Assembly (NCBI GenBank): GCA_026395055.1 | Contig: JAPLZK010000002.1 | Coordinates: 56,940 to 120,939 of the forward strand | Direction of reading: 5' to 3' | From: Candidatus Uhrbacteria bacterium | GTDB taxonomy: Bacteria > Patescibacteriota > Patescibacteriia > UBA9934 > GWF2-40-263 | Length of the DNA stretch: 64,000 bases | Shown: positions 1 through 64,000 of the stretch, piece after piece | Layout of the letters: each line of letters begins with the position of its first letter | Numbering within the stretch: the first letter of the stretch is position 1 | The notes under the pieces: generated by a model | Seen by the model: only the letters and a program-made list of their open reading frames with translations | Told to the model about the DNA's origin: nothing | Databases searched by the model: none | Translations under genes and position numbers: made by a program

Positions 1-33
1 ATCTGGATCCATCATCGAGGTTTCATCATCTTC

Positions 34-816
34 ATGTTCGGCGCGTTCCTTTTTTGCGCCTCAATCGTCCTTTTTTGCACGCACGGCGACAAGGTGCGTA
101 AGGCAGAAGATTACTGTGGTTGCTACGACTACGATCATGCGGAGGTGGAATGGTTTGGTGATGGCGTCACGTGCATCGGCAAGCGGACGTACGAAGAAGA
201 TCGCGCGCCGCTTTTCTGGGGCGGTGGCGATCGTCGTCACTCATTCAAACTCGATCCGAAGATTCGTACATCGCTCGAACAAGCGCGTGAGGATCATCGT
301 CGTGAAGTAAAGGACGCGATGAAGCGGGTAGAGCTCGAGCATATTCTGTGGACGCCGCTGTGGGTAATCATCGACACGAAGCTCGTGAACTGTGTGCCGT
401 CTCGGTTTAACCGCGATGGGACAACCGCCGAGCTCTCGTGTATGCAAGAGATCGACAAGCATATGGACTGCGACAACTTCACACCGGAATTCGAACCAGT
501 TTCGTCGGACTTCGGGTGCGACATGTACTTTCGGGCAAAGGCCTACGCGAGAGCTGGTGGTGTGAAGTTCAATGCGTCGACGGGACATATTGTTCCGACG
601 TTGGAGCAGGAGTTCCGGGAAGACTGTGTCATCCTTGAACTTACGAACAAAGGCATCCCGCTTCGTCGCATGTGCAAAATGACAACCGACAAACAAGAGG
701 GGACCGTGACTTCCTGCTCGGTTCGTCTTGAAGATAACTTCGAAGTGCATGCCGCGTACGACGTCCCATGCATCGACTTCGACAAAGCGCGAAAAGCACA
801 TCCGGCCAAGTCGTAG
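34..816 (+). CDS. Secreted Cys-rich protein, unknown function (260 aa)
   Basis: Long ORF with a hydrophobic N-terminus (MFGAFLFCASIVLFC) and 13 Cys. No family recognised. Overlapping antisense ORFs treated as shadows. Confidence 0.5.
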   Translation: MFGAFLFCASIVLFCTHGDKVRKAEDYCGCYDYDHAEVEWFGDGVTCIGKRTYEEDRAPLFWGGGDRRHSFKLDPKIRTSLEQAREDHRREVKDAMKRVELEHILWTPLWVIIDTKLVNCVPSRFNRDGTTAELSCMQEIDKHMDCDNFTPEFEPVSSDFGCDMYFRAKAYARAGGVKFNASTGHIVPTLEQEFREDCVILELTNKGIPLRRMCKMTTDKQEGTVTSCSVRLEDNFEVHAAYDVPCIDFDKARKAHPAKS

Positions 817-853
817 TCAATTCGACAACGTTCCTTTTCAAACTTGTTTGATA

Positions 854-919
854 CGACTCGGAACTCCGAATCGCATCGAACCTTTTCCTGAGCTATCGAT
901 AAGGTATCGAGCTCTCAGG
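854..919 (+). promoter_or_regulatory. Island junction unit (IJU), variant
   Basis: Short hairpin cgactcgga/tccgaatcg, then CCTTTTCCTGAGC-tatcgataaggtatcga-GCTCTCAGG long hairpin. Followed by RBS agagg and the ATG at 948. Confidence 0.6.
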
Positions 920-947
920 TTGAGATACTTGAATCAAAGAGGTGAAC

Positions 948-1277
948 ATGGAGTTTATCATCGATACACTCATGAAGATCATGATTGGTGCGTTCGTGAT
1001 TGGAACGTTCACGACGCTCATGTTCTTGTTCAGTTACGGTTCGTTCAAACACAAACTCATTCTAGTCATGATTGTCCTCTACGGGATGTACTTCGAGCAA
1101 TTTCTTTCGATTATGAGTATGACAAGTTGCATTCTCCTTTTTCACCATCTTTCCGAGATCCCACTTCTTGAAAGGAAAATACGCAGATTGCCTGAGCGAG
1201 GAGAAGAGATACCAGGGTTGCCGGAACCGCATCCGCTCGAACTCATCTTTACGGTGGGGGTAGATCGGATCGCGTGA
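948..1277 (+). CDS. Small membrane protein (109 aa)
   Basis: ATG 6 nt after the agaggtgaac RBS. Two or three hydrophobic segments (IMIGAFVIGTFTTLMFLF, LILVMIVLYGMYF). Confidence 0.45.
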   Translation: MEFIIDTLMKIMIGAFVIGTFTTLMFLFSYGSFKHKLILVMIVLYGMYFEQFLSIMSMTSCILLFHHLSEIPLLERKIRRLPERGEEIPGLPEPHPLELIFTVGVDRIA

Positions 1278-1313
1278 GGAATGACCCATTGATTCGTAAA
1301 CGAACTTTTTTCT

Positions 1314-1379
1314 CGACGAGAAATATTTCTCGTCGCTTTTCCAGAGATCGCAAGCGAGTGCTTGTAGGATCTGAGAAAA
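1314..1379 (+). promoter_or_regulatory. Island junction unit (IJU)
   Basis: CGACGAGAAA-ta-TTTCTCGTCG hairpin, CTTTTCCAGAGA, gatcgcaagc/gcttgtaggatc stem, TCTGAGAAAA, then GGAGG RBS. Confidence 0.7.
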
Positions 1380-1396
1380 TTTCAATGGAGGTGTGT

Positions 1397-1897
1397 ATGT
1401 TTCGTAAATTGGTTTTTCTATCCGTGTGTTTTCTTGTTGTGTCATGTCGTCAGGCTGAATTGCCGGTACCCATGGTCAAGCAGAAAAGTTCTGTGAAAGA
1501 AATGCCTCCAAAAGTTTCGGCTGAACAAACGTACTTGTGTGATGAAACTTACACGATCGATTTTGCCAAATCGAAAAGCACAAATGTGAGCGATATGTAT
1601 GCGTGTCAGACTTCGATGGGCACAAGATTGCTTCCGGCTCGATACGGTGCGGCAGAAGTCTTGTTTACGCCAATTGCGCCATCTGGAACTCGATTCACGT
1701 TTCAGATTTTGACTCATGGCACAAATGCTATTGCTGTCATGGTGCACGGCAAACAAACATCGGTTCACGAAAACTTCCTTACCGGATCTTGTGGAGTATT
1801 TTCTACGAGTGGAGGAGTTGTCGGAAGCGATTACGTCGTTCTCGATTCGACGGTAACCACTGATAAGGTGAGCGTTAGGATTACTTGTGCTCTTTAG
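1397..1897 (+). CDS. Putative lipoprotein (166 aa)
   Basis: GGAGG RBS 5 nt upstream. Signal peptide MFRKLVFLSVCFLVVSC with a lipobox-like VVSC. Confidence 0.5.
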   Translation: MFRKLVFLSVCFLVVSCRQAELPVPMVKQKSSVKEMPPKVSAEQTYLCDETYTIDFAKSKSTNVSDMYACQTSMGTRLLPARYGAAEVLFTPIAPSGTRFTFQILTHGTNAIAVMVHGKQTSVHENFLTGSCGVFSTSGGVVGSDYVVLDSTVTTDKVSVRITCAL

Positions 1898-1911
1898 GCA
1901 TCCGCTTTCTC

Positions 1912-1978
1912 GGCGATGATTCTCATCGCCGCTTTTCCAGAGACTCCCATCAACAGGTGATGGGGTGATCTGCGAAAG
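1912..1978 (+). promoter_or_regulatory. Island junction unit (IJU)
   Basis: GGCGATGA-ttc-TCATCGCC, GCTTTTCCAGAGA, CCCATCA/TGATGGG stem, TCTGCGAAAG, then ATAAGGAGG. Confidence 0.75.
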
Positions 1979-1992
1979 ATAAGGAGGAAGAT

Positions 1993-2400
1993 ATGCGAAC
2001 GTTTCGATTGAAGTGGAAGAAGGGCGATGCGGAAACTGTGACGGGTCTGTTTCTCTCGGATGCGTTGAGCAATGCCGGTTACGGTCGAGGCGCGACGGAC
2101 GAACTCGAGACGTATCAACAAGTGATTTATCTCGCCGTCTTCGATCCGAATTCCCGGATCACGCAGATCGAGGAATTTTCGGAAGGGGCTGACAAGAAGA
2201 TGAACTTCGAAGTCATCGTCGGCGCAACACGCGTTGGACGAAGTGTTCAACTCACGTTCGACAATGGCACCGTGAAACGCATCAATGTCGGCGAGCACGG
2301 GCAGTTGATTTCGGGAAACGGATCGGGCGATTGCGTTTGCGCAGCGTTCGATTTGTATCGCGAAGCGGAAGAATGGGAAGAGGAGCAGATGGCGGAGTAG
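1993..2400 (+). CDS. Hypothetical protein (135 aa)
   Basis: AAGGAGG RBS. ORF fills the gap between junction units. No family recognised. Confidence 0.5.
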   Translation: MRTFRLKWKKGDAETVTGLFLSDALSNAGYGRGATDELETYQQVIYLAVFDPNSRITQIEEFSEGADKKMNFEVIVGATRVGRSVQLTFDNGTVKRINVGEHGQLISGNGSGDCVCAAFDLYREAEEWEEEQMAE

Positions 2401-2456
2401 TGAGACGCATCTCGGAAATACCAAGGATGTAAATTATCGCCAACAGATAAGGAGAC

Positions 2457-2750
2457 ATGATGCTGATCTTTTCACCAAGATGGTGGCAGAGGCGAAAGGG
2501 GGAGCGAATGCTCGCTCGTATTATGGAAGAAGTGGAAAAGTGCAAGTGCACAAAGAGTTTGATCGAAAGACAACTCGCGTTTGCACGTACGCACGGAATC
2601 GAACAGCAGATCAAGGAATGCGGAGAGATGCTTGCATTTCTGGAAATACAACTGCGCTTCAAACAGTTGGAGTATTTGGTTGTGGTGCAAGAACAGCACG
2701 CGAAAGCAACAAAGGGAATTTCCAGCTTGATAAACGCGAATCTCAAATGA
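2457..2750 (+). CDS. Hypothetical helical protein (97 aa)
   Basis: AAGGAGA immediately upstream. Second gene of a cassette (no IJU upstream). Start uncertain. Confidence 0.4.
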   Translation: MMLIFSPRWWQRRKGERMLARIMEEVEKCKCTKSLIERQLAFARTHGIEQQIKECGEMLAFLEIQLRFKQLEYLVVVQEQHAKATKGISSLINANLK

Positions 2751-2764
2751 TCGATCTGCCTTGA

Positions 2765-2835
2765 GAATATCTAAAAATATTTCCCAGGGCCTTTTCCAGA
2801 GATCCCGATCGAAGTGATCGAGCGATCTGAGAAAG
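2765..2835 (+). promoter_or_regulatory. Island junction unit (IJU)
   Basis: Weak AT hairpin, CCTTTTCCAGAGA, gatcg-rich stem, TCTGAGAAAG. Confidence 0.6.
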
Positions 2836-2899
2836 CGACCACCCCCTAACCCACTCCTTGTGAAGGATGGGGGAGATGGGTTCATACATAGAGGTGAAC

Positions 2900-3202
2900 A
2901 TGTTCGATCTGTTCGATCGGTGTTTGATTGCCGGCATCGTGCTTGCGGTTGGGGGGCTCGTCTTTCTGCGCAAGCGCGAACGGTCGGAAGAAATTGCGGA
3001 ACAGAATGCAGAGCCGGTGATCGAAGTGGATCATCGCCCGAGCGCTACCATCATCGAATTTCCGATGCATCGCCGGCCAATGTACGATTCGCTCCCTGGC
3101 TTTGGCTGGGAGGAAGCGGAGGTCATTGATCTTGCGGAGTGGAAATTGCTGCGTCTGCAACGGATGTGGGCTCTGCAAAATTCGCGTGAAGCGATTCTGT
3201 AG
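2900..3202 (+). CDS. Small single-pass membrane protein (100 aa)
   Basis: RBS agaggtgaac identical to the one before 948. TM segment CLIAGIVLAVGGLVFL. The ORF track starts at 2867. Confidence 0.45.
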   Translation: MFDLFDRCLIAGIVLAVGGLVFLRKRERSEEIAEQNAEPVIEVDHRPSATIIEFPMHRRPMYDSLPGFGWEEAEVIDLAEWKLLRLQRMWALQNSREAIL

Positions 3203-3217
3203 TTTGTTCTTTTTCTC

Positions 3218-3276
3218 GGCGAGAATCTTCTCGCCCCTTTTCCAGAGAACATGAGCGCTGGGCTTGTGAACTCTGA
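3218..3276 (+). promoter_or_regulatory. Island junction unit (IJU)
   Basis: GGCGAGAA-tc-TTCTCGCC, CCTTTTCCAGAGA, catgagc/gcttgtg stem closed by CAGAG/CTCTG. Confidence 0.7.
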
Positions 3277-3320
3277 CATAGGTACGAACAGACGTTCGGA
3301 GTTTCCGGACCAGGAGAAAG

Positions 3321-3644
3321 ATGCGCGACATTTTCTGTACGTTGTTTCTGGTGGTGCTCGCCGCGTTCCTTGTGCTCTCGTCGCACGGACAGCAGTTCAC
3401 GATGACCATCGGTTCGCACACGCTCAGCATGGGCGTCCAGCACTCGACGGCCAAGCTCGAAGCGCGCGTGGCGGAACTCGAAGCGGCGCAAGCGGCACAG
3501 GTGGTCGAAGAAGATGGTGAAGAAGAAGGGGAAGACGTTGTGGGCGAAAATGAAAACGTCTGCGATGTGGAAACCACCTGCTGTGCATCGAGTGAAGTGC
3601 AGATGACTTGCGCGTTCAACGAGGACGCGGAAGAAGAAGGTTAA
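3321..3644 (+). CDS. Secreted acidic protein (107 aa)
   Basis: RBS aggaga. Signal-like N-terminus MRDIFCTLFLVVLAAFLVLSS. Glu-rich C-terminal half. Confidence 0.5.
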   Translation: MRDIFCTLFLVVLAAFLVLSSHGQQFTMTIGSHTLSMGVQHSTAKLEARVAELEAAQAAQVVEEDGEEEGEDVVGENENVCDVETTCCASSEVQMTCAFNEDAEEEG

Positions 3645-3689
3645 TCAAAAAACGCCCGCGAGAAATCTCGTCGGCAAGAAGGAGAAAAG

Positions 3690-4022
3690 ATGAATTGGAT
3701 CAAGAAGAATCTGTGTTGGGCTACGTGGATCGCAATGTACGCAGCATTCCTGTTCACTTACATCGTACCGGTTGTCGGCTTTGCTTTGCAGATCATGATT
3801 TGCGTCGCGTGTTTCGCTCTGGAAAAGGTTTGGATCGATCATTCGGTTCAGGATCCACTTTCGTTCTTCCGGCGTTGCCCCATGTTCAGTGCGGCATTCC
3901 CCAGTTTTTTCATCGGGATCGTGGAAGTGAAATTCCACACGCCCGGTCTGCTGACACGCATGCTTTTTTTGCTCTTCTGCCTGTGGGTGGACAAAAAGGC
4001 GTTGAGTCAGAAGGCTGCGTAA
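3690..4022 (+). CDS. Multi-pass membrane protein (110 aa)
   Basis: RBS aaggaga. Three hydrophobic segments. Confidence 0.5.
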   Translation: MNWIKKNLCWATWIAMYAAFLFTYIVPVVGFALQIMICVACFALEKVWIDHSVQDPLSFFRRCPMFSAAFPSFFIGIVEVKFHTPGLLTRMLFLLFCLWVDKKALSQKAA

Positions 4023-4033
4023 CGTTCTTTCCT

Positions 4034-4102
4034 GTTCGAGCACATGCTCGAACCTTTTCCAGAGACTCTCACCGAACGGTTCGGTGGGGTGCTCTGCGGG
4101 AG
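4034..4102 (+). promoter_or_regulatory. Island junction unit (IJU)
   Basis: GTTCGAGCA-ca-TGCTCGAAC, CTTTTCCAGAGA, CACCGAAC/GTTCGGTG stem, CTCTGCGGGAG, then ACAACAAGGAGAAC. Confidence 0.75.
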
Positions 4103-4120
4103 TACAACAAGGAGAACATT

Positions 4121-4465
4121 GTGCGACAAGTGGAACAATCTAATGGTGTTCGTTATTTCGCGTGCGTGCTCGGCGTGCTCGCGACGCTCATTCTCATGGG
4201 TTGCTGCGGTGGCAACAGTGGAAATGCTGCGTCGGCTCCGCTTGCGTACAAGGCGACGTCGTCGTGTTTCACGCCGGCGAATTTCCGGGAGTCCTCGATG
4301 CAGAATACTGATTACAGCCTGGAGCTGTGCGAATATTCCGTTGAGAAGGATGAACACTATGCTCGTACTTGTTTTGCGAGTCGTAACCCGAATTGGCAAA
4401 GTGCCACGACGTTCTCGGTCCCGTGTGCGGACTTTGACGCGATCAAGAAGATCACCGGAAATTAA
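4121..4465 (+). CDS. Putative lipoprotein (114 aa), GTG start
   Basis: AAGGAGA 5 nt before the GTG. Signal peptide with LILMGCC lipobox. Four further Cys. Confidence 0.45.
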   Translation: MRQVEQSNGVRYFACVLGVLATLILMGCCGGNSGNAASAPLAYKATSSCFTPANFRESSMQNTDYSLELCEYSVEKDEHYARTCFASRNPNWQSATTFSVPCADFDAIKKITGN

Positions 4466-4501
4466 ACGCCCGCCCGAGGTTGGGTCGGCACGGAGGTTTG
4501 C

Positions 4502-4843
4502 GTGAAGAATTTTGGAGCGTTCATTGGTGCAATCGGCGGCGCATCCGCGGCGGGTCTTTGGCATCATTTCAATCCGGATACAGGATTTGGTGTGCTCTTG
4601 CTCTGTTCGATGGTCGGCGGCGGCGTCGTGGCGATCATGTGGCTTGCCCTTGTGTATCACCTGAATATTCCACAGGTTCCAAAGCCGAGTCGTGCAGAGT
4701 TGTTCGAAGCAACGCGTGTGGAACTCGAACGTCAGATTGCGGAAGCGACGGAAGCGTGCGGGTCTGAACATGCGGATGCTGTGTACGACTTGCGCAAGGA
4801 GCTCAACGCGTTCAATTACCTGAGCGATCGCCTGAGCTTTTAG
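4502..4843 (+). CDS. Membrane protein (113 aa), GTG start
   Basis: GGAGG RBS. Gly/Ala-rich TM segments followed by a helical tail. Confidence 0.5.
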   Translation: MKNFGAFIGAIGGASAAGLWHHFNPDTGFGVLLLCSMVGGGVVAIMWLALVYHLNIPQVPKPSRAELFEATRVELERQIAEATEACGSEHADAVYDLRKELNAFNYLSDRLSF

Positions 4844-4854
4844 TTCTTTTTCTC

Positions 4855-4921
4855 GCCCGAGTTTCTTCGGGCCTTTTCCAGAGATCCTCACCGAACGGTT
4901 CGGTGGGGTGCTCTGAGGAAG
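4855..4921 (+). promoter_or_regulatory. Island junction unit (IJU)
   Basis: GCCCGA-gtttct-TCGGGC, CTTTTCCAGAGA. Same CACCGAAC/GTTCGGTG stem as at 4034. CTCTGAGGAAG. Confidence 0.75.
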
Positions 4922-4944
4922 TTTTACAACAGGAGAACATCCGA

Positions 4945-5526
4945 ATGGATTTCAAGTATACGTTCGACGGTCAGTTGACGGGTTGGAGATGGAAACTCGT
5001 TCTCATCGCGATCTTCGCCATCTTTGTGTACGAGGCGACGGGACAATCTCCTGCGCTTGCGTTCTTGGCGGTCGTGATTCCGGGAGTCATCCTCTTCTCG
5101 CGCATCAGCTTCAAAGCGAAGAGTGATCTGGGTGTGATCGATATCCGTCCGGACACGCCGACGAAATTTCGTTTGCATCTTCCGGAGGAATTGAGCGTAT
5201 CGATTCGGGCATCTGCATTCGTGGAGCCAGATCCGCGTCAAGATCGTATCGACGAACTCGAATCCGAATTGGAGGACGCGGACAGCGAACTCGAAGATGC
5301 GGATTCGGAATGGGAGGATGCAAAAAGCGAACTCGAAGATGCAGAATCGGAAGTGCGAGATGCACAAGATGAACTGCGTCGGGTCGAGGAAGAGCGCGGT
5401 TCACATTTGGTAAATGTTTCCGAATACGCATCGAAGCGTGCGGAAGCGCAGGCAAAGAAAGACAGAATCGAAGCGGAGCTTGCGAAAGCACGCGAGCCGA
5501 ATGCCGAGAATACGACCATCACCTGA
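4945..5526 (+). CDS. Membrane-anchored acidic coiled-coil repeat protein (193 aa)
   Basis: RBS caggagaac. Two TM segments, then the ELESELEDADSELEDADSEWEDAKSELEDAESE repeats. Confidence 0.5.
   Translation: MDFKYTFDGQLTGWRWKLVLIAIFAIFVYEATGQSPALAFLAVVIPGVILFSRISFKAKSDLGVIDIRPDTPTKFRLHLPEELSVSIRASAFVEPDPRQDRIDELESELEDADSELEDADSEWEDAKSELEDAESEVRDAQDELRRVEEERGSHLVNVSEYASKRAEAQAKKDRIEAELAKAREPNAENTTIT
5254..5375 (+). repeat. In-frame tandem ~24-bp repeats (SELEDAxx units)
   Basis: agcgaactcgaagatgc(g/a)ga(t/a)tcggaa recurs. Encodes an acidic heptad-like repeat. Confidence 0.6.
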
Positions 5527-5595
5527 TCTTGTTGATCGGGAGTGATGTACAACCAGCGTTTCTCAACAATCCCAATCGGGATGGAGGCAGTGTTC

Positions 5596-6081
5596 ATGAT
5601 TCCATTGCTCGTTTATCTCGTCGTCACGTTCTTCTTGAACCACATCGTCGCGCAAGTGAATCTGTCTCGCGTGGCGGAGCATCCGGTTCGGAAATCAGGT
5701 TTCTTGCTCGATGTTGCGACGTTCTGTGCGGTTCTTCTGCGCGTGCCGTTCTACCTGTTCGGCATCGTGGTCTACAGCCTGTGCTGTATCGGCACAATCA
5801 TCGCGGCAGCCGCGGATTTCATTCCGGAATACACCATGACACTTTGGATCTACGTGCTTGCCGATAACCTCGGCTACGCGTCCTATGCGTTTCGTGCGCT
5901 TCTCGTGAAGGAATTCCATTTCCTGCAGAGCTTTGCAGCAAGTTCGTGGGCCATCACCTACTACGATTTTCATCTCACCTACGATACACGAGTGTTCTCG
6001 TTTCTCGTGTCGCCGCAAAAGGGATATCGTTCGCACAGTATTGCGCCCGAGCTTGTTGCTCGGCGCAAAATCAACACCTAG
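5596..6081 (+). CDS. Multi-pass membrane protein (161 aa)
   Basis: ggagg lies 8 nt before this ATG (MIPLLVYLVV...). ORF track start 5542 is possible. At least 4 hydrophobic segments. Confidence 0.45.
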   Translation: MIPLLVYLVVTFFLNHIVAQVNLSRVAEHPVRKSGFLLDVATFCAVLLRVPFYLFGIVVYSLCCIGTIIAAAADFIPEYTMTLWIYVLADNLGYASYAFRALLVKEFHFLQSFAASSWAITYYDFHLTYDTRVFSFLVSPQKGYRSHSIAPELVARRKINT

Positions 6082-6097
6082 ACATAGGGAGTCTGTC

Positions 6098-6229
6098 ATG
6101 CAAGTGATGTATTTTCTCGGTAACGCAATGAATGTGGTGATCGTCGGTGGTCTCTTGGTTTCCGCCGTCGTCATTCCACGTGATCTACTGCGTGGCGCGT
6201 TCAGTCGCAGCGCGCAGCGCAAAGCGTAA
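6098..6229 (+). CDS. Small TM peptide (43 aa)
   Basis: gggag RBS 6 nt upstream. Single TM segment NVVIVGGLLVSAVVI. Short, so tentative. Confidence 0.3.
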   Translation: MQVMYFLGNAMNVVIVGGLLVSAVVIPRDLLRGAFSRSAQRKA

Positions 6230-6250
6230 TTCGACAACGTTCTTTCTCTT

Positions 6251-6316
6251 GGCGAGAATCTTCTCGCCTCTTTTCCAGAGACTCACATCGATGGATGATG
6301 TGGTGATCTGCGAAAG
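6251..6316 (+). promoter_or_regulatory. Island junction unit (IJU)
   Basis: GGCGAGAATCTTCTCGCC, TCTTTTCCAGAGA, CACATC/GATGTG stem, TCTGCGAAAG, then ATAAGGAGG. Confidence 0.75.
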
Positions 6317-6330
6317 ATAAGGAGGTTCCG

Positions 6331-6954
6331 ATGCGGGATTTGGAAGCGATGTATCTTGAACACTTGGCGTTCGTGCGTGCGAATCTTGCGCTGCTCGGCG
6401 TTGAGGATCCGGAAGTGATGATTGCGTTTCGTGTAACGGATCAACGGCATAAACAACCGGACCGAATGATTACGTTCGATCTTTCTCTCTCAGAAGCACT
6501 ACATCACGAAGTGTGTTGTGCATGGCGATCATTTTTCGCCCCGCGATGGCCGGAGGAAACGACTTACAAGCCTGAAGTGCAGATGAATGGGGAATTGTTC
6601 GGGTATCTTGATTCGTCAGGATTCCGTTACAAAGATCCGCCTTCGCTCAGGCTTGCCCTTGCGTGGATGATTGTTGCCAGGTGGGAAAATCCACCGTTTC
6701 TGTTTGATCTTGATAAGGCTGTGAGTGTTCTTGCTGCCGTAGTTGCCGAAGGTGTGACCGAAGAGATCTTTGTGATGAAGTGGCTTCCAGCCCTGAAACA
6801 CGTTTTCGCGTTGCAACCCGGGATGACTGTTCGGGATGGTTATCGATCGTCCGAGGTGTATCTCTGGCGTGTAGCAACAAAAGATGTGTACGGCGAATCA
6901 CACCCTGGGTATCCAGGACGTGTGGAGCCGTGTTATCTGTTGCGTGTTCTTTGA
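6331..6954 (+). CDS. Hypothetical cytoplasmic protein (207 aa)
   Basis: Strong RBS. No signal peptide. No family recognised. Confidence 0.5.
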   Translation: MRDLEAMYLEHLAFVRANLALLGVEDPEVMIAFRVTDQRHKQPDRMITFDLSLSEALHHEVCCAWRSFFAPRWPEETTYKPEVQMNGELFGYLDSSGFRYKDPPSLRLALAWMIVARWENPPFLFDLDKAVSVLAAVVAEGVTEEIFVMKWLPALKHVFALQPGMTVRDGYRSSEVYLWRVATKDVYGESHPGYPGRVEPCYLLRVL

Positions 6955-6961
6955 AGCGTTT

Positions 6962-7020
6962 GGCGAGAATCTTCTCGCCTCTTTTCCAGAGACAACAAAC
7001 AGGTTGTGGTCTCTCAGAAG
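6962..7020 (+). promoter_or_regulatory. Island junction unit (IJU)
   Basis: GGCGAGAATCTTCTCGCC, TCTTTTCCAGAGA, GAGACAAC/GTTGTGGTCTC stem, CTCAGAAG. Confidence 0.7.
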
Positions 7021-7073
7021 GTTACAGACAGCATCAGTTGCATGCGACCATCCGTCGTTTGCTTGGAGGAAGT

Positions 7074-7367
7074 ATGGCGTTACCGATCATTGGGTATCTC
7101 GCGCGTTCCGATTGGGAAGATCCCGAGGACAGCGTCGTTGTCGCGATCGAAGATTGCGCGGAACCACAAGTGTTCCGTGTGCTTGCCGCAGAATGGTGTG
7201 CGAAAGAAAACACTGTTCACGTTGTGACCAGGTGGATGCGCGGAAAAGCGCCGATCAAAGTTCGCCTTGGCGAATCCGCCGTTGACTCGATGGCGGAATG
7301 TAGTCTCAAGTTCTGTGCGACGGAAGCTCTGGCCATCGAATGGCTGGGGACACAGTCGCAGTCGTAG
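7074..7367 (+). CDS. Hypothetical protein (97 aa)
   Basis: tggagga RBS 4 nt before the ATG (MALPIIGY...). The longer ORF 6780-7367 overlaps the previous gene and the IJU. Confidence 0.45.
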   Translation: MALPIIGYLARSDWEDPEDSVVVAIEDCAEPQVFRVLAAEWCAKENTVHVVTRWMRGKAPIKVRLGESAVDSMAECSLKFCATEALAIEWLGTQSQS

Positions 7368-7388
7368 GTTGTTTATCGTTCCTTTCTT

Positions 7389-7455
7389 GGCGAGAATCTT
7401 CTCGCCCCTTTTTCAGAGATCAAGAGTGAATGGCATTTGTGGTTTCTGTCAGAAG
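7389..7455 (+). promoter_or_regulatory. Island junction unit (IJU), weaker stem
   Basis: GGCGAGAATCTTCTCGCC, CCTTTTTCAGAGA ... TTTCTGTCAGAAG. Confidence 0.6.
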
Positions 7456-7484
7456 TGTTTCGTTGTTTTGTACAGGAGGGAAAG

Positions 7485-7649
7485 ATGGCACTGTTGGCTT
7501 TCATTGCAGGATGTTTCGCGGGTTCGATCATGTTTGTCGTCGCATGCGGTCTCCTTGGATACCGGATGATGCGCTCGGTCATGAAGGGGCAGAAGCCTCG
7601 TCTCGATCGTCCCGACGTGAAATATACGTTTCCGAACAAAAAGGAATAA
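7485..7649 (+). CDS. Small TM protein (54 aa)
   Basis: AGGAGGG RBS. TM segment MALLAFIAGCFAGSIMFVVACGLLG. Confidence 0.4.
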   Translation: MALLAFIAGCFAGSIMFVVACGLLGYRMMRSVMKGQKPRLDRPDVKYTFPNKKE

Positions 7650-7651
7650 TC

Positions 7652-8020
7652 ATGTACGCACGAAATCAAAACGTGGCGGCATGGGTCGCTATCGTAAACG
7701 CAAACGGGTATCAAGAAGTTTGTCCCGTTTCGAAAACGCAAAATGTGTACGCGCAATTCTCTCCGGTGATCCTTCGCTGGAGTCGGGAAGGGGAAATCAT
7801 TCTCGAATTCGTGAACAAGCCGCGAGCGCGACCGTTCGACCCTGACGATGATCGCAAGAATGAAATCGTTCGCGTAAACATCGGCAACGGCGTGATCACG
7901 AAGCGTGACTCGGATTGGAATCCGATTCTGCGGTGTGTTCCATGCGCATCGCATGCGGAAGCAATCATCGAGGCCAAGCGATTGATGGAAGTCATGATGG
8001 ACTATCAGGCGGCGGCGTAA
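7652..8020 (+). CDS. Hypothetical protein (122 aa)
   Basis: Starts 2 nt after the previous stop. Followed by a strong terminator. Confidence 0.5.
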   Translation: MYARNQNVAAWVAIVNANGYQEVCPVSKTQNVYAQFSPVILRWSREGEIILEFVNKPRARPFDPDDDRKNEIVRVNIGNGVITKRDSDWNPILRCVPCASHAEAIIEAKRLMEVMMDYQAAA

Positions 8021-8031
8021 GGTTTTTTCTT

Positions 8032-8063
8032 GACCAGACTCGAATGAGTTTGGTCTTTTTTTT
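8032..8063 (+). terminator. Intrinsic terminator ending the small-ORF array
   Basis: gaccagact-cgaatg-agtttggtc hairpin followed by T8. Confidence 0.8.
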
Positions 8064-8071
8064 GATGATGG

Positions 8072-8115
8072 GCTCGAAACCTCCCCCAACCCCTCCTTTG
8101 CAGGAGGGGCTTTGG
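8072..8115. repeat. 44-bp inverted repeat, left arm
   Basis: gctcgaaacctcccccaacccctcctttgcaggaggggctttgg. A perfect reverse complement lies at 8536-8579. Contains the internal hairpin cccctcc/ggagggg. Confidence 0.95.
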
Positions 8116-8146
8116 GCGTAGATAAAAACACTCCGCGTGGGAGTGT

Positions 8147-8530
8147 TTAAATGTATTGGGTTGGTCGTGCTGGTTGTATTGCGAGAATTTGTTTGATTCT
8201 GCTAATGACAGAGTTTGTGTTGTTTATTACTTCGTCGTTTGTAAATCGAATCACTTTGATTTCGTATCCTTCAATTATTCGTGACCGTTCCTCGTCATGT
8301 GTTTTTCCTTCACTGGTAAAATGCTGCGAACCATCAAGTTCGATTGCCAATCGTTTTTCGGAGCAATAGAAATCTACAACGAAAGAATCAATACCATGTT
8401 GTCGACGAAACTTAAAGCCTAACTTCTTGTTTTTAAGATGCTCCCATAAATAATTCTCCGCACGCGTCGCTTCGTTACGAAGCACGCGCCTCACATCCTT
8501 TTGATAGAACCGATTAAAAAGTTCATGCAT
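8147..8530 (-). CDS. DUF559 (Vsr-like) endonuclease-domain protein (127 aa)
   Basis: Motifs LRNEATRAENYLWEHLK, FRRQH, VDFYC, AIELDGSQH, IRFTNDEV. Start set at MHELF, because the longer ORF runs into the repeat and smc. Confidence 0.75.
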   Translation of the reverse strand: MHELFNRFYQKDVRRVLRNEATRAENYLWEHLKNKKLGFKFRRQHGIDSFVVDFYCSEKRLAIELDGSQHFTSEGKTHDEERSRIIEGYEIKVIRFTNDEVINNTNSVISRIKQILAIQPARPTQYI

Positions 8531-8535
8531 AAAGT

Positions 8536-8579
8536 CCAAAGCCCCTCCTGCAAAGGAGGGGTTGGGGGAGGTTTCGAGC
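8536..8579. repeat. 44-bp inverted repeat, right arm
   Basis: Perfect reverse complement of 8072-8115. Confidence 0.95.
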
Positions 8580-8594
8580 TTGTCCTCCAAGTCA

Positions 8595-10859
8595 TTATCG
8601 TCTCGCCGTCGCGCCACTCGCAACTTCTTCTAACTTCACGGAGAGCAAATTGCTGACTCCGTCGTCTCCCATGGTCACTCCATACAAGACATCTGCTTTT
8701 TCCATGGTTGCGCGGTTGTGTGTCACAACAATGAACTGAGAATTTTTTGATAGGTCATCAAGAATGGAGGCAAAGCGCATCGTGTTTGATTCATCGAGCG
8801 CGGCATCAACCTCATCGAGCACCACGAATGGGGCTGGGTTTACGGCCATGATAGCGGAGAGGAGGGCAATAGATGTAAGCGCACGTTCTCCTCCAGAGAG
8901 AAGATTCAAGGATTTCAATTTCTTTCCCGGAGGTGTTGCTTGAATATCGATTCCGACCACGCCGTCATCGTACGCGGCAATGCGTTCACGGATGGCATCT
9001 GTCTTATCGCGTTCCGCTTCACCTGTATCTTCGAACACGCGTTCTGGTGTGACTTCTGTTTCTTCATCTGCTTTCAAATCTTCTTTTGAGAGCTTGATGA
9101 GGGAACACGATCCACCGTTAAACAAAATTTTGAAATACTTTTCAAACTCTTTGTTGATGAGTGCGAAGACCTTCTTCGACTGGGTTGCAATGTCTTCATC
9201 AAGTTCGATCACGATTTTTTCGGTTGCGTTGATCGCTTTTTTCAAATCTTGAATTTGCACATCCAGAAACTCGAATCGCTTTTTTGTATCTTCATACTCA
9301 ACAACGATTTCTGGATCGATTCCACCAATCAGTTCAAGTTTGTAACGCAAGCGTTGGATTTCTGGGTAGATGGCGTTTGCATCCACGGCGTATTCTTCCC
9401 GTTTTGTGCGAACAGCAACTGCCGATTCTTTCATCGCTTCATCCATTTCACGATTCAAACTTTTCTGACGCTCTTCGAATCGTGCGGATTCGATGTTGAT
9501 GGAGTTGCGTTGGTTCTCGAGTAAATGAATTTGTGTTTGCTTCTCACGCAACTCCCGTTGCATGTCGATCAACTCTGTGCGAACTTGTTTTTCTTTTTGT
9601 GCGTACGAGTCAATCTCACGTTCTTGTTCAACAAGTTCTGCTTTGATGCGTTGCTCGTCGAGTGCGAGCGCGGCTTTCTTTTCGAGAAGCACAGGATCCG
9701 GTTTGATGTCTTCTGGATTTGGTTTGCGCAAACGCTTGTTCAATCCAACAACTTTGTCGAGAACAGAATCGATCGCAAGATGAAGGGCATCAATGTCTTT
9801 GAGGGATTTTAAATTTTTGAGGAGAACATCGAGTCCATCAATCTCTTCCACAATTTTCAAAAGGGGGAGTGGGGCCCAGTTTGATTGCGCACGCACTTTT
9901 GTGAGCTCGATTTCTTTTTCGATTTGAAATTGTGCTTGGCGACACGTGTCACGCTCACGTTGTTTTTCGCGGTATACTTTTTGTAATGCGGTGAGTCCTG
10001 CATCTTCTCCTGTTTCAGAAGTCTCGACCGCTTTTGTTCGTGATTCGATGACTTCAAGTTCAGATCGCTTCTCGAGAATGCGACCATCGATCTCACCAAG
10101 CTGCGCTTTCACGCCCGCGAGTTCGTCTACAATATTCCACCAGAGTGTTCCATAGTAAGATGTTTCCATTCCACGCAATTCACGTTCCACTTCTTCGCGT
10201 TCCGAGAGTCTTGAAACCTGACGCTTGAGGGATCGTAAGCGCGGTTCGATTTCTTGCACGAGCATTTCTACGTCTGTGAGATTTTCGAGTGTGCGTTTTA
10301 ATTTCAAAATCGCTTCATGGCGTTTGAGTTGAAGAGGCTTTACTCCGGTCGCGTCATCAAAAAAACTTTTGCGCTCTTCAGGAGTTGAAACCAGAATGTG
10401 ATCGATCATGCCTTGTCCGATGACCGAGTAGGATCGTTGACCAACGTTTGCTTGTGCGAGGAGAAGTTGGATGTCCGCAAGGCGCGCCGTGCCATCGTTC
10501 AAAAGATATTCTGAGTTACCATCGCGGTAGAGTCGGCGTGTGATGGTGACTTCGGAATAATCGATGGGCATCATTTTGTCTTCGTTGTTGAGCGTAATAG
10601 AAACTTCCGCGAATCCAGAACGGCCGCGACCTTCCGAGCCAGAAAAAATCACGTCCTCGGATTTCTTTCCGCGAAGAAGCTTCATGCTCTGCTCACCCAA
10701 AACCCAACGGATGGCATCCGCAAGATTGGACTTTCCTGATCCGTTTGGTCCCACAATGGAAGTGAGTGGATAGCGATCTACCGCGGGCGGAAGAAACGAA
10801 AGGGAAGTTTTTTTGGCAAAGGTTTTGAATCCTTGAACGGAGAGTTTCGACAGGTACAT
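8595..10859 (-). CDS. smc: SMC-family chromosome segregation ATPase, short form (754 aa)
   Basis: N-terminal GFKTF...IVGPNGSGKSNLADAIRWVLGEQS. C-terminal LSGGERALTSIALL and VLDEVDAALD. Long coiled coil in between. Confidence 0.85.
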   Translation of the reverse strand: MYLSKLSVQGFKTFAKKTSLSFLPPAVDRYPLTSIVGPNGSGKSNLADAIRWVLGEQSMKLLRGKKSEDVIFSGSEGRGRSGFAEVSITLNNEDKMMPIDYSEVTITRRLYRDGNSEYLLNDGTARLADIQLLLAQANVGQRSYSVIGQGMIDHILVSTPEERKSFFDDATGVKPLQLKRHEAILKLKRTLENLTDVEMLVQEIEPRLRSLKRQVSRLSEREEVERELRGMETSYYGTLWWNIVDELAGVKAQLGEIDGRILEKRSELEVIESRTKAVETSETGEDAGLTALQKVYREKQRERDTCRQAQFQIEKEIELTKVRAQSNWAPLPLLKIVEEIDGLDVLLKNLKSLKDIDALHLAIDSVLDKVVGLNKRLRKPNPEDIKPDPVLLEKKAALALDEQRIKAELVEQEREIDSYAQKEKQVRTELIDMQRELREKQTQIHLLENQRNSINIESARFEERQKSLNREMDEAMKESAVAVRTKREEYAVDANAIYPEIQRLRYKLELIGGIDPEIVVEYEDTKKRFEFLDVQIQDLKKAINATEKIVIELDEDIATQSKKVFALINKEFEKYFKILFNGGSCSLIKLSKEDLKADEETEVTPERVFEDTGEAERDKTDAIRERIAAYDDGVVGIDIQATPPGKKLKSLNLLSGGERALTSIALLSAIMAVNPAPFVVLDEVDAALDESNTMRFASILDDLSKNSQFIVVTHNRATMEKADVLYGVTMGDDGVSNLLSVKLEEVASGATARR

Positions 10860-10968
10860 ACGATATAGGTGGGGTTCCGAGACCCCGCGCGAATGGGAAG
10901 ATATTAGTTCGGAATAATTATAGCACGGTTGACCGCCGGCTTAGGATTAGATAGTGTAGGGAATTCCT

Positions 10969-11985
10969 ATGGAGTTATTGACCCACAAACGCATTTACGA
11001 CCTTTTGCTTTCCGCACAGAATCCTGTGCTTGTTTCGGATGTGCGTCTGGACGGAGACTCTCTTGGCTCTGTGCTTGCGATGTATCACTTTTTGCATCAA
11101 CACGGGAAACCATCTCGTGTCTATGTCGCCGAGGCCGTACCCGAACAATATCAATTCTTGCCAGATGTTCATGTCTGCTCCACAGATGCAAAGATTTTTG
11201 ATGATTCGACGATTGATCTTGTGGTGGTGTTTGATTGTTCCGAGGCAGAGTTCGTCACGAGTCTTGTTGAACGTGTAGACGGGAATCCGATGATTATCAA
11301 CATCGATCATCATAAAACGAATCCAAAGTACGGGCATGTAAACCAAGTGCTTGTCGACGCGCCCGCAACAGCGGAAGTGGTCTTTCGATTTCTTGAGGCC
11401 AATAATGTTGTGATCACAAAGCATGTTTCCACGTGTCTTCTTGCAGGTTTGTGTTTTGACACAAACATGTTCTCGAACTCTGCGACAAACGAACGTGCGC
11501 TCGACACAGCATCTCAACTTATTCTGCATGGCGCTCGTGTTCAGGATGTTATCCGCACCATGTTTCAGAATCGTTCCGTAAGTGCACTTCATGTTTGGGG
11601 AGCTGCTCTCGAGCGTTTGACGGACCATCCCGAAATTCGTGTAATGACGACCGTGCTTACGCGATCAGATATTGAGACGCATCAAGTCACCGATGACGAG
11701 ATTGATGGACTGTCAAACTTTTTAAATCTCGTGGCCGATACGGATACATTATTTGTTCTTCGTGAAACCAAAGAAGGTGGAGTGAAGGTTTCTATGCGCT
11801 CCCGAACAAAAGACGTTTCAAAAATTGCGAGCGCACACGGCGGGGGAGGACATGCCAAAGCAGCCGGGTTTACGCTCCCGGACGCGAGTCTGGTCGAGAA
11901 CGAGTCGGTTTGGTGTGTGTCGAGAGAAGAGCGAGTACATCCGATTGCACACGCACTACGCTTTGAAGAGTTTTTTTCTGTGTAA
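10969..11985 (+). CDS. DHH-family phosphoesterase (NrnA-like)
   Basis: DGDSLGS, VVVFDCSE, NIDHHKTN and GGGGHAKAAG motifs in the order typical of DHH/DHHA1. Confidence 0.8.
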   Translation: MELLTHKRIYDLLLSAQNPVLVSDVRLDGDSLGSVLAMYHFLHQHGKPSRVYVAEAVPEQYQFLPDVHVCSTDAKIFDDSTIDLVVVFDCSEAEFVTSLVERVDGNPMIINIDHHKTNPKYGHVNQVLVDAPATAEVVFRFLEANNVVITKHVSTCLLAGLCFDTNMFSNSATNERALDTASQLILHGARVQDVIRTMFQNRSVSALHVWGAALERLTDHPEIRVMTTVLTRSDIETHQVTDDEIDGLSNFLNLVADTDTLFVLRETKEGGVKVSMRSRTKDVSKIASAHGGGGHAKAAGFTLPDASLVENESVWCVSREERVHPIAHALRFEEFFSV

Positions 11986-11995
11986 TTTCTTTTGT

Positions 11996-12062
11996 GTCAT
12001 TGCGAGGAGTTCGACGACGCGGCAATCTTTCGAAAAGATTGCTTCGCTTTGCTCGCAATGAC
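11996..12062. repeat. Palindromic GTCATTGCGAGG...CTCGCAATGAC element
   Basis: Hairpin-forming intergenic element. A related copy lies at 44270-44363. Confidence 0.8.
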
Positions 12063-12095
12063 AAGAAAAATAAACCGTGCTAACATTTTTTCACT

Positions 12096-12713
12096 ATGAA
12101 TTACAAAATTACTTCCAAACTCCAAACCGTTGAGGACAACTACCTCGTTCCAACTGTTATAGAAAAAACCAACATGGGTGAGCGTGCGTATGACATTTAT
12201 TCTCGTTTGCTTAAGGATCGCATCATCTTTCTTGGAACGGAGATCGATGACACGGTTGCAAACCTCGTCATTGCCCAGCTTTTGTTTCTTGAAAGCCAAG
12301 ATAAAACAAAAGAAATAAAACTTTACATCAACTCTCCAGGTGGATCCGTTACCTCTGGCCTCGCTATTTATGACGCCATGCAATACGTAAAACCCGATGT
12401 TTCAACCATTTGTGTTGGAATGGCGGCGTCTATGGCAGCGGTACTTCTTGCATCTGGTGCGAAAGGAAAGCGCTTCTGTCTTCCAAACTCAGAAGTCATG
12501 ATCCACCAAGTATTGGGAGGTGTTTCCGGACAAGCAACAGACATTAAAATTCATGCAGAACGTATTTTAAAGATCAAAGATCAGTTGAATACAATTCTTG
12601 CAAAACACACAGGAAAGAAGAAAGCTCAGGTAGAACAAGACACAGAACGTGACTACTTTCTGGATCCAGGAGAAGCGTTGACTTACGGATTAATCGATAA
12701 GGTGATAAAATAA
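12096..12713 (+). CDS. clpP: ATP-dependent Clp protease proteolytic subunit
   Basis: [37 protein letters not shown] and IHQVLGG motifs. Confidence 0.95.
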
Positions 12714-12726
12714 GCGTGTCAAAAAA

Positions 12727-12752
12727 CGAGCCGGAATTTGGCTCGTTTTTTT
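12727..12752 (+). terminator. clpP intrinsic terminator
   Basis: cgagcc-ggaattt-ggctcg hairpin followed by T7. Confidence 0.85.
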
Positions 12753-12857
12753 ATCTGTTCGCACATGTAGGACAGTTTTTTGGCGGCTTTTCTTTCGTTT
12801 TAGATCGAATCTGACTGTCGTGTTTGCATTTTGCTTACAAAATGCCAATAAATACGC

Positions 12858-12886
12858 TTGACAAGAGGATGCTGCGCTGATAGACT
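12858..12886 (+). promoter_or_regulatory. Orphan sigma70-like promoter
   Basis: TTGACA, 17-nt spacer, TAGACT. No credible plus-strand CDS downstream. Confidence 0.55.
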
Positions 12887-12892
12887 CCTCTC

Positions 12893-13109
12893 TTCCGCTA
12901 TGGAAGCATTGATTTCTCTGTTCCGCTTAGGATGTTACCTACGTCTACCTTATCGCGACTGACCTGCAGGCACGACAAGCATGGGATTTCAAAAAATGGA
13001 TGCATCAGGTCTCCGGACTCGATCTCTCCATTTGTGAAATTTCTTGCCTGCAGCTTAGTCACGAGAAGTTTTCTGAAAAGATCGTTCACATATGTGCACG
13101 ATCTTTTTT
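12893..13109 (+). ncRNA. Candidate ~215-nt rod-like small RNA, class unknown
   Basis: Lies between the orphan promoter and the hairpin+T6 at 13080-13109. Nested long-range pairings 12957-12972/13045-13060 and 12984-12999/13028-13042. Confidence 0.35.
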
Positions 13110-13167
13110 GTTATCTTCATCGATCTTACGACGTTTGAAATTTCACGCAAGAGAAACTGTGGATAGA

Positions 13168-15057
13168 TTACGGAGTCACGGGAGTGGGAGTTTCAGGAGA
13201 GGGAATTGTTTGTGTGGGATTCACTCCCACTAAACAAATTTTTGGAAGAGGACGGTAGTGTGACGTATAAACTTTTTCTGTTTTTGTTCCGTCCGGATTT
13301 TGAATGGTGTAAGTAAAAGATGTATTTGCTCCTTTGTGTGCTTCCTGACATTTTTCTTCACCCGGTTTTAAGTCCGTTGATGCTTGGTCAATTTCGTCGC
13401 CGTACGGAATCCATTTTGAAACGATGGGTGGGGTGTAGGATCCTTTGCGACCATCACTTGTGCCCCAGAGTGTAAACTTCAATTCTGTTTTTGAGGGAAT
13501 ATTTTCTGCTTCAAATAAGATGTAGTGTTCCGTGTTGTTTGTGAATTTGAAATCCGGCGCTGGATCAAAAATCGTTGCGTCTGTTCCTGGATTTCCATTT
13601 GAAGGATCATTGTAATACGAAACAACGAGGGAATGGTTTTGACGTGCGTTAATGGGGAGTCCTGCATGCATAACTGCACGAAAGGCCGTTGTTCCAATTT
13701 GGCAAAGACCTCCGCCGATGTCCGGTTCAATCTTGTCTCCTTTGATGACAAGTTCACGTAGATATCCATTTTCTGTTGTAAAAGGTTTGAGCGCTTCAAG
13801 TAAAGAAAATGTTTCGCCTGGAGCAATGAGGAGTCCATTTAATAAGTTCACTCCATTTTGAATGTTAAGTTTTCTATTCTTTGGACTCTTTCCATAATTT
13901 GAGATTCCATATCCGAGTATTTCATCAATTCCAATATCATTTACTTCTGCTGTTTTGACAGAGGGTTTCTCAAGAGTGGTTGCAATCAGAATAGGGCTTG
14001 TGGATCCTTGGGTTATTTGGGCGAGTGTATCTTGAAATAATTTTTCCGTATCAACCGTAATACCATTTTTGCTTTCTGCAAATTTTACCGCATGACTGCT
14101 TTTGATGACGAAGCGAGCATTTTGTGCTGGAACGTTTACCGCTTTTATGATTGGTTCAAGAAATGTATTGAACGAATCGCGATTTAAACTGACCGTTCCA
14201 TCCTGTGTTGGAACGAGGAGTGTTTCGAGTGTGTGTGAATCAAGCTTCCAAGAATCTTCTGTTTCATCTTCATGTTTATAAACCAAGTGATAAGGTGCGG
14301 CACCTAAGATGGCTTGGATGATTGGAATTTCTTTTGCGGCAACCTCTTCTGTTACAAGAGGTTTGCGTTCTGCTTTCACAAGATCAATGGGTTCTGTGCT
14401 GAGCGTTTCGAGCGTATTTGAGAGTGCAGCTTCAAAGGCGGCGTCATCAATTTGATCGCCAGACACGCCGGGTTTTACTTCAATATTCCAAGTATCTGCG
14501 GAAGGTTTTATGACGAACGCTGTCTCCGCGGCAAAATGTTCGTCCGTTGCAAACAAGGCGTGAAGCGATTGGTTGAGTTCGGATGTATGAACAGAAAAAC
14601 GCATCGCTGTGCGAAAGGGTCGAATGAGTGCGTATAGAATTTTGTTTGTGTTTACGATTGGGTTTGCGTCATGACGAGCCATCTCTGTTGTTTTCAGTGT
14701 TTGATCTAAATCGAAATTTACATATTCAACAAGATCAGACCCGATGAGTGTTGAGAGAGGGAGGTTTTTTGTTTCTCCGTTATAGCGAACATCAATTCCG
14801 TGATTCAGCAATTCGTCCGCTTGTTTTTGTAAAATGGCACGTGCTTCTTCTGGAGTCTTTCGTCCAATATCAACACCACCAACAAAAACATTGGGGGCGA
14901 TGTAACCATTATATTTTTCCGCATAACTCCACGCACCCCAACCAAGGCCGGTGAGAATGAGAACGGTTGCAATGCTGCCACCTACAACATATTTCGAAAA
15001 TCCTCTCGAGGATTTATTCGAGAGGGTTGGAAGGTGTGTCTGTTCGTCTATATGCAT
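13168..15057 (-). CDS. VanW-domain protein with N-terminal membrane anchor (629 aa)
   Basis: TM segment GGSIATVLILTGLGW. VanW core PGETFSLLEAL...GGGLCQIGTTAFRAVMHAGLPINARQNHS. Confidence 0.8.
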   Translation of the reverse strand: MHIDEQTHLPTLSNKSSRGFSKYVVGGSIATVLILTGLGWGAWSYAEKYNGYIAPNVFVGGVDIGRKTPEEARAILQKQADELLNHGIDVRYNGETKNLPLSTLIGSDLVEYVNFDLDQTLKTTEMARHDANPIVNTNKILYALIRPFRTAMRFSVHTSELNQSLHALFATDEHFAAETAFVIKPSADTWNIEVKPGVSGDQIDDAAFEAALSNTLETLSTEPIDLVKAERKPLVTEEVAAKEIPIIQAILGAAPYHLVYKHEDETEDSWKLDSHTLETLLVPTQDGTVSLNRDSFNTFLEPIIKAVNVPAQNARFVIKSSHAVKFAESKNGITVDTEKLFQDTLAQITQGSTSPILIATTLEKPSVKTAEVNDIGIDEILGYGISNYGKSPKNRKLNIQNGVNLLNGLLIAPGETFSLLEALKPFTTENGYLRELVIKGDKIEPDIGGGLCQIGTTAFRAVMHAGLPINARQNHSLVVSYYNDPSNGNPGTDATIFDPAPDFKFTNNTEHYILFEAENIPSKTELKFTLWGTSDGRKGSYTPPIVSKWIPYGDEIDQASTDLKPGEEKCQEAHKGANTSFTYTIQNPDGTKTEKVYTSHYRPLPKICLVGVNPTQTIPSPETPTPVTP

Positions 15058-15058
15058 A

Positions 15059-15457
15059 TTATAAATCGTCTAAATCCAAAATACTGATTGGTTTATCCAT
15101 TTCTGTTTTCTTCAGACGAATGGTGAGCACACCTTTTTTGAGAATGGCGTCTACGGAGTTTGGGTCTACGTGACTTGGAAGAATGATGGATCTGGAAAAC
15201 GCACCCCAGTGACATTCCTGGACATGCGTTTTTCCGCGTTTGAATTCTGAGATTTCATTCGCGCGACTTCCACGAATGGTTAGAGTGTCTTCATGCAATG
15301 TGATGTCCAAATCTTCTGCATTTACCCCCGCGATTGCACTTCTTACCACGATTTCCTTTGCCGTTTCCATAACGTCAACCGAAAGCTGACCTTCGTTTTG
15401 TGAAAACCAAGAACTATCCGTGAAATCGTTTTGAATGTATTCGCGTTGCGGACTCAT
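15059..15457 (-). CDS. Hsp20/alpha-crystallin small heat-shock protein
   Basis: LSVDVMETAKEIVVRSAIAGVNAEDLDITLHEDTLTIRG ... GVLTIRLKK. Start trimmed to avoid overlapping the upstream gene. Confidence 0.85.
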   Translation of the reverse strand: MSPQREYIQNDFTDSSWFSQNEGQLSVDVMETAKEIVVRSAIAGVNAEDLDITLHEDTLTIRGSRANEISEFKRGKTHVQECHWGAFSRSIILPSHVDPNSVDAILKKGVLTIRLKKTEMDKPISILDLDDL

Positions 15458-15470
15458 AGTTACCGATATT

Positions 15471-16262
15471 TTACCCGTTTTGTGTTTGTTGCGCCAGCGT
15501 TTCCATTTTCCCGGAAACAGACCAAAGGAGTTCAAATAGTTGTTGAATCATTTCTCGGATTGATTTGCTTGTGATCATGACGTGCGCGCCTTCTGATTTG
15601 GTTGAGAAGATGACGATTGTGTCATCCCAAAACAAGATGGAGGCATGAAACGAGAGGTCTGCGGGGAGAAAACGTGCTTCGCGTAATTCTTTTGCATGGG
15701 TCGCGGCACTATATTGCTTAATTTCATGTGATCGAACACGGAGACTTTTTAAGTTGATGTTTTTTTGCACGCGACGTTTTGAATAGTGAAACTTTTCGCC
15801 GATAACTTCCTGAAATTCCTTTGCCGAGACAATCTCGTAAACCGTTTTGGATTTTGCGTTCAAGGATTCATTGAGAATATCGGTCACACGCTCGCGTTCG
15901 AAAATTTTGATGCGCGCCTGCTCGAGGGTTTCTGTTTTGAGTGAAGCAAGAAGTGGCAGAATGCCCGCAACGGATTTAGCTTGTTCGGTAAGAAGTGTTT
16001 TAAAGACATCTGGATGGTGTGCTTGAAAAACGCTGCGGGATTTATTTTTCGTGACATCAACCACACCTTTTTTCACAAGGCGTTGCATGGTGGATTGGAT
16101 GGTTGTGACAGGAAGCGATAATCGGCGGGCGAGGGGGGTGAGAGTTGTGGAACCCATTTCGAGGAGCGCAAGGTAAACGCGCTCATCTTTTGGATTAAAC
16201 CCAAATCCCGAGAGAACCTCGGTGATTTCCTGCTTTTGTTTGGGGGTGAATTGATTGGGCAT
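15471..16262 (-). CDS. TrmB-family transcriptional regulator
   Basis: N-terminal wHTH (YLALLEMGSTTLTPLARRLSLPVTTIQSTMQRLVKKGVV). Paralog of 32335-33102. First ATG used, since the ORF track starts at a TTG. Confidence 0.65.
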   Translation of the reverse strand: MPNQFTPKQKQEITEVLSGFGFNPKDERVYLALLEMGSTTLTPLARRLSLPVTTIQSTMQRLVKKGVVDVTKNKSRSVFQAHHPDVFKTLLTEQAKSVAGILPLLASLKTETLEQARIKIFERERVTDILNESLNAKSKTVYEIVSAKEFQEVIGEKFHYSKRRVQKNINLKSLRVRSHEIKQYSAATHAKELREARFLPADLSFHASILFWDDTIVIFSTKSEGAHVMITSKSIREMIQQLFELLWSVSGKMETLAQQTQNG

Positions 16263-16495
16263 ATCGAATGCGTAGGGGCGGGTCGTGACCCGCCCATCGA
16301 TCACAAAAAGTATATTTACGAAAAATATCGTAACAAATTTTTCGAACTTCGTCAATCAAATAAGCTAAAATTTATTGAACACCAAGTAAACATGTGAATT
16401 TTTATCGCATGAAATGTCTGTTTTGATTATTCTGTTGTTGTAAGTGATCGAGAGAGGTCACTTATGCCAAACGTTCCTTACAACAGAGGTGAATC

Positions 16496-16741
16496 ATGAA
16501 GGTTCTTACGGTGTTTCGTGGATCTCTTTGGTCTGATGTTTATCGCTGTAGTGCATGTCGCTCCACGATGCGTGTCGATCTGAAAGATCTTGAGCCGTTC
16601 TGGACTTCGCCAGCCTATGGTCCGCTTGATTGCGATTCGACATTGCATCTGTATTTCTATTGCGGACAGTGTCAGAAGAAAAATAAAATCGCGATCACAG
16701 AAAAATTGAAGACGTTGTTTCCAGAACCAAGTTCTTACTAA
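16496..16741 (+). CDS. MKVL zinc-ribbon paralog 1 (81 aa)
   Basis: MKVL N-terminus with CSAC...CGQC Cys pairs. RBS agaggtgaatc. Confidence 0.55.
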   Translation: MKVLTVFRGSLWSDVYRCSACRSTMRVDLKDLEPFWTSPAYGPLDCDSTLHLYFYCGQCQKKNKIAITEKLKTLFPEPSSY

Positions 16742-16753
16742 TGGGAGGACATC

Positions 16754-16987
16754 ATGAAAGTTTTGAAGAAAGGTCCTGATACGAATTGGGGCAAGGAGAT
16801 GCGGTGCACGGGGTACGGTCTCGGCACAACGGGCGGATGCGGTGCACTTTTGCTCGTGTCGCCTCGGGATGTGAAGAGTCACTACGACGATGGTGATACA
16901 TCCTATTGGTTTGTGTGTCCCGAGTGTGGTGCGCGGACCTATGTCACGAGTCGGACGTTTTCTCAACTGCAAGGAGGTGTCTCATGA
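16754..16987 (+). CDS. MKVL zinc-ribbon paralog 2 (77 aa)
   Basis: MKVLKKG...CTGYGLGTTGGCGALLLV...VCPECG. RBS gggagg. Confidence 0.6.
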   Translation: MKVLKKGPDTNWGKEMRCTGYGLGTTGGCGALLLVSPRDVKSHYDDGDTSYWFVCPECGARTYVTSRTFSQLQGGVS

Positions 16988-17244
16988 AGGTTCTTGAAAA
17001 GGGGCGGCCGCAAAAGGGTTGGAGTCATACGTACAAATGCACTGGTTCCGGAAATGGTGGTGGTGGGTGCGGAGCAAAGTTGCTTGTCGAGTTCAATGAT
17101 CTCTTCAAGACGCATCACTACGATTATGGTGGCGGACACGATGTCTACATCACCTTTTTGTGTGCTGAGTGTGGTGTTCTTACGGATATTGATTACTCCG
17201 GCCCCAACAGCAGCTCGATTCCCGATCACCGGAGGGTGTCATGA
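16984..17244 (+). CDS. MKVL zinc-ribbon paralog 3 (86 aa)
   Basis: MKVLEKG...CTGSGNGGGGCGAKLLV...LCAECG. ATGA overlap with paralog 2. Confidence 0.6.
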   Translation: MKVLEKGRPQKGWSHTYKCTGSGNGGGGCGAKLLVEFNDLFKTHHYDYGGGHDVYITFLCAECGVLTDIDYSGPNSSSIPDHRRVS

Positions 17245-17678
17245 TTCTCACCGTCGATATTCTCGTTACGATCGCAAAGAAAGAAGTTCTTCTCATCAAA
17301 CGTGCCAAGCCCCCATTCGAAGACAGGCTGGTAATGCCGGGCGGGCACGTGGAAGAGGAAGAAGAACTTTGTGTGGCGGCGGCGCGGGAGCTAGAGGAGG
17401 AAACACGACTGACCGTTTCTTCCGAAAGCCTCGTGCCGCTCCTCGTTCTCGATGCAATCGATCGTGATCCACGTCCGGGTCATCGCGTTTCCCATGTGTT
17501 CTGGATCGACTTGCTTGATCGTTCCATGGTTGAGATGTGTCGCGCCGAAAGTGATGCGAAAGAGATTGTGATTCGGTCACTCGATTCGCTTGTCGAGTCA
17601 GACATCGGATTCGATCACTGGTTCGCCCTCGAGAAACTCAAAAAGGAGATCGCTCATGAAAGTGCTCGAGTATCCTGA
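17241..17678 (+). CDS. NUDIX hydrolase (145 aa)
   Basis: Nudix box GGHVEEEEELCVAAARELEEETRL. ATGA overlap with the upstream gene. Confidence 0.8.
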   Translation: MILTVDILVTIAKKEVLLIKRAKPPFEDRLVMPGGHVEEEEELCVAAARELEEETRLTVSSESLVPLLVLDAIDRDPRPGHRVSHVFWIDLLDRSMVEMCRAESDAKEIVIRSLDSLVESDIGFDHWFALEKLKKEIAHESARVS

Positions 17679-17901
17679 TTTCTCTTGGTCTGAAGAACTG
17701 ACGTGTAAAAAGTGCGGAGCAAAGTTGCTCGCAGAAATTCAGGACGTGATTCTTGAGTCGACAGGTCGATTCTTTGTTGTCTGTCCTGTGTGTGGTGAGC
17801 GCTCTCACGCAAAAGAAGTTCTTCCCTGGTTTGTCCAAGCGCACGCGCGAGGACAACCGGTTGGTTGGCCGCCTGGTCAAAAACCAAAACCAAGAAACTA
17901 A
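17656..17901 (+). CDS. MKVL zinc-ribbon paralog 4 (81 aa)
   Basis: MKVLEYP...CKKCGAKLLAE...VCPVCG. aaggag RBS. Overlaps the NUDIX 3' end by 23 nt. Confidence 0.55.
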   Translation: MKVLEYPDFSWSEELTCKKCGAKLLAEIQDVILESTGRFFVVCPVCGERSHAKEVLPWFVQAHARGQPVGWPPGQKPKPRN

Positions 17902-17931
17902 AACCCGAGCGGTTCACTCTCGGGTTGTTTT

Positions 17932-18624
17932 TTATTTGATCGAATATCGTTTCAGCCATTCGTACATGGGGCCAATGGTGAATCCGACGACGCCTGCCCA
18001 CAGGATTTCCTCGAGAGGAATGCCACCCAGAATAAATTTGGAGAGCGTTGTCCACTCCCAATAGTTTGTGGCGATATCTGGAAAGAGTCGAATGAAAAAC
18101 AGTTGTTCTACAAGGAATACGAGTGCGGCTGTCATGAGTCCGGAGAGGAGTGCGTCAACAAGGAGGTCGTTTCTACTTGCAATAATATACATGCCGACCA
18201 TAACGCCACCGAAGAGCATGGCTTGGATGGGAGCGATAGAAAAAATGGCAATGGCTCCAAGAGAAAGACAGATCCAGGATCCGAGCACGAGAATCAAATG
18301 TGCAATCCAATGTGCGGCCGGATTTTTTAAACGTAACCGGTCGCCTTTTATTTTATGAACATGCTTACCAAGGAGAACGTGATATATAATGGCAGCAATT
18401 CCGAAAACGGAAAATCCAAAGAGGAGATCTTCTATTCCAAACGTGAAGGGAAGATCTGGGACAACGGCATGATAACTTGATCCAGCAATAAGAAGTAAAG
18501 CGGGAGTTATGACAAGCCCAACAATGCTCATGATGACTTGTTCTTTTCGTGTTTCTTTTGAAACAAAAAACAGGATGAGCCAGATGATAAATAAAACGAG
18601 AGAGGGAAGAAGGAATGGAGGCAT
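17932..18624 (-). CDS. Integral membrane protein (230 aa, ~7 TM)
   Basis: Continuously hydrophobic ORF. No family recognised. Confidence 0.6.
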   Translation of the reverse strand: MPPFLLPSLVLFIIWLILFFVSKETRKEQVIMSIVGLVITPALLLIAGSSYHAVVPDLPFTFGIEDLLFGFSVFGIAAIIYHVLLGKHVHKIKGDRLRLKNPAAHWIAHLILVLGSWICLSLGAIAIFSIAPIQAMLFGGVMVGMYIIASRNDLLVDALLSGLMTAALVFLVEQLFFIRLFPDIATNYWEWTTLSKFILGGIPLEEILWAGVVGFTIGPMYEWLKRYSIK

Positions 18625-18732
18625 AGTAAATCTATTGTATCAGAGATGAGAAAAGTTATGCAGATCCATTGACATGGCGCGCAGTCGGCGTATGCTTTTC
18701 TTCTGCGTTCTTTTGCAGATAAAGAGTGTGTC

Positions 18733-19725
18733 ATGATTCAGCTTCATGTCGAGCCGAATACCTCAGCGATGAGTTGGGAGAAATTCCGTGCGACGAAGCC
18801 TGTATTTTCGATCGCACTTGATGGGTACGTGTATGGTGGTCCAAAGTTTCAGAAGCGCGTCGTGCTTCCTGTTTCCGGACCGGTTCGTGAGGGTGAGGCG
18901 CCGCTTCCGCCGATGGTGATCGGACCGTATGCGAACTTCAATCATCACGAAGAAGTTGATCGTCTTGCAACGCGCGCAACGTGTGCGCAAATTTTGATGG
19001 CGATTCGCCAAGGATTCTTTGATACGTTTCGAAACGGTTATAAAGACACAATTCATGTTTACGTGAATGATTGCGATCAAGATGTGTGCATGGCTGTCTT
19101 CTTGCTTCGACACGGAGCGATCTCAGGCACCGTTGTGAATCCCATTTTGAATCGGCTTGTCTTCATGGAGGATATGCTTGATACAACGGCGGGCGCATAT
19201 CCGTTCCCAATGGACATGGAGATTCTCCAAGAACTCGCATGGACATTCAAGCCCTACACAGACATTCGTTTGAGTGGCGGATTGAGTCGACGCAATGCAA
19301 ACGAGTTTGAATCGGTCATCGAACTTGTTGAAAAGCGAATTGAGAAAACGATTAATGGACGCGGTGAACGTGAGGAATTGCAAACCGATTACGACGTCAT
19401 TGGCGGCGGCTCTGGTTGGACAATGGTCGAAGAGAAAGGGGCGCAAGCACGTACGGCCATGTTCGGAAAAGGCATTCGTGCATTCGTTTCTGTGCGTGAG
19501 CGTGCAAACGGAAATTACGATTACTCGATCGGGCGCATGTCCACATTCGTTCCATTCGATATTCCTGGCATCCTTGCTGTGTTGAATGAAGCAGAGGGGT
19601 GTGGGGAAGATTGTTGGGGTGGTGCAGATACCATTGGCGGAAGTCCACGCATTGCAGGTAGTCGACTGACACCAAAAGAAGTAGAAAACATTATCAATTT
19701 TTATCTCACTCAGACTCGCCATTAG
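18733..19725 (+). CDS. Hypothetical protein (330 aa)
   Basis: Long ORF with NFNHHEE and NDCDQD acidic/His clusters, possibly a metal-dependent hydrolase. Not assignable. Confidence 0.5.
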   Translation: MIQLHVEPNTSAMSWEKFRATKPVFSIALDGYVYGGPKFQKRVVLPVSGPVREGEAPLPPMVIGPYANFNHHEEVDRLATRATCAQILMAIRQGFFDTFRNGYKDTIHVYVNDCDQDVCMAVFLLRHGAISGTVVNPILNRLVFMEDMLDTTAGAYPFPMDMEILQELAWTFKPYTDIRLSGGLSRRNANEFESVIELVEKRIEKTINGRGEREELQTDYDVIGGGSGWTMVEEKGAQARTAMFGKGIRAFVSVRERANGNYDYSIGRMSTFVPFDIPGILAVLNEAEGCGEDCWGGADTIGGSPRIAGSRLTPKEVENIINFYLTQTRH

Positions 19726-19771
19726 TGCGGGTCTTTTTTCTTTTTCGATTTAGTGCTTTACTACACGTACT

Positions 19772-20380
19772 ATGTTCACTGGAATCATCAAAGGAAAATT
19801 TCCCGTTGTTTCAATCACAGACCGTGAAGGGTTGCGGTCGTTTGTCGTCCAGTTTTCGCCAGAGTATGTCGAAGGCTTGTCGACGGGGGCATCTGTCGCG
19901 ATTGATGGTGTCTGTTTTACTGCGACGAAGATTGAAGCCGATCATGTTTCCTTCGACGCCATGGAAGAAACACTTCGCAAAACAACCATTGGTACATTAA
20001 AAGAAGGCGACAATGTGAACATCGAACGTTCGGCGCGCATGGGAGATGAGATTGGTGGACATGTGATGTCCGGACACGTTTCGGCCATGGCGGAAATTGT
20101 TGCGGTCAATGAATCGGAAAATAATAAAGCCGTGACATTTAAAGTAGATCCGCCGTGGATGAAATATATTTTCTCCAAAGGATTTATTTCTCTCGATGGC
20201 GCTTCCCTCACCGTCGTTGACGCAGATAAATCAAATGGAACATTTCAGGTGTGGTTTATTCCAGAAACGCTCAAGCTCACAAAGTTTGGAGAGAAGGGGA
20301 TTGGAGATTGCGTGAATCTTGAAATTGATCCGCAGTCGCAAGTGATTGTGGAGACCATTGAAACTATTTTGAAAAAATAA
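19772..20380 (+). CDS. ribE: Riboflavin synthase alpha chain
   Basis: MFTGII start with duplicated GASVAIDGVCFT / ISLDGASLTV lumazine-binding repeats. Confidence 0.85.
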   Translation: MFTGIIKGKFPVVSITDREGLRSFVVQFSPEYVEGLSTGASVAIDGVCFTATKIEADHVSFDAMEETLRKTTIGTLKEGDNVNIERSARMGDEIGGHVMSGHVSAMAEIVAVNESENNKAVTFKVDPPWMKYIFSKGFISLDGASLTVVDADKSNGTFQVWFIPETLKLTKFGEKGIGDCVNLEIDPQSQVIVETIETILKK

Positions 20381-20389
20381 TTTTCATCT

Positions 20390-20791
20390 ATGCCAAAAAA
20401 CATTGCCCTCGTCCTTGGATCATTTCACAAAAAAGAAGCAGACGATATGTTGGTCGTTGCACATGCGGCAGCCCTCGAGAATGATTTGCATGTGAAAGAA
20501 ATTGTGTGGGTTCCAGGTTCTATGGAAGCACCACTCGCGTTGAAACGTTTGTTACTTCGTGAGGATATTGATGGCGCGGTAGCTCTTGGAATCATCGAAC
20601 GCGGAGAAACAAAACATGGACTTGTGATGGGGGAAGTTGTGTATGACGCGATCATTCGTTTGCAACTTGAGTTCATGAAACCAATTGGATTTGGAATTCT
20701 TGGACCAGAAATTTTGCCAGAACAAATCGAGAAACGTGTGAAGCCTTATGCGCGCGCTGCGGTAGAGGCACTCGCAAAGATGTTGGTGTAA
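20390..20791 (+). CDS. ribH: 6,7-dimethyl-8-ribityllumazine synthase
   Basis: VPGSMEAPLALKRL ... DGAVALGIIERGETKHG. Size and position next to ribE fit. Confidence 0.75.
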   Translation: MPKNIALVLGSFHKKEADDMLVVAHAAALENDLHVKEIVWVPGSMEAPLALKRLLLREDIDGAVALGIIERGETKHGLVMGEVVYDAIIRLQLEFMKPIGFGILGPEILPEQIEKRVKPYARAAVEALAKMLV

Positions 20792-20821
20792 CCATTGACA
20801 AAATCACAAAAAGTCGATACG

Positions 20822-20897
20822 CTCGCGGAAGTTCTTTTCGCGAGTGTTTTGTTTTCGAAGGTCGAAGATGAATCGATCGCACTTCTGAGAGGCAAAG
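20822..20897 (+). promoter_or_regulatory. Degenerate island junction unit
   Basis: CTCGCG-N11-CGCGAG hairpin, TGTTTTGTTTTCGAAGG ... CTTCTGAGAGGCAAAG directly before the ATG at 20898. Confidence 0.45.
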
Positions 20898-21959
20898 ATG
20901 CACGCAGGCATGACGGTCAATGGATTGACAATCGGTGTTCATCGACCACGGAAAGATCCACGTCGCGGACGTGTACTTGCCGCGAGAGCACCACAAGGTG
21001 TGCATAACATTGCGGACTACAAAGATATGCCGCAAGGTTGGCCGCGTGCGCAAGGTCCAAACGAGTTGTCGTGTTTTGTGGGGGTCACAGATGAACATGA
21101 GATGTGGTTTGATGTGCGTCCGCTGAATCAGCATTCGCATTACGCTGCTGTGGTCGTGATCGTTCAGCGCGTGAATGCGCTGACCGCTCGCACAGCGGAT
21201 CACGTCTATCTCGAGAAATACGTAGACACGTGTCCGAAGCATGAGACTCTATTCGAGGCAGAACGCTTTTGCCCGGAATGCAAGTTCAAGTGGCCGGCAC
21301 AAAACTACATCACCAATGCGGGCGGTGCAGATTCGGAGAGGCAGTTCTGGCTTGATGGTTGGCGTAGCCAAGACGGTGAGATTCGCCAGTTCGTCTTTGC
21401 GGACGTGGAAAAGGGTCTTGGCGTTGCACAGCAGTTGATTGGCGAAGAGCGCACGGCGGACATTCGCTTCGCGATATTCCTTTCGAAGGAACCGAAGCCT
21501 GTTCCGCCGCGCTTGCAAGCTGCACGTCGTGGCGGGGGAGATATTGTCGATTGTTATTTGGGTGACAATACGAAGGGTGGCGGCTTTTTGGGTCACGCTC
21601 TGAATAGTCCCGTGTTCGGCGCAAAGGTTGATTCAAGCTCGCAAACGCGTTCCTTGAACATGATGGCGACGCTTGGTGCTTCCAGTTTGGGTGATGAGGA
21701 CGCGTCGTTCTTGCAAGGAAACGATCCAAGGACGATCGGTGCTCCGGTGAAGCAGGAGGTTTCCTTTGGTCGCGCGGTGGACCAGAAGATTCATCCGGAT
21801 CCGCATGACATTGGCTTCTGGCAGGACGAACCCGCTGCGGTCATCATGCTCACGCCAGCACCTGCGGCTTGGGTTGAGACCGTGACGCGCAATGGCGCGA
21901 CGGTTGATCGCACGCTTGGCGGTATGGGGCCGCTCGCGGGATTGAAGGGCGTTGGCTAA
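20898..21959 (+). CDS. Hypothetical protein with CPKH...CPEC zinc-ribbon (353 aa)
   Basis: Long GC-rich ORF. No family recognised. Start uncertain. Confidence 0.5.
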   Translation: MHAGMTVNGLTIGVHRPRKDPRRGRVLAARAPQGVHNIADYKDMPQGWPRAQGPNELSCFVGVTDEHEMWFDVRPLNQHSHYAAVVVIVQRVNALTARTADHVYLEKYVDTCPKHETLFEAERFCPECKFKWPAQNYITNAGGADSERQFWLDGWRSQDGEIRQFVFADVEKGLGVAQQLIGEERTADIRFAIFLSKEPKPVPPRLQAARRGGGDIVDCYLGDNTKGGGFLGHALNSPVFGAKVDSSSQTRSLNMMATLGASSLGDEDASFLQGNDPRTIGAPVKQEVSFGRAVDQKIHPDPHDIGFWQDEPAAVIMLTPAPAAWVETVTRNGATVDRTLGGMGPLAGLKGVG

Positions 21960-21971
21960 GACGGGACTCTT

Positions 21972-21998
21972 GAAAGCTGAAAGGCTTTCTTTTTTTTG
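21972..21998 (+). terminator. Intrinsic terminator
   Basis: gaaagc-tgaaag-gctttc hairpin followed by T9. Confidence 0.7.
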
Positions 21999-22047
21999 GA
22001 GGGGCAAGGGATTAGTAGCTAACTGGCTTACTAACCCCTAACCCCTC

Positions 22048-22085
22048 TTGACGTTTCTTTAGTATGTGTATAACCTACACTTAGT
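22048..22085 (+). promoter_or_regulatory. Promoter P1 with 28-bp box TTTAGTATGTGTATAACCTACACTTAGT
   Basis: TTGAC at 22048. The box differs at a single base (C for T) from the one at 23671-23698. Confidence 0.65.
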
Positions 22086-22270
22086 GGCACATGTCGCCCG
22101 GAAAACGGACGGGAAACGCTTGACATAATCCGGATCCGCGACTAGGGTGCTGTATTGTTCTTTCTTGCTGGCGAATGGCTTTGAGAAGATTCTGTGAATC
22201 TTTTGAAAGCCGTTCGTCATCAGGGTGTTCCTGAAGTTGCCGTGCGGTGGTTCTCACAAGGAGTATTTCC

Positions 22271-23614
22271 ATGCCCGCCAAGCCCAAGGCACCCGTTGCC
22301 GCTACTGCCGAATCCGGCGCCACTGTTCCCCCCGCGAGTCCGAAGTGGACGGCGCTCGTCGAAAAGTTTGCGGCCTCGACCGGTCTCGGTATCGAAGTCG
22401 TTGGCCCTCGTTTCAAGACGCTCACTGGCACGGACGACGACGCTGGTGTGGAGTTGCTCGAGAACGCGGCAGACACGCCCGACCAGGAATTGAAGACGTT
22501 GTTCGCGGCTGATGGTGTCGCTTCGGCGCGCCTGAATCGCGCGATTCGCGAGATGCGTTTGGTTGCAGCTCCTGTCGTCCCCGTCGCTCCGGCGCCTGGT
22601 CCGTCCGCGGCCGTTCCGAACGTTGGTTCGACTCCGATTCTGCTGACGCAGGCTCCGGGGGACGATGATCTTCTCCGCGCGTTGCGGATTGGCGGTCGTC
22701 CCGAATTCGAAGCGGCCAACTTGGCTGCGGTCATTCGCGCGGCTGTCGCGGCGAAGAACGGATTGTATGGGTTGCCGAAGCGCTTGCAGGAGGCGATTCA
22801 CGAGACGGCTCGTCGTACCAAGAAGCCTGCCCCCGCTGTGCTCGTCGAAATTCGTCGCGAGCTTGCTCGGCGCAGTGATCAGGCCGCGTTGTTCGCCGAT
22901 CTGATGCCCGGTCAGGATGGTGCGAACTACGTCACGGCCGAAGACAAGGTCCAGACCATCAAGGATCTCGACAAGGTTTGGCCGGCGTTCATGCAATTTC
23001 AGCAGCAGCTTCGTGGTTTCCGCGATGAAGCGGTGAACGTTGCCATGACGGCAGGGATGATGGGCATGCAAGGCATGAACATGGGTCTCGCTGCCGCGGG
23101 TCTCACCCCGGAAATGCTGGTTGGTACCAGTTTGGATGCCCAACCGTACGTAGACGCGAGTGAAGGGATCATCAATGCCCTGAACGAGGTCTTCGCGGAC
23201 ATGGGTTTGTACGCTTCGCGCGTGCTTGCCGTGGAAGCGCATCGGTTGACGCAAATCGTGCAGAAGGACGAATTGATCGCTGCCGTTGGCGCGACCAATC
23301 GCGAAGAGATGTTGCTGACGCTGAAGATCGGCATGACGTCCGACGTCATCCGTGCGCAGCAGAACCTGGTGACGTGGGTCGTGAACGTGATCGATCTGCC
23401 GAACAAGGATGCTATGAGTTTGCGCGGCGTGCTTCTCACGTTGTTCCAGCTCGGTGAGCAGATTCCGTGGGAAAAGCTCAGCAATGGCGCGGTCAGCTTG
23501 CCGCGGCAGTCGATGGGCAATGGCGCGAGCCGCCCCTCAATGGACGGCCGTCCGCTCCCCGGCCAAAAGCAGCCCGGCAACACGGCGTTCAGCAGCAACA
23601 ACGGCCGCGACTAG
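22271..23614 (+). CDS. Hypothetical protein, Ala/Pro-rich N-terminus (447 aa)
   Basis: aaggag RBS 7 nt before the ATG (MPAKPKAPVAA...). Met/Gly-rich patch MTAGMMGMQGMNMGL. No family recognised. Confidence 0.55.
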   Translation: MPAKPKAPVAATAESGATVPPASPKWTALVEKFAASTGLGIEVVGPRFKTLTGTDDDAGVELLENAADTPDQELKTLFAADGVASARLNRAIREMRLVAAPVVPVAPAPGPSAAVPNVGSTPILLTQAPGDDDLLRALRIGGRPEFEAANLAAVIRAAVAAKNGLYGLPKRLQEAIHETARRTKKPAPAVLVEIRRELARRSDQAALFADLMPGQDGANYVTAEDKVQTIKDLDKVWPAFMQFQQQLRGFRDEAVNVAMTAGMMGMQGMNMGLAAAGLTPEMLVGTSLDAQPYVDASEGIINALNEVFADMGLYASRVLAVEAHRLTQIVQKDELIAAVGATNREEMLLTLKIGMTSDVIRAQQNLVTWVVNVIDLPNKDAMSLRGVLLTLFQLGEQIPWEKLSNGAVSLPRQSMGNGASRPSMDGRPLPGQKQPGNTAFSSNNGRD

Positions 23615-23627
23615 AAGCCCTTTCCTC

Positions 23628-23655
23628 AGAACGTCCCAAAAAGACGTTCTTTTTT
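23628..23655 (+). terminator. Intrinsic terminator
   Basis: agaacgtc-ccaaaaa-gacgttct hairpin followed by T5. Confidence 0.8.
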
Positions 23656-23660
23656 GTTGC

Positions 23661-23698
23661 TTGACAAGAGTTTAGTATGTGTATAATCTACACTTAGT
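23661..23698 (+). promoter_or_regulatory. Promoter P2 (TTGACA ... TATAAT) carrying the same 28-bp box as P1
   Basis: TTGACAagagTTTAGTATGTGTATAATCTACACTTAGT. Confidence 0.7.
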
Positions 23699-23893
23699 AA
23701 CGCATTTCATTACCTTCCCCTTGCGAAGGGGGAGCATGAGGGGGTCTGTGGCTAAAAGCCTTGACATTCCGCTGTTATTTCCTTAAGGTTCGCCCTTGTT
23801 TTTCTTCCGGAATCGAACAATGTGTCCGCTTCGGGAAGGGAAACAAACACAAGGTTTGTCTCGCGCGTCCTTTTCACAACAGAGGGATCATCC

Positions 23894-25537
23894 ATGCACA
23901 CTTTGCCAGACGTTCGTACGCTTCCGCTTCCGTCCAAATTCCTTGTCGCGCTTCAGAAACTGATTCTTCGCACGCTTGAGATCTCTGGGTCAAAGATGGG
24001 GAATCAACTCGTCGAAGCGATTTTTGGAAAAACCATCACGTTTGGTCAACTCCAGATTCCTTCTATGCAAGATTGTGTTGAAGCGATTCGGGGCGAAGGT
24101 ATGACGCGTCCAAACATTCGCATTCGTGAACTCGTAGATCTCTTTGGAGCGATCAACCCAACAACGCCTGTGTGCGATGAGTGTGGTGAGTTTGCCATCA
24201 ATCAGATCGGTGGAAAGTTCATGGAACTTCAGCCCGACGAACTCTGTCCGTTTTGTTTGCAGGGCCACGTCAAGATCGAACCGATGATTCTGCGTACGGT
24301 GAACTGGGCAACTGGTGAACTCGTTGTGCCGAACATTGATTACGATTCACACTCGCGCATTGGTCTCGGCATTCCGCTGACTGATGAAGCGATTGTGAAG
24401 TGGGCGGATGGAATCAATATGGATTTGGATGCCGCACTCGTTGCGGCAAAGATTTCCATTCACGGGTTCCTTGCGTACCTGTATCTGCGTCAGCATGCAT
24501 TCGCACAGCTCGAAGACGTTCCGAAATTTCTGTTGAGTCCACGTGGATTCGATACGAAGTATTCGGAAGAGACACTCGATCGTCTCATACGTGAGGCATC
24601 GCAATTTCTGGATGTGCGTGAGATCACAAATCTTCCGCACAAGAAATTTCTTCCTGATGGTCGTCGTCGCGATGAGTTTACCTCGATCACAATCGGTGGT
24701 CGCGCGTATCTCATCGATGGCAAGATTGGTGAAGGAGATAAGTGCGATGTGTACGCTGGTCGATGGGATCACGAGCCGACGGAGCGTGTCGTCGTAAAGA
24801 TTGCACGCGTTGGCGTGAGTGATGATCGACTGCGTGCGGAGCGCACAAATCTTGAGTTGCTCGCGAAGAGTGATGCGCAAGGCGTGGAATTTTTTCGCCA
24901 ACTGCTTCCGGAAATCATTTCGTTCGGCAGCGTACAAGATCCAAACGGGCAATCACGCTCGTGTGTGGTCTATCGCGATCGAAACGGATTTGATTGGACC
25001 CTCGCTGACGTGATGCGTGCGTACCCACAAGGAGTGGAGCCACAGACGATGGTCTGGATGTTCAATCGAACACTCATGTTGCTTGCGTGGATGCATGAAC
25101 ATGACATTGTGCACGGTGCTCTCACACCTGGGCACATGCTCATTCATCCGAAGTATCACGGACTCATGTTTCTTGACCTCGCGTATGCGGGTCGAATCGG
25201 ACAGCCGCTTCCGGATGTCGAACCTTCACACGTGCTCTATCGTCCAAGTGCATCGCTTACCAACAATGTCTTTCACCCAATGATGGACATCTGTATGGCA
25301 GCGCGATGCATGATTGTGGTCATGGGAGGAAACCTCGAGCAAAAAACGATTCCGACAACTGTGCCGGATCCGCTCGCGGCGCTCTTGTCCAACCTCGCAT
25401 TTCCGGATGATAGCCATTTGTGGGGTTCGCGTTTTGCCAAGTTGGCCGATCAAGTCAAAGCAAGCTTTGGCGCGATTGCGGAAACGGTTTACGGCCCGAG
25501 GAAGTATCACGCATTTGAAATGCCACCCGTGGCATAG
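23894..25537 (+). CDS. Protein-kinase-fold protein, probable pseudokinase, with N-terminal CxxC...CxxC zinc-ribbon (547 aa)
   Basis: Gly-loop IGEGDKCDVY, VVVKIA Lys, ERTNLELL. Catalytic loop IVHGALTPGHMLI has Ala in place of the catalytic Asp. DFG position reads FLDLAYAG. RBS agaggga. Confidence 0.6.
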   Translation: MHTLPDVRTLPLPSKFLVALQKLILRTLEISGSKMGNQLVEAIFGKTITFGQLQIPSMQDCVEAIRGEGMTRPNIRIRELVDLFGAINPTTPVCDECGEFAINQIGGKFMELQPDELCPFCLQGHVKIEPMILRTVNWATGELVVPNIDYDSHSRIGLGIPLTDEAIVKWADGINMDLDAALVAAKISIHGFLAYLYLRQHAFAQLEDVPKFLLSPRGFDTKYSEETLDRLIREASQFLDVREITNLPHKKFLPDGRRRDEFTSITIGGRAYLIDGKIGEGDKCDVYAGRWDHEPTERVVVKIARVGVSDDRLRAERTNLELLAKSDAQGVEFFRQLLPEIISFGSVQDPNGQSRSCVVYRDRNGFDWTLADVMRAYPQGVEPQTMVWMFNRTLMLLAWMHEHDIVHGALTPGHMLIHPKYHGLMFLDLAYAGRIGQPLPDVEPSHVLYRPSASLTNNVFHPMMDICMAARCMIVVMGGNLEQKTIPTTVPDPLAALLSNLAFPDDSHLWGSRFAKLADQVKASFGAIAETVYGPRKYHAFEMPPVA

Positions 25538-25542
25538 CTCTT

Positions 25543-25626
25543 CGTAGAGGAGGGGATTTACTTCTCCTCTACGAAATCTTTTTCCTGACTTGAAACGTGT
25601 ACACAAAATTTGTGCACGCATTTCAG
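25543..25626 (+). promoter_or_regulatory. Island junction unit, W variant
   Basis: cgtagaggag...ctcctctacg hairpin, TTTTTCCTGA, long imperfect hairpin gaaacgtgtacacaaa/tttgtgcacgcatttc, TTTCAGA. Confidence 0.6.
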
Positions 25627-25688
25627 ATCATGAATCTGAATCGAACAAAGGGTTCGAGGAACGTTCTTCACAACACAGGAGTCAGCAC

Positions 25689-26636
25689 ATGGGTGGCGGA
25701 TTTTACGATTACCGTGCACACGAAGCAACAACGGTTGCGCGTGCAGCCAAACCCATTCAAGTGGTGTTTTCACAAACGGCGTGTCATCCGCTCATGGATC
25801 CGAAAGGATTGCGTGTGCGTGAATCACGTGACAGTTTGGAACATCCAAACTCGCGTGCGATTCTCTTTGGAGTCGATGTGACGAAGTCGATGGGGCCAAT
25901 CCCAGAAGGGTTGGCAAAGCGAACATTGCCGCAATTCATGCGCGCCGTGCTCCGCGTCATTCCGCATCCGCAGATTTGTTTTGTTGGCATCGGTGACGCA
26001 CTCGATGGGGATCGCGCTCCGCTTCAAGTGGGTGAGTTCGAAAGTTCGCACGCGCTTATTGATGCGAGTCTTACGCGTCTGTACATCGAAGGTGGTGGTG
26101 GATCCATCGGAAGTGAGTCTTATGAGAACATGTTTTATCTGGCTGCACGTCATACGTCGATTGACTGTTGGGAGAAGCGTCGCGAAAAGGGGTATCTCTT
26201 TTTGACTGGCGATGAAACTCCGTATCCAAACGTGATTGCCTCCACGATCAATCGATTGATTGGTCCAGGAACGCTGACCGCAAACATTCCCATCGAAGCA
26301 ATCATTGCAGAAGCAAGTGTGAAATATCATCCGTTCTTTTTTATTCCAGACCAAGGTCGCTCACTCACGATTGAACGTTCGTGGCGCAACAAGCTTGGGG
26401 ATGCAGTGATCGTTCTTCAAAATCCGGAAGATACGTCCGTTGCGGCCGCGATCTTGATTGGCCTCTGCGAAGGCGTTTATCAACATCTCGACGACGTGCG
26501 TCAGGCACTTGCAACGGAGTTTGATCGAAAGGGCGATGCGTTGTATCGCGTTGTTTCATCTGTTGAAGCATACGCCGCATCCATTGGACTTGGTGGCGCG
26601 CGCCGTCCGGTTTTGTCGCAAGGTGTGCGGTGGTGA
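25689..26636 (+). CDS. vWA-domain protein 1 (315 aa)
   Basis: MIDAS-like FGVDVTKSMG, later IGDA and LFLTGDETP. Paralog of the next gene. Confidence 0.65.
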   Translation: MGGGFYDYRAHEATTVARAAKPIQVVFSQTACHPLMDPKGLRVRESRDSLEHPNSRAILFGVDVTKSMGPIPEGLAKRTLPQFMRAVLRVIPHPQICFVGIGDALDGDRAPLQVGEFESSHALIDASLTRLYIEGGGGSIGSESYENMFYLAARHTSIDCWEKRREKGYLFLTGDETPYPNVIASTINRLIGPGTLTANIPIEAIIAEASVKYHPFFFIPDQGRSLTIERSWRNKLGDAVIVLQNPEDTSVAAAILIGLCEGVYQHLDDVRQALATEFDRKGDALYRVVSSVEAYAASIGLGGARRPVLSQGVRW

Positions 26637-26649
26637 TTCCAATTTCTTT

Positions 26650-26731
26650 GTAGGGGAGGGTGACTATTCTCCCCTACACCATTTTTTCCTGAACTGAAAT
26701 ATCTATTCGATCATCGAATGTATATTCCAGG
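26650..26731 (+). promoter_or_regulatory. Island junction unit, W variant
   Basis: gtaggggag...ctcccctac hairpin, TTTTTTCCTGAA, long imperfect hairpin ending TTCCAGG. Confidence 0.6.
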
Positions 26732-26819
26732 TCATGAATCTGGTTCTGTTATCGAGGGTTCGATTCCAGAAGTGTCTCATATTCCGATTTCGATCGGAAG
26801 TACACAAGGTAGGTGTCTC

Positions 26820-27794
26820 ATGGGCAGTGGTGGTTGGGATCATAGCGCTTCAACGGCGCGTTCACAGACGCGTTCGGCGCGTTCTGTTCAAGAAACGGTG
26901 TTGCAGGATTTTACGCAGACGCGTGAAAGCCGAATCCATCCGGGGATGCATCCGAATGGGCTCGTGTTTCGCGAGTCGCGTGACAGTGTGGAACATCCGA
27001 AGTCTCGTGCAATCATCGGTTCGCTCGACATCACGCAGTCGATGCAGGGGCTTCCGCCGCTGCTCGCGCGTGAGACGTTGCCGCAACTGATGGCAGGCGT
27101 TTTGCCGATTTTGCCGGATGCACAACTGTGCTTCATGGCGTTCGGTGATGCGGATGATGGACACAACTATCAAGGACCGTGGCAGGTTGGTCAGTTCGAG
27201 AGCTCGGATGAGCTTGCGGACGCGTGGCTGACGCGCATCTGGTTGCAAGGGAGTGCTGGTTCGTCTCCGTGCGAATCCGCGGACCTCATCTTGTACACGG
27301 CGGCTCGGCTCACGCGCATCGATTGTCACGAGAAGCGTGGCGAGAAAGGTTATCTGTTCATTCTGACCGATGACACGTGCCGCGACTACGTTTGTGCGGC
27401 AACGGTGAACAAGTGGCTTGGTCGTCAGGAACTCGATGAGAACGTCTCGATCGAGGCGATCATTCAGGAAGCTGCTGAAAAGTACCACATCTTCGTGTTG
27501 ATCCCGGATCAGGCGCGTGCGGTGCAGATGCGTGGCGGCGAGCGCGTCATCGATCACTATCGTCGTCGTATCGGCAACGGGGCGATTGCGCTTGGTGGGT
27601 ACCAGGACACGTCCATCGTTGCGGCCATGCTCATCGGCCTCACCGAAGGCGCGTACAACATGTCGAACGTCGACCATGAGTTGCGCACGCGGTACGGCAA
27701 GTCGGGTGACGAGCTGAATCGGTTGCTCATGATCCTGCGTCCGTACGCGGAATCCCTGCCGAAGACGCCGCTCATCGTGGATCTGCCCGTCTGA
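26820..27794 (+). CDS. vWA-domain protein 2 (324 aa)
   Basis: GSLDITQSMQG MIDAS-like motif, FGDADD, LFILTDDT. Shares the HPxMxPxGLxxRESRDSxEHPxSRAI N-terminal block with vWA-1. Confidence 0.65.
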   Translation: MGSGGWDHSASTARSQTRSARSVQETVLQDFTQTRESRIHPGMHPNGLVFRESRDSVEHPKSRAIIGSLDITQSMQGLPPLLARETLPQLMAGVLPILPDAQLCFMAFGDADDGHNYQGPWQVGQFESSDELADAWLTRIWLQGSAGSSPCESADLILYTAARLTRIDCHEKRGEKGYLFILTDDTCRDYVCAATVNKWLGRQELDENVSIEAIIQEAAEKYHIFVLIPDQARAVQMRGGERVIDHYRRRIGNGAIALGGYQDTSIVAAMLIGLTEGAYNMSNVDHELRTRYGKSGDELNRLLMILRPYAESLPKTPLIVDLPV

Positions 27795-27806
27795 GTTCTT
27801 TCTTCT

Positions 27807-27870
27807 GAGGTTCAACGGGAACCTCCTTTTTTACAAGTGATGATCACAGGGATGATTGCTTCTAGAAAAG
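27807..27870 (+). promoter_or_regulatory. Island junction unit
   Basis: GAGGTTC-aacg-GGAACCTC, CTTTTTTACA, tgatgatca/tgattgc stem, TAGAAAAG, then GGAGGAG RBS. Confidence 0.7.
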
Positions 27871-27891
27871 TTCTAGCTTCGGAGGAGTCCT

Positions 27892-29277
27892 ATGACTCGA
27901 CATGCTCATCTTGTCGTTGATCTTTCAAACGGGGATGCAGGAAAAGGAACGATCGTGGATGCGCTCGTGCGGAAGTATCGTGCGCATACCGTGATTCGAT
28001 TCAATGGCGGTGCGCAAGCGGCGCATCGTGTTGTGACCGGTGACGGTCGCGAACATATTTTTTCCCAATTCGGTTCAGGAACATTTGTTCCGGGTGTGCG
28101 CACTGTGCTTTCGAAGTACGTGCTCGTTCAGCCGTGGGCGCTTGTTCCGGAAGCGGAGCATCTCGAAGAGCTCGGCATTACGGATGCCTTTGATCGATTG
28201 TTTATTCATGAAGACGCACTCATCATCACACCATTTCATCGAGCGGCAAATCGCTTGCGTGAACGTGCGCGTGCAAAATGGGATGGTCGACATGGGAGTT
28301 GCGGAATCGGCGTTGGCGAGACGGCACATGATGCGCTCACGCTCAAGGAATCGCTCGTGGTTCGCGTGCGTGACTTGCGTGATCTGGGTGCGTTGAAAGA
28401 AAAACTGCAACGCGTGCAAAAACAAAAAGCGTTTCATGTTGATGCGATGATGTTTCAACTGATCGACGATCCAGAAGCCTCCGTAGACATTATCGAACTC
28501 GAAGATCCGGAAGCGGCAACATCTTGGATCAAGCAGCTCGAAGCGGTGCTACCGAAACTGAATATCATTGATGACACATGGTTTGCATCTCTCTTGAACG
28601 AACCAGGTCACATCGTGTTTGAAGGTGCACAAGGTGTGCTCATTGATGAGTCACGCGGATTTCATCCGTACACCACGTGGTCGAATTGTACATTTCAAAA
28701 CGCGCTCGACTTGCTCGCAAACTACGATGGAGAGATTCATAAGATCGGAGTTGTCCGAGCGTATGCGACGCGCCATGGTCCTGGTCCGTTTGTGACGGAA
28801 GATGTTCATCTCACAGAACGTCTGCCGGACGCATGTAATAAAATGGATCCATGGCAGCGTGGATTTCGCGTCGGCCACTTCGATTGCACCTCTACTCGAT
28901 ATGCGATCTCGGCTTGTGACGGCATCGACTCGCTTGCGATTACATGTCTCGACCGCTTGCGCGATGAGCCTGCGTGGAAGATCTGCACATATTATGAACT
29001 TGCTCCAGAAGATGAAGAAAGCACGTTGTTCTATGTTGTGAAGACGTTTCGAGGTTTTCGCCTCTGGATGGACCCTGGACCGTTCCAAGACCTTATATAC
29101 CAAGAGCGACTCACGCACGCACTCGAGCGCGCGAAGCCCGTGCTTCACATTACAACCACGTCAGGAACGTTCGATGAACGCGTCGAACACCATGTCCGCG
29201 AGATTACACAAGAACTCAACGTTCCTGTCTCGATCCTTTCGTTCGGTCCAACAGCAGAAGATAAGAAATTTCTCTAG
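27892..29277 (+). CDS. Adenylosuccinate synthetase family enzyme (PurA/PurZ-like, 461 aa)
   Basis: P-loop GDAGKGTIVD, RFNGGAQAAH, GSCGIGVGE, FEGAQGVLIDESRGFHPYTTWS and ATRHGPGPFVTE, in the canonical PurA order. Confidence 0.8.
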   Translation: MTRHAHLVVDLSNGDAGKGTIVDALVRKYRAHTVIRFNGGAQAAHRVVTGDGREHIFSQFGSGTFVPGVRTVLSKYVLVQPWALVPEAEHLEELGITDAFDRLFIHEDALIITPFHRAANRLRERARAKWDGRHGSCGIGVGETAHDALTLKESLVVRVRDLRDLGALKEKLQRVQKQKAFHVDAMMFQLIDDPEASVDIIELEDPEAATSWIKQLEAVLPKLNIIDDTWFASLLNEPGHIVFEGAQGVLIDESRGFHPYTTWSNCTFQNALDLLANYDGEIHKIGVVRAYATRHGPGPFVTEDVHLTERLPDACNKMDPWQRGFRVGHFDCTSTRYAISACDGIDSLAITCLDRLRDEPAWKICTYYELAPEDEESTLFYVVKTFRGFRLWMDPGPFQDLIYQERLTHALERAKPVLHITTTSGTFDERVEHHVREITQELNVPVSILSFGPTAEDKKFL

Positions 29278-29301
29278 ATGCGAATGATTCGCATCTTTTT
29301 T
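29277..29301 (+). terminator. Intrinsic terminator ending the kinase-vWA-vWA-PurA operon
   Basis: gatgcgaa-tga-ttcgcatc hairpin followed by T6. Confidence 0.85.
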
Positions 29302-29359
29302 GTTGGCCAAGAACCCCCTCCTTATCAAGGAGGGGGCAGGGGGTGGTCGGGTATCAACC

Positions 29360-29388
29360 TTGACCTAATCGCCATATTCTGGTAGGCT
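29360..29388 (+). promoter_or_regulatory. Sigma70-like promoter
   Basis: TTGACC, 17-nt spacer, TAGGCT. Confidence 0.55.
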
Positions 29389-29451
29389 TCCGCTCGTTGT
29401 GTGTGGAGTGTCTGTGCACAATATGTTTCTCAAACACAAGGGTAAACGTCC

Positions 29452-30441
29452 ATGTCAAACAAGATCGGTTCGCAACTCGTTCAGGCCATTTTGGCCATGC
29501 AGAAAGATCCGTCCAAGCTCGCGGTTGAGCTCAAGGTTCATGTCTTTCCGTGTCCGCATAGTGACAATGCGCATCATATGCACTTCAAGGTGACGTCTCC
29601 GTTCGTTGAGGACCAAACGTTGGCTCAGCAGATCGAAGCGAACCTGATGATGGCGGCGATGACGCAAGAGTTCATGCCTGTGAAGGGCAATTACGATTTC
29701 ACCCAGAGTCTCATCAGTGGCACCAAGTGTACCAATGAAGAGGTGTCCGATGCCGACACGGTTCAGTTCCTGCAGAATGCGGGGATCGTGAAGGCGTTGT
29801 TTGATCTGACGGTCGCCCTGCGAGATGCTTTTGCCGAGTGGCCGAGCGAACTCAGCACGGAGCATGTGCTTTCGGCTGGGTATTCGACCCAGACGCGCAA
29901 GAAGCTTTATCATGGCACGGACACCGATCCGATCAAGGTCGAGGTCGTGAGCATGCGCAAGATTGCACTCGATCAGACAAAGCGTGCACTGATGTCTCTG
30001 TTCGCTCCCAATTTCGCGAAGAGCGAACGTGTCGAGCAGAACAAAGTGATCACGCTCATTGCGTTCAACGACGTGAATCCCTGTTCGCCCGTCGTGCGCC
30101 AAGCGTACGCGGCATACGCGCAGGAGATGCTCGACAACAAGCTCGAGCCGAAGATCGCTCCGAAGATCGTGGAGCGCGTGCAGTTGGCACTCGACACGCT
30201 TGCGACGCGCCTTGCGAAGCAGCAAGCCACGAAGCTGAATGAGACCACCACGAATCCGACGCAGACGGCGGTCGGTACGGAGGATGGCATCGGCACGGAA
30301 GTCGGTGACGGCGCGACGAAGACGACGAACGTCCCGCAGGCTCTGTCTGGTGGGGTTGGTCCTGGTTCGTCCGAAGTTTCCTTCAATCCTTCGTCCGCTG
30401 GCCACGACAGCAATGGTCAGTCGACTGGCGCTACGGCGTAA
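29452..30441 (+). CDS. Hypothetical protein with low-complexity Thr/Gly tail (329 aa)
   Basis: Long ORF with its own promoter and terminator. No family recognised. Confidence 0.55.
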   Translation: MSNKIGSQLVQAILAMQKDPSKLAVELKVHVFPCPHSDNAHHMHFKVTSPFVEDQTLAQQIEANLMMAAMTQEFMPVKGNYDFTQSLISGTKCTNEEVSDADTVQFLQNAGIVKALFDLTVALRDAFAEWPSELSTEHVLSAGYSTQTRKKLYHGTDTDPIKVEVVSMRKIALDQTKRALMSLFAPNFAKSERVEQNKVITLIAFNDVNPCSPVVRQAYAAYAQEMLDNKLEPKIAPKIVERVQLALDTLATRLAKQQATKLNETTTNPTQTAVGTEDGIGTEVGDGATKTTNVPQALSGGVGPGSSEVSFNPSSAGHDSNGQSTGATA

Positions 30442-30556
30442 GTCATCTCTTTTCTACACTCTCGTCCTCGAGGGTGTTTTTTGTTCGTCAATTCAACGAC
30501 GATCCATTGACGAAATCGTTCTTCTCTGTTAAATTTCCTGGTCTTGTTCTCAAGAC

Positions 30557-31561
30557 ATGAGGTGCTCCTTGAACGCAGAAAATACATTCGATCTTGTGGT
30601 TATCGGTGGTGGTATTGCGGGGCTTGCGTCGGCAATCAATGCGGCGAGCGAAGGGCTTTCCGTGTGTGTGCTTGAGGGTGGAATTGAGTTTGGGGGACAA
30701 ACAAGTACCATCAAACAGATTCGCAATTTGGTTGGATATCCAGAAGGGATTTCCGGCCGGGAACTCATTCGTCTCACGCTCGCGCAAGCGCGCGGGTTCG
30801 GTGTGAAACTTTGCGCGCCTTATCGCGTGCAAAAGATTCGCCGCGGTTCCTTGAGCGAATTGTACGTTGATACGTCACATGGGAAGTCATTTACGACGCG
30901 TGCCATTCTCATTACCGCAGGTGTGCGTTATCGTCGTCTTGGTGTGGATGAAGTCAGTTCGTTCATGGGTCACGGCGTTACGTACGGTGAGCTACCGGAT
31001 AATATTGTCGGGGAACGTGTTGCGGTCATTGGTGGTGGCAACAGTGCTGGGCAAGCGGTGGTTGCACTCGCACAAAAGAGTGAGTGCAACATTGATCTGC
31101 TTGTTCGTGGCGCGCTCTCGGATAAGCAGATGAGTCAGTATTTGATTGATGTCATTCGGAAAAATGCGCATGGGAACATTGATGTTCACGAACAGGTGGA
31201 GGTGATTGGTGCGGATGGGTTTTTGAAACTCGAACACATCACTCTGCGTTCCTTGAAGACGCAACACCTCACACGCATGCCCCTTGATCGCCTTCTTATT
31301 TCGATTGGATCTGAGCCGCATATTGAATGGGCCGCAGATCAAGTCGTCGTAGACGAAAAAGGCTTCATCAAAACCGGCAGCCGTGTCGCGTCTGAATCCG
31401 TTTGGATCAATACGCAACGCAAACCGCTCCCATTTGAAACGACTCCAGGGATCTTTGCGGCAGGGGACATTGAATCCGAAAGTGTGAAGCGCGTTGCGTC
31501 CTCGATTGGTGCCGCAACCGGCGCGATTGCGAGCATTCTGCGTTTCCTTGGTCGTCGATAA
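30557..31561 (+). CDS. Thioredoxin-reductase-like FAD/NAD(P) oxidoreductase lacking the redox CxxC
   Basis: DLVVIGGGIAGLASA, VAVIGGGNSAGQ and GIFAAGDI motifs. The CATC position reads GVTYGELPDN. Confidence 0.7.
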   Translation: MRCSLNAENTFDLVVIGGGIAGLASAINAASEGLSVCVLEGGIEFGGQTSTIKQIRNLVGYPEGISGRELIRLTLAQARGFGVKLCAPYRVQKIRRGSLSELYVDTSHGKSFTTRAILITAGVRYRRLGVDEVSSFMGHGVTYGELPDNIVGERVAVIGGGNSAGQAVVALAQKSECNIDLLVRGALSDKQMSQYLIDVIRKNAHGNIDVHEQVEVIGADGFLKLEHITLRSLKTQHLTRMPLDRLLISIGSEPHIEWAADQVVVDEKGFIKTGSRVASESVWINTQRKPLPFETTPGIFAAGDIESESVKRVASSIGAATGAIASILRFLGRR

Positions 31562-31630
31562 AATTCTTACGTTCACGTTTTATTACGTGAACGTTTTTTT
31601 AATAAAAAAAGAGGATCAGAGTTCTGATCC

Positions 31631-32197
31631 TCAAGCGGCCATTGCCTCTGGGATGAGGCCGATCGCCATGCGCCCCAATTGGTGATCCGCGAGTGTTGCG
31701 CGCATAGCCTCTTCTCCTGCCATGGTTGCAAATGCTTGCTCGTGAAACACTTCTTGCGGGAGAATGCGTGCAAAGACCCTGCGTACATCTGGCGGAGTGG
31801 ACGCGTCTGCGACGATGACGCGGATCCTCTCGAGGCGCATGTGTTCAGCATGCGCCGCAACCGCCGCACCTGTCTCGAATGACTCGATCGCGCCGAGGGT
31901 TTTGTCCCAGTAGCGTTCATCTTTTTCGAGAACGGCGGGAGTGATGCCGCGCGCAATCAGCAGTTCACCAACCCAAGCGGCGTGTGCTTGTTCTTGGTCC
32001 GCGATCGTATAGAGCATGCGCGCCATTCGACTATCCGGATGCGCGTATCGCTCGGCAAATGCCAGGATGCGCACACTCGCCGTGACCTCACCGTGATACT
32101 GCTTCATGAGCCAGTCGATGAAGCGTGCTTCATCGTTCTTGATTTCGTTCCACCACTGATCTGAAGTCTGTTGCGTGTTTTGCATGACGTTCTCCAT
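31631..32197 (-). CDS. Ferritin-like/di-iron four-helix protein (188 aa)
   Basis: Paired E...EQAH / E...H helices (ADQEQAHAAW, AAHAEHMRLE, QEVFHEQAF). Family assignment tentative. Confidence 0.45.
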   Translation of the reverse strand: MENVMQNTQQTSDQWWNEIKNDEARFIDWLMKQYHGEVTASVRILAFAERYAHPDSRMARMLYTIADQEQAHAAWVGELLIARGITPAVLEKDERYWDKTLGAIESFETGAAVAAHAEHMRLERIRVIVADASTPPDVRRVFARILPQEVFHEQAFATMAGEEAMRATLADHQLGRMAIGLIPEAMAA

Positions 32198-32268
32198 GTT
32201 CTTGGTTGTAAGAACATTTAGAGAATATCATGCGGACATTTCCTGTGAATGCATGTTTATAATGTATA

Positions 32269-32296
32269 TTGACAACACATACTTTTCATCTAAAAT
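32269..32296 (+). promoter_or_regulatory. Sigma70-like promoter of the TrmB gene
   Basis: TTGACA, 16-nt spacer, TAAAAT. Confidence 0.6.
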
Positions 32297-32334
32297 GAGC
32301 GTAACGTGTATTTTAAATCCATTTTAAAATCCTT

Positions 32335-33102
32335 ATGAAAACTCCGGAAGTATTTTTACAGGGACTCGGGCTTACACAAACAGAATCCACCATTTATCTT
32401 GCAGGACTTTCTCATAATGGAACAAACGCGCAAGCGCTCGCAAAACAAACCGGCATCAAACGTCCGACCGTTTATTATGCGCTTGAGACGCTCATGCAAA
32501 AAGGATTGGTGACCAAAAAAGGAGTGGGGAATCGACGTGTGTATTCCATGACGTCACCAGAGAATTTGAAGATGTTTGTTGATGCGCAAATTTCAGAAAT
32601 GCAAACAAAGAAAAATGCGTTGGACGGATTCGTGGAACAATTATTAAAACAACAAGGAGCTGGAGTTCCTTCTACGAGCGTGTTTCATTATGAAGGAATT
32701 GAAGGAGTGAAGATGGTCGTTGAAGAAGCACTGTATTGTAAGTCTCGCCACTGGGATATACTCGCGCCGAAGAAAAATTTCTTTTCTGAGTTCGACGCCG
32801 AGTATGCAAAATATTATCTTGATGCACGTAAGCGTCGAAAGATTACGTCACGATCGTTGTGGGAGAAAGTGAGCGGAAAGCAATCTGTTTCCAGGGAGGT
32901 GATTGCGGAACGCCAACCAAAATATTTGCCAGAAGTCATGTCTGGTCGTTTTCAATCCGTCATGATTTTGTTTGATGATAAAGTTGCGTTCATCTCTTCA
33001 TACAAATCTCTTTCGGCAATTTTGATTCAGTCCGACGAAATACACCAGTTTCTGCTATCGATGTTTGATGGACTTTGGTCTACGGCAGAGAAAATTGGAT
33101 AG
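32335..33102 (+). CDS. TrmB-family transcriptional regulator
   Basis: wHTH motif TESTIYLAGLSHNGTNAQALAKQTGIKRPTVYYALETLMQKGLV. Confidence 0.7.
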   Translation: MKTPEVFLQGLGLTQTESTIYLAGLSHNGTNAQALAKQTGIKRPTVYYALETLMQKGLVTKKGVGNRRVYSMTSPENLKMFVDAQISEMQTKKNALDGFVEQLLKQQGAGVPSTSVFHYEGIEGVKMVVEEALYCKSRHWDILAPKKNFFSEFDAEYAKYYLDARKRRKITSRSLWEKVSGKQSVSREVIAERQPKYLPEVMSGRFQSVMILFDDKVAFISSYKSLSAILIQSDEIHQFLLSMFDGLWSTAEKIG

Positions 33103-33203
33103 AATTTATTCCAAACAAAAATACGCATCTTTTGTGACCGGTAGCGAAAAAGTCACTTGGATACGTATTTTTGTTTGTGCAAAATAACCTAAGCGGATCG
33201 CAT

Positions 33204-33329
33204 ACAAAACTTTCAAATTTGGATGCAATGCGCCGGGCTGGAGGGAAAAAATGTTTGAGTCGTAGATCGCCTACGGCGAAAACATTTTTTCCCGAAGCCC
33301 AAGCAGGGCGCCAAATTTGGAAGTTTTGT
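33204..33329 (-). repeat. tRNA-abutting long hairpin element, copy 1
   Basis: 19-nt arms acaaaactttcaaatttgg / ccaaatttggaagttttgt (1 mismatch) around a GC-rich core with an inner hairpin gggaaaaaatgttt/aaacattttttccc. Related to 63469-63595. Confidence 0.8.
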
Positions 33330-33403
33330 GGTGACCCCAAGGGGAATTGAACCCCTGTTACCAGGATGAAAACCTGATGTCCTAACCATTAGACGATGGG
33401 GCC
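33329..33403 (-). tRNA. tRNA-Glu (UUC), CCA encoded
   Basis: Cloverleaf folded by hand: acceptor GGCCCCA/TGGGGTC, anticodon loop TTTTCAT, T-loop GGGGTTCAATTCCCC. Confidence 0.9.
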
Positions 33404-33482
33404 TTATTTCGACCTTATTCAGGTGGCGCCATAATAAGTTATTGAAGCTGTTTCGTCAAGATCGAACTTCTCTCGTTTTTCA

Positions 33483-33510
33483 ATAAAAAATCCACCAACA
33501 GTGTTGGTGG
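33483..33510 (-). terminator. Intrinsic terminator ending the AAA+/WD40 operon
   Basis: Minus-sense ccaccaaca-ctg-ttggtgg followed by ATTTTTTATT. Confidence 0.8.
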
Positions 33511-33517
33511 AGAAGAG

Positions 33518-34534
33518 TCAGACGGGAAGTTCTCGAATGAATGGGGTGTTACCGCGGCCAATGTTTTCGCTTCCGAAGTCGAAGATTTGTACGGGGTGTC
33601 CGCCCTGACCAAGGGATTCAAACGGTATTTTGTTTGAAGTGCTCGTTGCAAGGTAACGTCCATTTCCATAGAGGCACATGTGTTCAACCGGGTTGTTGAA
33701 TCCACTAATGTCACAGAGGATGTTACCGTCCGGGATTTGTACGACCAGAACGTAGTTTGGATTTTTTGTGGAAAGGAGAATTGTCTCATCATCAACGACG
33801 ACGAGATGTGAATATTCAACACGATGACTGTAACAAATTATGCGAGAGTTTCGTGTTGGTGCAATGAGCGTTATTTTATTCTTTTCAAGAAAAAGGAGTG
33901 TCCCGTTCGGTGTCCACCCACATTGAAAAATTCTTTCCGCATGTGTTTCCAGTTTTCCCGAACCCCATTTGGGATGAATGTCGTTCGAAGAATAGCCGAA
34001 CAATTGGTAGTCTCTCCACGATATTGCAATGAACGTTGGTGAATTTGGATTTGCAACGATTCCACTGAATGGCGTGTTGTTGCGCCTGCTTTCATAAACG
34101 ATTTTGTGCGTAGTGCCTGTCCATTCTAGAACACGTACGAGCCCTGTATCTGTCACAAACGCCACAAGATCATTTTGTAAAACAGTGAGGTGGGATTCAC
34201 CGTTTTTTGCAGATCGAAAGAGGTTGCTCGTTATCTCAATGTCAATATCGTTGCGTGTGAGGAACCAGATATTTCCATCCTTGGATGTGAGATATGCTCG
34301 CGTTCCATCCTTGGACCAGCGGAGGGAGGTGAAGTGATTTTCGACTGGATCAAATTTACCTAATGTCTTTCCAGTCTTCGGGTTGAAAAGACAAAGCGTG
34401 CTTTCGTTTTTGTTTTCTCCTCTTCCGATGCAAACAAACATTTGTTCGTCGGGGGAAATGGAAATGTGCGTGATGGGTGGATAATTTCCCTTTAAGGTGA
34501 AAAGGCGCAACGGTTCTCGAATAAGATCGGACAT
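33518..34534 (-). CDS. WD40-like beta-propeller paralog 1 (338 aa) with conserved C-terminal tail
   Basis: Repeated blade-like segments (ITHISISPDEQMFVC, LRWSKDGTRAY...). Tail IFDFGSENIGRGNTPFIRELPV. Confidence 0.65.
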   Translation of the reverse strand: MSDLIREPLRLFTLKGNYPPITHISISPDEQMFVCIGRGENKNESTLCLFNPKTGKTLGKFDPVENHFTSLRWSKDGTRAYLTSKDGNIWFLTRNDIDIEITSNLFRSAKNGESHLTVLQNDLVAFVTDTGLVRVLEWTGTTHKIVYESRRNNTPFSGIVANPNSPTFIAISWRDYQLFGYSSNDIHPKWGSGKLETHAERIFQCGWTPNGTLLFLEKNKITLIAPTRNSRIICYSHRVEYSHLVVVDDETILLSTKNPNYVLVVQIPDGNILCDISGFNNPVEHMCLYGNGRYLATSTSNKIPFESLGQGGHPVQIFDFGSENIGRGNTPFIRELPV

Positions 34535-34559
34535 GGGATCCCTCCGATGGAAACTTGAA

Positions 34560-34622
34560 CTTTCTCATGAACATTCATCGCGTTGATGACCGTTCATGTA
34601 AAAGGGCGATCACGTGATCGCC
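34560..34622 (-). promoter_or_regulatory. Island junction unit, V type
   Basis: Minus-sense GGCGATCACGTGATCGCC, CTTTTACA, TGAACGGTCATC-aacgc-GATGAATGTTCA, TGAGAAAG, then GGAGGG RBS. Confidence 0.8.
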
Positions 34623-34629
34623 GAGGATG

Positions 34630-35646
34630 TTAGACCGGGAGGTCTGTAATAAAGGGGGTGTTGTTGCGGCCCAGGTTCGCGCTCCCGAAGTCAAAAATCT
34701 GAGCAGAATGATCTCCGGCACTACGAGAGCAAAATGGAATGTGGTTTGCCGTGTTTGTCATGAGATATCGCCCAAGGTCAAACAAACACATACTTGTTAC
34801 CGGCTTTACGAATCCGCCCATGTCAAACAAGATTTTTCCATCCGGGATCTGTACGGCCAGGATGTAGTTTGGATTTTTCGTTGAGACAAGAATGGTTTCG
34901 TTATTCACGACAAGCAAATCTTCGAGCTCAATTCCGTGATTGATAACGATCCGTTTTTCGTCTCGACGATCAAGAACAATTCGATCTGGAAGAAGAAAAA
35001 TCCATGTTCTGTCTTGGGTCCACGCACCTTTTTGAATTCCATTTTCAAGAGGAGGATCTTGTCTCATGCAGATCCAGTTATTCCCCGTATCTCCAAACAG
35101 CTGAATATATGCACCACATGTCGAGAGAAACATGGATGGATTTGTGGAAGGAATAATTCCTGAGAATGAACAGTGCTGTTGTTCTTGGTGGACGACGACG
35201 TGTTTCTGTCCATCCCATGTCATTACACAGATGAGGCCAGATTGAGTGATGAATGCAATCAAATCATCCACTAAGATTGTCAGGTAGGTTGGACCGTTGA
35301 TATGAATGGGGTTTGTTCCGCGTGCATGCTCGTAGAGCAATTTCATTTGTTTAAATTTGTTTTCTTGCCATTCAAGAAAGAAAATTTTTCCGAGCGGTGT
35401 CGTTGCATACAAACGTTCGCCATTTTTTGACCATTGTAGTGTCTTAAATGAGAAACTTTGTATGTACGGTTTGCACAGTTCTTTTTCAGTTTGTGGGTTG
35501 AAAAAGTGAATGGCAGTGAAGTCGTGCTCTTGTTTTCCCATGCAAGCAAGTGTTTGCTCGTCTGGTGAGAGAGTAAGATGTGTAATCGGGTCACGATTAT
35601 TACTCAGCAACAAACGATGAGCAGGCTCTCGAATAAGATCGGACAT
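34630..35646 (-). CDS. WD40-like beta-propeller paralog 2 (338 aa)
   Basis: Same N-terminus (MSDLIREP) as paralog 1. Tail IFDFGSANLGRNNTPFITDLPV. Confidence 0.65.
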   Translation of the reverse strand: MSDLIREPAHRLLLSNNRDPITHLTLSPDEQTLACMGKQEHDFTAIHFFNPQTEKELCKPYIQSFSFKTLQWSKNGERLYATTPLGKIFFLEWQENKFKQMKLLYEHARGTNPIHINGPTYLTILVDDLIAFITQSGLICVMTWDGQKHVVVHQEQQHCSFSGIIPSTNPSMFLSTCGAYIQLFGDTGNNWICMRQDPPLENGIQKGAWTQDRTWIFLLPDRIVLDRRDEKRIVINHGIELEDLLVVNNETILVSTKNPNYILAVQIPDGKILFDMGGFVKPVTSMCLFDLGRYLMTNTANHIPFCSRSAGDHSAQIFDFGSANLGRNNTPFITDLPV

Positions 35647-35671
35647 GGGATCCCTCCGATGGAAACTTGAA

Positions 35672-35734
35672 CTTTCTCATGAACATTCATCGCGTTGATA
35701 ATCGTTCGTGTAAAAGGGCGATCACGTGATCGCC
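35672..35734 (-). promoter_or_regulatory. Island junction unit, V type
   Basis: Nearly identical to 34560-34622, including the leader and RBS. Confidence 0.8.
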
Positions 35735-35741
35735 GAGGATG

Positions 35742-36725
35742 TTAGACCGGGAGGTCTGGAATGAGCGCGGTTGGTTTGCGGCCAAGGTTTGGGCCGCCGA
35801 AGTCAAGGACGCGCGGCCACTTTTCATAGTCTTGTCGTACGGCGCGTGCTCGCTCTTTGCTTGCGGCAATGAGGTAGCGATTTTCTTCGCCATAGACACA
35901 GACGGAGGAAATGCCGCCTGCGAATCCGCCGATCTGTTTTTGCACAACCATCTCAGGAAACTGAGCGATCACGAGTCCTGTTGTTGTTCCGACCGCGAAT
36001 GTTTTGTCATCTACTTTTGTTAGACAAAGAACGGGCTGTTCAAGTTTCAGGAATGGAGCGTCTTTTACAGAACGCACAGATCCGTCTTCGCATCCGGTGA
36101 GAAGTGTTTCTCCCATCCAGAGAAGACTGTTCACTTGTGCTTCTTCTTTTCGTTCACGTGCATCGCGAACAAGTCGTCGTTGCAGAGCTTGTTCGTAGTC
36201 TGTGGCGTCGTAGACCATGATTCCGTTTTTCACAGAGCTTGCAGCAAGATGTGTGCCGTCTTCATTGAATACAAGCATGTTGCAATCACACTTTTGATCT
36301 CCAAGATCGACATTTGCTTCGTTGCGTACATGTATGACGTTGTTGTACATGCTTGCAATGAGATTTTTTGCGGAAACAGCCGCGCTTGGAATAGCCGTGT
36401 CTTGTGGAGAAAAGACTCGAGCGCTTTTCCATGCTTGTGTCGGGTCGTCCGGTCGTGGCCAGGATAGGGTTGATGCTCCATCACTTGTGATGAGACGATC
36501 ACCTTTTTTGTTCCAGGCAACGGTATGAACATCACTTTGATGACCATCCAGAATTTTGACGACTTCACCCGTTTCCGGATTCCAAATATGGACTCGTGGA
36601 TCTCCACGATTACCCGCGCCGGCAATCAGCTTTTGATCAGGCGACAGCGCAAGTTGCCACACGTCGTGGTTGTGTCCACCAAGGACGCGCGCAATTTTCG
36701 GATCTGGGATCTCTTGGTCTGCCAT
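35742..36725 (-). CDS. WD40 repeat beta-propeller paralog 3 (327 aa)
   Basis: Canonical WD signatures (GGHNHDVWQLALSPDQKLIAGAG...VHIWN, LDGHQSDVHTVAWN). Tail VLDFGGPNLGRKPTALIPDLPV. Confidence 0.75.
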   Translation of the reverse strand: MADQEIPDPKIARVLGGHNHDVWQLALSPDQKLIAGAGNRGDPRVHIWNPETGEVVKILDGHQSDVHTVAWNKKGDRLITSDGASTLSWPRPDDPTQAWKSARVFSPQDTAIPSAAVSAKNLIASMYNNVIHVRNEANVDLGDQKCDCNMLVFNEDGTHLAASSVKNGIMVYDATDYEQALQRRLVRDARERKEEAQVNSLLWMGETLLTGCEDGSVRSVKDAPFLKLEQPVLCLTKVDDKTFAVGTTTGLVIAQFPEMVVQKQIGGFAGGISSVCVYGEENRYLIAASKERARAVRQDYEKWPRVLDFGGPNLGRKPTALIPDLPV

Positions 36726-36750
36726 GAAGCACCTCTATTGAAAGAAAGAA

Positions 36751-36812
36751 ACTTTCTCACGAACGTTCATCACTCGATGACGATTCGTGTAAAAGGGCGA
36801 TCACGTGATCGC
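36751..36812 (-). promoter_or_regulatory. Island junction unit, V type
   Basis: GGCGATCACGTGATCGCC, CTTTTACA, CGAATCGTCATC-gagt-GATGAACGTTCG, TGAGAAAG. Confidence 0.8.
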
Positions 36813-36820
36813 CAAGCGTG

Positions 36821-37900
36821 CTAGACCGGAAGTTCTCCAATGAGCGGAATGGGCATACGACCAAGGTTTGGATTTCCAAAGTCGTAGATAGCGGGAGAGA
36901 ATTTCATATAACCCGTATCGTCTTGCGTGTGCGAGTCGCTCGTAATCATGAAGCGACCATTTCCGTACAGGAGAATGGAACGCAGATCCTGAAACCCTTT
37001 GAGGGAGTAGAGGATTTTCATGTCCGGCAGTCGCACAATCCGCAGTTCGTCCTTCCCGTTTTTTCGAATACTCAGGATGAGTGTCTGTGCATCCACAAGA
37101 CAAAATGTGTTGAGATGATCAATGTCTGTGCGTGCGTCATAGAGGTTGTTTGCGATATTCGAATGAATACCAATCTTCCCTCCATCCGATGCAGAAACAA
37201 GGACGTCCTCGGTGAGCCAATCAATTTCTTCGATCGGTCCATTATCTGTTTTGAAAGCGGGGCCGGCCTGTTCCAGTTCGCTTTCAGAAGCAGAGAGGAT
37301 GCACAACTTTGCCCCTATGCTTACAGCAAGTTTGTTGCCATTCGGAGAAAAGGTAAGGAGTCGGATTCCTCCATCGTATTTTTTTCGATGAAGGAGTTTT
37401 GGTCGCGAACCCTTTGTAAGGCGGAAGATCCAGATGTGGTTATTTTGGGCTGCAGCAAGAAAGCCTGATGAAGAAACAGCGACGGTCGTAAACTTATTTG
37501 TCGATGTGCCGCCGTATCCATTGTGTTCAGACGTCGTGTTTTGGACTCGTTTTATTACCCATTCTCCACGACCAGGTTTTTGCCAAAACCATCTGGACTC
37601 TTGCCAAGAAATAACATCTCCGGAAAGGTCTGCAAGAAAAACGGTCTGTCCATGTGTGGACCAAGCGATTCCATCTTTTGCAACAGACGCTGATCGCTCT
37701 TCGTTTTTGTGCAGATCCAATCGTCGCAGAATAGTGCCCGTTGCAACATCCCACATGTGAACTTCTTCATCTTCTCCTGCGCCAATCAGACGTTGTTCGT
37801 CCGGAGAGAGGGCAAGGTGATTGAGAACAGTCGTTCTGCCTTCAAGTCGACGGATCAGTTTTGGTGCGGGGATTTTGATGTCTTCGGTGACGGGTTCCAT
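36821..37900 (-). CDS. WD40-like beta-propeller paralog 4 (359 aa)
   Basis: LNHLALSPDEQRLIGAGEDEEVHMWD. Tail IYDFGNPNLGRMPIPLIGELPV. Start at MEPVTEDI after the aagagg RBS. Confidence 0.7.
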   Translation of the reverse strand: MEPVTEDIKIPAPKLIRRLEGRTTVLNHLALSPDEQRLIGAGEDEEVHMWDVATGTILRRLDLHKNEERSASVAKDGIAWSTHGQTVFLADLSGDVISWQESRWFWQKPGRGEWVIKRVQNTTSEHNGYGGTSTNKFTTVAVSSSGFLAAAQNNHIWIFRLTKGSRPKLLHRKKYDGGIRLLTFSPNGNKLAVSIGAKLCILSASESELEQAGPAFKTDNGPIEEIDWLTEDVLVSASDGGKIGIHSNIANNLYDARTDIDHLNTFCLVDAQTLILSIRKNGKDELRIVRLPDMKILYSLKGFQDLRSILLYGNGRFMITSDSHTQDDTGYMKFSPAIYDFGNPNLGRMPIPLIGELPV

Positions 37901-37930
37901 GCGTAAGACCTCTTGGGTGAAAGGAACGGA

Positions 37931-37993
37931 CTTTCTCATGAACGTTCATCGCGCTGATGATCGTTCGTGTAAAAGGGCGATCACGTGATCGCC
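37931..37993 (-). promoter_or_regulatory. Island junction unit, V type
   Basis: GGCGATCACGTGATCGCC, CTTTTACA, CGAACGATCATC-agcgc-GATGAACGTTCA, TGAGAAAG. Confidence 0.8.
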
Positions 37994-38006
37994 GAGAGGA
38001 AGGAAC

Positions 38007-40721
38007 TTATGCTTCACCAACATTACGGTCGATGAGAGCGGGATTGATTTCTGGAATAGGATCGGAACCTGCCGGCAAACCACGGAGCATGCGAAGCGCA
38101 CGCTCGATTTCATCCTTCACATTTTCTGGGAGAAAAAGTTTGGACGAGCAGTTTTGAATGGCAAGCAGGGTCATGCGTGCAATCTCTACCACAGATGCGG
38201 AAGGAAGATAATCTTCGATCGCACCCGTGAGAGCTTTTTCATTGATGTTTCCACCGCCGAATTGGTCTGCACGGCGAACCAAGACTTCAATGTCCGCACC
38301 GGTCAGTCCGTCCGTCTTTTCCGCAAACGTTCCGAAGTCGGTCAGAGGAGACTCGAATCCGTAACGCTTGATCATGACGGGGAACAGTCGGGTGCGTGTT
38401 TCCTGGTCTGGCATCAGAATCGGGATGCGATCGTCGGTTCGGCCCGCGCGCTTGAGGGCGCCGTCGAGCAGATCCGGACGATTAGTTGCACTCACGACAA
38501 AGATGCGTCCGCGGATGGTTGGATCCGAAAGGAACTGCATCATCGCCTGACGAACGCGATTGCTCACGCCCGAGTCGCCTTGATATCCATCGCGTCCATT
38601 GTCTTCTTGATCCACTTCGTCACGAAACCAGACGAGTGGTGCAAGCGCACGCAGGGCGATGAACAATTGTTCCATCTTTTGTTCCGTCTCTCCGACCCAC
38701 TTGGAACGGATCGGACGGGTTTTCACAAGGAGCACACCCGCTTCATGTGCAAGTGCGGTTGCAAGCGCGCTTTTGCCCGTCCCCGGAGGTCCCATCAAAA
38801 GGCAACCCATCGGGACACGACGTGCGTCTCCTGCGAGCATGGCGTCGCGCACGCGGATGAAATATTCTTTCACGCCATCGAGTCCGGCAACACCATCGAA
38901 TCCATACGGAGGCCGCTCGATCTCAAGGAGGTCGCCGTATGTTTTGGTGAGAAGAGCGATGCGACGTGATGTGACTTCCACGGCCGACAGGTCTTGTGTG
39001 TTCGCGCTCGCTTCCCGAAAGAGGGTTGTGAGATCGCGATACCCAAGGTTCCCTGTGAGTTGCGTCAGTGACCGAATGCCGATGGTTGGTGTGGGGAACG
39101 GATTGCGCGCGGTCATGTTTTGCATCATGACACGAATGCTTTCCGCTTCTTTTTCCAACTGCTTGATGTCTGGTGTGGATGGATGATCGTGAGAGGCTTG
39201 TAGATCTTGTTTGGTGCTCTCGCAAGCTTTCTTGTATTTGTTGATTTCCGCACACACCGCTTGTGTTTGCTTTTTGATCTGTTCTTGGAGCGCATCCATT
39301 TCCGCTTGGATTTGTTGCACCACCGTATTTTTGTTCTGCTGAATGCCATCAAACCGCTTGCGAGATTCCGCAAGGGTCGTTTCAAGTCGACTCCGTTCGC
39401 CACGCTGAAGCGTGTATTCGAATTGTGTGTCGAGCATGATCCGTTTTGGGGAATCACTTTTGTGCAGACGACAGACGAGTCCGCCGCTCGCAGACCAGTT
39501 GAAGTACACCGGAAGACCTTGTGCATTCAACCACGGATTATCATCCGTGAGCTTTGTCAGACGAACATCTCCGTCCGCATCTGCATCACTCATGACACGC
39601 GTTGTCTGAATTTTTCCATCCGTTGGACTTCTGAGCGTGATCAAATCATTTGTCAGAAGGGTTTGCCAACGCGAGGAGTTCAGAAATTGCGGTTGCAGTT
39701 CCGGATCTTCACGCAATCGATGTTCGAGTTGCGAGATCTGTGTTCGCAAGGACGTGATTTCTTGCTCGAGCGCGGACGCACCACTTGCAAGGTGTGCGGT
39801 CATGCGTGCTTGCGCACTTTCGAGGGATTTCTGTCGCGCTTGGATATCAACGCTTTCTTGAACAAGCGCGGCTCCTTGTCGATTGAGTTCGGCAAGTTGT
39901 TCGTCTTGGAGAAGAATTTGTTGATGGATCCGTTGCTGTTCTGCCTGACGCAAAACGTTCAGACGTGCTTCGAGTCTATTGAGTTCTTCTTGCTTCATGC
40001 TCGTCTCATCTGTGAGAGATGAAATGAAACGCAGACGCTCTTCTTCATCGGGTGGCATGATCGTGATGGGCACGATCGGACTTTCCGGACGACGAAGTCG
40101 TTCGGGAAGCGCACTCAACGTTCGAGCACTCATGAGCATCAGATGTCCTGCACGTGCGAAACGATCATTTTCTGCGATGCGCATGACAAGCAGGGCAATG
40201 CGTTCCGTCGCGCGGTCCGTTCCACCGAGGGCACCTGAGCACACGGCGTCAAAGTCCGGCATGATCGCAATGCATCGTCCGACTTTTGCTTTCTTGTCCG
40301 ACGCAACCGATGTTGCCTGGTCAAAAACTTTGTGCATGAGACCAAGGGCTTCCAGTGGTTCTGTCGGAAGAGGCATTTCTGATTGAAGGGCTAGCGCGGC
40401 TTTTTCTGCAGGAGTCAACGCTCCTGCTGGAGGAGCTTCTCCATTTGCGAGCGCGCGAAAGCGCTGTTCCATGGAAGGTTTTTTCTCATCCGTGGATTTC
40501 GGGAACCGAAACCCAAGAGCGGGATCAAAGAACCACAGAATATCGATTTCTTGCACGTGCAAGCGTCGTGAAAGGGCTTTGTGCCACGTATCCAGTCGAT
40601 CAACCGGATCTGTTTCTGCGCTCCGTTCGAGCAAAGGAAATCCATCACTCACGGAACCAGTGAACAAAAACGCGCGAGTACCTTCTTTGAGCCGTTTTTC
40701 AAATTCTTGAATCCAACGCAT
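38007..40721 (-). CDS. Large AAA+ ATPase (904 aa): degenerate N-domain, long coiled coil, C-terminal classic AAA module
   Basis: Walker A LLMGPPGTGKSALA, Walker B VWFRDEVDQ, SATNRPDLLDGALKRAGRTD (second region of homology). About 250 aa of heptad-rich sequence in the middle. Start at MRWIQEF after AGGAGG. Confidence 0.8.
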   Translation of the reverse strand: MRWIQEFEKRLKEGTRAFLFTGSVSDGFPLLERSAETDPVDRLDTWHKALSRRLHVQEIDILWFFDPALGFRFPKSTDEKKPSMEQRFRALANGEAPPAGALTPAEKAALALQSEMPLPTEPLEALGLMHKVFDQATSVASDKKAKVGRCIAIMPDFDAVCSGALGGTDRATERIALLVMRIAENDRFARAGHLMLMSARTLSALPERLRRPESPIVPITIMPPDEEERLRFISSLTDETSMKQEELNRLEARLNVLRQAEQQRIHQQILLQDEQLAELNRQGAALVQESVDIQARQKSLESAQARMTAHLASGASALEQEITSLRTQISQLEHRLREDPELQPQFLNSSRWQTLLTNDLITLRSPTDGKIQTTRVMSDADADGDVRLTKLTDDNPWLNAQGLPVYFNWSASGGLVCRLHKSDSPKRIMLDTQFEYTLQRGERSRLETTLAESRKRFDGIQQNKNTVVQQIQAEMDALQEQIKKQTQAVCAEINKYKKACESTKQDLQASHDHPSTPDIKQLEKEAESIRVMMQNMTARNPFPTPTIGIRSLTQLTGNLGYRDLTTLFREASANTQDLSAVEVTSRRIALLTKTYGDLLEIERPPYGFDGVAGLDGVKEYFIRVRDAMLAGDARRVPMGCLLMGPPGTGKSALATALAHEAGVLLVKTRPIRSKWVGETEQKMEQLFIALRALAPLVWFRDEVDQEDNGRDGYQGDSGVSNRVRQAMMQFLSDPTIRGRIFVVSATNRPDLLDGALKRAGRTDDRIPILMPDQETRTRLFPVMIKRYGFESPLTDFGTFAEKTDGLTGADIEVLVRRADQFGGGNINEKALTGAIEDYLPSASVVEIARMTLLAIQNCSSKLFLPENVKDEIERALRMLRGLPAGSDPIPEINPALIDRNVGEA

Positions 40722-40745
40722 CAGACACCTCCTGTAAGGAACAAA

Positions 40746-40807
40746 CTTTCTCATGAGCATTCATCACTCGATGATCGCTCGTGTAAAAGGGCGATCATGT
40801 GATCGCC
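40746..40807 (-). promoter_or_regulatory. Island junction unit, V type (palindrome variant CATG)
   Basis: GGCGATCACATGATCGCC, CTTTTACA, CGAGCGATCATC-gagt-GATGAATGCTCA, TGAGAAAG, then AGGAGG. Confidence 0.8.
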
Positions 40808-40814
40808 AAGAAGA

Positions 40815-41414
40815 CTAGAGACTTTTGGCGAGCAAGAGGATTGCTTCGCCGAGTTCGTAGGGCATGATGCCAACGATTTGTGTGCCGGTTTTATCAAACG
40901 TGATCGAGACCTTGGCGGTTTTGAGATCCACTTCCGAATAGCGATCCGTTAGACGGTGAATGACCTGATTCGATGATCCTCGCAGAGGAAGACCAAGCTT
41001 CACAAGGCGTGTTGCAAATGGCCCGTCGATGAGAACGTCGAGTTGATCAAGCAGGTTGCGTGCGCCGTTTGGTGCGCGCAGAGACTCGATGTGCCGACGT
41101 GTATAGCCGGACCACGACAACGTCGAGAGTCCGAGTGCTCGCGCTTCTTTTGCAATGTGCGCGAGCGCGAGCGCTTGCTCGAACGGTTCACCACCAGAAA
41201 AACTGATGCCCTCAATTCCATGTTCCTCTTTTGCCAGACGTACCTGCGTAAGAATGTCTTGCACACGTGATGGCTGGAGGGGAAGAGATGAAATGAGTTC
41301 TGGTGTGCCGCACCCTTTGCAATTGATGGAGCACCCGCGTACCCAGAGACACGCGCGCTTGCCCGGTCCCATGGATTCTGTGCATGGATCAAACACACCG
41401 ACGTTGACGTTCAT
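40815..41414 (-). CDS. Small radical-SAM activase of the NrdG/PflA-activating-enzyme type (199 aa)
   Basis: GPGKRACLWVRGCSINCKGCGTPE (CX3CX2C right after the GPG motif). GISFSGGEPF SAM-binding motif. Confidence 0.7.
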   Translation of the reverse strand: MNVNVGVFDPCTESMGPGKRACLWVRGCSINCKGCGTPELISSLPLQPSRVQDILTQVRLAKEEHGIEGISFSGGEPFEQALALAHIAKEARALGLSTLSWSGYTRRHIESLRAPNGARNLLDQLDVLIDGPFATRLVKLGLPLRGSSNQVIHRLTDRYSEVDLKTAKVSITFDKTGTQIVGIMPYELGEAILLLAKSL

Positions 41415-41416
41415 GC

Positions 41417-41632
41417 TTACGATCCAGTCTTCAGCTTGTCGCGCGTTGCTTCCGGAATGGGTTGGGCAGGCGCGCGAGGTGCTTCTGAAATTTCGAGTGG
41501 TGCTGCCCCAAGGAGTGACAACACGGCAAGCATCTTGTCGTGTGCGGAATCGCATTCACGAGCGGGAGCTTCAATGTCGACTTTCAGTTTGCCGTCCTTT
41601 GTGCGAACGATCTTTACGAGTGAGCGACTCAT
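41417..41632 (-). CDS. DUF2997-like small protein (71 aa)
   Basis: VKIVRTKDGKLKVDIEAPARECDSAHDKMLAVLSLLG matches my recollection of the DUF2997 pattern (I..DG.v.v...G..C......LG). 4-nt overlap upstream and a 2-nt gap downstream. Confidence 0.45.
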   Translation of the reverse strand: MSRSLVKIVRTKDGKLKVDIEAPARECDSAHDKMLAVLSLLGAAPLEISEAPRAPAQPIPEATRDKLKTGS

Positions 41633-42150
41633 TGCAGCACCTCGTCGATGACAAAGTTGACGACCGTCGTTCCTGCATCGTCGGTTTTGCAATTCACATT
41701 TTTCCCGACAACCTGCGCCATGGTTTCAAGAGAGCGAATTTGACGCCGCTCTTCGAAATACGCCTTCCATTGCTTTTGACGTTCGGACAATCCGCTTTCG
41801 CCATGCTCGAATCGTGTGGAGACGAAACTAAGCTTTCCTTTGTTGTTCACAACGCCAAACCGTTCTACGTCTGTCGCAAGAACCCCCAGGACTTCTCCCT
41901 TCGGTTTTTCGATCGGACTGCCATATTGGTTGTTTTGCACTTCAAAGGTTTTCGTCAGCTGCATGTTGAAATGTGCTGCCGTGTCGTCCAAGGCCTTTTT
42001 TGCAATGTCCGCGCGGATCTCGGCCCAGTCAATCTTCTTGAGCTGATTCGCGAGTGCTCGGTTCTTGGCGGCAATTTTCTCGATTGCCTCATTGATATCT
42101 TGGCCTTGTTCCAAAGCCTCTTGCCTTGCGGCAATCCAGTGACGTGACAT
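41629..42150 (-). CDS. DUF1257-like protein with helical N-terminal extension (173 aa)
   Basis: The C-terminal ~100 aa (HFNMQLTKTF...ERFGVVNNKGKLSFVSTRF...VGKNVNCKTDDAGTTVVNFV) resemble the Ycf35/DUF1257 layout, from memory. RBS gaagagg. Confidence 0.4.
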   Translation of the reverse strand: MSRHWIAARQEALEQGQDINEAIEKIAAKNRALANQLKKIDWAEIRADIAKKALDDTAAHFNMQLTKTFEVQNNQYGSPIEKPKGEVLGVLATDVERFGVVNNKGKLSFVSTRFEHGESGLSERQKQWKAYFEERRQIRSLETMAQVVGKNVNCKTDDAGTTVVNFVIDEVLQ

Positions 42151-42242
42151 GGGTACCTCTTCCAAAGGGGGAAATTTCCTCTGGTTTCTGCCGCTTTTTT
42201 GCAAACGCGGAAGGAATCAATGGAAATGGAATTCGATCGGAA

Positions 42243-42271
42243 ACATTAGGGAAAAATGATGAGTTTGTCAA
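42243..42271 (-). promoter_or_regulatory. Sigma70-like promoter of the eight-gene operon
   Basis: Minus-sense TTGACA, 17-nt spacer, TAATGT. Confidence 0.6.
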
Positions 42272-42292
42272 GGAAATGTGTCGTGCTAGAAT
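42265..42292 (+). promoter_or_regulatory. gpsA promoter, -35 overlapping the divergent promoter
   Basis: TTGTCA, 16-nt spacer, TAGAAT. The ATG follows only 9 nt after the -10. Confidence 0.55.
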
Positions 42293-42301
42293 ACGTCCAT
42301 T

Positions 42302-43204
42302 ATGAAACATCAAACACACGTCTCGTTTATTGGTGCGGGGGAGATCGGTTCTGCTCTTGTGACACTTGTTTCACGCTCGGGGGCTCACATCGAACAGTGG
42401 GATGTTGATGCGTCAAAAGTCCCAAATCAAAAATCTCTGAGCGAGGTCGTATCAACCGCGGACATTTTATTTTTCTGTGTTCCGTCCTGGATTTTGCGCG
42501 TAGCTGTGAAACCAATTTTGCCGCATTTAAACAAGAAAACACTTTGTGTGTTCGTATCGAAAGGGATTGAGACAAAAACAAACCTTTGCATCGATGGTCT
42601 CGCAAAAGACATTTTGCCGAAGGGGCAACCAATCGTTCTTCTCTCTGGCCCCATGCTCGCAGAAGAATTGATCGACGGGCACGGAGGTGCCGCGTGCGTG
42701 GGAACAAAGTCTCTCGCAGATTTTAAAAAGATCGATCAGATTTTCACCGAAGAAGATTTGCACCTGACATTTGCTCCGGACGTGAAAAGCGTTGCGATCG
42801 CCGGCGTGTTGAAAAACGTTTATGCCATTGCGCTTGGCATTGCGATTGGTCTCAAGTGGGGGGATAATCGAAAAGGATGGTTGATTGCGCAGTCTGTACA
42901 AGAAATGATTGAGATCACAAAACGTTTGAAAGCAGATCCGTCGTACATTTTAAGTCAGGCAGGTCTTGGAGATTTTATGGCAACGGGAATGAGCACGTAT
43001 TCTTCAAACCATTCACTTGGCAGAGAGCTTGCAGAATCTTCTACACACATGCGTAAGAGTGAAGGATCACAAACAATCCCGACGCTCGTGAAAATGATCG
43101 GATTAAAAACGATGAAGACGCTCCCCATTCTTTCCGTTCTTCATACACTCTTGGAAAAAGAAGGGGATACAAAAGATCTTTTTGAAAAATTATTTCACGC
43201 TTAG
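42302..43204 (+). CDS. gpsA: NAD(P)H-dependent glycerol-3-phosphate dehydrogenase
   Basis: VSFIGAGEIGSAL Rossmann motif. NVYAIALGIAIGLKWGDNRKGWLIAQSVQEM matches the GpsA signature region. Confidence 0.7.
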   Translation: MKHQTHVSFIGAGEIGSALVTLVSRSGAHIEQWDVDASKVPNQKSLSEVVSTADILFFCVPSWILRVAVKPILPHLNKKTLCVFVSKGIETKTNLCIDGLAKDILPKGQPIVLLSGPMLAEELIDGHGGAACVGTKSLADFKKIDQIFTEEDLHLTFAPDVKSVAIAGVLKNVYAIALGIAIGLKWGDNRKGWLIAQSVQEMIEITKRLKADPSYILSQAGLGDFMATGMSTYSSNHSLGRELAESSTHMRKSEGSQTIPTLVKMIGLKTMKTLPILSVLHTLLEKEGDTKDLFEKLFHA

Positions 43205-43260
43205 GAACGGAACACACGATTGACACATCGTGTGTTTTTTTCTATTCTGGGCTTATCTTT

Positions 43261-44265
43261 ATGCGTATTTTAGGAATCGAATCCAGTTGTGATGAAACCG
43301 CGATGAGTATTGTTTCAGAAAACGATGGCGTCATTGTGATTGAAAAGAGTCTTGTTGCTTCACAGATTGATTTGCATAAAATTTACGGCGGTGTTGTTCC
43401 GGAAGTTGCGGCACGCGAACATGTAAGTGCGATTTTTCCAATGCTACTTGAAATGAACATATCTCGAGATGGTCAGGAAATCGATGCAATATCGGTGACG
43501 GCAGGTCCGGGACTTGTCGCCGCGCTTCGTATTGGCGTAGAGCTCGCAAAAACACTTGCGTGGATGTGGAAGAAACCACTTGTCGCAGCGAATCATCTCG
43601 AAGGACATGTTTACTCTGTTTGGTCACAAACCCCCACACCTGCTTTTCCCGCTCTTTGTCTTCTTGTTTCTGGTGGTCACACAGAATTATTTTTGATGCG
43701 AGATCATGGACACTACGAACTCATCGGGATGACACGCGACGATGCTGCCGGAGAAGCGTTTGATAAGGTCGCAAAACTTCTCGGGCTCGGATATCCAGGT
43801 GGGCCGGCGATATCAAAGATTGCTCTCGAGGGAAATGCATCGGCCATAACGTTTCCGCGTCCAATGTTAGAGAGCGGAGATTCAGATTTTAGTTTCTCGG
43901 GATTAAAGACCGCTGTGCGAGTATATCGCGAGGCACATCCCGAAGCATCTGTTGCGGACATTGCTGCATCATTCCAACAAGCCGTTGTAGATATTCTCAC
44001 GATTAAAACACTTGCAGCGGTAAATCGATACGCACCAAAGTCTGTGATTTTATCTGGAGGAGTATCGGCGAATCGTGCACTGAGAGAATTGCTTTCTAGC
44101 CAACTCGCACAACAATTTCCAGACGTAACATTTCATGCACCAAATATAGAGCTTTCGGGTGATAACGCGGTCATGATTGCCATCGCAGGACTTCACCGAG
44201 CAAAGCAGAATGATTTTGTAGATCCACTCACGCTCGAAGCCAATCCAAACATGCGACTTGTTTAG
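43261..44265 (+). CDS. tsaD: tRNA N6-adenosine threonylcarbamoyltransferase
   Basis: MRILGIESSCDETA, HLEGH, GGHTEL, GLGYPGGP and SGGVSAN motifs. Confidence 0.95.
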   Translation: MRILGIESSCDETAMSIVSENDGVIVIEKSLVASQIDLHKIYGGVVPEVAAREHVSAIFPMLLEMNISRDGQEIDAISVTAGPGLVAALRIGVELAKTLAWMWKKPLVAANHLEGHVYSVWSQTPTPAFPALCLLVSGGHTELFLMRDHGHYELIGMTRDDAAGEAFDKVAKLLGLGYPGGPAISKIALEGNASAITFPRPMLESGDSDFSFSGLKTAVRVYREAHPEASVADIAASFQQAVVDILTIKTLAAVNRYAPKSVILSGGVSANRALRELLSSQLAQQFPDVTFHAPNIELSGDNAVMIAIAGLHRAKQNDFVDPLTLEANPNMRLV

Positions 44266-44269
44266 TTGT

Positions 44270-44363
44270 GTCATTGCGAGGAGGAGTCATCGACGACGAA
44301 GCAATCTTCCTAGCTTAGACTGTGTTGAAAAGATCGCTTCGTCGTCGAACTCCTCGCAATGAC
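44270..44363. repeat. Palindromic GTCATTGCGAGG...CTCCTCGCAATGAC element
   Basis: 94-bp hairpin element related to 11996-12062. Overlaps the annotated tsaE start. Confidence 0.8.
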
Positions 44364-44802
44364 TAGAATTTCTTGTATGATTTCAAATTCTTTAGAAGAA
44401 ACAAAAAATATCGCACACAAATTTGCGTCAACACTTGTTGGAGGTGATGTTGTGTTCCTTGAAGGTGACCTTGGGGCAGGGAAAACGAGTTTTGTTCAGG
44501 GTGTGCTCGAGGCACTTGGATATACGGAACCAGTCCGATCTCCGACGTTTTCTATCATGAACATGTATTTAATCGCGAATCATCCTACAATCGAGCGCGT
44601 GATCCACTTGGATTTTTATCGATTCGAATCACCGCGCGAAGTTCATTCACTTGGACTTGAGGAGATGATGGAAAATAAAAAAAATGTATTTATGATTGAA
44701 TGGCCGAAAAATGGAATTGAAAACGGTTCTGATATTCGATATACTAGATCTATAAAATTTCGATCTGTGAACGAACAGACGCGAGAAATTCTCATCTCAT
44801 AA
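44359..44802 (+). CDS. tsaE: tRNA t6A biosynthesis ATPase TsaE
   Basis: GDLGAGKTSFVQG Walker A, SPTFS, HLDFYR. Alternative start at 44377 (MISNS) lies outside the repeat. Confidence 0.85.
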   Translation: MTRISCMISNSLEETKNIAHKFASTLVGGDVVFLEGDLGAGKTSFVQGVLEALGYTEPVRSPTFSIMNMYLIANHPTIERVIHLDFYRFESPREVHSLGLEEMMENKKNVFMIEWPKNGIENGSDIRYTRSIKFRSVNEQTREILIS

Positions 44803-44803
44803 T

Positions 44804-45931
44804 ATGTCCTACGCAGAAGCAGGAGGGTATCGAGCGGGTGGTGCACCCGTAAGAGCCGCCGCAACAAAATTTGATGTCATGTATCCGGCAAACGGAGATT
44901 CCGAAGCGGCTGCATTATATTTGCGTGAAATTTATCGTGGACGTGATGTTCAGCCAAAGATTGATGAGTTTGAAAAAGTTCCACTTGCAAAACGAACGGA
45001 AGATAAACAGTTAGAACGTCAACTAGAAATGAAGTACAAGATGTCCATGGGAAGAGAGACGACGGCAACAGAAGAAGGCGGAGTTCTTGAGCAATTTTTG
45101 ATTTGTGAATCAGATCGCAACGATTGGCTCGGTGGATCTGTTTTTCGCACAACAAAGTTTGATGACTTTAAAGGAATTGATGCTGTTTTGGAGTGGGATG
45201 AAGCGGATCGATTCGGTCGCTATCCACGTTTGCTCGTTGATTACACGACCTCACAGTTGCCAGAGCGTGTCGCACAAAAGAAAGAAAAATTAGTGCACGG
45301 AGGACGTGTTGAATATTTTCGTTCGCCATTTGAGCTTGATGAAGATGATGTCGAAAAAGAATTTTCGCTTTATGACATGCCTGTTGTTATATTAGGAATT
45401 GAAAAGACATTCATGCCAAAAATCGCTGGGATGGCAAAGTCCCAAGAAAAAGGACGCGTTATCCGTGATGGAAAAAAAGTGGTTGATATTAAACAGCAAG
45501 CGTTTAGCGAACATCCATTGCAGATCTTGTTACTTGAACAAGCGATTGCACAGGTGGACGTTCAGGTGCGTGCTGCCGCAGCCCGACTCTTGAACTTAGA
45601 AAAAACGATCGGAGATAGGGAGGCAGCAAGTACGTTGGATGCACTTCGTTTTCGAATTGGTGGTGGTCGCGTTACGGCAAGTGAGATTATTGATATGCTT
45701 AAACGTATAGAGCCAAATCTGCATGCATATCAAGAAAAAAATAAGGACAATGATGTGGTAAGAAGCCATGTAACCTCTACGATTCCTAAATGGGAAAATG
45801 TCGCAGCGGTTTATCAACTTCTCACAGAAAAAATGGGAGACGTTCAGGCAAAAAAAAATGCCGACCAATTACTGGCGGCACGAGCGTGGCGAAATGCCTC
45901 TGTTACACACAAGCTTCTTACACGTGTGTAG
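44804..45931 (+). CDS. Hypothetical protein (375 aa)
   Basis: Long AT-rich ORF starting 1 nt after the tsaE stop. No family recognised. Confidence 0.6.
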   Translation: MSYAEAGGYRAGGAPVRAAATKFDVMYPANGDSEAAALYLREIYRGRDVQPKIDEFEKVPLAKRTEDKQLERQLEMKYKMSMGRETTATEEGGVLEQFLICESDRNDWLGGSVFRTTKFDDFKGIDAVLEWDEADRFGRYPRLLVDYTTSQLPERVAQKKEKLVHGGRVEYFRSPFELDEDDVEKEFSLYDMPVVILGIEKTFMPKIAGMAKSQEKGRVIRDGKKVVDIKQQAFSEHPLQILLLEQAIAQVDVQVRAAAARLLNLEKTIGDREAASTLDALRFRIGGGRVTASEIIDMLKRIEPNLHAYQEKNKDNDVVRSHVTSTIPKWENVAAVYQLLTEKMGDVQAKKNADQLLAARAWRNASVTHKLLTRV

Positions 45932-46145
45932 ATGGTTCGAGAGAGTCACCTCCAAAGTACTTGTCGTACAGTTCTCCGAGGGTAGGAATGTACTCAGCGC
46001 CGCTTCGAACGATGTCTGTCTGCCGTTCAAGGAGAGCACGTTGAACTTCCATCGCATCGATGATGTCTGGATCCGTTCCCTCAAGCCGCTTCGCAAGGTC
46101 AGGAGGGAGTCGCTTGATAAGAAGCAGAGGTTGCTTCTGAGCCAT
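45918..46145 (-). CDS. Hypothetical small protein (75 aa)
   Basis: aaggagg RBS 4 nt before the ATG (MAQKQPLLLIKRLPP...). Lies downstream of pilB on the same strand. Confidence 0.5.
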   Translation of the reverse strand: MAQKQPLLLIKRLPPDLAKRLEGTDPDIIDAMEVQRALLERQTDIVRSGAEYIPTLGELYDKYFGGDSLEPSTHV

Positions 46146-46253
46146 GACTCCTCCTTTGTGCATGGAAGGGAGTACAGAACCTACCATGTGAAGTGGAAGC
46201 CGTCAATGTATTTATGGTCATATAAAAGAAAACAGGGCAAAAGCCCTGTTTTT

Positions 46254-47987
46254 TTATGCGCTTTCTCCTGCGACACGTAGGATTTCTTCAACGGTCGTGA
46301 GACCGTCGAGAACTTTTAAAATTCCGTCTTGTTGCATAGTGGTCATTCCTTGTTTCTTTGCGAGTTCACGAACTTCATATTCCGAGATCTTTTCAGACAT
46401 AGCAGCTTTGATCTCTTCGCTCATGGTGAGAATCTCGTAAATACCGAGTCGGCCTTTGTAACCGGATTTATTGCATGCATCACAACCTTTTCCTTTGAAA
46501 AACTTCCATTCTGCTTCTGGGGCAACAACCTCTCCGGATTCGGTGGGAATGGTACTGGTAACTTTTTTGACGAACTCGAGCTGTTCTGGCGTGAGCTGAA
46601 CTTGTTCCTTACAGTTTGTGCAGACTTTTCTTGTGAGGCGTTGACCGATGATGGCGTTCAGTGCTGGAGCGAGCAAGAAAGGCTTTACTCCCATGGAAAT
46701 GAAACGGGGAACCGCTCCGGCTGCGTCGTTTGTGTGAAGGGTGGAAAGAAGTAAGTGACCCGTCAGAGCGGCGTTGATGGCAACGTCTGCTGTTTCAAGG
46801 TCGCGAATTTCTCCGACCATGACAATGTCTGGATCTTGTCTCAGAATGGATCTGAGACCACCAGCAAATGTGTAATTTTTTGCGTGGTCGATTTGAGATT
46901 GGTTGATTCCTTCCAGCTTATACTCGACTGGATCTTCAAGGGTGATGATTTTTACGCCGGGTGTATTTAACTTACGAAGAATTGCGTACAGAGTTGTTGT
47001 CTTACCAGAACCCGTCGGTCCGGTTGTCATGACCATTCCGTGAGGTTTTTCGATCTCCTTCAATAATCGTTTTTCGGCGAGCGGACGATAACCTAGCTGT
47101 GAGAACTCTACGTTAATGGCACTTGGTTTCAAGATACGCATAACGACAGATTCTCCGTACGCGGTTGGGATGGTTGAAACACGAACGTCTGTGTCGCCTG
47201 ATTTAAGAAAAATGGTGAAGCGTCCGTCTTGTGGGCGATCTACGACGTTGATTTTAAGTCCGGAAATAAGTTTGATGCGTGCAATGATTTTTTTCCAAAG
47301 GTCTGCACCAAGTGACGCGACTTCTTGCAAGATTCCATCAATACGCAAACGAATAATGATTTTCTTTTCTTCTGCTTCAATGTGAATGTCAGACGTTCCG
47401 AATTGGAGGGCGGCCGCAATGACGATGGTAATGATGTCTGTAATTGAGGCGGAACCAATGACGCCTTGAACATCTCCGTATGATTTCATGCTCGCTTGGA
47501 AGGTTTCGAGCTCATCATCCGTAATCTTTACACCTTTGATGATGGCTTTAATCATGGGAAGCGTGTCATATGCTTTGATGGCCACACGAAGACTTTCTTC
47601 AGAAATTTGATAGATCCCACCGTTTGCTTTTGTGCGTTCGCCAATTTGGTACACAAGTTCTTTTACTTGTGGGCTTTTTGGATCAACCGCTGCCAAGCGA
47701 ACTTCTGTTCCTGTGTACAAAAAACAAATCGTTTTGAGCGATTCTGCTTGTTCTTTTGGAACTTGTCTTAGTGCGTCTGGAGAAATAGGGAACCCTTTGA
47801 GGTTCACATATGGAATCCCTGCTTTTTTTGCGATCAGGTCTGTTTCTGATTCTTTCTCTTTCAGACGAACCTCATGCATTTTTTCTGTGAGAGCAGATGT
47901 TGCCGTTGGTGTTCCAGTGTCTGCGGCGGCATTCTTTGCGCCCACGTGCTGCAGCAAGTCTTCGATGCTTTGGGTATCATTCGACAT
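46254..47987 (-). CDS. pilB: Type IV pilus / type II secretion assembly ATPase (PilB/GspE family)
   Basis: GPTGSGKTTTLYA Walker A, Asp box, His box GHLLLSTLHTND, tetracysteine CTNC...CDAC. Confidence 0.9.
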   Translation of the reverse strand: MSNDTQSIEDLLQHVGAKNAAADTGTPTATSALTEKMHEVRLKEKESETDLIAKKAGIPYVNLKGFPISPDALRQVPKEQAESLKTICFLYTGTEVRLAAVDPKSPQVKELVYQIGERTKANGGIYQISEESLRVAIKAYDTLPMIKAIIKGVKITDDELETFQASMKSYGDVQGVIGSASITDIITIVIAAALQFGTSDIHIEAEEKKIIIRLRIDGILQEVASLGADLWKKIIARIKLISGLKINVVDRPQDGRFTIFLKSGDTDVRVSTIPTAYGESVVMRILKPSAINVEFSQLGYRPLAEKRLLKEIEKPHGMVMTTGPTGSGKTTTLYAILRKLNTPGVKIITLEDPVEYKLEGINQSQIDHAKNYTFAGGLRSILRQDPDIVMVGEIRDLETADVAINAALTGHLLLSTLHTNDAAGAVPRFISMGVKPFLLAPALNAIIGQRLTRKVCTNCKEQVQLTPEQLEFVKKVTSTIPTESGEVVAPEAEWKFFKGKGCDACNKSGYKGRLGIYEILTMSEEIKAAMSEKISEYEVRELAKKQGMTTMQQDGILKVLDGLTTVEEILRVAGESA

Positions 47988-48045
47988 AAAACAAAAACTG
48001 AAGATAATTCTTCTTCAGTTTACTTGTTTTTCCGGATCGCTGCAA

Positions 48046-49035
48046 TTAGGAACGTTGAAACATTCTAAGGAGTTTTGCGAGAGGAAGCTTGGGGTGTGAA
48101 CGGTGTCCTGTGCGTTTATAAAAGAGATACCAGGCACTGTATTGGAATGTCACCATTCCTCCTCCGAAGGCGAATACGACGAGGAGGGCGAAGAGTCCAT
48201 AAAGGACGTTTGCGATCACAAAGATGACGAAGGATCCTGTGAGAAGGGATGTTGTGTAAACAAGTGCGTAGGGAACACTGAGTGCAATGACGAGTCCAAG
48301 AAGAACGAAACAAGAAAGGCTGATCAGACAAAATACAATAAATGCGTATTCAAGGGTTGCAAGCCAGTGCGTTTTGAAAATGTCCCACGAGGTTGCAATA
48401 GCTTCTGCAACGGTTGATTCTGTTTCTATGACATGAATAACCGAGAGAATGGAAAGAATGCTTAAAATGAGAACGGCAGGGAAGAAGATCAGAATTTGAA
48501 CGAAGGCGATGGAAAAACTGTAAGAAGAATGTTGTGTGTAATACCAAAGCATTGGGAGGGTTGTGACGCAAACTAAGATGGCACCAAGAATTTTTGTCAG
48601 AAAATCTATTGCGAAGATGCGAAAGAGGTGGTCATGTGCGCGCTTGCGAATGATGTTTGGGTGTTCATGTGTTGGAGCCTTGATTCCATGGACAAGGGAA
48701 GTTTGCGAAAGAACCGCAAGAAACAAGAGACCAATAACAATGAGCATCATACAGATGATCATGGCACCAATCTGAAATGAACCAAATGTGCGGAGTTGGC
48801 CAACGTATTGGCCCATCATCGTGTACCCAGAGAATGACGTGTCGAGTAATTGGCGCATGAGGGATCCGCCAAGTTGAACGCGACGAATGCCTGTTGTCGC
48901 AACGTCCATAACACCACCCGTTGAAACGAATGCAGCAAAGATACCAAAAATCCACAGCGTTTTACGTTGCCAGGTGAGGCGCCACGCCTCACGCAAAAGC
49001 GTACGATAAATCGCTGTGGAATTTTTGTCGTTCAT
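48046..49035 (-). CDS. Polytopic membrane protein (329 aa)
   Basis: At least 6 hydrophobic segments. Start trimmed to MNDKNS to remove the overlap with ftsH. Confidence 0.6.
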   Translation of the reverse strand: MNDKNSTAIYRTLLREAWRLTWQRKTLWIFGIFAAFVSTGGVMDVATTGIRRVQLGGSLMRQLLDTSFSGYTMMGQYVGQLRTFGSFQIGAMIICMMLIVIGLLFLAVLSQTSLVHGIKAPTHEHPNIIRKRAHDHLFRIFAIDFLTKILGAILVCVTTLPMLWYYTQHSSYSFSIAFVQILIFFPAVLILSILSILSVIHVIETESTVAEAIATSWDIFKTHWLATLEYAFIVFCLISLSCFVLLGLVIALSVPYALVYTTSLLTGSFVIFVIANVLYGLFALLVVFAFGGGMVTFQYSAWYLFYKRTGHRSHPKLPLAKLLRMFQRS

Positions 49036-49048
49036 ATATCCGATAAGA

Positions 49049-50893
49049 TTATGCCGTGTACGTAGCTTGTACAGCATTGCTTCCGGAAAAGAGTGCGTCG
49101 AATTCTTCTTTTTCAAGAACTTCTTTTTCAAGAAGTGCTTTCGCAATCTTATCCAGGTGCATTTTTTCTTTTCGGATTATACCACGAGTTGTTTCAAGCG
49201 CGCCATTGACGAGTTTCTCAACTTCAAGGTCAATGAGCTCTGCAGTCTTTTCAGAATAGTTTCTTTGTTCATGGATTTCTTTTCCAAGAAAAACCATTTC
49301 TTGATGTTCTCCAAATACGCGAGGCCCGAGTGTTTCACTCATTCCATAGCGTGTAACGAGTTCGCGTGCAAGACGTGTGCATTTACGAAGATCATCAGAG
49401 GCACCTGTTGTGACATCTCCGAATGTTTCTTTTTCTGCAACGAATCCTCCGAGCATCACCGCGAGGTCTGCAAGGAAGTCTGCACGTTTGTGAAGATGTT
49501 TGTCTTCACCCGGAACTTTCATAGTGTACCCACCGGCAGATCCACGTGGAATAATGGAAACTTTGTGAACAGGATCAGAATTGGGAAGGATGTGCGCAAT
49601 GATGGCGTGTCCTGCTTCATGATACGCCGTGACCTTCTTTTCTTCTTTGCTCATGACAGAACTTCTACGTTCCGGTCCAAGCATGACTTTTTCAATGGAA
49701 TCGAGAACGTCTTCTTGTGTGACCTTTGTGTCATTGCGACGAGCGGCGCGAATGGCCGCTTCATTGAGAAGATTCATCAGATCCGCTCCGGCCATTCCGG
49801 CTGTGCGTTCTGCTACGCGGCGCAAATTGATTTCTGCGACGAGCGGTTTGTTTTTTGCGTAGATAGTGAGAATTGCCTCACGTTCGTTGATGTCCGGGAG
49901 ATCCAGGATCACGCGACGATCAAAACGTCCTGGGCGAAGAAGCGCTGGGTCCAAGACATCTGGGCGGTTTGTTGCCGCAATAACGATGACGCCAATGTTT
50001 GCATCAAAGCCATCCATTTCAACCAAGATTTGGTTTAATGTTTGTTCACGTTCGTCATGAGATCCACCGAGTCCGGAACCGCGCTGGCGACCAACGGCAT
50101 CAATTTCATCAATGAAGATGATACATGGCGCTGTTTTCTTTGCGCGTGCAAAGAGATCGCGTACGCGAGATGCTCCAACCCCCACAAACATTTCAACGAA
50201 TTCTGATCCGCTCATGTGGTAGAAGGGAACACCCGCTTCACCCGCAACCGCGCGAGCAAGCAATGTTTTTCCGGTTCCTGGGCGACCCATGAGCAGAACT
50301 CCTTTTGGAATTTTTGCTCCGAGGTCGACGAATTTTTTTGGACTCTTTAAAAATTCAACGACTTCTTGCAATTCTTCTTTGGATTCTTTTGCTCCGGCAA
50401 CGTCTGCAAATGTAACTTTTTGTTTTTGGTCTTTGTTAAATTCTTTTGCGTTTGAATTTCCAAATTGCATGGCTTTACTGTTTGCCCCTTGCATCTGGCG
50501 AAGCATGAACCAAAACACGATGATGAGAAGAAACAACGGAAGGAGTGATGGCAAGATAACGCCAAGAATATACGATTGCGTTGATCGGTCCTTTACGGTG
50601 ATGTTCGCATTACGTAATTGTTCCGCTGTGACTCCGTAATCAATAAAGACTTCCGGAAGAGATACGTTGGATTCTTTGCGTGTTACCTGTTTTGCACCGT
50701 CCTTGAGGGTGACTTGGATGTCTGTTCCCTCAATATCAACAGCCTGTACACTTCCATTTTGAATTTCTTCAACCACTTTCGCGATATTCACATCTTCCGG
50801 TTTGTCTTTTTTGAAGGTGTAGTTTGAGAAGACAATCGCAATCAGGAGGATTGCAAGAATCGCCACAATGACGTTTTTTGAAAGAGGTTTCAT
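49049..50893 (-). CDS. ftsH: ATP-dependent zinc metalloprotease FtsH
   Basis: [34 protein letters not shown] zinc motif and N-terminal TM segments. Confidence 0.95.
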
Positions 50894-50931
50894 AAGTTTG
50901 GGGTTGAGTTCGAAAGAAGGGAGAGAAGGAA

Positions 50932-52077
50932 TTACTCTGCGGCAACTTCCGTAGCGGGTGTTTCAGCTGGAGCTTCTGCAGGTGTTTCTGTTGATGGTTC
51001 ACTCTTTGTTTTGAGCGAGAGACCAAGACGGTGTTCTTTTGGTTCAATAGAGACGATTTTGAAGGACATGACGTCTCCTGGTTTTGCAATTTGTGTGACG
51101 TCTGTAACAGGTTTGTCTGAAAGTTCTGAAACGTGCGCGAGGCCATGAATTTCAGGATCAAGTTCTACAAACAATCCAAATGGGTTTACTTTCAAAACAG
51201 TTCCTTGAACCATTTCTCCAATTTTGTATTTTTCTGCAACAGCTGCCCATGGATCTTGGATCAATTTCTTCATAGACAAGAAGATCTTGCTTCCTTCAAT
51301 TCCGATGATCTCTGCTTTGACGGTTTGACCAATCTTAAGTAAATCGCGTGGATGATCAATTCGTTGCCATGCAATTTCTGAGATGTGTACAAGACCTTCC
51401 AAAGAATCAAACTTCACGAATGCTCCGAAGTCTGCAACGGCCGTGACTTCACCTTCGATAATGTCTCCAACACCGAACTTAGAGATGACATTCTTTTGAG
51501 TGTCTTCCCAAACGGTTTTTTCAGAAACGATCATTTTTTCTTCTACTTCATTTACGTCAATGACGCGAACATTCATTTTTGTTCCAACGTATGAGCGCAA
51601 TTTTTCAAGAATTTTGTTCTTGTCTCCACCGCTTACGCGTGGATAGTGTTCTGGAGAGAGTTGAGAAACAGGCAAGAATCCTGTGATGTTTTGCACAGCC
51701 ACAATGAGTCCACCTTTGTTTGCTTCCAAAATTTTGACATCAAATGTTTCACCGGTTGTGAACAAGCGGCGCAATTCTTCCCAGGCTTTCTTTTGACCTG
51801 CAAAGCGGAAGGAAAGTTCCATTTCTCCGTTTTCGTTTTCAAGTTCGATCACGGTTGCTTCAACTTCGCTTCCTGCTTTCATGTCTCCAACTTCTGTACC
51901 GCCCGTGAAAAGCTCACGACCGCGCACAACTCCTGTTGCGATTCCGTTCAAATCGATACGGATCTCACGACGTCCGGATCCGACGATCTTTCCGGTTACG
52001 ACGTCTCCCACCTTGGGGATATTTAAATATTGTCCTTCTTCCATCAGTTTTTGAAACTCTGTCTGTGTGTCCTTCAT
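50932..52077 (-). CDS. rpsA: 30S ribosomal protein S1 (four S1 domains, 381 aa)
   Basis: Repeated S1 motifs (GDVVTGKIV, GFLPVSQLS, GDIIEGEVTAV..FGAFV, GLVHISE, GTVLKVNPFGLFVEL, GLAHVSE). Start at MKDTQTEF. Confidence 0.85.
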   Translation of the reverse strand: MKDTQTEFQKLMEEGQYLNIPKVGDVVTGKIVGSGRREIRIDLNGIATGVVRGRELFTGGTEVGDMKAGSEVEATVIELENENGEMELSFRFAGQKKAWEELRRLFTTGETFDVKILEANKGGLIVAVQNITGFLPVSQLSPEHYPRVSGGDKNKILEKLRSYVGTKMNVRVIDVNEVEEKMIVSEKTVWEDTQKNVISKFGVGDIIEGEVTAVADFGAFVKFDSLEGLVHISEIAWQRIDHPRDLLKIGQTVKAEIIGIEGSKIFLSMKKLIQDPWAAVAEKYKIGEMVQGTVLKVNPFGLFVELDPEIHGLAHVSELSDKPVTDVTQIAKPGDVMSFKIVSIEPKEHRLGLSLKTKSEPSTETPAEAPAETPATEVAAE

Positions 52078-52348
52078 ACAAAAATATTCCGCCAGACGGC
52101 ATCGATTGTATGAGACCCCTGAAAAAGTAGCAGATTTTCGTTGAACGGGCTGTTGATCCCCACGAAACGTAGGATTTCTACGTAGAGTGGGGTCAACGGG
52201 CGCCCGTGAAACGAAAAGATGCGCTTTTGCAGTGGTCTCATGATCGAAACGGTCCAACGGGGCTAGGATTAATAAGTGAAGGAAGTGTAATAGATATGGG
52301 GTTTTTTGGCAAGCCACGTCGCTCTCGAGCGACGTGGTAAGCCTTTGT

Positions 52349-52496
52349 TTGACGCTCACTCTTATTCCACGTATCCTTGTCCTTAATATGTTGATTACTT
52401 CTTCCATTCAAACTTGGTCTGGGTTCGCAGATCAAAGCTGTTTTTAGAGAGGTGATTTGTGTTTAACGCAAACCGCCTCTTTTGGGCGGTTTTTTG
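52349..52496 (+). promoter_or_regulatory. Promoter plus terminator/antiterminator leader (attenuator or riboswitch candidate)
   Basis: TTGACG-17-TATCCT. AGAGGTG (52448-54) can pair with CGCCTCT (52474-80), competing with the terminator ccgcc/ggcgg+T6 (52473-52495). RBS and ATG at 52528 follow. Confidence 0.45.
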
Positions 52497-52527
52497 TTTC
52501 TCGACGGAGAAACACTAGGAGGTTTCC

Positions 52528-53256
52528 ATGAGTTTAGAGTATTCCGTATCGATCAGTGATTACGTTCAGGTTCTCGAGTCTCGCAAACCTTCGAAGGTTT
52601 TGATCACGGTTCCGCATGATGGACTGTACGGATTCGAACTTGAGCCGTTTCTTTCACCTCGAAAAAACGGGGCAACGCTTCATGACCGCGGTGTTTGGCC
52701 GATTGTGCGCGACATGCTCGGTGTGTGTGGAGCAAATGTGATTCGTGGACTTATGTCTCGGCATTACCTCGACTACAATCGAAATGAGACGGATGCGTTT
52801 GAGTCGCCGCAGTTTCAGTCAAGCTATCAGGCGTATCATGGCCGAATTTTTCATGAGCTGAGGCAAATGCAGAATCGTTTTGGATCTGAGGAGCTTTTGT
52901 TTCTCGATCTGCACGGATTCGGTACACAACCTTCACGTGCGCCGCGTGATGGATTTGATCTTGTATTCGGAACCGGAAATCGCTCTACGATTCCGCATGG
53001 TGAACCGGACCAAGAGCTCGCGCGATTTCTTGAAACACGCGGCTACACAGTGTTCTTGCCGACCGAACAGGTGCAGCGTCAGCCGTTTGATCCTCTGAAT
53101 GGGGGATTCACGGTTCGTGCGTATGCGCGTGAACTTGGTGTGAACGCGATCCAGATCGAAATCGCTCCGCGCTTTCGACATCGCAACTCCGCGATGCTCG
53201 GCACGCGGCTTTCAAATGATCTTGCCACGTTCCTTGCGGAACGGTACGCGATCTAA
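52528..53256 (+). CDS. N-formylglutamate amidohydrolase-family protein
   Basis: ITVPHDG, HYLDYNRNETD and LFLDLHGF motifs typical of the FGase fold. Assignment from memory. Confidence 0.55.
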   Translation: MSLEYSVSISDYVQVLESRKPSKVLITVPHDGLYGFELEPFLSPRKNGATLHDRGVWPIVRDMLGVCGANVIRGLMSRHYLDYNRNETDAFESPQFQSSYQAYHGRIFHELRQMQNRFGSEELLFLDLHGFGTQPSRAPRDGFDLVFGTGNRSTIPHGEPDQELARFLETRGYTVFLPTEQVQRQPFDPLNGGFTVRAYARELGVNAIQIEIAPRFRHRNSAMLGTRLSNDLATFLAERYAI

Positions 53257-53360
53257 CTTCTGAACAGGGCATTGCGTCCTGTTTTTTTCTTTATCAAAAA
53301 ACTCGACCATGGGTCGAGGAGAGAAGAGCTGATGTGCGAAAGATTTGGAAGTGTGATCGA

Positions 53361-53564
53361 CTACCGTGCGGGCAATCGTTCTTCCATGGTGCGAATGAGT
53401 CGGTTCATTGCTTCTGTTTGTTCCTTGATCGCTCTTGTCTGCTGATCAATGGATTCTTTGATGCCGGATTGTGTGGAAGCAACGGCATCGATCTTGTCTT
53501 TTGCCGATTCAACTTTCGATCCTGTCGAATTACACATCGACAGGAGAAAGATAAGAACGATCAA
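53361..53564 (-). CDS. Possible small lipoprotein (67 aa), TTG start
   Basis: LLSMC lipobox-like motif and helical remainder. Minus-sense hairpin+T6 terminator at 53303-53325. Weak RBS. Confidence 0.3.
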   Translation of the reverse strand: MIVLIFLLSMCNSTGSKVESAKDKIDAVASTQSGIKESIDQQTRAIKEQTEAMNRLIRTMEERLPAR

Positions 53565-53706
53565 AATTTGGTGCCGTCATCCATGTTTCACCTATCTGTC
53601 GCAACGTTGGTTTGGCGACGTGTGAGATTATCGAGACTTGGCTGAATTGTCAATATGACGGGGGTCTTGTACCATATGGGAAGAATTTTCGATTTAACCT
53701 CTTTGT

Positions 53707-54387
53707 ATGTCCCATCCACAAAAAGCTCTCCTTGATGAGTTTCAATATGCCATTCATCATTTTGTCCCAACACTTCCAGAAGAGATTAAAGTTGAAGCAC
53801 AATCCATTCACGATCAGCTTGAATCAGACAAAACCGCGGATGAAGCCATGATTCGTCGTGCATTTCATGATGTTGGGGTAAAAGAATATCCTTACCGTCA
53901 TGCATATGATGAACTCATTCATACAAAAGAAGAGGGAAAGATGAACCAATTGGTTCTCGAACATGTGGACGAGGCCGTTCGTAAAGTTATCGAACCACAT
54001 TTGAATGCAGGAGTTCACCTGGACGAACTTGTTCGCAGTGATTTGCTTGCGGAACATTTAACACCAGAACAAATCTACCAAGTTGTAGACGGTATCGCCG
54101 TCGCAAAATCAAAATTGGGTGAAGCGATTAAGTCTCACGTGAGTGCGGATGCAGCTGCGTATGATGCCCTTTTGAAGAAATGGAATGATCACGTAAAAAT
54201 GATTGAAGGAAAACTCGTGGAGCTTCTCGCGTTTGCAAAGAAAGGTGATGAAGGGCAAGCATCTGAAATCAAAGGCAAAGTTCAAATGTATAAAGAAGGA
54301 TTTTTGGTCACAGAACCAGATCCAGATGAAAAAGAGATTGAAGAAGAGATTAGTTATTGGAAAGAAACGTTTGCAGAGGAAGGATAG
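53707..54387 (+). CDS. Hypothetical acidic helical protein (226 aa)
   Basis: Clean ORF. No family recognised. Confidence 0.55.
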   Translation: MSHPQKALLDEFQYAIHHFVPTLPEEIKVEAQSIHDQLESDKTADEAMIRRAFHDVGVKEYPYRHAYDELIHTKEEGKMNQLVLEHVDEAVRKVIEPHLNAGVHLDELVRSDLLAEHLTPEQIYQVVDGIAVAKSKLGEAIKSHVSADAAAYDALLKKWNDHVKMIEGKLVELLAFAKKGDEGQASEIKGKVQMYKEGFLVTEPDPDEKEIEEEISYWKETFAEEG

Positions 54388-54413
54388 GCTTCGTGTGTTA
54401 TAATCTCCCGCGT

Positions 54414-55064
54414 ATGCAAATTATCTGGAACGGACTTTCGTGTTTTGAGATCATTATTACAACGTCAGAAGGGGAGGTAACGCTTGTTACGGATCCGTAT
54501 GACAATGCAACTGGACTTCGTTTTCCTCGTACACTTGAGGCGAACGTCGTTTTGGTTTCGCACGATGAAGAAGATGCAAATAACTTGGCGGCTATTGCGG
54601 GAACACCAAAAGTCATTGATATGCCAGGTGAATTTGAGGTTCGCAATGTCTTTATGTACGGAATAGATGCTCCTTTGAAGCGTGAAGTAAAAGGCGTTCA
54701 TGTGGCAAACTGTCTGTTTCGTGTTGAGGCAGAAGGAATGAACATTGCACATTTGGGATCTTTGGATCGCGCGCTTTCAGACAATGAATTACAAGAGCTC
54801 GCAAATATAGACATTCTTATGGTTCCTGTTGGGGGAGGAGCAGTTCTTTCACCAAAACTTGCGGCAGAAGTGATTGCGCAAATTGAACCACGTGTTGTCA
54901 TTCCAATGACGTTTGAACTTCCAAACCTGAAGGAAGCATTGCAGCCACTCGGTGCATTCATGAAAGAAATGGCAGGTGCAAAGAAAGAAGAGATGAATAA
55001 ATACAAAGTTGCTCGCAAAGATTTGCCAGAAGAAGACATGCTTATTGTGACTCTTTCAAAATAA
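54414..55064 (+). CDS. MBL-fold (UPF0173-like) protein with degenerate metal motif
   Basis: MQIIWNGLSCFEI...VTDPYD start typical of the family. The HxHxDH position reads VSHDEEDANN. Confidence 0.5.
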   Translation: MQIIWNGLSCFEIIITTSEGEVTLVTDPYDNATGLRFPRTLEANVVLVSHDEEDANNLAAIAGTPKVIDMPGEFEVRNVFMYGIDAPLKREVKGVHVANCLFRVEAEGMNIAHLGSLDRALSDNELQELANIDILMVPVGGGAVLSPKLAAEVIAQIEPRVVIPMTFELPNLKEALQPLGAFMKEMAGAKKEEMNKYKVARKDLPEEDMLIVTLSK

Positions 55065-55067
55065 CGT

Positions 55068-55424
55068 ATGCAAAAGCGGGTTAAACCTGTTTCTCTTCGA
55101 CCTATGACGCGAGAGCAGAAGCTTTGGCTTGCTTTGACCATCCTGTTGTTTGTGGTGCTTATGGCAGTTGGGTGGTATTACACGGTTGCTCAAACACTCA
55201 AACGCACCTTTGCAGAATCGCATAAAACGATTTCTGTCCAAATCGATGAGACGAAACAACAATTTGTTGGGAAAGAAGATCTGGCACAGAAGACACAAGA
55301 GGCATTTGGGAACATGACACGTTTTTTTCAAAACGCAAATCAGTTTCTGGAACAGAAGCAGCAGGCAGAACAAGTTATTTTAGACAACGTCAAAGAAGAA
55401 CTGAAACAACCTTCAACTCATTGA
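55068..55424 (+). CDS. Small membrane-anchored protein (118 aa)
   Basis: TM segment [20 protein letters not shown]. Tightly packed between neighbouring genes. Confidence 0.5.
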
Positions 55425-55425
55425 T

Positions 55426-57924
55426 ATGGCAGAAAAAAAACAACTTCCTGAAGAAGAGGTGCAAGACATCACCGCAAGTGGAATCGGTCGCATTGAGCGC
55501 CGAAACATTGCGGATGAAATGCAAACCGCGTACTTAGATTACGCTATGTCTGTGATTGTCGGACGTGCTCTTCCAGATATTCGTGACGGGTTAAAGCCTG
55601 TTCACCGCCGTATTTTATATTCCATGTGGCAAACAGGGTTGCGCTCAAGTGCAAAATTTAAAAAGTGTGCCTCTGTCGTTGGAGATGTGCTTGGAAAGTA
55701 TCACCCACACGGAGATTCTGCTGTGTATGATTCTCTTGTGCGTATGGCGCAAGATTTTTCCATGCGTTATCCACTCATCCGCGGACAAGGAAACTTCGGT
55801 TCGCTCGATGGAGACCCAGCAGCTGCGTACCGATACACAGAAGCAAAACTCGAAACCATCTCAGAAGAACTTTTGGTTGATATTGAAAAAGAAACCGTCG
55901 ACTTCATTCCAAACTTTGACGGAACACATAAAGAACCAAAAGTATTACCTGCAAAACTTCCAAACCTTCTTATCAATGGAACGGTTGGAATTGCCGTTGG
56001 AATGGCGTCCAACATTCCACCACACAACCTCGGTGAGGTTTGTGATGCTGTGCTCGCTTTGATTAAAGATAAGGACACTTCGATTGAAGATCTGTCCGAA
56101 ATCGTAAAGGGGCCAGATTTTCCAACCGGTGGAATCGCCTACAGTAATGCTGATATTAAAACAGCTCTCGCGACTGGTCGTGGGGGAGTGGTTGTGCGTG
56201 GAAAGACAGATATTGTGGAAGACAAAAAAGGAAACTTCGCCATTATCATCACGGAAATTCCATATCAGGTAAACAAAGCAAACTTGCTTATTCGCATTGC
56301 GCAAAATGTGCGCGATAAAAAGATTGAGGGGATTAAAGATCTTCGTGATGAATCCACTTCAGAGGGTGTACGTGTTGTTGTTGAGCTGAAGAAGGATGCA
56401 TATCCAAAAAAAGTTTTGAATCGCTTGTATCAAACAACGCAGCTTCAAGAATCCACGCACTACAATATGCTCGCGCTTGTTGAAGGTGGAATTTTGCCAC
56501 GCGTACTCAACCTCAAGATGATTCTTGAAGAGTATTTGAAGCATCGCCAAGAAGTGGTAAAGCGTCGAACACAATTTGAGCTCACACGCGCGCTTGATCG
56601 CGCGCACATTCTCGAAGGGTTACGCATCGCGCTCGCGCAGATCGATAAGATCATTGCCTGCATCAAAAAGTCCAAAGATAAAGACGAAGCACGTGTTAAC
56701 TTGATCAAACAATTTAAATTGTCGGAAAGACAAGCTGTCGCAATTTTGGACATGCGTTTGCAACAGCTCGCAAACCTTGAAACATTGCGCATCGAACAAG
56801 AGTACGCAGAAAAGATGGCGCTCATCAAAGAGCTTGAGTCTATTCTCGCAAGCGCAAAAAAGATGATGATGGTGATTGCAGAAGAAGTAGAAAGCTTGAA
56901 ACTCAAGTACGCTTCTCCTCGCCGCACACAAATCATCAAATCGGGAATTAAAGAATTCTCCATTGAAGACGTTGTGCCTGACACAGAGACCGTTGTCATG
57001 ATCACAAAAGCTGGATACATCAAACGTATTGATCCTGATACGTTCCGCACGCAAAAACGTGGCGGAAAAGGTGTTGTCGGTATGGCATCCAAGGAAGAAG
57101 ACGAGGTTGAGCAAGTCTTCTCGACCACGACGCACAAAGATCTTTTGTTCTTCACCACACGCGGTCGCGTGTTCCAATTGAAGGCTTACGATGTCCCCGA
57201 AGCTTCTCGCATTGCGAAAGGCCAAGCGCTCGTGAACTTCCTTCAGCTCGCGCCAGGTGAGTCTGTATCCGCGTCGTTGTCTATGGATGAACTCGCGGAT
57301 TCAAAGTTCTTGCTCATGGTGACAAACAAGGGAACCATCAAGAAAACAGACTTGTCCGAGTACGACTCGGTTCGCAAATCTGGACTCATCGCAATTAAGC
57401 TGAAAGACGGCGATAACTTGCAATGGGTTCGTCCAACATCTGGAAAAGATCAGATCATGCTTGTGACATCTGGCGGACAAGCGGTCCGATTCGAAGAAAA
57501 GGGCGTGCGCCCAATGGGTCGCGTCGCATCTGGAGTTCGAGGAATCAAGCTGAAAGGTGATGATTCTGTGGTCGGAATGGGAATCATTCCAGGCTCATCC
57601 TCGAAAAAGCCGGGTGAGAAGGAAATTCTGGTTGTGATGGAAAACGGATACGGCAAACGCTCGGATCTTATCGAATACAAGGTTCAAGGACGTGGTGGAT
57701 CCGGAATTAAAACCGCAAATATCAGCAAAAAGACAGGAAAAATCGTCGCGGCCCACATTGTAGACACCAAAGACGAGCGCGATATGTTCATTATTTCTGG
57801 AGCGGGTCAAGTTATTCGGTCTTCTCTCAGTTCCGTGTCCGTTCTTGGTCGCGCAACCCAGGGAGTTCGCATCATGCGCTTCAAAAAGCCTGATGACACG
57901 GTTGCAAGTGCAGCCCTCATTTAG
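55426..57924 (+). CDS. gyrA: DNA gyrase subunit A
   Basis: [37 protein letters not shown] (QRDR), AAAYRYTEA (catalytic Tyr) and C-terminal beta-pinwheel repeats. Confidence 0.97.
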
Positions 57925-57937
57925 ACAAAAAGACTGT

Positions 57938-57963
57938 GGTTTTTGCCACAGTCTTTTGATTTC
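57938..57963 (+). repeat. 26-bp direct repeat DR1 (includes half of the gyrA terminator)
   Basis: GGTTTTTGCCACAGTCTTTTGATTTC, identical to 60613-60638. Confidence 0.95.
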
Positions 57964-57975
57964 CCCAATGAATCA

Positions 57976-58004
57976 TTGACATTTTGCGGATTTTATGTTA
58001 TTAT
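57976..58004 (+). promoter_or_regulatory. Sigma70-like promoter of the DGR target gene
   Basis: TTGACA, 17-nt spacer, TATTAT. The 17-bp block GAATCATTGACATTTTG recurs at 63813-63829. Confidence 0.6.
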
Positions 58005-58131
58005 GCCGCGTCATTTGAATCTCGCACAGGGCGATTTTTGGTGACGTGCAGTGTCTACATTTGTTCGCTCCGAGCCTCGCGACGGAATCTCCGTCACAAA
58101 AGCTTGATCGGAACAAAATGCGGAGGAAGTA

Positions 58132-58791
58132 ATGGCAAAGCAGTCCTGGAGAATTAAGCTCGAGCAATGGCTCGCAGCAAATGGTGACGACGGCATGTCC
58201 GGAGTTGTGGATCATCTTGCGATTTTGACTCGCACAACGAGTCTTGTGCGCAAGCCTGGATTCAAAAAAGCTCTGGAGAAATTTTTGGACGAATGGGCCG
58301 GTCTTCCCGAGCAGAAGGAAGATCCGATCCTGCGCCGCCTGTTCGAGGACGAAACAATCACCATCGCCCCGTGCGACGGTTCTCGTTACATCGGCAAGCA
58401 GGAAAAGACGTTCGTCGCCGGCATCGATGGTGATTTCGAGCGATGGAATTTGAACAATCGCGGCAAGTCGACCGATGCGGCGAACGTTTCCGTCTTTGAA
58501 ATGATCAAGGACGCGACGTTCGCACAGATGTTCGGCTCCCTCGGATCGGATCTCGACAAGCTGTGTCTCAGCCAGGATCAGATCATCAAGTTCTGTGAGA
58601 CCAATCGGGACAAACTTCGCAAAGACGGCTACGCCACATTCTTTCTCTTCAAGGAGAATGAAAATTTCTTCGTGGCGGGCGTGGACGTGAGCTCCGATGG
58701 CCTGAGCGTCCTCGTCGGCCCGTTCGAGCACGACGGTGTCTGGTATGCGGGCTGTGTGCATCGTGTCGTCATCCCGCAACTGACCGTTTGA
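58132..58791 (+). CDS. DGR variable target protein (219 aa)
   Basis: The C-terminal 41 codons are the VR. RBS ggagg. Followed by the hairpin+T6 terminator at 58825-58859. Confidence 0.8.
   Translation: MAKQSWRIKLEQWLAANGDDGMSGVVDHLAILTRTTSLVRKPGFKKALEKFLDEWAGLPEQKEDPILRRLFEDETITIAPCDGSRYIGKQEKTFVAGIDGDFERWNLNNRGKSTDAANVSVFEMIKDATFAQMFGSLGSDLDKLCLSQDQIIKFCETNRDKLRKDGYATFFLFKENENFFVAGVDVSSDGLSVLVGPFEHDGVWYAGCVHRVVIPQLTV
58666..58789 (+). repeat. DGR variable repeat (VR)
   Basis: 124-bp match to the TR. By manual alignment there are 16 mismatches, 15 at TR adenines. Confidence 0.9.
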
Positions 58792-59097
58792 TTCTTATCA
58801 TTCGGAAAACCCTTAGACCCTTTGTCCCTCTGACTCTTTGTGAGTTGGAGGGATTTTTTGTATAATCAATTTGCAGTCGTGCGATATTTCATGGTCAAGG
58901 CTGTGGGGTCACGATTGTTTGGAATGGTCATCCAGAATTTTGTCGGCTACGGCTTGCAAAAGTGCGGTGATGATTCTGACAAACAAAAACTTTTCAGTTG
59001 GTGCGATGTGCTTGCGGACTTCTTCGTCCCAAATAAAATTCAGCTAGATTTCTCGTGCACGATAAATCGGCAGTGATCTTGATGGCTCATCGTACAA

Positions 59098-59221
59098 TTC
59101 TTCGTGGCGAACGTGAACGTGAACTCGGATGGCCTGAACGTCAACGTCAACCCGTTCGAGAACGACAATGTCTGGAATGCGGACTGTGTGCATCGTGTCG
59201 TCATCCCGAAACTGACCGTTT
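59098..59221 (+). repeat. DGR template repeat (TR)
   Basis: Contains 7 AAC, 2 AAT, 1 GAC and 1 AAA codon-equivalents whose adenines are substituted in the VR. Followed by the hairpin ctcctcc-gtttgaac-gggaggag. Confidence 0.9.
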
Positions 59222-59569
59222 CTCCTCCGTTTGAACGGGAGGAGTTTTCTTTTCCACGTCTTTTTTCCATCCGCCAAGCATTCTTCCAATTTCATCTAAA
59301 TCAAGGGAAAGTGCCGTATATTTATCGTTCGGGAGACATTTGTTTTCCCACGCGATTTGTAAAAAGAATTTCACGCCATCCAGTTTTGAAATGCAGACGT
59401 TGAGCCGATTCATCTTTTGTTCGCCGGAAAGATATTGCGAAACAAAGATTTGTTCGAGCATTTCCAGAAAGTATCCTTCAATTTTTCCTCCGAGATTATG
59501 GCGCGATGTTTTTGGAAAATCTGCAAGTAGTTTAAACCAAACAGCATAAGCGCTCCTCGTCTTTGTCAT
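59201..59569 (-). CDS. avd: Avd-like accessory variability determinant (four-helix bundle, 122 aa)
   Basis: AYAVWFKLLADFPKTSRHNLGGKIE ... LDEIGRMLGGWKK resembles bAvd/S23-IVS-type four-helix-bundle proteins. Encoded opposite to the TR and RT, and its 3' end overlaps the TR by 21 nt. Confidence 0.75.
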   Translation of the reverse strand: MTKTRSAYAVWFKLLADFPKTSRHNLGGKIEGYFLEMLEQIFVSQYLSGEQKMNRLNVCISKLDGVKFFLQIAWENKCLPNDKYTALSLDLDEIGRMLGGWKKDVEKKTPPVQTEEKRSVSG

Positions 59570-59583
59570 AACCGAAGGAGTTC

Positions 59584-59593
59584 GGGGGGGGGG
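59584..59593. repeat. G10 homopolymer tract
   Basis: ttcGGGGGGGGGGatcc, in the 54-bp gap between the divergent avd and RT starts. Confidence 0.95.
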
Positions 59594-59623
59594 ATCCAAT
59601 CATAGACATTCAATGGTGAAAAT

Positions 59624-60634
59624 ATGAAAAAATTTAAACGCGCTTATCAAGATATCATAACGGTCGATAATTTACTTCACGCATGGGAACAATTTTTACC
59701 GGGCAAGAAGAAGCGGACGGATGTTATTGAATTTCAAAATCGTCTCATGAACAATTTGTTTGATCTGCATCGAGCGCTCGTCGAGAAGACGTTTATACAC
59801 GGAGCCTATCATGCGTTTAATATCTCGGATCCAAAGCCAAGAAATATTCACAAGGCAACTGTTCGTGATCGATTGCTTCATCACCTCATTCATTCAGAGC
59901 TGTATGGATATTTCGATCAGAAGTTTATTTACGATTCTTATTCATGCCGAATCGAGAAGGGGACACATAGGGCCATGAATCGGTTTAGAGAGTTTGGCAG
60001 AATCGTTTCGAAAAATAATACGCGTACTTGTTGGGTTTTGAAATGCGATATTCGAAAATTTTTTGCAAATATTGATCACAACATCTTGAAAAGTATTTTG
60101 GGTAAGCATATCGACGATAAAGACGTGTTGAATTTGCTTAATCATCTTGTCGATAGTTTTTCGACTCCGGGGAAGAAAGATGTCGGACTTCCACTCGGCA
60201 ACCTAACCTCACAGCTTCTGGTGAACATTTACATGAATGAGTTTGATCAGTTTATGAAACGGACGATCAAGACCGAGTATTACATGCGATATGCAGATGA
60301 TTTTGTGATCTTGCACGAGAGTCGAGAGTATTTGAGCGAGATGATTTCAAATATCTCAGAATTCCTTGAGTCACATTTGAAATTATCTTTGCATCCGGAC
60401 AAATTGTTTCTAGAAACGCTCGTCTCCGGAGTTGATTTCCTTGGCTGGGTCCATTTTCCCCACCACCGAGTCTTACGAACAGCCACAAAGAGACGGATGT
60501 TAAGAAATGTTCGGAATTCAGAAGATTTGGCCACGTTTTACTCTTATGAGGGTATGCTAGCTCATGGGAATGGATTCAAATTGATTCGGAAGGCTGAATC
60601 ATCATTTTCAAAGGTTTTTGCCACAGTCTTTTGA
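59624..60634 (+). CDS. DGR-type reverse transcriptase (336 aa)
   Basis: SYSCRIEKGTHRA, LKCDIRKFFANIDH, GLPLGNLTSQLLVNIYMNEFD (DGR signature), YMRYADDFVIL, GVDFLGW. Confidence 0.9.
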   Translation: MKKFKRAYQDIITVDNLLHAWEQFLPGKKKRTDVIEFQNRLMNNLFDLHRALVEKTFIHGAYHAFNISDPKPRNIHKATVRDRLLHHLIHSELYGYFDQKFIYDSYSCRIEKGTHRAMNRFREFGRIVSKNNTRTCWVLKCDIRKFFANIDHNILKSILGKHIDDKDVLNLLNHLVDSFSTPGKKDVGLPLGNLTSQLLVNIYMNEFDQFMKRTIKTEYYMRYADDFVILHESREYLSEMISNISEFLESHLKLSLHPDKLFLETLVSGVDFLGWVHFPHHRVLRTATKRRMLRNVRNSEDLATFYSYEGMLAHGNGFKLIRKAESSFSKVFATVF

Positions 60635-60638
60635 TTTC
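60613..60638 (+). repeat. 26-bp direct repeat DR2
   Basis: Identical to 57938-57963. Supplies the last 7 codons and the stop of the RT ORF. Confidence 0.95.
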
Positions 60639-60667
60639 TTGACGCGACCCTCAAAAAATGGTATAAA
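60639..60667 (+). promoter_or_regulatory. Sigma70-like promoter of rpmF
   Basis: TTGACG, 17-nt spacer, TATAAA. Confidence 0.6.
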
Positions 60668-60773
60668 TGATGTAGAAAGTAGGAAGTAGAAAGCATAAAG
60701 GGATTCGATAATCTCTTTTTTCTTCCCACTTCCCACCTTTCTACTTTCTACTCACCCCTTTCTCCTTACTCCT

Positions 60774-61007
60774 ATGCCAGTACCAGCCCGTAAAAAGTCG
60801 AACGCCTCCGGCAAGCGCCGCCGTTCCCATGATCATCTTACAAAGAAGGTCATGCCAAACTGCCCACAGTGTTCTGCTCCTGTAAAACCACATAACGCTT
60901 GCCTTTCATGCGGTTTTTATGGTGGAAAACAAGTTATTTCTGTTGGAACGTCCACAGTAAAAATTGTAAAATCTGCAGCCAAGAAGGCGCCAAAAAAGAA
61001 AGCTTAA
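60774..61007 (+). CDS. rpmF: 50S ribosomal protein L32 (extended C-terminus)
   Basis: MPVPARKKSNASGKRRRSH...CPQC...CLSCGFY. Confidence 0.9.
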   Translation: MPVPARKKSNASGKRRRSHDHLTKKVMPNCPQCSAPVKPHNACLSCGFYGGKQVISVGTSTVKIVKSAAKKAPKKKA

Positions 61008-61072
61008 TGCTTTCTTTTTGTTTTCTGAGTGCGGGGTGAGGGCACCTCGCCTATTATTTAAATGTTCTTTTT

Positions 61073-61573
61073 ATGTCAAACAGACATTTGTCCCGAACTA
61101 TCGCCATGCAATCCCTGTACCAGTGGGATTTTCTTGGCATGGAAGATGAAAAAATTGAAGATATCATCGCATTCAATCGACAAGAGTTTGCGCCAAAGTT
61201 CGATGATCAAAAATTCGTTGAGAATCTTGTGCATGGAGTTATGGAGAAACGTGATGTGATTGATGAATTCATCACACGCTTTGCTCCAGACTGGCCACTT
61301 GAGTCGCTTACGCTCATCGATCGCAATATTTTGCGTCTTGGAGTGTATGAATTAAAGTTTGCAGATGCGATTCCTGCAAAAGTTGCGATCAACGAAGCGA
61401 TCGAGCTTGCGAAAGGCTTTGGCGGACAATCAAGCGGTCGTTTCGTAAACGGAGTGCTTGGCGCTGTCTATAAAGATATGGTCGCAAAAGGGGAAGTAAA
61501 GAAGGTTGATCAGGAAGTGAAGGAAGAAAAGAAAGAAGAACCTAAAAAATTAGAGGAAGTAATTGCTGAATAA
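61073..61573 (+). CDS. nusB: Transcription antitermination factor NusB
   Basis: SRTIAMQSLYQWDF..., DRNILRLGVYEL, VAINEAIELAKGFG. Lys/Glu-rich tail. Confidence 0.9.
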   Translation: MSNRHLSRTIAMQSLYQWDFLGMEDEKIEDIIAFNRQEFAPKFDDQKFVENLVHGVMEKRDVIDEFITRFAPDWPLESLTLIDRNILRLGVYELKFADAIPAKVAINEAIELAKGFGGQSSGRFVNGVLGAVYKDMVAKGEVKKVDQEVKEEKKEEPKKLEEVIAE

Positions 61574-61575
61574 TT

Positions 61576-62271
61576 ATGCCAAAGACAGATCTCGCCGATC
61601 TCGAGCAAACCCTTGGTGTCACGTTTCTGAATAAGGATCTGTTACAACAAGCGCTTGTTCACCGATCCTACTTAAATGAACATCCAGATTTTCGTCTGGG
61701 TCACAACGAACGTCTCGAGTTTCTTGGGGACGCCGTTTTAGAACTTGTTGTCACAGAGCACTTGTACTCACACTTTGAAAATCCAGAAGGAGAACTGACA
61801 AACTGGCGCGCGGCGCTTGTGAATGCAGAAATGCTCGCCGAGCTTTGTAATAAACTTGAGATTGAACCGTACCTGCATCTTTCCCGTGGGGAATCAAAGG
61901 ACACAGGATCAAAAGCACGTAAATATATTCTTGCAAACGCGTTTGAAGCAATCATTGGTGCGATCTACCTCGATCAAGGCTGGGATGGCGCAAAAAAGTT
62001 TATTGATGCGCGTGTCTTGTCCGAACTTGAACGTATTTTGAAGGATCAGCTTTATATTGATCCAAAGAGTCGTTTCCAAGAAGCGGCACAAGAGCATGAA
62101 GGTGTCACACCGTCTTATAAAGTTTTGTCAGAGACCGGGCCGGACCACGCAAAAGAATTTATTGTCGGCGTGTTTATTGGAAAAGAACAAATTGCTTCCG
62201 GAACCGGAATGTCAAAACAAGAAGCACAGGTTGCAGCCGCTCAGGCGGGAATCGAAAAGAAAAAATGGTAA
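61576..62271 (+). CDS. rnc: Ribonuclease III
   Basis: NERLEFLGDAVLELVV signature and a C-terminal dsRBD (DPKSRFQE...GTGMSKQEAQVAAA). Confidence 0.95.
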   Translation: MPKTDLADLEQTLGVTFLNKDLLQQALVHRSYLNEHPDFRLGHNERLEFLGDAVLELVVTEHLYSHFENPEGELTNWRAALVNAEMLAELCNKLEIEPYLHLSRGESKDTGSKARKYILANAFEAIIGAIYLDQGWDGAKKFIDARVLSELERILKDQLYIDPKSRFQEAAQEHEGVTPSYKVLSETGPDHAKEFIVGVFIGKEQIASGTGMSKQEAQVAAAQAGIEKKKW

Positions 62272-62307
62272 AGAAAAAATCGACTCACGTGAGTCGATTT
62301 TATTTTT

Positions 62308-62889
62308 TTATTGGGTTAGTTCTAGTACGGCTTTGAGTGCGCTTGGTAATTCTGTCGTTCCGCCATCTCCACTGAAATGTCCCATTGCATGCTCAATGAT
62401 AATCTGTGATCCGAGTTCGTCTCGAAATCGATCTTGATTCTCAAGCGGAACGTATTCATCGTTGTCTGAGAAAATAGCAATCGATTTTGGAAGATGTGAT
62501 TTTACTTTTTCGATATCGAGCGGACGTTCGAGCCAATGCTTTGCAATGCCCCGAACTTCTTCTTCGTCCTCGAGATTTGTGAGTCTCGAGAGGAAGCCTG
62601 CAACAAACACGGCGCCACCAACTTGAATACTCTTGGGAAGCGTTTCGAGATATCTCACAATCGTCTGACATCCCATTGAGTGGCCGACGAAGTATGTATT
62701 CTCATCCGCTTCGCCGACGACGTTTGACAGTGCGGGGACCCAATTGTAAATGCGTGGAGCATTTGCTTCCGGCATTTGTGGAGCGATCACTTCGAAACCT
62801 TGTTTTTCGAGCTCAAGCTTAAGCCAAGGAAACCAACCGTGTTCTGGGGTGCCATCCCAGCCATGAATCATGAAAACGCGTTTATGCAT
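62308..62889 (-). CDS. Alpha/beta serine hydrolase (YdeN/RBBP9-like, 193 aa)
   Basis: MIHGWDGTPEHGWFPWL, nucleophile elbow GHSMGC, C-terminal H (HAMGHF). Confidence 0.65.
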   Translation of the reverse strand: MHKRVFMIHGWDGTPEHGWFPWLKLELEKQGFEVIAPQMPEANAPRIYNWVPALSNVVGEADENTYFVGHSMGCQTIVRYLETLPKSIQVGGAVFVAGFLSRLTNLEDEEEVRGIAKHWLERPLDIEKVKSHLPKSIAIFSDNDEYVPLENQDRFRDELGSQIIIEHAMGHFSGDGGTTELPSALKAVLELTQ

Positions 62890-62964
62890 ATGTGTGAAGG
62901 ATAGAAGCGAGAAGAGGAGAAGTCAAGAATAAAAAAACTTCGAATCAGGATTCGAAGTTGAGAA

Positions 62965-63276
62965 TTACCACAGCAAGTCTTTGAACTTGAGTGTGTGCCG
63001 AGTGTCTTCTCTTGCGAAGTGTACGTCGAGAACGTTTGATGTTGTGCCGTGCGTGTTTGGTTTCAGGATTTTTCGCACGACACCGCGAGCGCCTTCTTGC
63101 GCGCCGAACCTGCCATTTGCGGTTACGACTTGGCCGCATCGAATACGTCGTTCACCTTGTCGAATCGCGGCGATTACATTGTTCACACTGTATTCGAGGA
63201 CGAATCCGCCTACGTGTTCTTCACGAACGGTGGGGATGGGAAGTGCGTCATCGACGGGGGTGAATTTTACGTGCAC
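62965..63276 (-). CDS. Hypothetical protein (103 aa)
   Basis: Best ORF among several overlapping frames in a GC-rich patch. No family recognised. Confidence 0.4.
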   Translation of the reverse strand: MHVKFTPVDDALPIPTVREEHVGGFVLEYSVNNVIAAIRQGERRIRCGQVVTANGRFGAQEGARGVVRKILKPNTHGTTSNVLDVHFAREDTRHTLKFKDLLW

Positions 63277-63393
63277 GAGAAGCTCCTGTATGAAAAAAGA
63301 ATTCTGTGGAACACGATGATATCAATTTTATTTCGTTCGGTCAATGGTTCTTGTGAAAGAAAAAACACGCCACGTGAAGTGGTGTGTTTTTGG

Positions 63394-63468
63394 TGGTGCA
63401 CCGGGAGGGGATCGAACCCTCGACCAAGAGATTAAGAGTCTCCTGCTCTACCGCTGAGCTACCGATGC
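63394..63468 (-). tRNA. tRNA-Lys (CUU), CCA encoded
   Basis: Hand-folded: acceptor GCATCGG/CCGGTGC, D-arm GCTCAGCGGTAGAGC, anticodon loop CTCTTAA, T-arm GAGGGTTCGATCCCCTC. Confidence 0.9.
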
Positions 63469-63595
63469 GCATAAACTCTCAAAATTTGCGCCCAGCCAGC
63501 TTAGCCCTGTGCTTCGCGCTCGAAGGGCTGTTCGCCCATCTCGCTTGCGGTGCTCGGTCTGCGCCGACTGTGCATCAAATTTTGAGAGTTTATGC
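63469..63595 (+). repeat. tRNA-abutting long hairpin element, copy 2
   Basis: Perfect 20-nt arms gcataaactctcaaaatttg / caaattttgagagtttatgc around an 87-nt GC-rich core. Arm and core-edge sequences resemble copy 1 in the opposite orientation. Confidence 0.8.
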
Positions 63596-63697
63596 ATGCG
63601 CTTCGTATTTGCATACGGAACATACTGTGCGACAGAATAATACTGAATTGATTGACGAACGTCAATATTTGCATTATGATTCCGTCGTTCAGCATAT

Positions 63698-63774
63698 GCG
63701 GGCATAGCTCAGCTGGATAGAGCACCAGTCTTCGGAACTGGGTGTCGGGGGTTCAAATCCCTCTGCCCGCACCA
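63698..63774 (+). tRNA. tRNA-Arg (UCG), CCA encoded
   Basis: Acceptor GCGGGCA/TGCCCGC, D-arm GCTCAGCTGGATAGAGC, anticodon loop CTTCGGA, T-loop GGTTCAAATCC. Confidence 0.9.
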
Positions 63775-63898
63775 ACAACCCATCACCTTGCGTGGTGGTT
63801 TTTTGTTTGCAGGAATCATTGACATTTTGGGAAAAACCTGATAGGTTTTGCTCTGTTGAGCGGTTTCAACAGAGTTTATTATCGGAACGGAGGATAGG

Positions 63899-64000
63899 AT
63901 GGCACAAAGTAATCCACAGAATAACAATGCTCTTGTTTTTGGGGCTGCTGTAGCCGTGGCGTTTGTATTGATCCTGGTGGCCTTCGTGGCAAGTCATCCA
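63899..64000 (+). CDS. 5' part of a membrane-protein gene (runs off the window)
   Basis: ggagga RBS 4 nt upstream, promoter-like TTGACA at 63819, TM segment ALVFGAAVAVAFVLILVAFV. Confidence 0.4.
   Translation, partial: MAQSNPQNNNALVFGAAVAVAFVLILVAFVASHP

Follow-up and report, generated by a model that had tools for sequence, protein, structure and literature searches.

An undescribed module of kinase-fold, vWA and PurA-family genes in bacteria and phages

The four genes discussed in this work lie on the plus strand of a window (i.e., the whole stretch of DNA analysed, 64,000 nucleotides of a Candidatus Uhrbacteria bacterium, GCA_026395055.1 JAPLZK010000002.1:56940-120939; a Patescibacteria (Uhrbacteria-like) chromosome), where they encode, in this order, a zinc-ribbon protein with a kinase fold (K), two paralogous vWA proteins (V1 and V2) and an enzyme of the PurA family (P). 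The genes are real. They make up one instance of a hitherto undescribed module, for which neither the literature nor PADLOC yielded an account. All four elements that a preliminary description of this DNA had listed are present, at slightly corrected coordinates (Table 1). That description had also placed a promoter ('P2') ahead of the genes and a terminator behind them, and had called the whole an operon. The terminator was found, as a hairpin followed by T6. The promoter does have its TTGACA and TATAAT elements, but these are separated by 15 nt and the pair is missing from the list of the consensus scan, which takes spacers of 16-18 nt; a search of the leader that follows it matched no Rfam family. 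As to the operon, the four genes do share a strand, but since each of them has a terminator-like hairpin of its own at the 3′ side, they need not form one uninterrupted transcript. Hairpins with T-runs amount to 31 sites across 19.5-32.5 kb, against 15.2 +/- 3.0 expected.

Table 1. Position of the genes, motifs and putative signals in and next to the cluster (positions counted from the first letter of the window).
Feature	Position	Strand	Remarks
Gene A	20898-21959	+	No family match; 61% identical to the L086 neighbour
Gene B	22247-23614	+	No family match; 29% identical to the L086 neighbour
Hairpin and T-run 3′ of gene B	23628-23650	+	8-bp stem, then TTTTTT; left boundary of the cluster
Promoter-like TTGACA-N15-TATAAT ('P2')	23661-23687	+	Read directly; TTGACA at 23661, TATAAT at 23682
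Leader after 'P2', about 200 nt	G-rich hairpin 23714-23735; second TTGACA 23761	+	
K	23894-25537	+	547 aa; zinc ribbon and Hanks-type kinase fold without catalytic residues
K zinc ribbon, CDEC...CPFC	24173-24256	+	Residues 94-121; CDEC at 94, CPFC at 118
K catalytic-loop equivalent, IVHGALTPGHMLI	25106-25144	+	Residues 405-417; aligned to CK2 'HRDVKPHN'
K-V1 hairpin and T-run	25541-25575	+	15-bp stem; spacer unit duplicated upstream of V2
V1	25689-26636	+	315 aa; vWA fold; family N-terminus MGGG
V1 RESRDSxxHP block	25818-25862	+	
V1 putative MIDAS motif, DVTKSMG	25875-25895	+	
V1-V2 hairpin and T-run	26649-26678	+	13-bp stem; paralogous to the 25541-25575 unit
V2	26820-27794	+	324 aa; V1 paralogue; evidence figure 6.5e-27
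V2-P hairpin and T-run	27807-27825	+	
P	27892-29277	+	461 aa; PurA family, distinct V-linked clade; Pfam Adenylsucc_synt E = 2.3e-66
P-loop of P, GDAGKG	27931-27948	+	
Remodelled aspartate loop of P, WQRGFR	28852-28869	+	
Hairpin AGATGCGAA-TGA-TTCGCATCT and T6 after P	29276-29302 (hairpin 29276-29296)	+	Right boundary of the cluster

The mechanical open reading frame of K begins at a GTG (23822); a start at the ATG of 23894, with GAGGG as its Shine-Dalgarno, agrees with the independent gene call in locus L001. V1 and V2 most likely start at 25689 (MGGGFYDY) and 26820 (MGSGGWDH) rather than at 25590 and 26718, where longer frames begin, because the shorter starts have a Shine-Dalgarno and coincide with the N-terminus of the family. 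As first noted, the two proteins are paralogues: they are 46% identical, carry the motifs DVTKSMG and DITQSMQ, and share a block that reads RESRDSLEHPNSRAI in V1 and RESRDSVEHPKSRAI in V2. V2 is the more divergent of the two, with GSAG in place of the GGGG loop and TDDT in place of TGDE, and this second copy is missing in L086, the sole related contig checked across that position. The 'junction units' said to join the genes also exist: the spacer between K and V1 is a paralogue of that between V1 and V2, which fits a tandem duplication of a spacer together with a V gene.

The adjacency of P to vWA genes, which might have been peculiar to this genome, is kept in bacterial species and phage contigs, hundreds of each. 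V is encoded in at least 580 species genomes and in at least 404 IMG/VR contigs, many of these 200-437 kb long. The order K-V-P is retained on a single strand in some 70 out of 79 bacterial loci, in Myxococcota, Planctomycetota, Verrucomicrobiota, Chloroflexota, Burkholderiales, Acidobacteriota and others among the many phyla. Where the flank is sufficient, V is adjoined by K in 72 of 76 bacterial loci and by P in 67 of 71, whilst P follows V in all 68 informative viral (IMG/VR) loci; the V-P arrangement is also found in Bixzunavirus mycobacteriophages, Rhizobium phage RHph_Y65 and Vibrio phage SRILMA. A reverse search with P, not V, as the starting point gave K-V-P in three loci out of three. 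With some 150 independent loci showing it, this association is far above chance. No conserved fourth gene was seen among the neighbours in the 79 loci, the conserved ones being K, V and P only. The three parts are separable, as K is undetectable in about half of the viral loci; four complete bacterial loci (L007, L009, L011 and L026) have K-V without P. The invariant core is the V-P pair, preceded in most bacteria and some phages by K, which is not part of it.

K has the double CxxC first ascribed to it. The four cysteines of this ribbon are all invariant across 25 homologues of the long form, which is specific to Patescibacteria, and the short-form family has a near-invariant four-Cys ribbon immediately N-terminal of the kinase domain. 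This domain has the bilobal Hanks-type fold with its beta3 Lys - alphaC Glu pair (the Lys kept in 67 of 70 homologues, the Glu in 61), but K lacks the catalytic set of HRD Asp, catalytic-loop Asn and DFG Asp, of which the window protein keeps only the one at the DFG position (D428). In IVHGALTPGHMLI the HRD Asp has become Ala409 and the Asn His414, both invariant in the window lineage. Family-wide, the residue in place of the HRD Asp is Ala in 42 of 70 sequences, and in every one of the 25 long forms from Patescibacteria; that in place of the catalytic-loop Asn is mostly His (67 of 70), and that in place of the DFG Asp mostly Gly (66 of 70). The original suspicion that K is a pseudokinase thus holds for the family as a whole. 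Nucleotide-binding pseudokinase scaffolds exist (e.g., STRAD-alpha), as do kinase-fold enzymes with other chemistry (SelO and SidJ); K differs from these by an invariant set of its own (W388, R392, H401, H407 and H422).

A kinase fold combined with a vWA protein recalls the TerY-P triad, reportedly described by Anantharaman, Iyer and Aravind in 2012 as the vWA protein TerY, a Ser/Thr kinase and a PP2C phosphatase, and in both cases the gene of a cytosolic vWA protein lies beside a kinase-fold gene in a compact, mobile three-gene unit. By analogy, K could phosphorylate V as an active Ser/Thr kinase, for instance at the serines within the conserved RESRDS block, with the vWA protein relaying the signal, and the 16 of 70 K homologues in which the HRD position is still Asp would agree with this. 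We regard such a relay as very unlikely, given the joint loss of HRD Asp, Asn and DFG Asp in most K proteins, the invariance of Ala409 in the window lineage and the phage modules in which K goes undetected. The dissimilarity to TerY-P that had been remarked on at the outset is borne out as well: PP2C is absent from the seven window proteins, the conserved neighbours and the Pfam summary of neighbours, TerD from the vicinity, the window proteins and that same summary, the third gene belongs to the PurA family, and neither V1 nor V2 matched any Pfam family at E <= 0.1, hence no Pfam vWA model. V has in spite of this a Rossmann-like vWA fold, and its predicted MIDAS residues (D63 and S67 in the DVTGSMG motif, D175 in TGDE) do not vary among 81 sequences.

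The assignment of P to the PurA family stands, by a full-length Pfam match (Table 1). P shares with housekeeping PurA (E. coli AdSS) its fold, its length, the P-loop GDxGKG, Asp13, His41, Gln224, Thr239 and Asp333. In the E. coli enzyme we take it, from the structures of Honzatko and Fromm, that D13, H41 and Q224 activate the O6 of IMP, that D333 reads the guanine, that N38, T129, T239 and R143′ bind the 5′-phosphate, and that the aspartate site owes its shape to T300, T301, R303 and V273. P keeps D13, K16, H41, Q224, T239 and D333, together with S414 in most V-linked members, and the catalytic and GTP-site residues vary little or not at all across 55 bacterial homologues and the members from phages, viruses and CPR. 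It thus retains the residues for GTP-dependent activation of a 6-oxopurine, and its chemistry is probably that of PurA, i.e., activation of the purine 6-oxo group at the expense of GTP followed by attack of an amine.

What sets P apart from PurA is the pocket. In V-linked members the aspartate loop TTGRRR has become [W/Y/F/H]-Q-G-x-[F/V/M/I]-R, with one viral exception, and Val273 is His in all of them, whereas the canonical controls (E. coli PurA and the purA of locus L021) keep TTGR and Val. N38Q, T129C/V/I and the loss of R143 are each found in all V-linked members but one (it is a bacterial sequence that retains Arg143), K331C/H occurs in nearly all, Ser240 is replaced in all or nearly all those sampled, and Glu14 gives way to Ala, Cys, Ser or Gln in bacterial members. 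As HMMER and MAFFT place the aspartate loop in registers one residue apart, it can safely be called 'remodelled' and no more. Judged by Thr300, Thr301, Arg303 and Val273, P does not have the L-aspartate site, although it could still use aspartate because R305/R306 and most of the phosphate contacts are retained.

Could P be an ordinary adenylosuccinate synthetase after all, which turns IMP, aspartate and GTP into a boost or salvage of AMP whilst V and K merely regulate it? Public annotations name it so, its catalytic trio D13, H41 and Q224 and its GTP residues are intact, the phage copies are located amid nucleotide and NAD metabolism genes, and both phages and those Patescibacteria whose purine metabolism is reduced would profit from the activity. 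We nonetheless consider this unlikely. PurA equivalogs score at or above the curated whole-protein cut-offs of the NCBIfam models, and P is far under these (179.1 bits for NF002223, with a cut-off of 402, and 155.7 for TIGR00184, with a cut-off of 395.55); T300, T301, R303, V273 and the dimer-completing R143 are substituted in nearly every sampled member; L021 has a canonical purA besides the P of its triad; and the obligate link to a vWA gene would be left unexplained. Mycobacteriophage hosts, moreover, have a purA of their own. By scores and residues alike P is therefore not the ordinary purA that the preliminary description had allowed for, and its function appears to be other than housekeeping AMP synthesis.

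PHROGs and phage records give P a PurZ-type name instead, and PurZ, the 2-amino-adenylosuccinate synthetase of Z-genome phages, is like P a phage-carried PurA-family enzyme with changed specificity; the replacement of Glu14 in bacterial members points the same way. That P produces 2-aminoadenine (Z) nucleotides for DNA is nevertheless scarcely credible. It obtains 49.8 bits on the NCBIfam PurZ model (cut-off 300), and it keeps both the guanine-reading Asp333 and, in GDAGKG, the Asp13 that is replaced by Ser in phiVC8 PurZ (GSTGKG), this Ser14 being the PurZ marker according to a preprint. P is also common in bacterial chromosomes, and it comes with a vWA partner in place of the Z-cluster genes DatZ, MazZ and DpoZ, none of which was found in the Turret, RHph_Y65 and SRILMA regions or conserved across the 79 loci. 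P is thus neither a housekeeping PurA nor a PurZ, and forms a separate clade, for which PurZ offers a precedent of novel chemistry in the PurA fold.

The reading we prefer, at somewhat less than an even chance, is that P ligates an amine other than aspartate to a purine nucleotide, with V as its obligate partner; K would be a pseudokinase that binds nucleotides. P would phosphorylate the 6-oxo group of the nucleotide with GTP, as PurA does, and then link an amine that is not L-aspartate to the purine so activated, as the changed pocket residues suggest (a kind of substrate inference that is fallible); the product would be an N6-substituted purine nucleotide, not necessarily resolved by the usual PurB step. 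V may serve P as a regulatory or substrate-presenting subunit by way of its MIDAS site, whereas K, having lost the phosphotransfer residues and kept the ATP-anchoring Lys-Glu pair, could be a nucleotide-binding sensor or scaffold, and the vWA domain may be where its zinc ribbon docks. Zinc-ribbon/vWA pairs such as the Sec23/24 trunk, archaeal ArnA-ArnB and TFIIH p44/p34 (Ssl1/Tfb4) have no sequence relationship to K and V, and include neither a ribbon-fused kinase-fold domain nor a nucleotide ligase; docking between K and V is an inference only. Taken as a whole, and with the same not quite even confidence, the best explanation is a conserved, horizontally spread module, of which the window holds a copy with a lineage-specific duplication of the middle gene.

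It is tempting to look for the amine in V itself. Met-Gly begins 234 of 249 (94%) full-length V representatives, with the consensus M-G-x-[G/S/T]-x-[Y/W/F]-[S/D], and MG-x-[G/A] is retained in phage homologues just 30-35% identical to V1 (MGxG in Turret and RHph_Y65, MGGA in SRILMA); the V profile starts at residue 1 in most of the full-length matches listed, and residues 1-7 are modelled as coil with a confidence below that of the remainder. P might then conjugate a purine nucleotide, through an N6 link, to the alpha-amino group of the N-terminal Gly left by removal of Met, which would make V the substrate of P and not its regulator, and leave K to read or control the adduct. The pocket, which lacks the dicarboxylate-holding arginines and has acquired His273 and an aromatic-Gln pair that does not vary, would be a good fit for a peptide end without charge, and the V-P linkage is practically obligate. 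This proposal is pure inference, however, and decidedly unlikely: no PurA-family enzyme is known to us to act on a protein, the V N-terminus could just as well be conserved for its part in folding, in capping the MIDAS or in an interface with K or P, position 4 is Ala in one phage homologue, and V-P fusions are lacking among the matches listed.

Returning to the preferred reading, the biological role is probably the remodelling or signalling of nucleotide pools in phage infection or stress. A self-contained three-gene module that is common to phages and bacteria and sits in variable genomic contexts in many phyla brings to mind anti-phage defence, in which K and V would sense the infection and P deplete or poison the purine pool, leading to abortive infection, the phage copies being counter-defence or decoys. 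K does have weak matches to the kinase-based defence models PD-T4-6 (2.6e-5) and MADS6 (0.0036), and AbiE genes adjoin one locus. We think defence quite unlikely even so, as V1, V2 and P match no PADLOC-DB v2 model, the 127 immediate neighbours show no enrichment (the recurring matches being generic only, four DEAD helicases and two kinases), and the module is very common in lytic phage contigs of jumbo size. In related Patescibacteria, moreover, the locus is stably syntenic beside the riboflavin genes ribE and ribH; it is this synteny, with the lack of defence enrichment, that keeps a role in infection or stress at the level of a guess. Genes A and B, doubtful members of the system that lie upstream of the cluster and are missing from the module in other phyla, are likewise syntenic with K-V-P in the related Patescibacteria contig L086.

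The four genes that occupy the plus strand from 23.6 to 29.3 kb belong to a widespread module, in which a zinc-ribbon protein of kinase fold (K), one or two vWA proteins (V) and a PurA-family enzyme (P) follow one another on the same strand. By tblastn this order was found in about 70 of the 79 loci retained, and the K-V-P loci come from Myxococcota, Planctomycetota, Verrucomicrobiota, Chloroflexota, Burkholderiales, Acidobacteriota and others. When each species was represented by a single genome, V itself was encoded by at least 580 genomes. Among bacterial loci with sufficient flanking sequence, 67 of 71 contain P and 72 of 76 contain K, and a search started from P homologues came upon K-V-P in three loci out of three. 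K, V and P alone are conserved, as all-against-all clustering of the ORFs of the 79 loci gave no fourth conserved gene; likewise, no Pfam or PADLOC family recurs among the 127 immediate neighbours. Four complete bacterial loci (L007, L009, L011 and L026) have V with no P within 10 kb, the first three of them with K, so either the parts can be separated or these genomes carry P at another place.

The same genes are found in viruses. Around 200 Bixzunavirus (cluster C) mycobacteriophages carry a kinase gene, V, a small ORF and a 'PurA-like' gene, in this order, and the Rhizobium phage RHph_Y65 and the Vibrio phage SRILMA carry V-P without K, amid genes of nucleotide and NAD metabolism. In IMG/VR, V is found on at least 404 contigs, many of them of 200-437 kb, with P after V in all 68 loci that are informative; of 76 loci, 37 have a detected K-like gene. 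Since the V-P pair is present in all informative viral loci and a K-like gene in about half, V-P is the core of the module and K its frequent third member. Just upstream of V, RHph_Y65 and SRILMA encode homologous proteins with Met/Gly-rich tails (gp016, 3777-4568 of locus L084, and CDS0095, 4216-4935 of locus L085). The ORFs upstream of V in both phages gave no hhalign match to the K profile, and these two proteins, unrelated to it, might substitute for K in the K-less phage modules.

The assignment of the last gene to the PurA family, made in the preliminary description, is borne out by a full-length match of P to Pfam Adenylsucc_synt (2.3e-66). Neither of the narrower readings, an ordinary purA operon or a PurZ cluster, was retained, as P scores 179 and 156 bits against the two PurA equivalog models (cut-offs 402 and 396) and 50 bits against the PurZ model (cut-off 300). 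In an alignment of bacterial, Patescibacteria, phage and viral-contig members with E. coli PurA, Asp13, Lys16, His41, Gln224, Thr239 and Asp333 are retained in all or nearly all P sequences and Ser414 in most; in the E. coli enzyme these residues carry out the GTP-dependent phosphorylation of O6. The substituted residues, which in that enzyme hold L-aspartate and part of the 5′-phosphate, include Val273, replaced by His in every P sequence aligned, and, in all or nearly all of them, Asn38 (now Gln), Thr129 (Cys, with Val or Ile in certain viral contigs), Arg143 (gone), Ser240 (Trp in every bacterial and Patescibacteria member), Lys331 (Cys or His) and the loop Thr300-Thr301-Gly-Arg-Arg-Arg, which reads aromatic-Gln-Gly-x-hydrophobic-Arg. 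Two controls, E. coli PurA and the canonical purA of a Myxococcaceae MAG locus (L021), retain the canonical residues. Because HMMER and MAFFT place the loop one residue apart, the claim goes no further than that the aspartate site is rebuilt, in a conserved and clade-defining manner. Neighbour-joining of V-linked P with PurA and PurZ did not recover the split (26 of 100 bootstraps), its distances being saturated, and the distinctness of the clade is therefore based on the table of signature residues and the curated cut-offs.

Ordinary adenylosuccinate synthesis by P would agree with its family and with the retained residues; the substitutions at the aspartate site speak against it, as does locus L021, which holds both the P of the triad and a canonical purA (11012-12349 and 19420-20643, about 7 kb apart), making P an extra paralogue, and we regard this function as unlikely. 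A PurZ-type Z pathway is hardly credible. The PurZ of phiVC8 has Ser at the position where P retains Asp13, a Ser that has been used as a PurZ marker (preprint). As PurZ was, P would be a PurA-family enzyme of altered specificity, in its case set in a vWA/kinase-fold module. In public phage records (e.g., NC_054722.1, NC_070967.1 and PP083314.1) P homologues are labelled '2-aminooxy adenylosuccinate synthetase', a name taken from phrog_1211; Asp13 and the low PurZ-model score make the PurZ-type label doubtful. The public label of P, be it 'adenylosuccinate synthetase' or 'PurZ-type', is probably wrong, a point of consequence when the metabolism of Patescibacteria is reconstructed and when auxiliary metabolic genes are called in phages.

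The two vWA proteins of the window, V1 and V2, have no match among Pfam, NCBIfam or PADLOC models and belong to PHROG 2971, whose function is unassigned in PHROGs. Given the lack of Pfam and PADLOC matches, their fold was settled by structure prediction: 81 homologues went into the AlphaFold2 model of V1, whose pLDDT is 94, and at fold level V is a vWA protein with a MIDAS. Comparison of the V profile with PDB sequences gave no relative of solved structure. D63 and S67 of the D-x-T-x-S motif (DVTGSMG), plus D175, are invariant in 81 sequences. At 50% identity the V family comprises 2147 clusters, and among those listed nearly every one is a single-domain protein of about 300-340 aa. The N-terminus of V is conserved as well: of 249 full-length representatives, 234 start with Met-Gly (consensus M-G-x-[G/S/T]-x-[Y/W/F]-[S/D]) and MG-x-[G/A] retained in three phage lineages 30-35% identical to V1; in the V1 model residues 1-7 are coil, of lower confidence than the rest. 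This conserved N-terminus is the basis for supposing that the nucleotide is conjugated to the N-terminal glycine of V, an explanation to which we give a slim chance.

As to K, single-sequence searches gave marginal kinase matches only, and a profile of 48 members matches CK2 alpha at 1e-13, with HRDVKPHN...DWG aligned to HGAVLPEH...GWS; K thus has a kinase fold. Across 70 homologues the beta3 Lys and the alphaC Glu are retained, the HRD Asp is replaced by Ala in 42, the Asn by His in 67 and the DFG Asp by Gly in 66. The four-Cys zinc ribbon is near-invariant in the family. Ala409 and His414 do not vary among the 25 long-form homologues, every one of which comes from Uhrbacteria or Patescibacteria. 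The substituted catalytic residues mark K as a predicted pseudokinase, at best a very atypical enzyme, and the degeneracy noticed earlier in a single protein holds for the whole family. The N-terminal 260 residues of K show no relatedness to A and B, the ORFs upstream of it, or to C, the ORF downstream of P.

The pairing of a kinase fold with vWA proteins recalls TerY-P, from which the module had already been set apart; it does not qualify as a TerY-P triad, and phospho-signalling of that kind is very improbable. A vWA-MoxR pair was also rejected, no AAA+ gene being adjacent. The module corresponds to no PADLOC system, and what it shares with known families lies at the level of fold (vWA with MIDAS, kinase fold, PurA family). 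The preliminary description is thus borne out in its observations and supported in its interpretation; what is new is the wide spread of the module in phages and bacteria, its V-P core, the rebuilt amine pocket of P and the family-wide degeneracy of the kinase.

Judging from the residues kept and replaced, P would activate a 6-oxopurine nucleotide with GTP and join the activated purine nucleotide to an amine other than aspartate, whilst V would bind P, or present something to it, through the MIDAS site. This is the most likely reading, at somewhat less than an even chance. A role in defence or counter-defence, which is compatible with this chemistry, is distinctly unlikely. In a bolder form, which we hold to be doubtful, V-P would be an unrecognised nucleotide-modification pathway common to jumbo phages, mycobacteriophages and many bacterial phyla, where a PurA-fold enzyme puts a non-aspartate amine (most radically, the N-terminal glycine of its vWA partner) on purine C6, and where a dedicated pseudokinase reads the product, be it a new N6-substituted nucleotide or an adduct of protein and nucleotide.

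PurZ illustrates how a specificity change within the PurA fold can rewrite the DNA alphabet of phages. Here is a second PurA-family clade, whose amine pocket is rebuilt and conserved, almost always beside a little-studied vWA protein. Open-access papers and bioRxiv, where absence is not proof, yielded nothing on the K-V-P gene association, no published function for the P clade and no data on the aspartate site at the level of residues. Should P make a new nucleotide, or an adduct of protein and nucleotide, this would bring new biochemistry to phage-host conflict or nucleotide signalling, and a function to phrog_2971 and to 'hypothetical' genes of mycobacteriophages; the phages of Mycobacterium smegmatis make the module experimentally tractable.

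Within the window (see table), the motifs noted before were all found, namely CDEC and CPFC, IVHGALTPGHMLI, RESRDSxEHPxSRAI and DVTKSMG/DITQSMQ. The start of K agrees with an independent gene call on contigs of two Logan metagenome assemblies, which alone among public contigs carry this sequence, and those of V1 and V2 are preferred because each has a Shine-Dalgarno sequence and the protein family starts there.

Genes of the module and its neighbouring ORFs (window coordinates)
Feature	Position	Strand	Remarks
A	20898-21959		61% identical in a related Patescibacteria contig; more conserved there than K or V
B	22247-23614		synteny with K-V-P kept in a related contig of Patescibacteria
K	23894-25537	+	547 aa; ATG with GAGGG ribosome-binding site
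V1	best start 25689	+	Shine-Dalgarno; family N-terminus Met-Gly begins here
V2	best start 26820	+	Shine-Dalgarno; family N-terminus Met-Gly begins here
P	27892-29277	+	
C	29452-30441		after P in an Uhrbacteria assembly

The hairpin with T6 reported at the right-hand end is present. At the left, the TTGACA/TATAAT pair is there, on the plus strand, with a spacer of 15 nt. A hairpin with a T-run follows each of K, V1, V2 and P, which makes a single operon no more than plausible; such sites also follow most genes from 19.5 to 32.5 kb, numbering 31 against an expected 15.2 ± 3.0 (window 19500-32500). The K-V1 and V1-V2 spacers are paralogous and V1 and V2 are 46% identical, V2 having arisen, by the evidence of these spacers, through tandem duplication of spacer and gene. 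Two types of spacer recur, a hairpin, TTTTTCCTGAnTTGAAA and CAGrTCATGAATCTG upstream of V1 and V2, and a G-rich hairpin with CCTTGAC upstream of K and C. These look like a terminator-plus-promoter unit between genes, which may be a trait of this genome; an Rfam search of leaders and spacers gave no riboswitch or other RNA at the gathering threshold or at E ≤ 1.

The window encodes GyrA, FtsH, S1, PilB, SMC and tRNAs and is thus bacterial chromosome, and P and K have their closest named relatives in Candidatus Uhrbacteria and Patescibacteria. Synteny is seen with a related contig of 248 kb, in the order ribE - ribH - A - B - K - V - P ... rubrerythrin - TrmB; V is single there, and only short gaps separate K, V and P. 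In an Uhrbacteria assembly P is followed by C and a thioredoxin-reductase-like gene. Given this synteny, the module is a stable chromosomal locus in the lineage, and the reading as a mobile island in this genome was rejected. A, B and C have no match in Pfam, NCBIfam, PHROGs or PADLOC, save a chance-level PADLOC Csx1 hit for B (E 0.01). As neighbours, A and B are specific to the lineage and do not accompany the module elsewhere, and all three may be its lineage-specific accessories.

Farther along, four paralogous ORFs in tandem (338, 338, 327 and 372 aa; pairwise identity 21-43%) lie on the minus strand at 33518-37939; the two tested have no NCBIfam match. The ORF at 59624-60634 resembles the reverse transcriptase/maturase of a group II intron (TIGR04416, 5.5e-41, under cut-off), with weaker matches to the defence-type reverse transcriptases Drt3a and Drt2. 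Finally, an SMC-like ORF of only 754 aa (8595-10859, minus strand) matches the SMC model of 1181 positions (598 bits) in two stretches, at its N- and C-terminal parts, as might be expected of a split gene or of a coiled coil much reduced in length.

Follow-up and report, generated by a model that had tools for sequence, protein, structure and literature searches.

A clade of PurA-like proteins with a replaced aspartate loop, encoded beside vWA and kinase-fold partners in bacteria and large phages

Introduction

The locus described here raises the question whether a gene resembling purA, in a stretch of Candidatus Uhrbacteria DNA, encodes a housekeeping adenylosuccinate synthetase or whether the PurA fold has been put to another use. 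To our knowledge, re-use of this fold has so far been seen once, in PurZ and Z-DNA. We analysed the whole stretch of 64,000 nucleotides in which the gene lies (the window; Table 1). A first-pass annotation, made from the sequence alone, had taken the gene product for an accessory enzyme of the PurA superfamily, and this view has held, since the protein matches the superfamily profile and its orthologues lie in the same gene cassette.

Table 1. Positions of the PurA-like gene and of neighbouring features in the window
Feature	Position	Strand	Remarks
W_455, protein of no assigned family	22247..23614	+	5-locus cluster, with the window, L001, L027 and L052 among its members
Promoter-like element TTGACA ... 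TGTGTATAAT	23660..23708	+	5' of the kinase gene
Protein-kinase-fold partner, pseudokinase by motif	23822..25537	+	440 bits against the family HMM
vWA/MIDAS partner, copy 1	25689..26636	+	ORF opens at 25590; conserved Met-Gly start at 25689
vWA/MIDAS partner, copy 2	26820..27794	+	ORF opens at 26718; conserved Met-Gly start at 26820; MGSGGWD
Terminator-like hairpin and T-run	27807..27825	+	3' of vWA copy 2, 5' of the PurA-like gene
PurA-like gene, putative GTP-dependent ligase (461 aa)	27892..29277	+	ATG ORF; adenylosuccinate synthetase superfamily, in a clade of its own

Results and Discussion

The protein has the PurA fold and is not a canonical PurA

The ORF is a real gene, with a GGAGGAG ribosome-binding site 5 nt upstream of its ATG. 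Its product belongs to the adenylosuccinate synthetase superfamily: Pfam PF00709 (Adenylsucc_synt) matches it over its full length (residues 8-456, 225 bits, E 2.3e-66), and its AlphaFold model (pLDDT 92) shares the full-length fold of solved PurA structures, among them E. coli PurA (PDB 1CG0/1ADE), with TM values of 0.76-0.83 and a Foldseek E of ~1e-31. When scored against curated family models, however, the protein missed every PurA and PurZ cutoff, and its PurA scores stayed below half of the cutoffs (NF002223, 179.1 bits against 402; TIGR00184, 155.7 against 395.6; three further PurA models, 122 against 445, 118 against 700 and 83 against 368). Its identity to canonical PurAs is ~26-30%, as compared with 45-66% to clade members from other phyla. 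These proteins, of ~460 aa, form a separate clade with the window protein inside it and, by these scores, it is not an equivalog of canonical PurA (EC 6.3.4.4). In public annotation the clade members are named 'adenylosuccinate synthetase', 'PurA-like' or in PurZ style, and the vWA partner is called 'hypothetical'.

All PurA core motifs had been reported from the first reading of the sequence. They are indeed there (GDAGKG, GGAQAAH, GIGVGE, FEGAQG..LID, HPYTTWS and RHGPGPF), but several of them are clade variants, in which QGGHNAGH has become NGGAQAxH, GTTGRGIGP has become GSCGxGxGE and YPYVTSSN has become HPYTTWSN. An extra segment of ~60 aa, proposed at residues 170-235, did not survive comparison with E. 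coli PurA: the region is only ~12 aa longer, and the 29 aa by which the whole protein exceeds the E. coli enzyme are spread over several small insertions.

The GTP site is kept and the aspartate loop is replaced

Residue conservation was counted in 121 database, 79 GTDB and 80 viral members of the clade, using E. coli PurA numbering. D13, K16, H41, Q224, T239, R272, D333, S414 and G416 are kept in 120-121 of the 121 database members, 74-79 of the 79 GTDB members and 69-80 of the 80 viral members, S414 being the least conserved of the retained catalytic and GTP residues. The set for GTP binding and phosphoryl transfer (the G12-K18 P-loop with D13, K16, H41, Q224, D333 and S414) is nearly invariant, as expected of a PurA, and no part of the clade proteins is better conserved than the GTP-binding elements. 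The P-loop, Asp13, Lys16, His41, Gln224, Thr239 and the guanine-specificity residues Asp333 and Ser414 are thus common to the clade and to canonical PurA, whereas the aspartate loop and the ligands of the IMP 5'-phosphate differ throughout the clade.

Alignment revealed substrate contacts that are not fully canonical, N38, T129 and the aspartate loop all being changed. N38Q was found in all 121 database members and T129C in 120 of them; conservation across the clade is similar for S240W, for V273H and for the replacement of TTGRRR by WQxxFR. The clade signature is therefore Q38, C129, T238, W240, H273 and WQxxFR, the loop reading [W/F]QxxFR in the clade as a whole and its alignment differing by one residue between MAFFT runs. 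Vibrio phage pv27 departs from the signature with N38, T129 and N333. Of T300/T301, R303 and R305, to which we assign L-aspartate binding on the strength of established E. coli structure-function work, T300 has given way to W/F, T301 to Q, R303 to a variable residue and R305 to F/L/V, and the L-aspartate-binding set is absent clade-wide. Among the IMP 5'-phosphate ligands N38, T129, T239 and R143, the last of which is donated by the partner subunit in PurA, T239 alone is kept, so that this PurA set too is broken; conservation is lost at R131 and R303 as well as at R143. The replacements are bulky and aromatic and bring no new set of polar or charged ligands.

By homology, the new residues, such as those of the W/Q/F loop, would line the pocket. 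As judged from the alignments, the pocket for aspartate and the site of the 5'-phosphate are the most strongly remodelled, while the base-contacting and catalytic D13, Q224 and T239 are conserved. Retention of these three residues together with a changed aspartate pocket suggests in the first place a different amine substrate, rather than a different base.

The gene belongs to a widespread cassette

We defined the cassette by (a) a PurA-like protein with Q38, C129, H273 and [WFY]QxxΦR, (b) a vWA protein encoded next to it that has a DxTxS MIDAS and the N-terminal motif M-G-x-[GST]-x-[WYF]-[SD], and (c), usually, a kinase-fold protein with HGAxxPxH. The window holds all three components, with the vWA gene duplicated. 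Linkage in GTDB was assessed in the best 80 loci, 72 of which had enough upstream sequence; the adjacent vWA gene was present in 68 of these 72 and all three genes in 63, across many phyla, and no other gene family recurred nearby. In IMG/VR, 79 of 80 viral loci carried the vWA/PurA-like pair and 63 all three genes; some phage cassettes are without the kinase gene. The vWA stop and the PurA-like start overlap or lie at most 30 nt apart in 34 of 78 bacterial loci. A reciprocal start from the vWA protein also reaches the cassette, in Leptospira and Ideonella. Two apparent fusions were discarded, P0346 being a frameshifted read-through of the vWA and PurA-like genes and P0330 a vWA protein with an intein.

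At least 576 stretches in species-representative genomes from many phyla match the clade, as do 219 viral contigs, many of jumbo-phage size. Cultured phages with the cassette include ~200 records of Bixzunavirus mycobacteriophages and jumbo phages of Rhizobium and Vibrio; in phage Ava3 the PurA-like protein is gp261. In Myxococcus, Micromonospora, Leptospira and phages the clade was always found beside its vWA partner. This breadth, over many phyla and with frequent occurrence in large phages, did not figure in the first-pass annotation. Flanking ORFs were surveyed in both settings: 97 bacterial ones, compared with Pfam, showed no recurrent family and no signature of a defence island or of nucleotide metabolism, and 137 viral ones (~6 kb on each side), compared with PHROG, showed nothing recurrent besides phage hallmark genes. 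Purine genes do not recur near the cassette in the surveyed loci, and within the cassette itself there is no dedicated lyase, product kinase, polymerase or hydrolase. The orthologues share this accessory cassette and are not in a housekeeping setting, and we read the cassette as self-contained and horizontally mobile. Neither full-text literature searches nor comparative-genomics papers from the group likeliest to have reported it gave an account of the cassette; phage genome announcements had no more than the label 'PurA-like'.

The vWA fold of the one partner and the kinase fold of the other were confirmed. With its DxTxS MIDAS, the vWA protein has a near-universal Met-Gly N-terminus. The profile of the kinase-like family matches CK2alpha (4e-14). 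This family retains the beta3 Lys, the alphaC Glu and the Asp of DW(G), and has HGAxxPxH in place of HRDxKxxN, in which the catalytic Asp, Lys and Asn are replaced; by motif, it is a pseudokinase. Pkinase was detected in 30 of 61 kinase-like relatives and DnaJ, the J domain, in 20 of 61. The sporadic occurrence of DnaJ proteins in jumbo phages has been noted in the literature.

Comparison with PurZ, TerY-P triads and other explanations

PurZ and PurZ0 (PDB 6FM1, 7ODX, 7VF6) are likewise phage-borne PurA folds diverted from IMP-to-AMP synthesis, and phrog_1211, which the PurA-like gene matches, bears a PurZ-style label. We take PurZ to have kept aspartate as its substrate and to be of the short, archaeal-like type. 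A PurZ identity was nevertheless rejected: the protein reached 49.8 bits against a cutoff of 300 with the PurZ model NF038379, and every PurA structure outranks those of PurZ and PurZ0, to which the TMq of our model is only 0.44-0.56. Genes of the DatZ, MazZ and DpoZ type were absent from the 25 most frequent PHROG families in the viral ORFs within ~6 kb on either side. The PurZ-style label on phage PurA-like genes is probably a mis-annotation. The earlier idea of a PurZ-like enzyme with a substrate other than IMP is thus borne out in part: the substrate contacts are non-canonical and the context is accessory, but kinship with PurZ fails and the base contacts are kept.

TerY-P triads consist of a vWA protein, a Ser/Thr kinase and a PP2C phosphatase, and are known from comparative genomics and as a defence system. 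As in the cassette, a MIDAS vWA gene lies there beside a eukaryotic-like kinase-fold gene in a mobile three-gene unit. The cassette differs in having no phosphatase, in a kinase that lacks the catalytic residues and in its PurA-like third gene; with no recurrent phosphatase family and with the HRD Asp and the catalytic-loop Lys and Asn absent, we rejected a TerY-P identity. Assignment to a known defence system was also rejected, as the PADLOC models, which presumably include TerY-P, gave weak PD-T4-6 kinase matches to the kinase-like protein only and none to the vWA or PurA-like proteins. The likeness to TerY-P-type triads, together with the strong conservation of the GTP-binding elements, could be read to mean that the PurA-like protein is a non-catalytic switch or scaffold, a GTP-sensing subunit of a vWA/kinase module devoid of ligase chemistry. 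We consider this very unlikely, given the PADLOC result, the lack of a PP2C phosphatase, the invariance of the catalytic base D13, the acid H41 and Q224, and the new fixation of Q38, C129, H273 and the W/Q/F residues. Fixed new pocket residues next to an invariant D13, H41 and Q224 form, on alignment evidence, the pattern of a working active site and not that of a switch.

That a CPR bacterium uses this protein as its housekeeping adenylosuccinate synthetase, the protein being very divergent and its neighbours there by chance, is an explanation we regard as very improbable. It would account for the full-length fold with its intact catalytic residues and agree with the public name of many members, and in the reduced genomes of CPR bacteria such a protein could still supply AMP. 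Against it stand scores far under all equivalog cutoffs, the clade-wide loss of T301, R303, R305 and the phosphate ligand R143, and the occurrence of the same clade, always with a vWA partner, in organisms as listed above and in phages. In the surveyed loci the clade is almost always found with vWA and never with pur genes as cassette neighbours, and true PurA coexists with it in one locus (L043), where a canonical purA and a purB-like gene lie on the cassette contig, 3 kb away. The window has none of purB, guaA, guaB or a second purA in its 64 kb, as the first-pass annotation had stated for purB and other purine genes.

A possible, though rather unlikely, alternative is synthesis of a free nucleotide: a small-molecule amine would be joined to a purine nucleotide activated by GTP, and an N6-substituted purine nucleotide released. 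The amine could be, for instance, an amine metabolite or an amino acid other than aspartate. The product would act as a signal, serve as a toxin or antimetabolite, or go into the modification of nucleic acids, with the vWA and kinase proteins in a purely regulatory part. The kept catalytic and base-contacting residues beside a changed amine pocket agree with this, as does the phage precedent for re-use of the fold, PurZ structures being among the fold matches; moreover, the cassette is found abundantly in large phages, and rewiring of nucleotide pools is frequent in such phages. Plain metabolite synthesis does not, however, explain a near-obligate protein-interaction partner such as vWA, the cassette lacks the dedicated downstream enzymes listed above, and the pocket replacements are bulky and aromatic and not new polar or charged ligands.

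Proposed function

Our overall reading, held with moderate confidence, is that the protein is a GTP-dependent ligase of the PurA type which would use an amine substrate other than free L-aspartate and act as the catalytic subunit of the vWA/pseudokinase cassette. For the chemistry, what is known of structure and function in E. coli PurA was extrapolated to our sequence alignments. The enzyme is predicted to bind GTP and a 6-oxopurine nucleotide and, as in the first half of the PurA reaction, to transfer the gamma-phosphate of GTP to the purine O6; in the second half the amine would attack the C6 so activated. We infer that this amine is not aspartate because an invariant aromatic-Gln-x-x-hydrophobic-Arg loop has replaced the aspartate loop and the 5'-phosphate clamp has been loosened. 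The vWA protein most likely binds the PurA-like enzyme, for which it would be a scaffold, a regulator or the amine donor, and the pseudokinase may serve as a nucleotide-binding regulator or adaptor whose J domain, where present, would recruit host Hsp70 (DnaK). Since the cassette is common in large phages, it probably has a role in phage-host interaction.

A more specific version, which we put forward as doubtful, makes the enzyme a protein-modifying ligase. The attacking amine would be the alpha-amino group of the conserved N-terminal Gly of the vWA protein, exposed after removal of its Met, or another protein amine. The product would be a protein joined by nitrogen to a purine nucleotide at C6, for which we use the term 'N-terminal purinylation', and the pseudokinase with its J domain might recruit DnaK or gate the reaction. 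In this hypothesis of protein conjugation, Cap9/Cap10 of Type IV CBASS offer a parallel, a 'deazaguanylation' in which remodelled housekeeping enzymes of nucleobase pathways, from the QueC and TGT families, attach a nucleobase to protein (bioRxiv 10.1101/2025.04.06.647259). It is a conceptual precedent only, the folds and the chemistry being unrelated and the cassette having no CD-NTase. If true, N-terminal purinylation would add a new class to the post-translational modifications used by bacteria and jumbo phages.

The PurA-like clade represents a second and much more widespread diversification of the PurA fold. Knowledge of its reaction would bring a new ligase chemistry driven by GTP, and with it perhaps a nucleotide or a protein modification not seen before. 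It would also assign a function to the cassette, whose presence in Bxz1-like phages of M. smegmatis places it in model phages that are easily manipulated, and would put right those metabolic reconstructions in which a PurA-like gene is taken as evidence for AMP synthesis in CPR and other genomes.

Organisation of the cluster in the window

The PurA-like gene had been described as GC-rich. For the gene itself the difference is weak (0.513, the mean over the window being 0.481); it is better seen for the 10.7-kb stretch 20898-31561, at 0.537 against 0.456 in the flanks. It had also been called the last gene of a pseudokinase-vWA operon, and it does follow the kinase-like gene and the two vWA genes on the same strand. 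A single transcript is not implied, however. A terminator-like hairpin follows every gene of the stretch, further ones lying at 25541-25575, 26649-26678 and 29276-29296, and a consensus scan found 29 such sites against 14 +/- 3.1 in shuffles. With a hairpin after each gene co-transcription is only presumptive, and the gene set is best described, from its sequence features, as a colinear cluster and not necessarily one transcript.

A 'junction unit' had been placed before the PurA-like gene. The hairpin and T-run are indeed present there but, as just described, they are not particular to this gene. As a repeated element the unit was rejected: the repeats reduce to a promoter-like 49-nt pair and to intergenic sequence copied with the tandem duplication of vWA. 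The second member of the pair lies at 22047-22095, 5' of W_455, and forms with the copy before the kinase gene a 49-nt direct repeat of 80% identity for which a promoter function may be suggested from the sequence. An Rfam search gave no match near the PurA-like gene and three tRNAs elsewhere in the window.

The two vWA copies are 45% identical. Copy 2 scores 450 bits with the partner HMM, and its start fits the N-terminal motif of the family. The kinase-like protein has an N-terminal CxxC...CxxC zinc-ribbon region where many relatives have the J domain, and the true start of its gene may be Met25, at 23894. W_455 has no match in Pfam, NCBIfam or PADLOC; as its homologues lie directly 5' of the kinase gene in a few loci, it may be an occasional fourth component of the cassette.

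The PurA-like protein has the PurA fold

The PurA-like gene starts with an ATG preceded, 5 nt upstream, by a GGAGGAG ribosome-binding site, and homologue alignments to its product begin at residue 1. The Pfam Adenylsucc_synt profile covers the protein over its full length (225 bits, E 2e-66). A confident AlphaFold model, built with 34 relatives as input (pLDDT 91.8, pTM 0.92), matches bacterial, plant and mammalian PurA structures with TM scores of 0.76-0.83; E. coli PurA is the nearest solved structure by sequence (1e-31). Its fold places it in the PurA superfamily. Its scores are well short of every curated equivalog cutoff, for PurA (179 vs 402 and 156 vs 396 bits) as for PurZ (50 vs 300 bits). 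When 5.8 billion proteins were searched, the relatives formed one coherent family of ~440-480 aa, 45-66% identical to the protein and encoded by Candidatus Uhrbacteria, other Patescibacteria, Myxococcaceae, Ktedonobacterales and Binatia. The PurA motifs quoted in the first-pass annotation are present, several as variant forms. The ~60-aa insert that it placed at residues 170-235 does not exist: relative to E. coli PurA, the region has gained ~12 aa and the full protein 29 aa. Its analogy with PurZ holds no more than loosely; by score and structure the protein is not a PurZ.

Several predicted substrate-contacting residues are changed across the clade

We mapped 121 clade members to E. coli PurA numbering, with the reference sequence taken from NC_000913.3, and transferred residue roles by alignment. 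G12, D13, K16, G17, H41, Q224, T239, R272, D333 and S414/G416 are invariant or nearly so and common to PurA and the clade. From established structure-function work on the E. coli enzyme, we take D13 and H41 to be the catalytic base and acid, and D333 with S414/G416 to recognise guanine. Invariant, clade-specific replacements are N38Q, T129C, V238T, S240W and V273H, together with conversion of the aspartate loop TTGRRR to WQxxFR. Conservation is lost at R131, at R143 (in E. coli a 5'-phosphate ligand from the other subunit) and at R303 (in E. coli an aspartate carboxylate ligand), and K331 has become C, H or N. This signature recurs in 79 members from GTDB genomes, in 80 viral members, and in Leptospira, Ideonella and mycobacteriophage Ava3. 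The aspartate and 5'-phosphate sites are non-canonical clade-wide. A changed pocket under purifying selection, combined with intact GTP and phosphoryl-transfer machinery, is the pattern to expect of an active enzyme that takes other substrates.

The PurA-like protein of Vibrio phage pv27 (locus L171, 4471-5583) is short (370 aa) and off the clade signature: it has the N38 and T129 of true PurA, and Asn instead of Asp at position 333. Its gene nevertheless adjoins that of a vWA partner whose N-terminus reads MGG...W. The protein may represent an intermediate, or a form specialised in another way.

The three genes are linked in bacteria and phages

The order kinase, vWA, PurA-like was found in several unrelated genomes (one related CPR contig, one Ktedonobacterales contig, one unrelated 3-Mb contig and Pyxidicoccus), and was reached from the vWA protein as starting point in Leptospira and Ideonella. 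Clade-specific peptide patterns gave at least 576 matching stretches in GTDB species representatives, spanning Patescibacteria, Myxococcota, Chloroflexota, Actinomycetota, Acidobacteriota, Proteobacteria, Armatimonadota, Planctomycetota and others. The best 80 of these were examined with partner-derived HMMs, and 72 were informative after 8 had been set aside as cut by contig ends. All three genes occur in 63 of the 72 (in 61 they run colinearly on one strand, and in 2 the kinase has another place in the locus), the vWA gene is adjacent to the PurA-like gene in 68, and the latter stands alone in 4. At 34 of 78 loci the vWA stop codon overlaps the PurA-like start or is no more than 30 nt away from it. 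When every ORF of the best 80 loci was clustered all against all, only these three families were widely shared, and a Pfam census of 97 flanking bacterial ORFs revealed no recurrent family, pur genes or defence signature. This accessory context agrees with the first-pass annotation, as does the window itself, which is without purB, guaA, guaB or a second purA. The sole locus with standard purine genes near the cassette is an Anaerolineae MAG contig (L043), where a textbook purA (GDEGKG, GGDNAGHT, GTTKRGIGPAY, GATTGRPRR, TKLD) and then a purB-like gene follow ~3 kb downstream. In that genome, at any rate, the clade member is not the housekeeping PurA.

Using tblastn, the PurA-like gene was found in 242 GenBank phage records (202 Mycobacterium, 10 Rhizobium, 6 Vibrio, others), and the vWA partner in a matching set (201 Mycobacterium, 10 Rhizobium, 6 Vibrio). 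The Bixzunavirus Ava3 has gp258, annotated 'serine/threonine kinase', followed by the vWA partner gp259 ('hypothetical'), then the small gp260 and finally gp261, annotated 'PurA-like adenylosuccinate synthetase'. Clade members are present on 219 viral contigs of IMG/VR, many of them 100-500 kb long. Among the best 80 viral loci, 63 carry all three genes and 79 the vWA/PurA-like pair; genes for terminase, UvsX, DnaB and endonuclease VII lie in the flanks, indicating genuine phages, and nothing else recurs there. In a large-phage subset (L094-L097, L100, L101, L104, L110, L115) the kinase lies downstream of vWA and PurA-like genes, which extra small genes sometimes separate. Since the pair is nearly universal, and occurs with no obvious kinase in Vibrio phage pv27 and Rhizobium phage RHph_Y65, we consider it the core and the kinase a frequent third member.

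The PurZ-style name '2-aminooxy adenylosuccinate synthetase' spreads to PurA-like phage genes through phrog_1211. Genes so named (e.g. NC_054722.1 gene 260, OR413349.1 CDS0145) fall short of the PurZ model, and their pocket is different; the labelling is probably a systematic error.

Partner proteins

The kinase fold was assigned from a sequence profile, which on comparison with the PDB matches CK2alpha (4e-14), identifying a true protein-kinase-fold relative. Its catalytic loop reads HGAxxPxH vs HRDxKxxN in kinases, so that the catalytic Asp, Lys and Asn are replaced family-wide, and the beta3 Lys, alphaC Glu and DW(G) Asp are retained. On standard criteria this makes it a pseudokinase, which probably still binds nucleotide. 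An N-terminal DnaJ domain is Pfam-detectable in 20 of 61 members, with HPD in the family consensus; CPR versions, the window's included, have a zinc-ribbon-containing region instead.

The vWA partner, whose fold is established, forms a family of ~843 clusters (50% identity) at E <=1e-30 among 1.84 billion representatives. Its N-terminus, M-G-x-[GST]-x-[WYF]-[SD], is unusually conserved: Met-Gly begins 228 of 245 full-length database members and stands at the start codon of 75/78 viral and 76/82 bacterial genes. The window has two tandem copies, 45% identical, with the upstream intergenic sequence duplicated too. Duplicates also occur in L030, and in Myxococcus/Pyxidicoccus (L004, L016, L018) the PurA-like gene is followed immediately by a second vWA copy.

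One vWA homologue (P0330) carries an intein (Hint module) whose insertion point is precisely the conserved MIDAS strand, KGY|LFxxGDE. Matches to the partner from several Bixzunavirus phages (Sauce, CharlieB, Pinkcreek; hits H37-H44) end at the same residue, 169, and at this point CharlieB and Sauce have a feature annotated 'HNH endonuclease', which suggests that a homing element occupies a functionally critical site. An apparent 508-aa vWA-PurA-like fusion (P0346) was rejected: high-GC DNA is read through there after a frameshift, giving a C-terminal half rich in Arg, Pro and Ala with one in-frame PurA-like segment.

Possible function

The finding is real, and the pocket residues and cassette context support the earlier proposal that this is an accessory enzyme of PurA fold acting on non-canonical substrates. 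Housekeeping PurA, with which the protein shares its fold, is poorly supported, as the protein departs from the canonical equivalog in score, aspartate site and phosphate site and, for the clade, in context; a 'GTP switch' is likewise poorly supported. Retention of D13, H41, K16, Q224 and T239 suggests that the enzyme would use GTP to phosphorylate O6 of a bound 6-oxopurine nucleotide. Loss of T301, R303 and R305, with W/Q/F instead, points to an attacking amine other than free aspartate, and loss of R143 with fixed N38Q and T129C to a different hold on the nucleotide's 5'-phosphate end. The vWA protein probably forms a complex with the enzyme, and the J-domain pseudokinase could tie the system to Hsp70 or gate it.

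The main rival reading of the product is a free N6-substituted nucleotide. It is conceivable, if rather unlikely, that the invariant N-terminal glycine of the vWA partner is the amine donor, giving a purine-nucleotide-protein conjugate. A conceptual precedent appears in a preprint on type IV CBASS, where QueC- and TGT-family enzymes are repurposed for nucleobase-protein conjugation (bioRxiv 10.1101/2025.04.06.647259). The patchy, cross-phylum, context-independent and jumbo-phage-rich distribution suggests a mobile module in phage-host interaction; no defence-island signal was found in the flanks.

A full-text literature search that included comparative genomics, incomplete in coverage so that an earlier description elsewhere is possible, found no description of the cassette. 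The likeness to TerY-P triads is limited to the pairing of vWA and kinase folds. We rate the enzyme a new functional clade of a known fold, inside an undescribed three-gene system.

Surroundings in the window

The gene had been called GC-rich; at 0.513 it barely exceeds the window mean (0.481), and it is the 10.7-kb stretch 20898-31561 that stands out (0.537 vs 0.456 in the flanks). The 'junction unit' noted before the gene exists as a terminator-like hairpin with T-run. Such sites number 29 vs 14 +/- 3 expected from shuffles, twice expectation, and a strong one ends every + strand gene in 20300-32400; the organism appears to put one after nearly every gene. A 49-nt direct repeat (80% identity) holds TTGAC(A/G) and an extended -10-like TGTGTATAA(T/C), and its copies look, from these motifs, like paired promoters.

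Features of the cassette region and of the L043 locus
Feature	Position	Strand	Remark
W_353	20898-21959		flanks cassette
49-nt repeat, copy 1	22047-22095		upstream of W_455
W_455	22247-23614		flanks cassette
49-nt repeat, copy 2	23660-23708		upstream of kinase gene
Hairpin + T-run (examples)	25541-25575, 26649-26678, 29276-29296, 31569-31594	+ (genes)	
vWA, tandem copies	25689-26636, 26820-27794	+	
PurA-like gene	27892-29277	+	ATG start, 461 aa
W_329	29452-30441		flanks cassette
Thioredoxin-reductase-like flavoprotein	30557-31561		two genes downstream of PurA-like gene
Canonical purA	L043:6134-7396		purA motifs
purB-like gene	L043:7426-8412		

W_353, W_455 and W_329 have no detectable domains and low-complexity tails, and are conserved in related CPR contigs (L001, L003). 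W_455 belongs to a cluster of five loci; at the others, among them one in a Saccharibacteria MAG (L027) and one in a 'Gammaproteobacteria' MAG (L052), its homologue immediately precedes the kinase gene. The flavoprotein, well under the TrxB equivalog cutoff (147 vs 343 bits), is syntenic in an Uhrbacteria MAG (L003).

Follow-up and report, generated by a model that had tools for sequence, protein, structure and literature searches.

Eight co-directional genes in the window, the 64-kb stretch of DNA that we analyzed, encode two small proteins (g1 and g2), a radical-SAM enzyme (rSAM), a AAA+ protein, and four WD40 propellers with a common C-terminal tail. Our preferred interpretation, with a probability of roughly 0.4, is that the locus is the Patescibacteria-type variant of a tail-directed protein-processing cassette, in which the WD40 propellers would be clients or docking partners. 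The cassette is widespread and its proteins carry only generic names; the WD40-bearing Patescibacteria-type variant is the rare part.

41629..42150, minus strand: g1 (173 aa), small family, in the slot filled elsewhere by DUF1257
41417..41632, minus strand: g2 (71 aa), DUF2997-like by profile-profile comparison, no direct Pfam match
40815..41414, minus strand: rSAM, NrdG/PflA-type, 199 aa (Fer4_12, Radical_SAM, and NrdG profile matches)
38007..40721, minus strand: AAA+ protein, 904 aa (Pfam and NCBIfam)
36821..37939 as annotated, minus strand: WD40 propeller 1, WD1 (Pfam WD40)
35742..36725, minus strand: WD40 propeller 2, WD2 (Pfam WD40, 62 bits; paralog alignment; tail)
34630..35646, minus strand: WD40-like propeller 3, WD3 (weak beta-propeller Pfam matches only; paralog of WD1, WD2, and WD4)
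33518..34534, minus strand: WD40 propeller 4, WD4 (Pfam, paralog alignment, tail)
33329-33403, minus strand: tRNA-Glu

The coordinates bear out an earlier note on this DNA, which described eight genes in one direction beside tRNA-Glu, and on near-identical Logan contigs, genes called independently gave the same product sizes (173, 71, 199, and 904 aa). The first three genes are tightly coupled, as that note had it, with a 4-nt overlap between g1 and g2 and a 2-nt gap between g2 and the rSAM gene, and the motifs it listed (GPG...CSINCKGC, GPPGTGKS, and DEVD) are all seen in the sequence. Its description of the block as GC-richer holds for g1 to AAA (0.50-0.55) but not for the WD40 genes (0.44-0.48, like the flanks); GC content elsewhere in the window reaches 0.55-0.59 in places.

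The set was also thought to be bracketed by one sigma70-like promoter and one strong terminator. The promoter-like site has a perfect -35 but a -10 with only 3 of 6 matches, too few to reach the consensus-scan threshold, so that the site was not listed; it overlaps the promoter-like site of the divergent gpsA. The terminator at the operon end is real. The bracketing itself is too simple a description, as five terminator-like elements of about 80 nt interrupt the set, each consisting of a terminator-like GC hairpin, CTTTT, and a second hairpin.

42243..42271, minus strand: promoter-like site TTGACA-17-TAATGT, 5' of g1 (read from sequence)
40736..40814, minus strand: inter-cistronic two-hairpin element copy 1, 3' of rSAM (rSAM/AAA); palindrome 40790-40807; CM R1 95.6 bits
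37921..38000, minus strand: copy 2, 3' of AAA (AAA/WD1); palindrome 37976-37993; CM search
36742..36820, minus strand: copy 3, 3' of WD1 (WD1/WD2); palindrome 36796-36813; CM search
35662..35741, minus strand: copy 4, 3' of WD2 (WD2/WD3); palindrome 35717-35734; CM search
34550..34629, minus strand: copy 5, 3' of WD3 (WD3/WD4); palindrome 34605-34622; CM search
33491..33511, minus strand: intrinsic-terminator-like hairpin with 9-bp stem and T-run, 3' of WD4 (terminator scan)

Copy 5 was the sole inter-cistronic copy flagged by the terminator scan. The same element type is found at other sites of the genome, including between unrelated genes in the window. The annotated WD1 start falls within copy 2; the true start is probably M14 at 37900.

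The g1 family is small, with 31 representatives among 1.84 billion proteins. Its supposed DUF1257/Ycf35-like character was not supported by sequence comparison: the PF06868 (DUF1257) profile matched 0 of 26 family members, and hhalign against DUF1257-containing alignments gave probabilities of 0.4-2.4%. The remaining likeness lies in its position, in a Met-Ser that is invariant at the N-terminus, and in a C-terminal alignment that is co-linear but weak. The DUF2997-like assignment of g2 was retained; a profile search gave no direct Pfam match, but comparison with canonical DUF2997 neighbours that pass PF11211 gave an hhalign E value of 6e-6 and a probability of 85%. g2 carries an invariant Cys, and the g2-like gene is always placed between g1 and rSAM.

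The rSAM contains an MGPGKR loop, the CSINCKGC cluster motif, GGEP, and RGSSNQ; neither a SPASM/twitch domain nor an RRE fold was detected. It matched the profiles Fer4_12 (1e-27), Radical_SAM, and NrdG TIGR02491 (6e-24, 84.7 bits, over nearly the whole model but under the equivalog cut-off of 126.1 bits). The sole solved relative found by sequence is the PFL-activating enzyme PFL-AE (3C8F, E 1.4e-7), whose DGPGIR aligns with the GPGxR loop. These matches support the NrdG-type radical-SAM call made earlier and place the enzyme, by sequence, nearest to activases of glycyl-radical enzymes (GREs) and apart from viperins. Orthologs within the system are 52-71% identical to one another and always lie 3' of g1-g2.

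Gene 4 has the predicted architecture of a Ycf46/CDC48-type AAA+ protein whose first AAA domain is degenerate and into which a coiled coil is inserted. Pfam and NCBIfam profiles and a homolog search (620 homologs, named SpoVK/Ycf46/Vps4 by JGI) supported the classic AAA module, which carries GPPGTGKS, DEVD, the pore loop KWVGE, and RAGRTDDR; the Walker, pore-loop, and Arg-finger motifs are all intact.

40011-40721 (aa 1-237), minus strand: degenerate AAA domain, P-loop-less, aligns to the AAA module (E 5.9e-5)
39069-40010 (aa 238-551), minus strand: coiled-coil insert, lacking in the L008 ortholog
38010-39068 (aa 552-904), minus strand: classic-clade AAA module, predicted active (Pfam, NCBIfam)

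In Acidobacteria, the genes of the closest AAA homologs overlap with one for a beta-propeller; hence, the AAA-propeller pairing recurs. AAA relatives are also present in a Streptococcus satellite phage and other phages.

Pfam matches and paralog alignment supported the four WD40 paralogs, WD3 by weak beta-propeller matches and paralogy. They share the tail motif ΦDFGxxN[LI]G[RST], followed by a flexible end of 11-15 residues.

36821-36883, minus strand: tail motif of WD1
35742-35804, minus strand: tail motif of WD2
34630-34692, minus strand: tail motif of WD3
33518-33580, minus strand: tail motif of WD4

Among ten WD40 proteins from four lineages, the tail is the conservation peak (61% mean pairwise identity versus 27% overall), and all of them (10/10) have the Gly of [LI]-G. 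The AF2 model of WD1 has an all-beta fold with the DFGNPNLGR block (pLDDT 75) at its end; residues 1-18 and 361-372 are below pLDDT 50, the latter, which are the last 12, being disordered (pLDDT 33). Because order is predicted for a portion of the DFG motif, the motif could be structural, and the shared tail of tandem paralogs is partly owed to common descent. The machine probably acts on these propellers.

The g1-g2-rSAM genes occur in six divergent Patescibacteria-type lineages (window and L094, L095 and L009, L015, L004, L014, and L008), to which AAA and tail-bearing paralogs are attached except for deviations in three. The WD40 gene of L004 directly follows rSAM without AAA between them in the available part of the contig, L014 has a different client family with an end lacking Gly-Arg, and L008 has no obvious client gene downstream. 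Gene order is tight and co-directional in every lineage. In a scan of GTDB genomes, g1/g2 were present in 2 of the best 80 loci, both from Patescibacteria.

Triads of AAA, DUF1257, and DUF2997, which the earlier note placed in cyanobacteria, do exist, including on cyanobacterial plasmids. The canonical cassette adds a radical-SAM enzyme and ComEA-like HHH proteins, in the place of which the Patescibacteria-type form has WD40 proteins. It was found in about 50 of the best 80 radical-SAM-related loci, with hosts that include Bacillaceae, Methanobacteria, Melainabacteria, actinomycetes, myxobacteria, and plasmids. In locus L035 the client gene is expanded to 8 tandem HHH genes. The combination of triad and radical-SAM enzyme is not peculiar to the window. 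Our literature search found no paper on the radical-SAM/AAA+ cassette, and RefSeq names for its proteins are generic only.

Proteins of the canonical cassette share an end of their own, R-x-Φ-D-Φ-COOH, which is present in 49/58 AAA, 59/63 HHH, and 4/5 c21 proteins but in 1/642 other ORFs. It is missing from the AAA of two cyanobacterial plasmids without rSAM and from all 108 of the closest ~550-aa AAA homologs, for which the absence of rSAM was checked in two contexts. The Arg is preceded by Gly or Glu, so a glycine target would not be universal. The Patescibacterial tail cannot be aligned with the canonical one, and the AAA protein of the window has no tail itself.

The best reading of these sequences is that the cassette encodes a machine that would modify or remodel proteins. 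The translationally coupled g1/g2 pair may serve as adaptor or scaffold. Characterised activases related to the rSAM act on a glycine ~25-30 residues from the substrate C-terminus; by analogy, the rSAM, which keeps their peptide-binding GPGxR loop, could abstract a hydrogen atom from the client protein, most likely at the invariant tail glycine. The KWVGE pore loops of the AAA+ protein would engage the flexible tail, so that the client is presented, remodelled, or recycled.

A conflict or anti-phage system is an unlikely but serious alternative. The variable and expanded proteins, WD40 in the window and DNA-binding HHH proteins in other loci, would sense the invader, the AAA+ protein would act as switch, and the rSAM would be the effector, for example through viperin-like production of a modified nucleotide or through damage to a target; the role of the tails would be limited to complex assembly. 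This would suit the patchy distribution of g1/g2, the different genomic neighbourhood in each Patescibacterial lineage, the AAA relatives in phages, and the canonical cassettes on Bacillus, Paenibacillus, Arthrobacter, Rhodococcus, and Treponema plasmids. A third cassette variant has an SF1 helicase resembling Mokosh MkoA instead of AAA, and a Geminocystis plasmid triad adjoins RloB and zeta-toxin genes. However, PADLOC matched no system and returned only generic AAA, helicase, and weak viperin matches, the rSAM is activase-like, and the usual effectors, such as a nuclease or toxin, are missing. In many Gastranaerophilales species the cassette occupies one fixed site 5' of the ATP-synthase operon, a pattern suggestive of vertical inheritance, and Ycf46/Ycf35 homologs are core genes in cyanobacteria and plastids.

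We consider it improbable that two independent modules merely adjoin, namely AAA with propellers as chaperone and clients, and g1-g2-rSAM with a substrate encoded elsewhere, transcribed as several units parted by terminator-like hairpins. The five internal elements, of a type that also parts unrelated genes, agree with such a division, as do the Acidobacterial AAA-propeller pairs without rSAM, AAA relatives with other neighbours, and the arrangement in L004. Against it, AAA and rSAM occur together in 58/68 loci with the rSAM cluster across very distant phyla, the canonical AAA tail accompanies rSAM and HHH, and the gene order is tight throughout. That the rSAM is a housekeeping NrdG for an anaerobic ribonucleotide reductase encoded elsewhere, with unrelated neighbours, is highly implausible, even though NrdG is its best family match, given its sub-equivalog score, its conserved place after g1-g2, the lack of NrdD among the ten largest other window ORFs scanned and an FtsH-like ORF, and the lack of an NrdD-sized conserved family beside rSAM in cassette loci.

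The tail-directed processing machine that we favor resembles several known systems in part. It shares with the Ycf46/Ycf35 (DUF1257)/DUF2997 sets of cyanobacteria and plastids the AAA family, a DUF2997-like small protein, and a ~170-aa protein with the same N-terminal Met-Ser in the DUF1257 position. Unlike in those sets, g1 fails the DUF1257 sequence tests and the AAA protein has 904 aa with an extra degenerate domain and coiled coil; the cyanobacterial plasmid triads lack the radical-SAM enzyme, AAA tail, and client array. In the maturases MftC-MftB-MftA and PqqE-PqqD-PqqA, an rSAM likewise has a small protein as accessory and a substrate whose C-terminal sequence is conserved, and several substrate paralogs adjoin the enzyme. 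The window rSAM differs in having no detected SPASM/twitch domain or RRE fold, the cassette includes a AAA+ protein, and the putative substrates are full-size folded proteins with variable body and constant tail, the reverse of leader-and-core logic.

The GRE activases (NrdG-NrdD, PflA-PflB, and GrcA/YfiD, the last a spare-part protein) are similar in their compact ~200-aa rSAM with CX3CX2C, GGE, and GPGxR loop, in being the best HMM matches (NrdG and PflA) and solved relative of the window enzyme, and in a conserved glycine-containing motif near the C-terminus as putative target. In contrast, the candidate substrates, beta-propellers here and ComEA-like HHH proteins in the canonical cassette, have neither the glycyl-radical enzyme fold nor RVxG[FYW], and the rSAM, scoring under the NrdG cut-off, is accompanied by a AAA+ and two small proteins, which to our knowledge no known GRE activase needs. 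Finally, the tail of SspB docks on ClpX, Mpa and Bpa share GQYL/HbYX ends that dock on the 20S proteasome, and CbbX, the red-type Rubisco activase, pulls the C-terminal tail of RbcL. The cassette differs in encoding a radical-SAM enzyme and no protease or ring-shaped partner, but, as in these systems, a classic-clade AAA+ with threading pore loops is combined with one short C-terminal motif common to several different proteins, which the canonical ATPase itself carries.

Six-frame ORF listing and gene calls on near-identical public contigs agreed on eight co-directional genes on the minus strand of the window, as the earlier note had described, and the gene calls reproduced the 173-, 71-, 199-, and 904-aa products together with the tsaD-gpsA flank. 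The genes and a tRNA gene are as follows:

42150-41629, minus strand: g1, 173 aa
41632-41417, minus strand: g2, 71 aa, overlapping g1 by 4 nt
41414-40815, minus strand: radical-SAM (rSAM) enzyme, 199 aa, 2 nt from g2
40721-38007, minus strand: AAA+ protein, 904 aa
37939-36821, minus strand: WD40 protein WD1
36725-35742, minus strand: WD40 protein WD2
35646-34630, minus strand: WD40 protein WD3
34534-33518, minus strand: WD40 protein WD4
33329-33403: tRNA-Glu

The overlap and the 2-nt gap bear out the tight coupling claimed for the first three genes, and the terminator proposed after the last gene is real (33511-33491). The proposed promoter fared less well: TTGACA-17-TAATGT is present at 42271-42243, but its -10 element is weak and the site is absent from the list of a consensus scan. 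A higher GC content than that of the flanks applies to g1 through the AAA gene (0.50-0.55) but not to the WD40 genes (0.44-0.48, flank-like), and elsewhere the window is equally GC-rich in places. Since the GC content of the locus is not distinctive, we dropped horizontal transfer as a conclusion from it. Just past the tRNA-Glu gene lie genes for a TrmB-family regulator (32335-33102, plus strand) and a rubrerythrin-like protein (31631-32197, minus strand). Two other plus-strand ORFs of the window, 23822-25537 (571 aa) and 44804-45931 (375 aa), are without a Pfam match at E ≤ 1e-5.

The rSAM protein matches Fer4_12 (1e-27) and Radical_SAM in Pfam. It contains MGPGKRACLWVRGCSINCKGC and SGGEPF, which provide a CX3CX2C cluster motif, a GGE SAM motif, and a GPGxR loop N-terminal to the cluster. 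Among curated families it fits NrdG best (TIGR02491; 84.7 bits and E 6e-24 over almost the entire model), at a score under the equivalog cut-off of 126.1 bits; PflA and other activases rank after NrdG, and all score far under their own cut-offs. A sequence-profile search turned up a single relative with a solved structure, the pyruvate formate-lyase activating enzyme (PFL-AE; 3C8F), whose DGPGIR loop aligns with MGPGKR of the rSAM protein and whose cluster cysteines are aligned as well. The claim that the protein is of the glycyl-radical-activase type is supported. The 199-aa protein has no SPASM or twitch auxiliary-cluster domain (Fer4_12 and Radical_SAM only), and its matches to the PqqE and NirJ models are negligible. 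Among the scanned large ORFs of the window there was no cognate glycyl-radical enzyme (NrdD, PflB, etc., with an RVxG[FYW] loop), in agreement with the earlier remark that none was recognised at the locus.

Residues 552-904 of the AAA+ protein form a classic-clade module with intact Walker A (GPPGTGKS) and Walker B (DEVD) motifs, a pore loop (KWVGE), an Arg-finger region (RAGRTDDR), and an AAA lid, as expected from the earlier assignment. The module matches PF00004 (1.6e-26), AAA_lid_3, and CDC48 (2.4e-35), and PAN and FtsH models match too. We found 620 homologs at E < 1e-30, with the JGI name "SpoVK/Ycf46/Vps4 family". The first 237 residues of the protein lack a P-loop but align to an AAA module (hhalign E 5.9e-5), and residues 238-551 form an inserted coiled coil that the 705-aa ortholog of the Patescibacterial locus L008 does not have. 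A word-indexed search with the N-terminal 630 aa returned near-identical Logan sequences only, and the phage homologs are stand-alone genes and uninformative. In two Acidobacteria loci (L186 4514-7656 and L187 4493-7647), the closest ~550-aa homologs of the module overlap an upstream gene for a ~500-aa PQQ-type beta-propeller by 4 nt; a cNMP-binding/FHA gene follows, and there is no radical-SAM gene.

We scanned GTDB species genomes with an alignment of the rSAM proteins of the system, which yielded 454 relatives, and clustered the neighbouring ORFs in the 80 best loci. Five families recurred:

radical-SAM enzyme: 68 of the 80 best loci
~540-aa AAA protein: 58 of the 80 best loci
~70-aa protein: 54 of the 80 best loci
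~150-185-aa protein, called X here: 49 of the 80 best loci
~260-aa protein: 63 copies in 51 of the 80 best loci

The rSAM proteins of the system are mutually 52-71% identical. The ~70-aa protein exceeds the DUF2997 cut-off (45.8 and 42.3 bits), the ~260-aa protein has a ComEA-like HHH_3 domain, and 12 of the 40 X-type proteins in our alignment A10 match DUF1257 (PF06868; best E 3.8e-8), with no other family recurring. The five genes commonly take one of two orders, AAA-X-DUF2997-HHH-rSAM (Bacillaceae and Methanobacteria) or HHH-rSAM-AAA-X-DUF2997 (Melainabacteria/Gastranaerophilales). In seven loci of the latter group (L033, L041, L045, L047, L057, L061, and L083; ~13000-17200), the cassette is fixed between lptF/G and the ATP-synthase operon, the latter assigned from gene sizes and sequences. 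A third variant (L025 28-6526; also L036, L075, L085, and L093) combines an SF1 helicase (MkoA-like) and proteins of ~565 and ~675 aa of unknown kind with DUF2997, a DUF1257-like protein, and rSAM. Plasmid-borne cassettes are present in Bacillus cereus, Paenarthrobacter, and Paenibacillus polymyxa. The conserved neighbours in the cassette loci include no glycyl-radical enzyme. In RefSeq, the parts carry the names "AAA family ATPase", "DUF1257/DUF2997 domain-containing protein", "helix-hairpin-helix domain-containing protein", and "4Fe-4S single cluster domain-containing protein". The triad of AAA, DUF1257, and DUF2997 that the earlier note mentions for cyanobacteria does occur on cyanobacterial plasmids, there without rSAM. 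We found no paper that describes the triad together with an rSAM enzyme and propellers, as had been stated, but the triad with rSAM itself recurs widely. The variant of this cassette that carries WD40 genes is rare and lineage-specific.

The window's g1 and g2 have no match in Pfam, NCBIfam, or PADLOC. We could not uphold the description of g1 as DUF1257-like: g1 does not match PF06868 (DUF1257/Ycf35) at E ≤ 10, none of the 26 aligned g1-family proteins (alignment A4) matches it at E ≤ 1, and hhalign of A4 with A10 gave a probability of 2.4% (P 0.02), co-linear over only 68 C-terminal columns. Further hhalign comparisons of g1 with X or DUF1257-like proteins gave probabilities of 0.4% and 1.4%. 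The likeness is confined to position, size, this weak C-terminal alignment, and the N-terminal Met-Ser, M1-S2 being nearly invariant in both A4 and A10. The g1-g2-rSAM order equals that of the RefSeq-named DUF1257-DUF2997-rSAM genes of the P. polymyxa plasmid pPPM1a, with the g1 slot directly upstream of DUF2997. The assignment of g2 as DUF2997-like held: there is no direct match to PF11211 at E ≤ 10, yet hhalign with canonical DUF2997 proteins gave E 6e-6 and a probability of 85% over a 38-residue core, and g2 occupies the same genomic slot. The DUF2997 neighbours in the related loci L016, L039, and L025 exceed the PF11211 cut-off, and a joint HMM picked up a single ORF of this kind in 73 of 94 loci. 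An exhaustive HMMER search with g1 and g2 over 1.84 billion representatives returned only 31 proteins at E ≤ 1e-3, among them ~25 g1-like (160-184 aa) and three g2-like. The two GTDB genomes with g1/g2 are both Patescibacteria, which makes a Patescibacterial origin of the window probable. A word-indexed protein search with g1 found near-identical Logan sequences only, and a PDB sequence-profile search with g1 nothing meaningful.

Every g1 relative whose contig runs past the gene has the order g1-g2-rSAM. This set is accompanied by an orthologous AAA in L008, by a WD40 gene in L004, and by WD40-AAA-WD40-WD40 in L015, and the 117-kb contig L095 follows the plan of the window (g1-g2-rSAM-AAA-WD40-WD40, AAA ~880 aa). 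In a locus from Candidatus Kaiserbacteria (L014), the order is AAA, four paralogs (222-224 aa) from a different family, and then g1-g2-rSAM. In L008, the only Patescibacterial locus without downstream clients, three divergent upstream ORFs (909-4189, minus strand) end alike (..RFLAVRK, ..RFLAVRL, and ..GVLAVKP). Many metagenome contigs (L003, L009-L012, and L096) end ~40-300 nt past the radical-SAM gene, some inside the first hairpin element, which fits assembly breaks from the repeated elements and paralogs downstream.

These hairpin elements, ~80 nt long, occur in five copies on the minus strand of the window, after the rSAM, AAA, WD1, WD2, and WD3 genes. Each consists, in order, of the 18-nt palindrome GGCGATCACGTGATCGCC (5 matches vs 0.09 expected), CTTTTACACGA, a second hairpin, GAGAAAG, and a ribosome-binding site. 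The pairing of the second hairpin is kept through four compensatory changes in a relative with 90% nucleotide identity, and no Rfam family matches the element. A covariance model built from the operon copies also matches 27800-27880 (plus strand) before purA (41 bits), five further intergenic plus-strand sites (6244-6327, 6955-7031, 7382-7467, 3211-3292, and 1905-1988), and equivalent places in L095, L004, and L096. The family as a whole comprises a GC hairpin (GGCGAG-loop-CTCGCC or GGCGATCACGTGATCGCC), CTTTTCCAGAGA or CTTTTACACGA, a variable second hairpin, GAAAG, and a ribosome-binding site. Repeated two-hairpin elements also precede the AAA and client genes of L014 (6139-6234, 7641-7736, and 9147-9242) and L015 (10589, 11749, 14569, and 15727; ~104 nt each), both with sequences of their own, and of L095 (10620, 13377, and 14488); short shared motifs include CTTTTCCACGAG and GTTTGTTCTTTCAAA. 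Because the model matches sites outside the operon and in related loci, the element is a general inter-cistronic punctuation of these genomes, terminator-like with a leader hairpin, rather than a part of the system, and an operon-specific role was rejected given its genome-wide placement. Integron attC sites were rejected as well, since an integrase is missing, the cassettes are paralogous to each other, and some of the elements separate housekeeping genes. With five internal hairpin-plus-CTTTT elements, the reading of one promoter and one terminator is unproven despite the co-directional genes and short gaps.

The last four genes encode WD40 paralogs, as claimed. WD2-WD4 are 21-30% identical to WD1; PF00400 is over cut-off for WD1, WD2, and WD4, and WD3 has only weak propeller matches but is a paralog of the others. 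WD3 had no exact counterpart when looked up. For WD1, AF2 predicts an all-beta propeller (pLDDT 70.5). In its longest ORF, the first 13 codons (37901-37939) lie inside the repeated intergenic element (ATGAGAAAGT...) and residues 1-18 have pLDDT <50, so translation probably begins at M14 (37900).

Conservation among the four WD40 proteins of the window peaks at the C-terminus (DFGxxN[LI]GRxxxxxIxxLPV). When ten WD40 clients representing four lineages are compared, this tail motif emerges as the best 12-column window, with a mean pairwise identity of 61% vs 27% overall. Its consensus, Phi-D-F-[GD]-x-x-[NGDQ]-[LI]-G-[RST], has 11-15 further residues behind it, and the glycine of [LI]-G is invariant. 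Residues 350-353 make up the last strand of the WD1 model; pLDDT is 75 in the DFGNPNLGR block and 33 over the final 12 residues. The canonical cassettes have a different tail, R-x-Phi-D-Phi-COOH. The AAA proteins end in ...SRGGR[TAS][LIV]D[FVL] in 49 of 58 cases and the HHH proteins in [GE]-R-x-[IVL]-D-[FLIY] in 59 of 63; 4 of 5 proteins of c21, another neighbouring family, share the canonical end, which only 1 of 642 other ORFs has. An example of the shared tail is L033, at 10566-12206 and 7887-8660 (canonical cassettes span L016-L093), and two membrane proteins of the P. polymyxa variant end in RVIHF and RVIRL. The canonical tail is absent from the AAA proteins of two cyanobacterial triads without rSAM and from all 108 of the ~550-aa full-length homologs closest to the window's AAA module; the two contexts examined among the latter were overlapping beta-propeller-AAA pairs of Acidobacteria without rSAM. 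The tail is common in rSAM cassettes and absent from these AAA proteins, and therefore marks proteins belonging to the rSAM-containing system. The putative client gene varies in kind (HHH, WD40, or other families) and in copy number (1-8). A sheep-rumen bacterium (L035 4900-9942) has eight tandem tail-bearing HHH paralogs directly upstream of the radical-SAM gene. On a Treponema succinifaciens plasmid (L181 3369-7593), a 683-aa protein that bears the annotation phage baseplate assembly protein V comes after rSAM and a tailed AAA (..RKLEM).

The data establish a conserved gene set, the families to which its enzymes belong, intact catalytic motifs, and conserved tails that are associated with rSAM-containing systems. 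These features suggest a tail-directed machine that would modify or remodel proteins. The tail-bearing proteins may be its clients or docking partners, the activase-like rSAM enzyme would have a protein substrate, with the tail as the most plausible site, the AAA+ protein would engage the flexible tail, and g1 and g2 may serve as an adaptor. In its most specific form, the rSAM enzyme would put a protein-based radical or a backbone modification on the glycine that is invariant in the WD40 tag (in canonical cassettes, on the tagged HHH and AAA proteins), the DUF1257-like/DUF2997 pair would present the tag, and the AAA+ protein would thread it; we give this a probability of roughly one in eight. 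A glycine radical on the tail specifically is a weak proposal because the WD40 tails carry N-[LI]-G-[RST] instead of the RVxG[FYW] loop of glycyl-radical enzymes and many canonical tails have Glu in place of Gly; on these grounds we dropped the tail as a glycyl-radical loop. An encapsulin cargo-loading peptide was dropped as well, as there is no shell gene.

A serious rival is that the cassette is a defence system, in favour of which are its patchy distribution, its carriage on plasmids, its variable arrays of "sensors", and the Mokosh-like helicase variant. However, PADLOC-DB 2.0 gave no specific match, only generic AAA (IetA and TRIP13), weak pVip, and helicase (MkoA) matches, and nothing significant for g1, g2, WD40, X, DUF2997, or HHH proteins (best for WD1, E 0.007), and many species of Gastranaerophilales have the cassette at one fixed site, upstream of their ATP-synthase genes. 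That the rSAM protein is a housekeeping NrdG is unlikely, given its sub-cut-off score, the lack of a nearby NrdD, and the invariant synteny.

If the tail-directed machine is real, a five-component cassette has so far gone undescribed in hundreds of species, with hosts among Bacillaceae, methanogens, gut Melainabacteria, actinomycetes, myxobacteria, and candidate-phyla bacteria, as well as plasmids. Glycine modification would add a new class of radical-modified proteins, a new tag-directed system, and a first biochemical role for the Ycf46, Ycf35, and DUF2997 genes, which are conserved in cyanobacteria and plastids and have no known biochemical function. With its small enzyme, its tails, and an invariant glycine, the system lends itself to direct tests of this hypothesis. 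A defence role would instead mean a new defence system with an unusual effector.

Overall, the parts belong to known superfamilies and the system fits no characterised kind. None of the curated families or defence models covers it, and we found no paper linking DUF2997, DUF1257, or Ycf46 with a radical-SAM enzyme. A search of the BFVD viral folds yielded nothing below E 0.07. We know of no characterised system that joins an activase-type radical enzyme, a protein unfoldase, and proteins with a short C-terminal tag. The rSAM enzyme shares the CX3CX2C motif, the GGE motif, and the GPGxR loop with glycyl-radical-enzyme activases, but it comes without a cognate enzyme and with a sub-cut-off NrdG score. 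RiPP-type maturases have SPASM or twitch domains and an RRE chaperone, whereas the rSAM enzyme is without a SPASM or twitch domain. Mokosh is approached by the third variant, whose SF1 helicase resembles MkoA.
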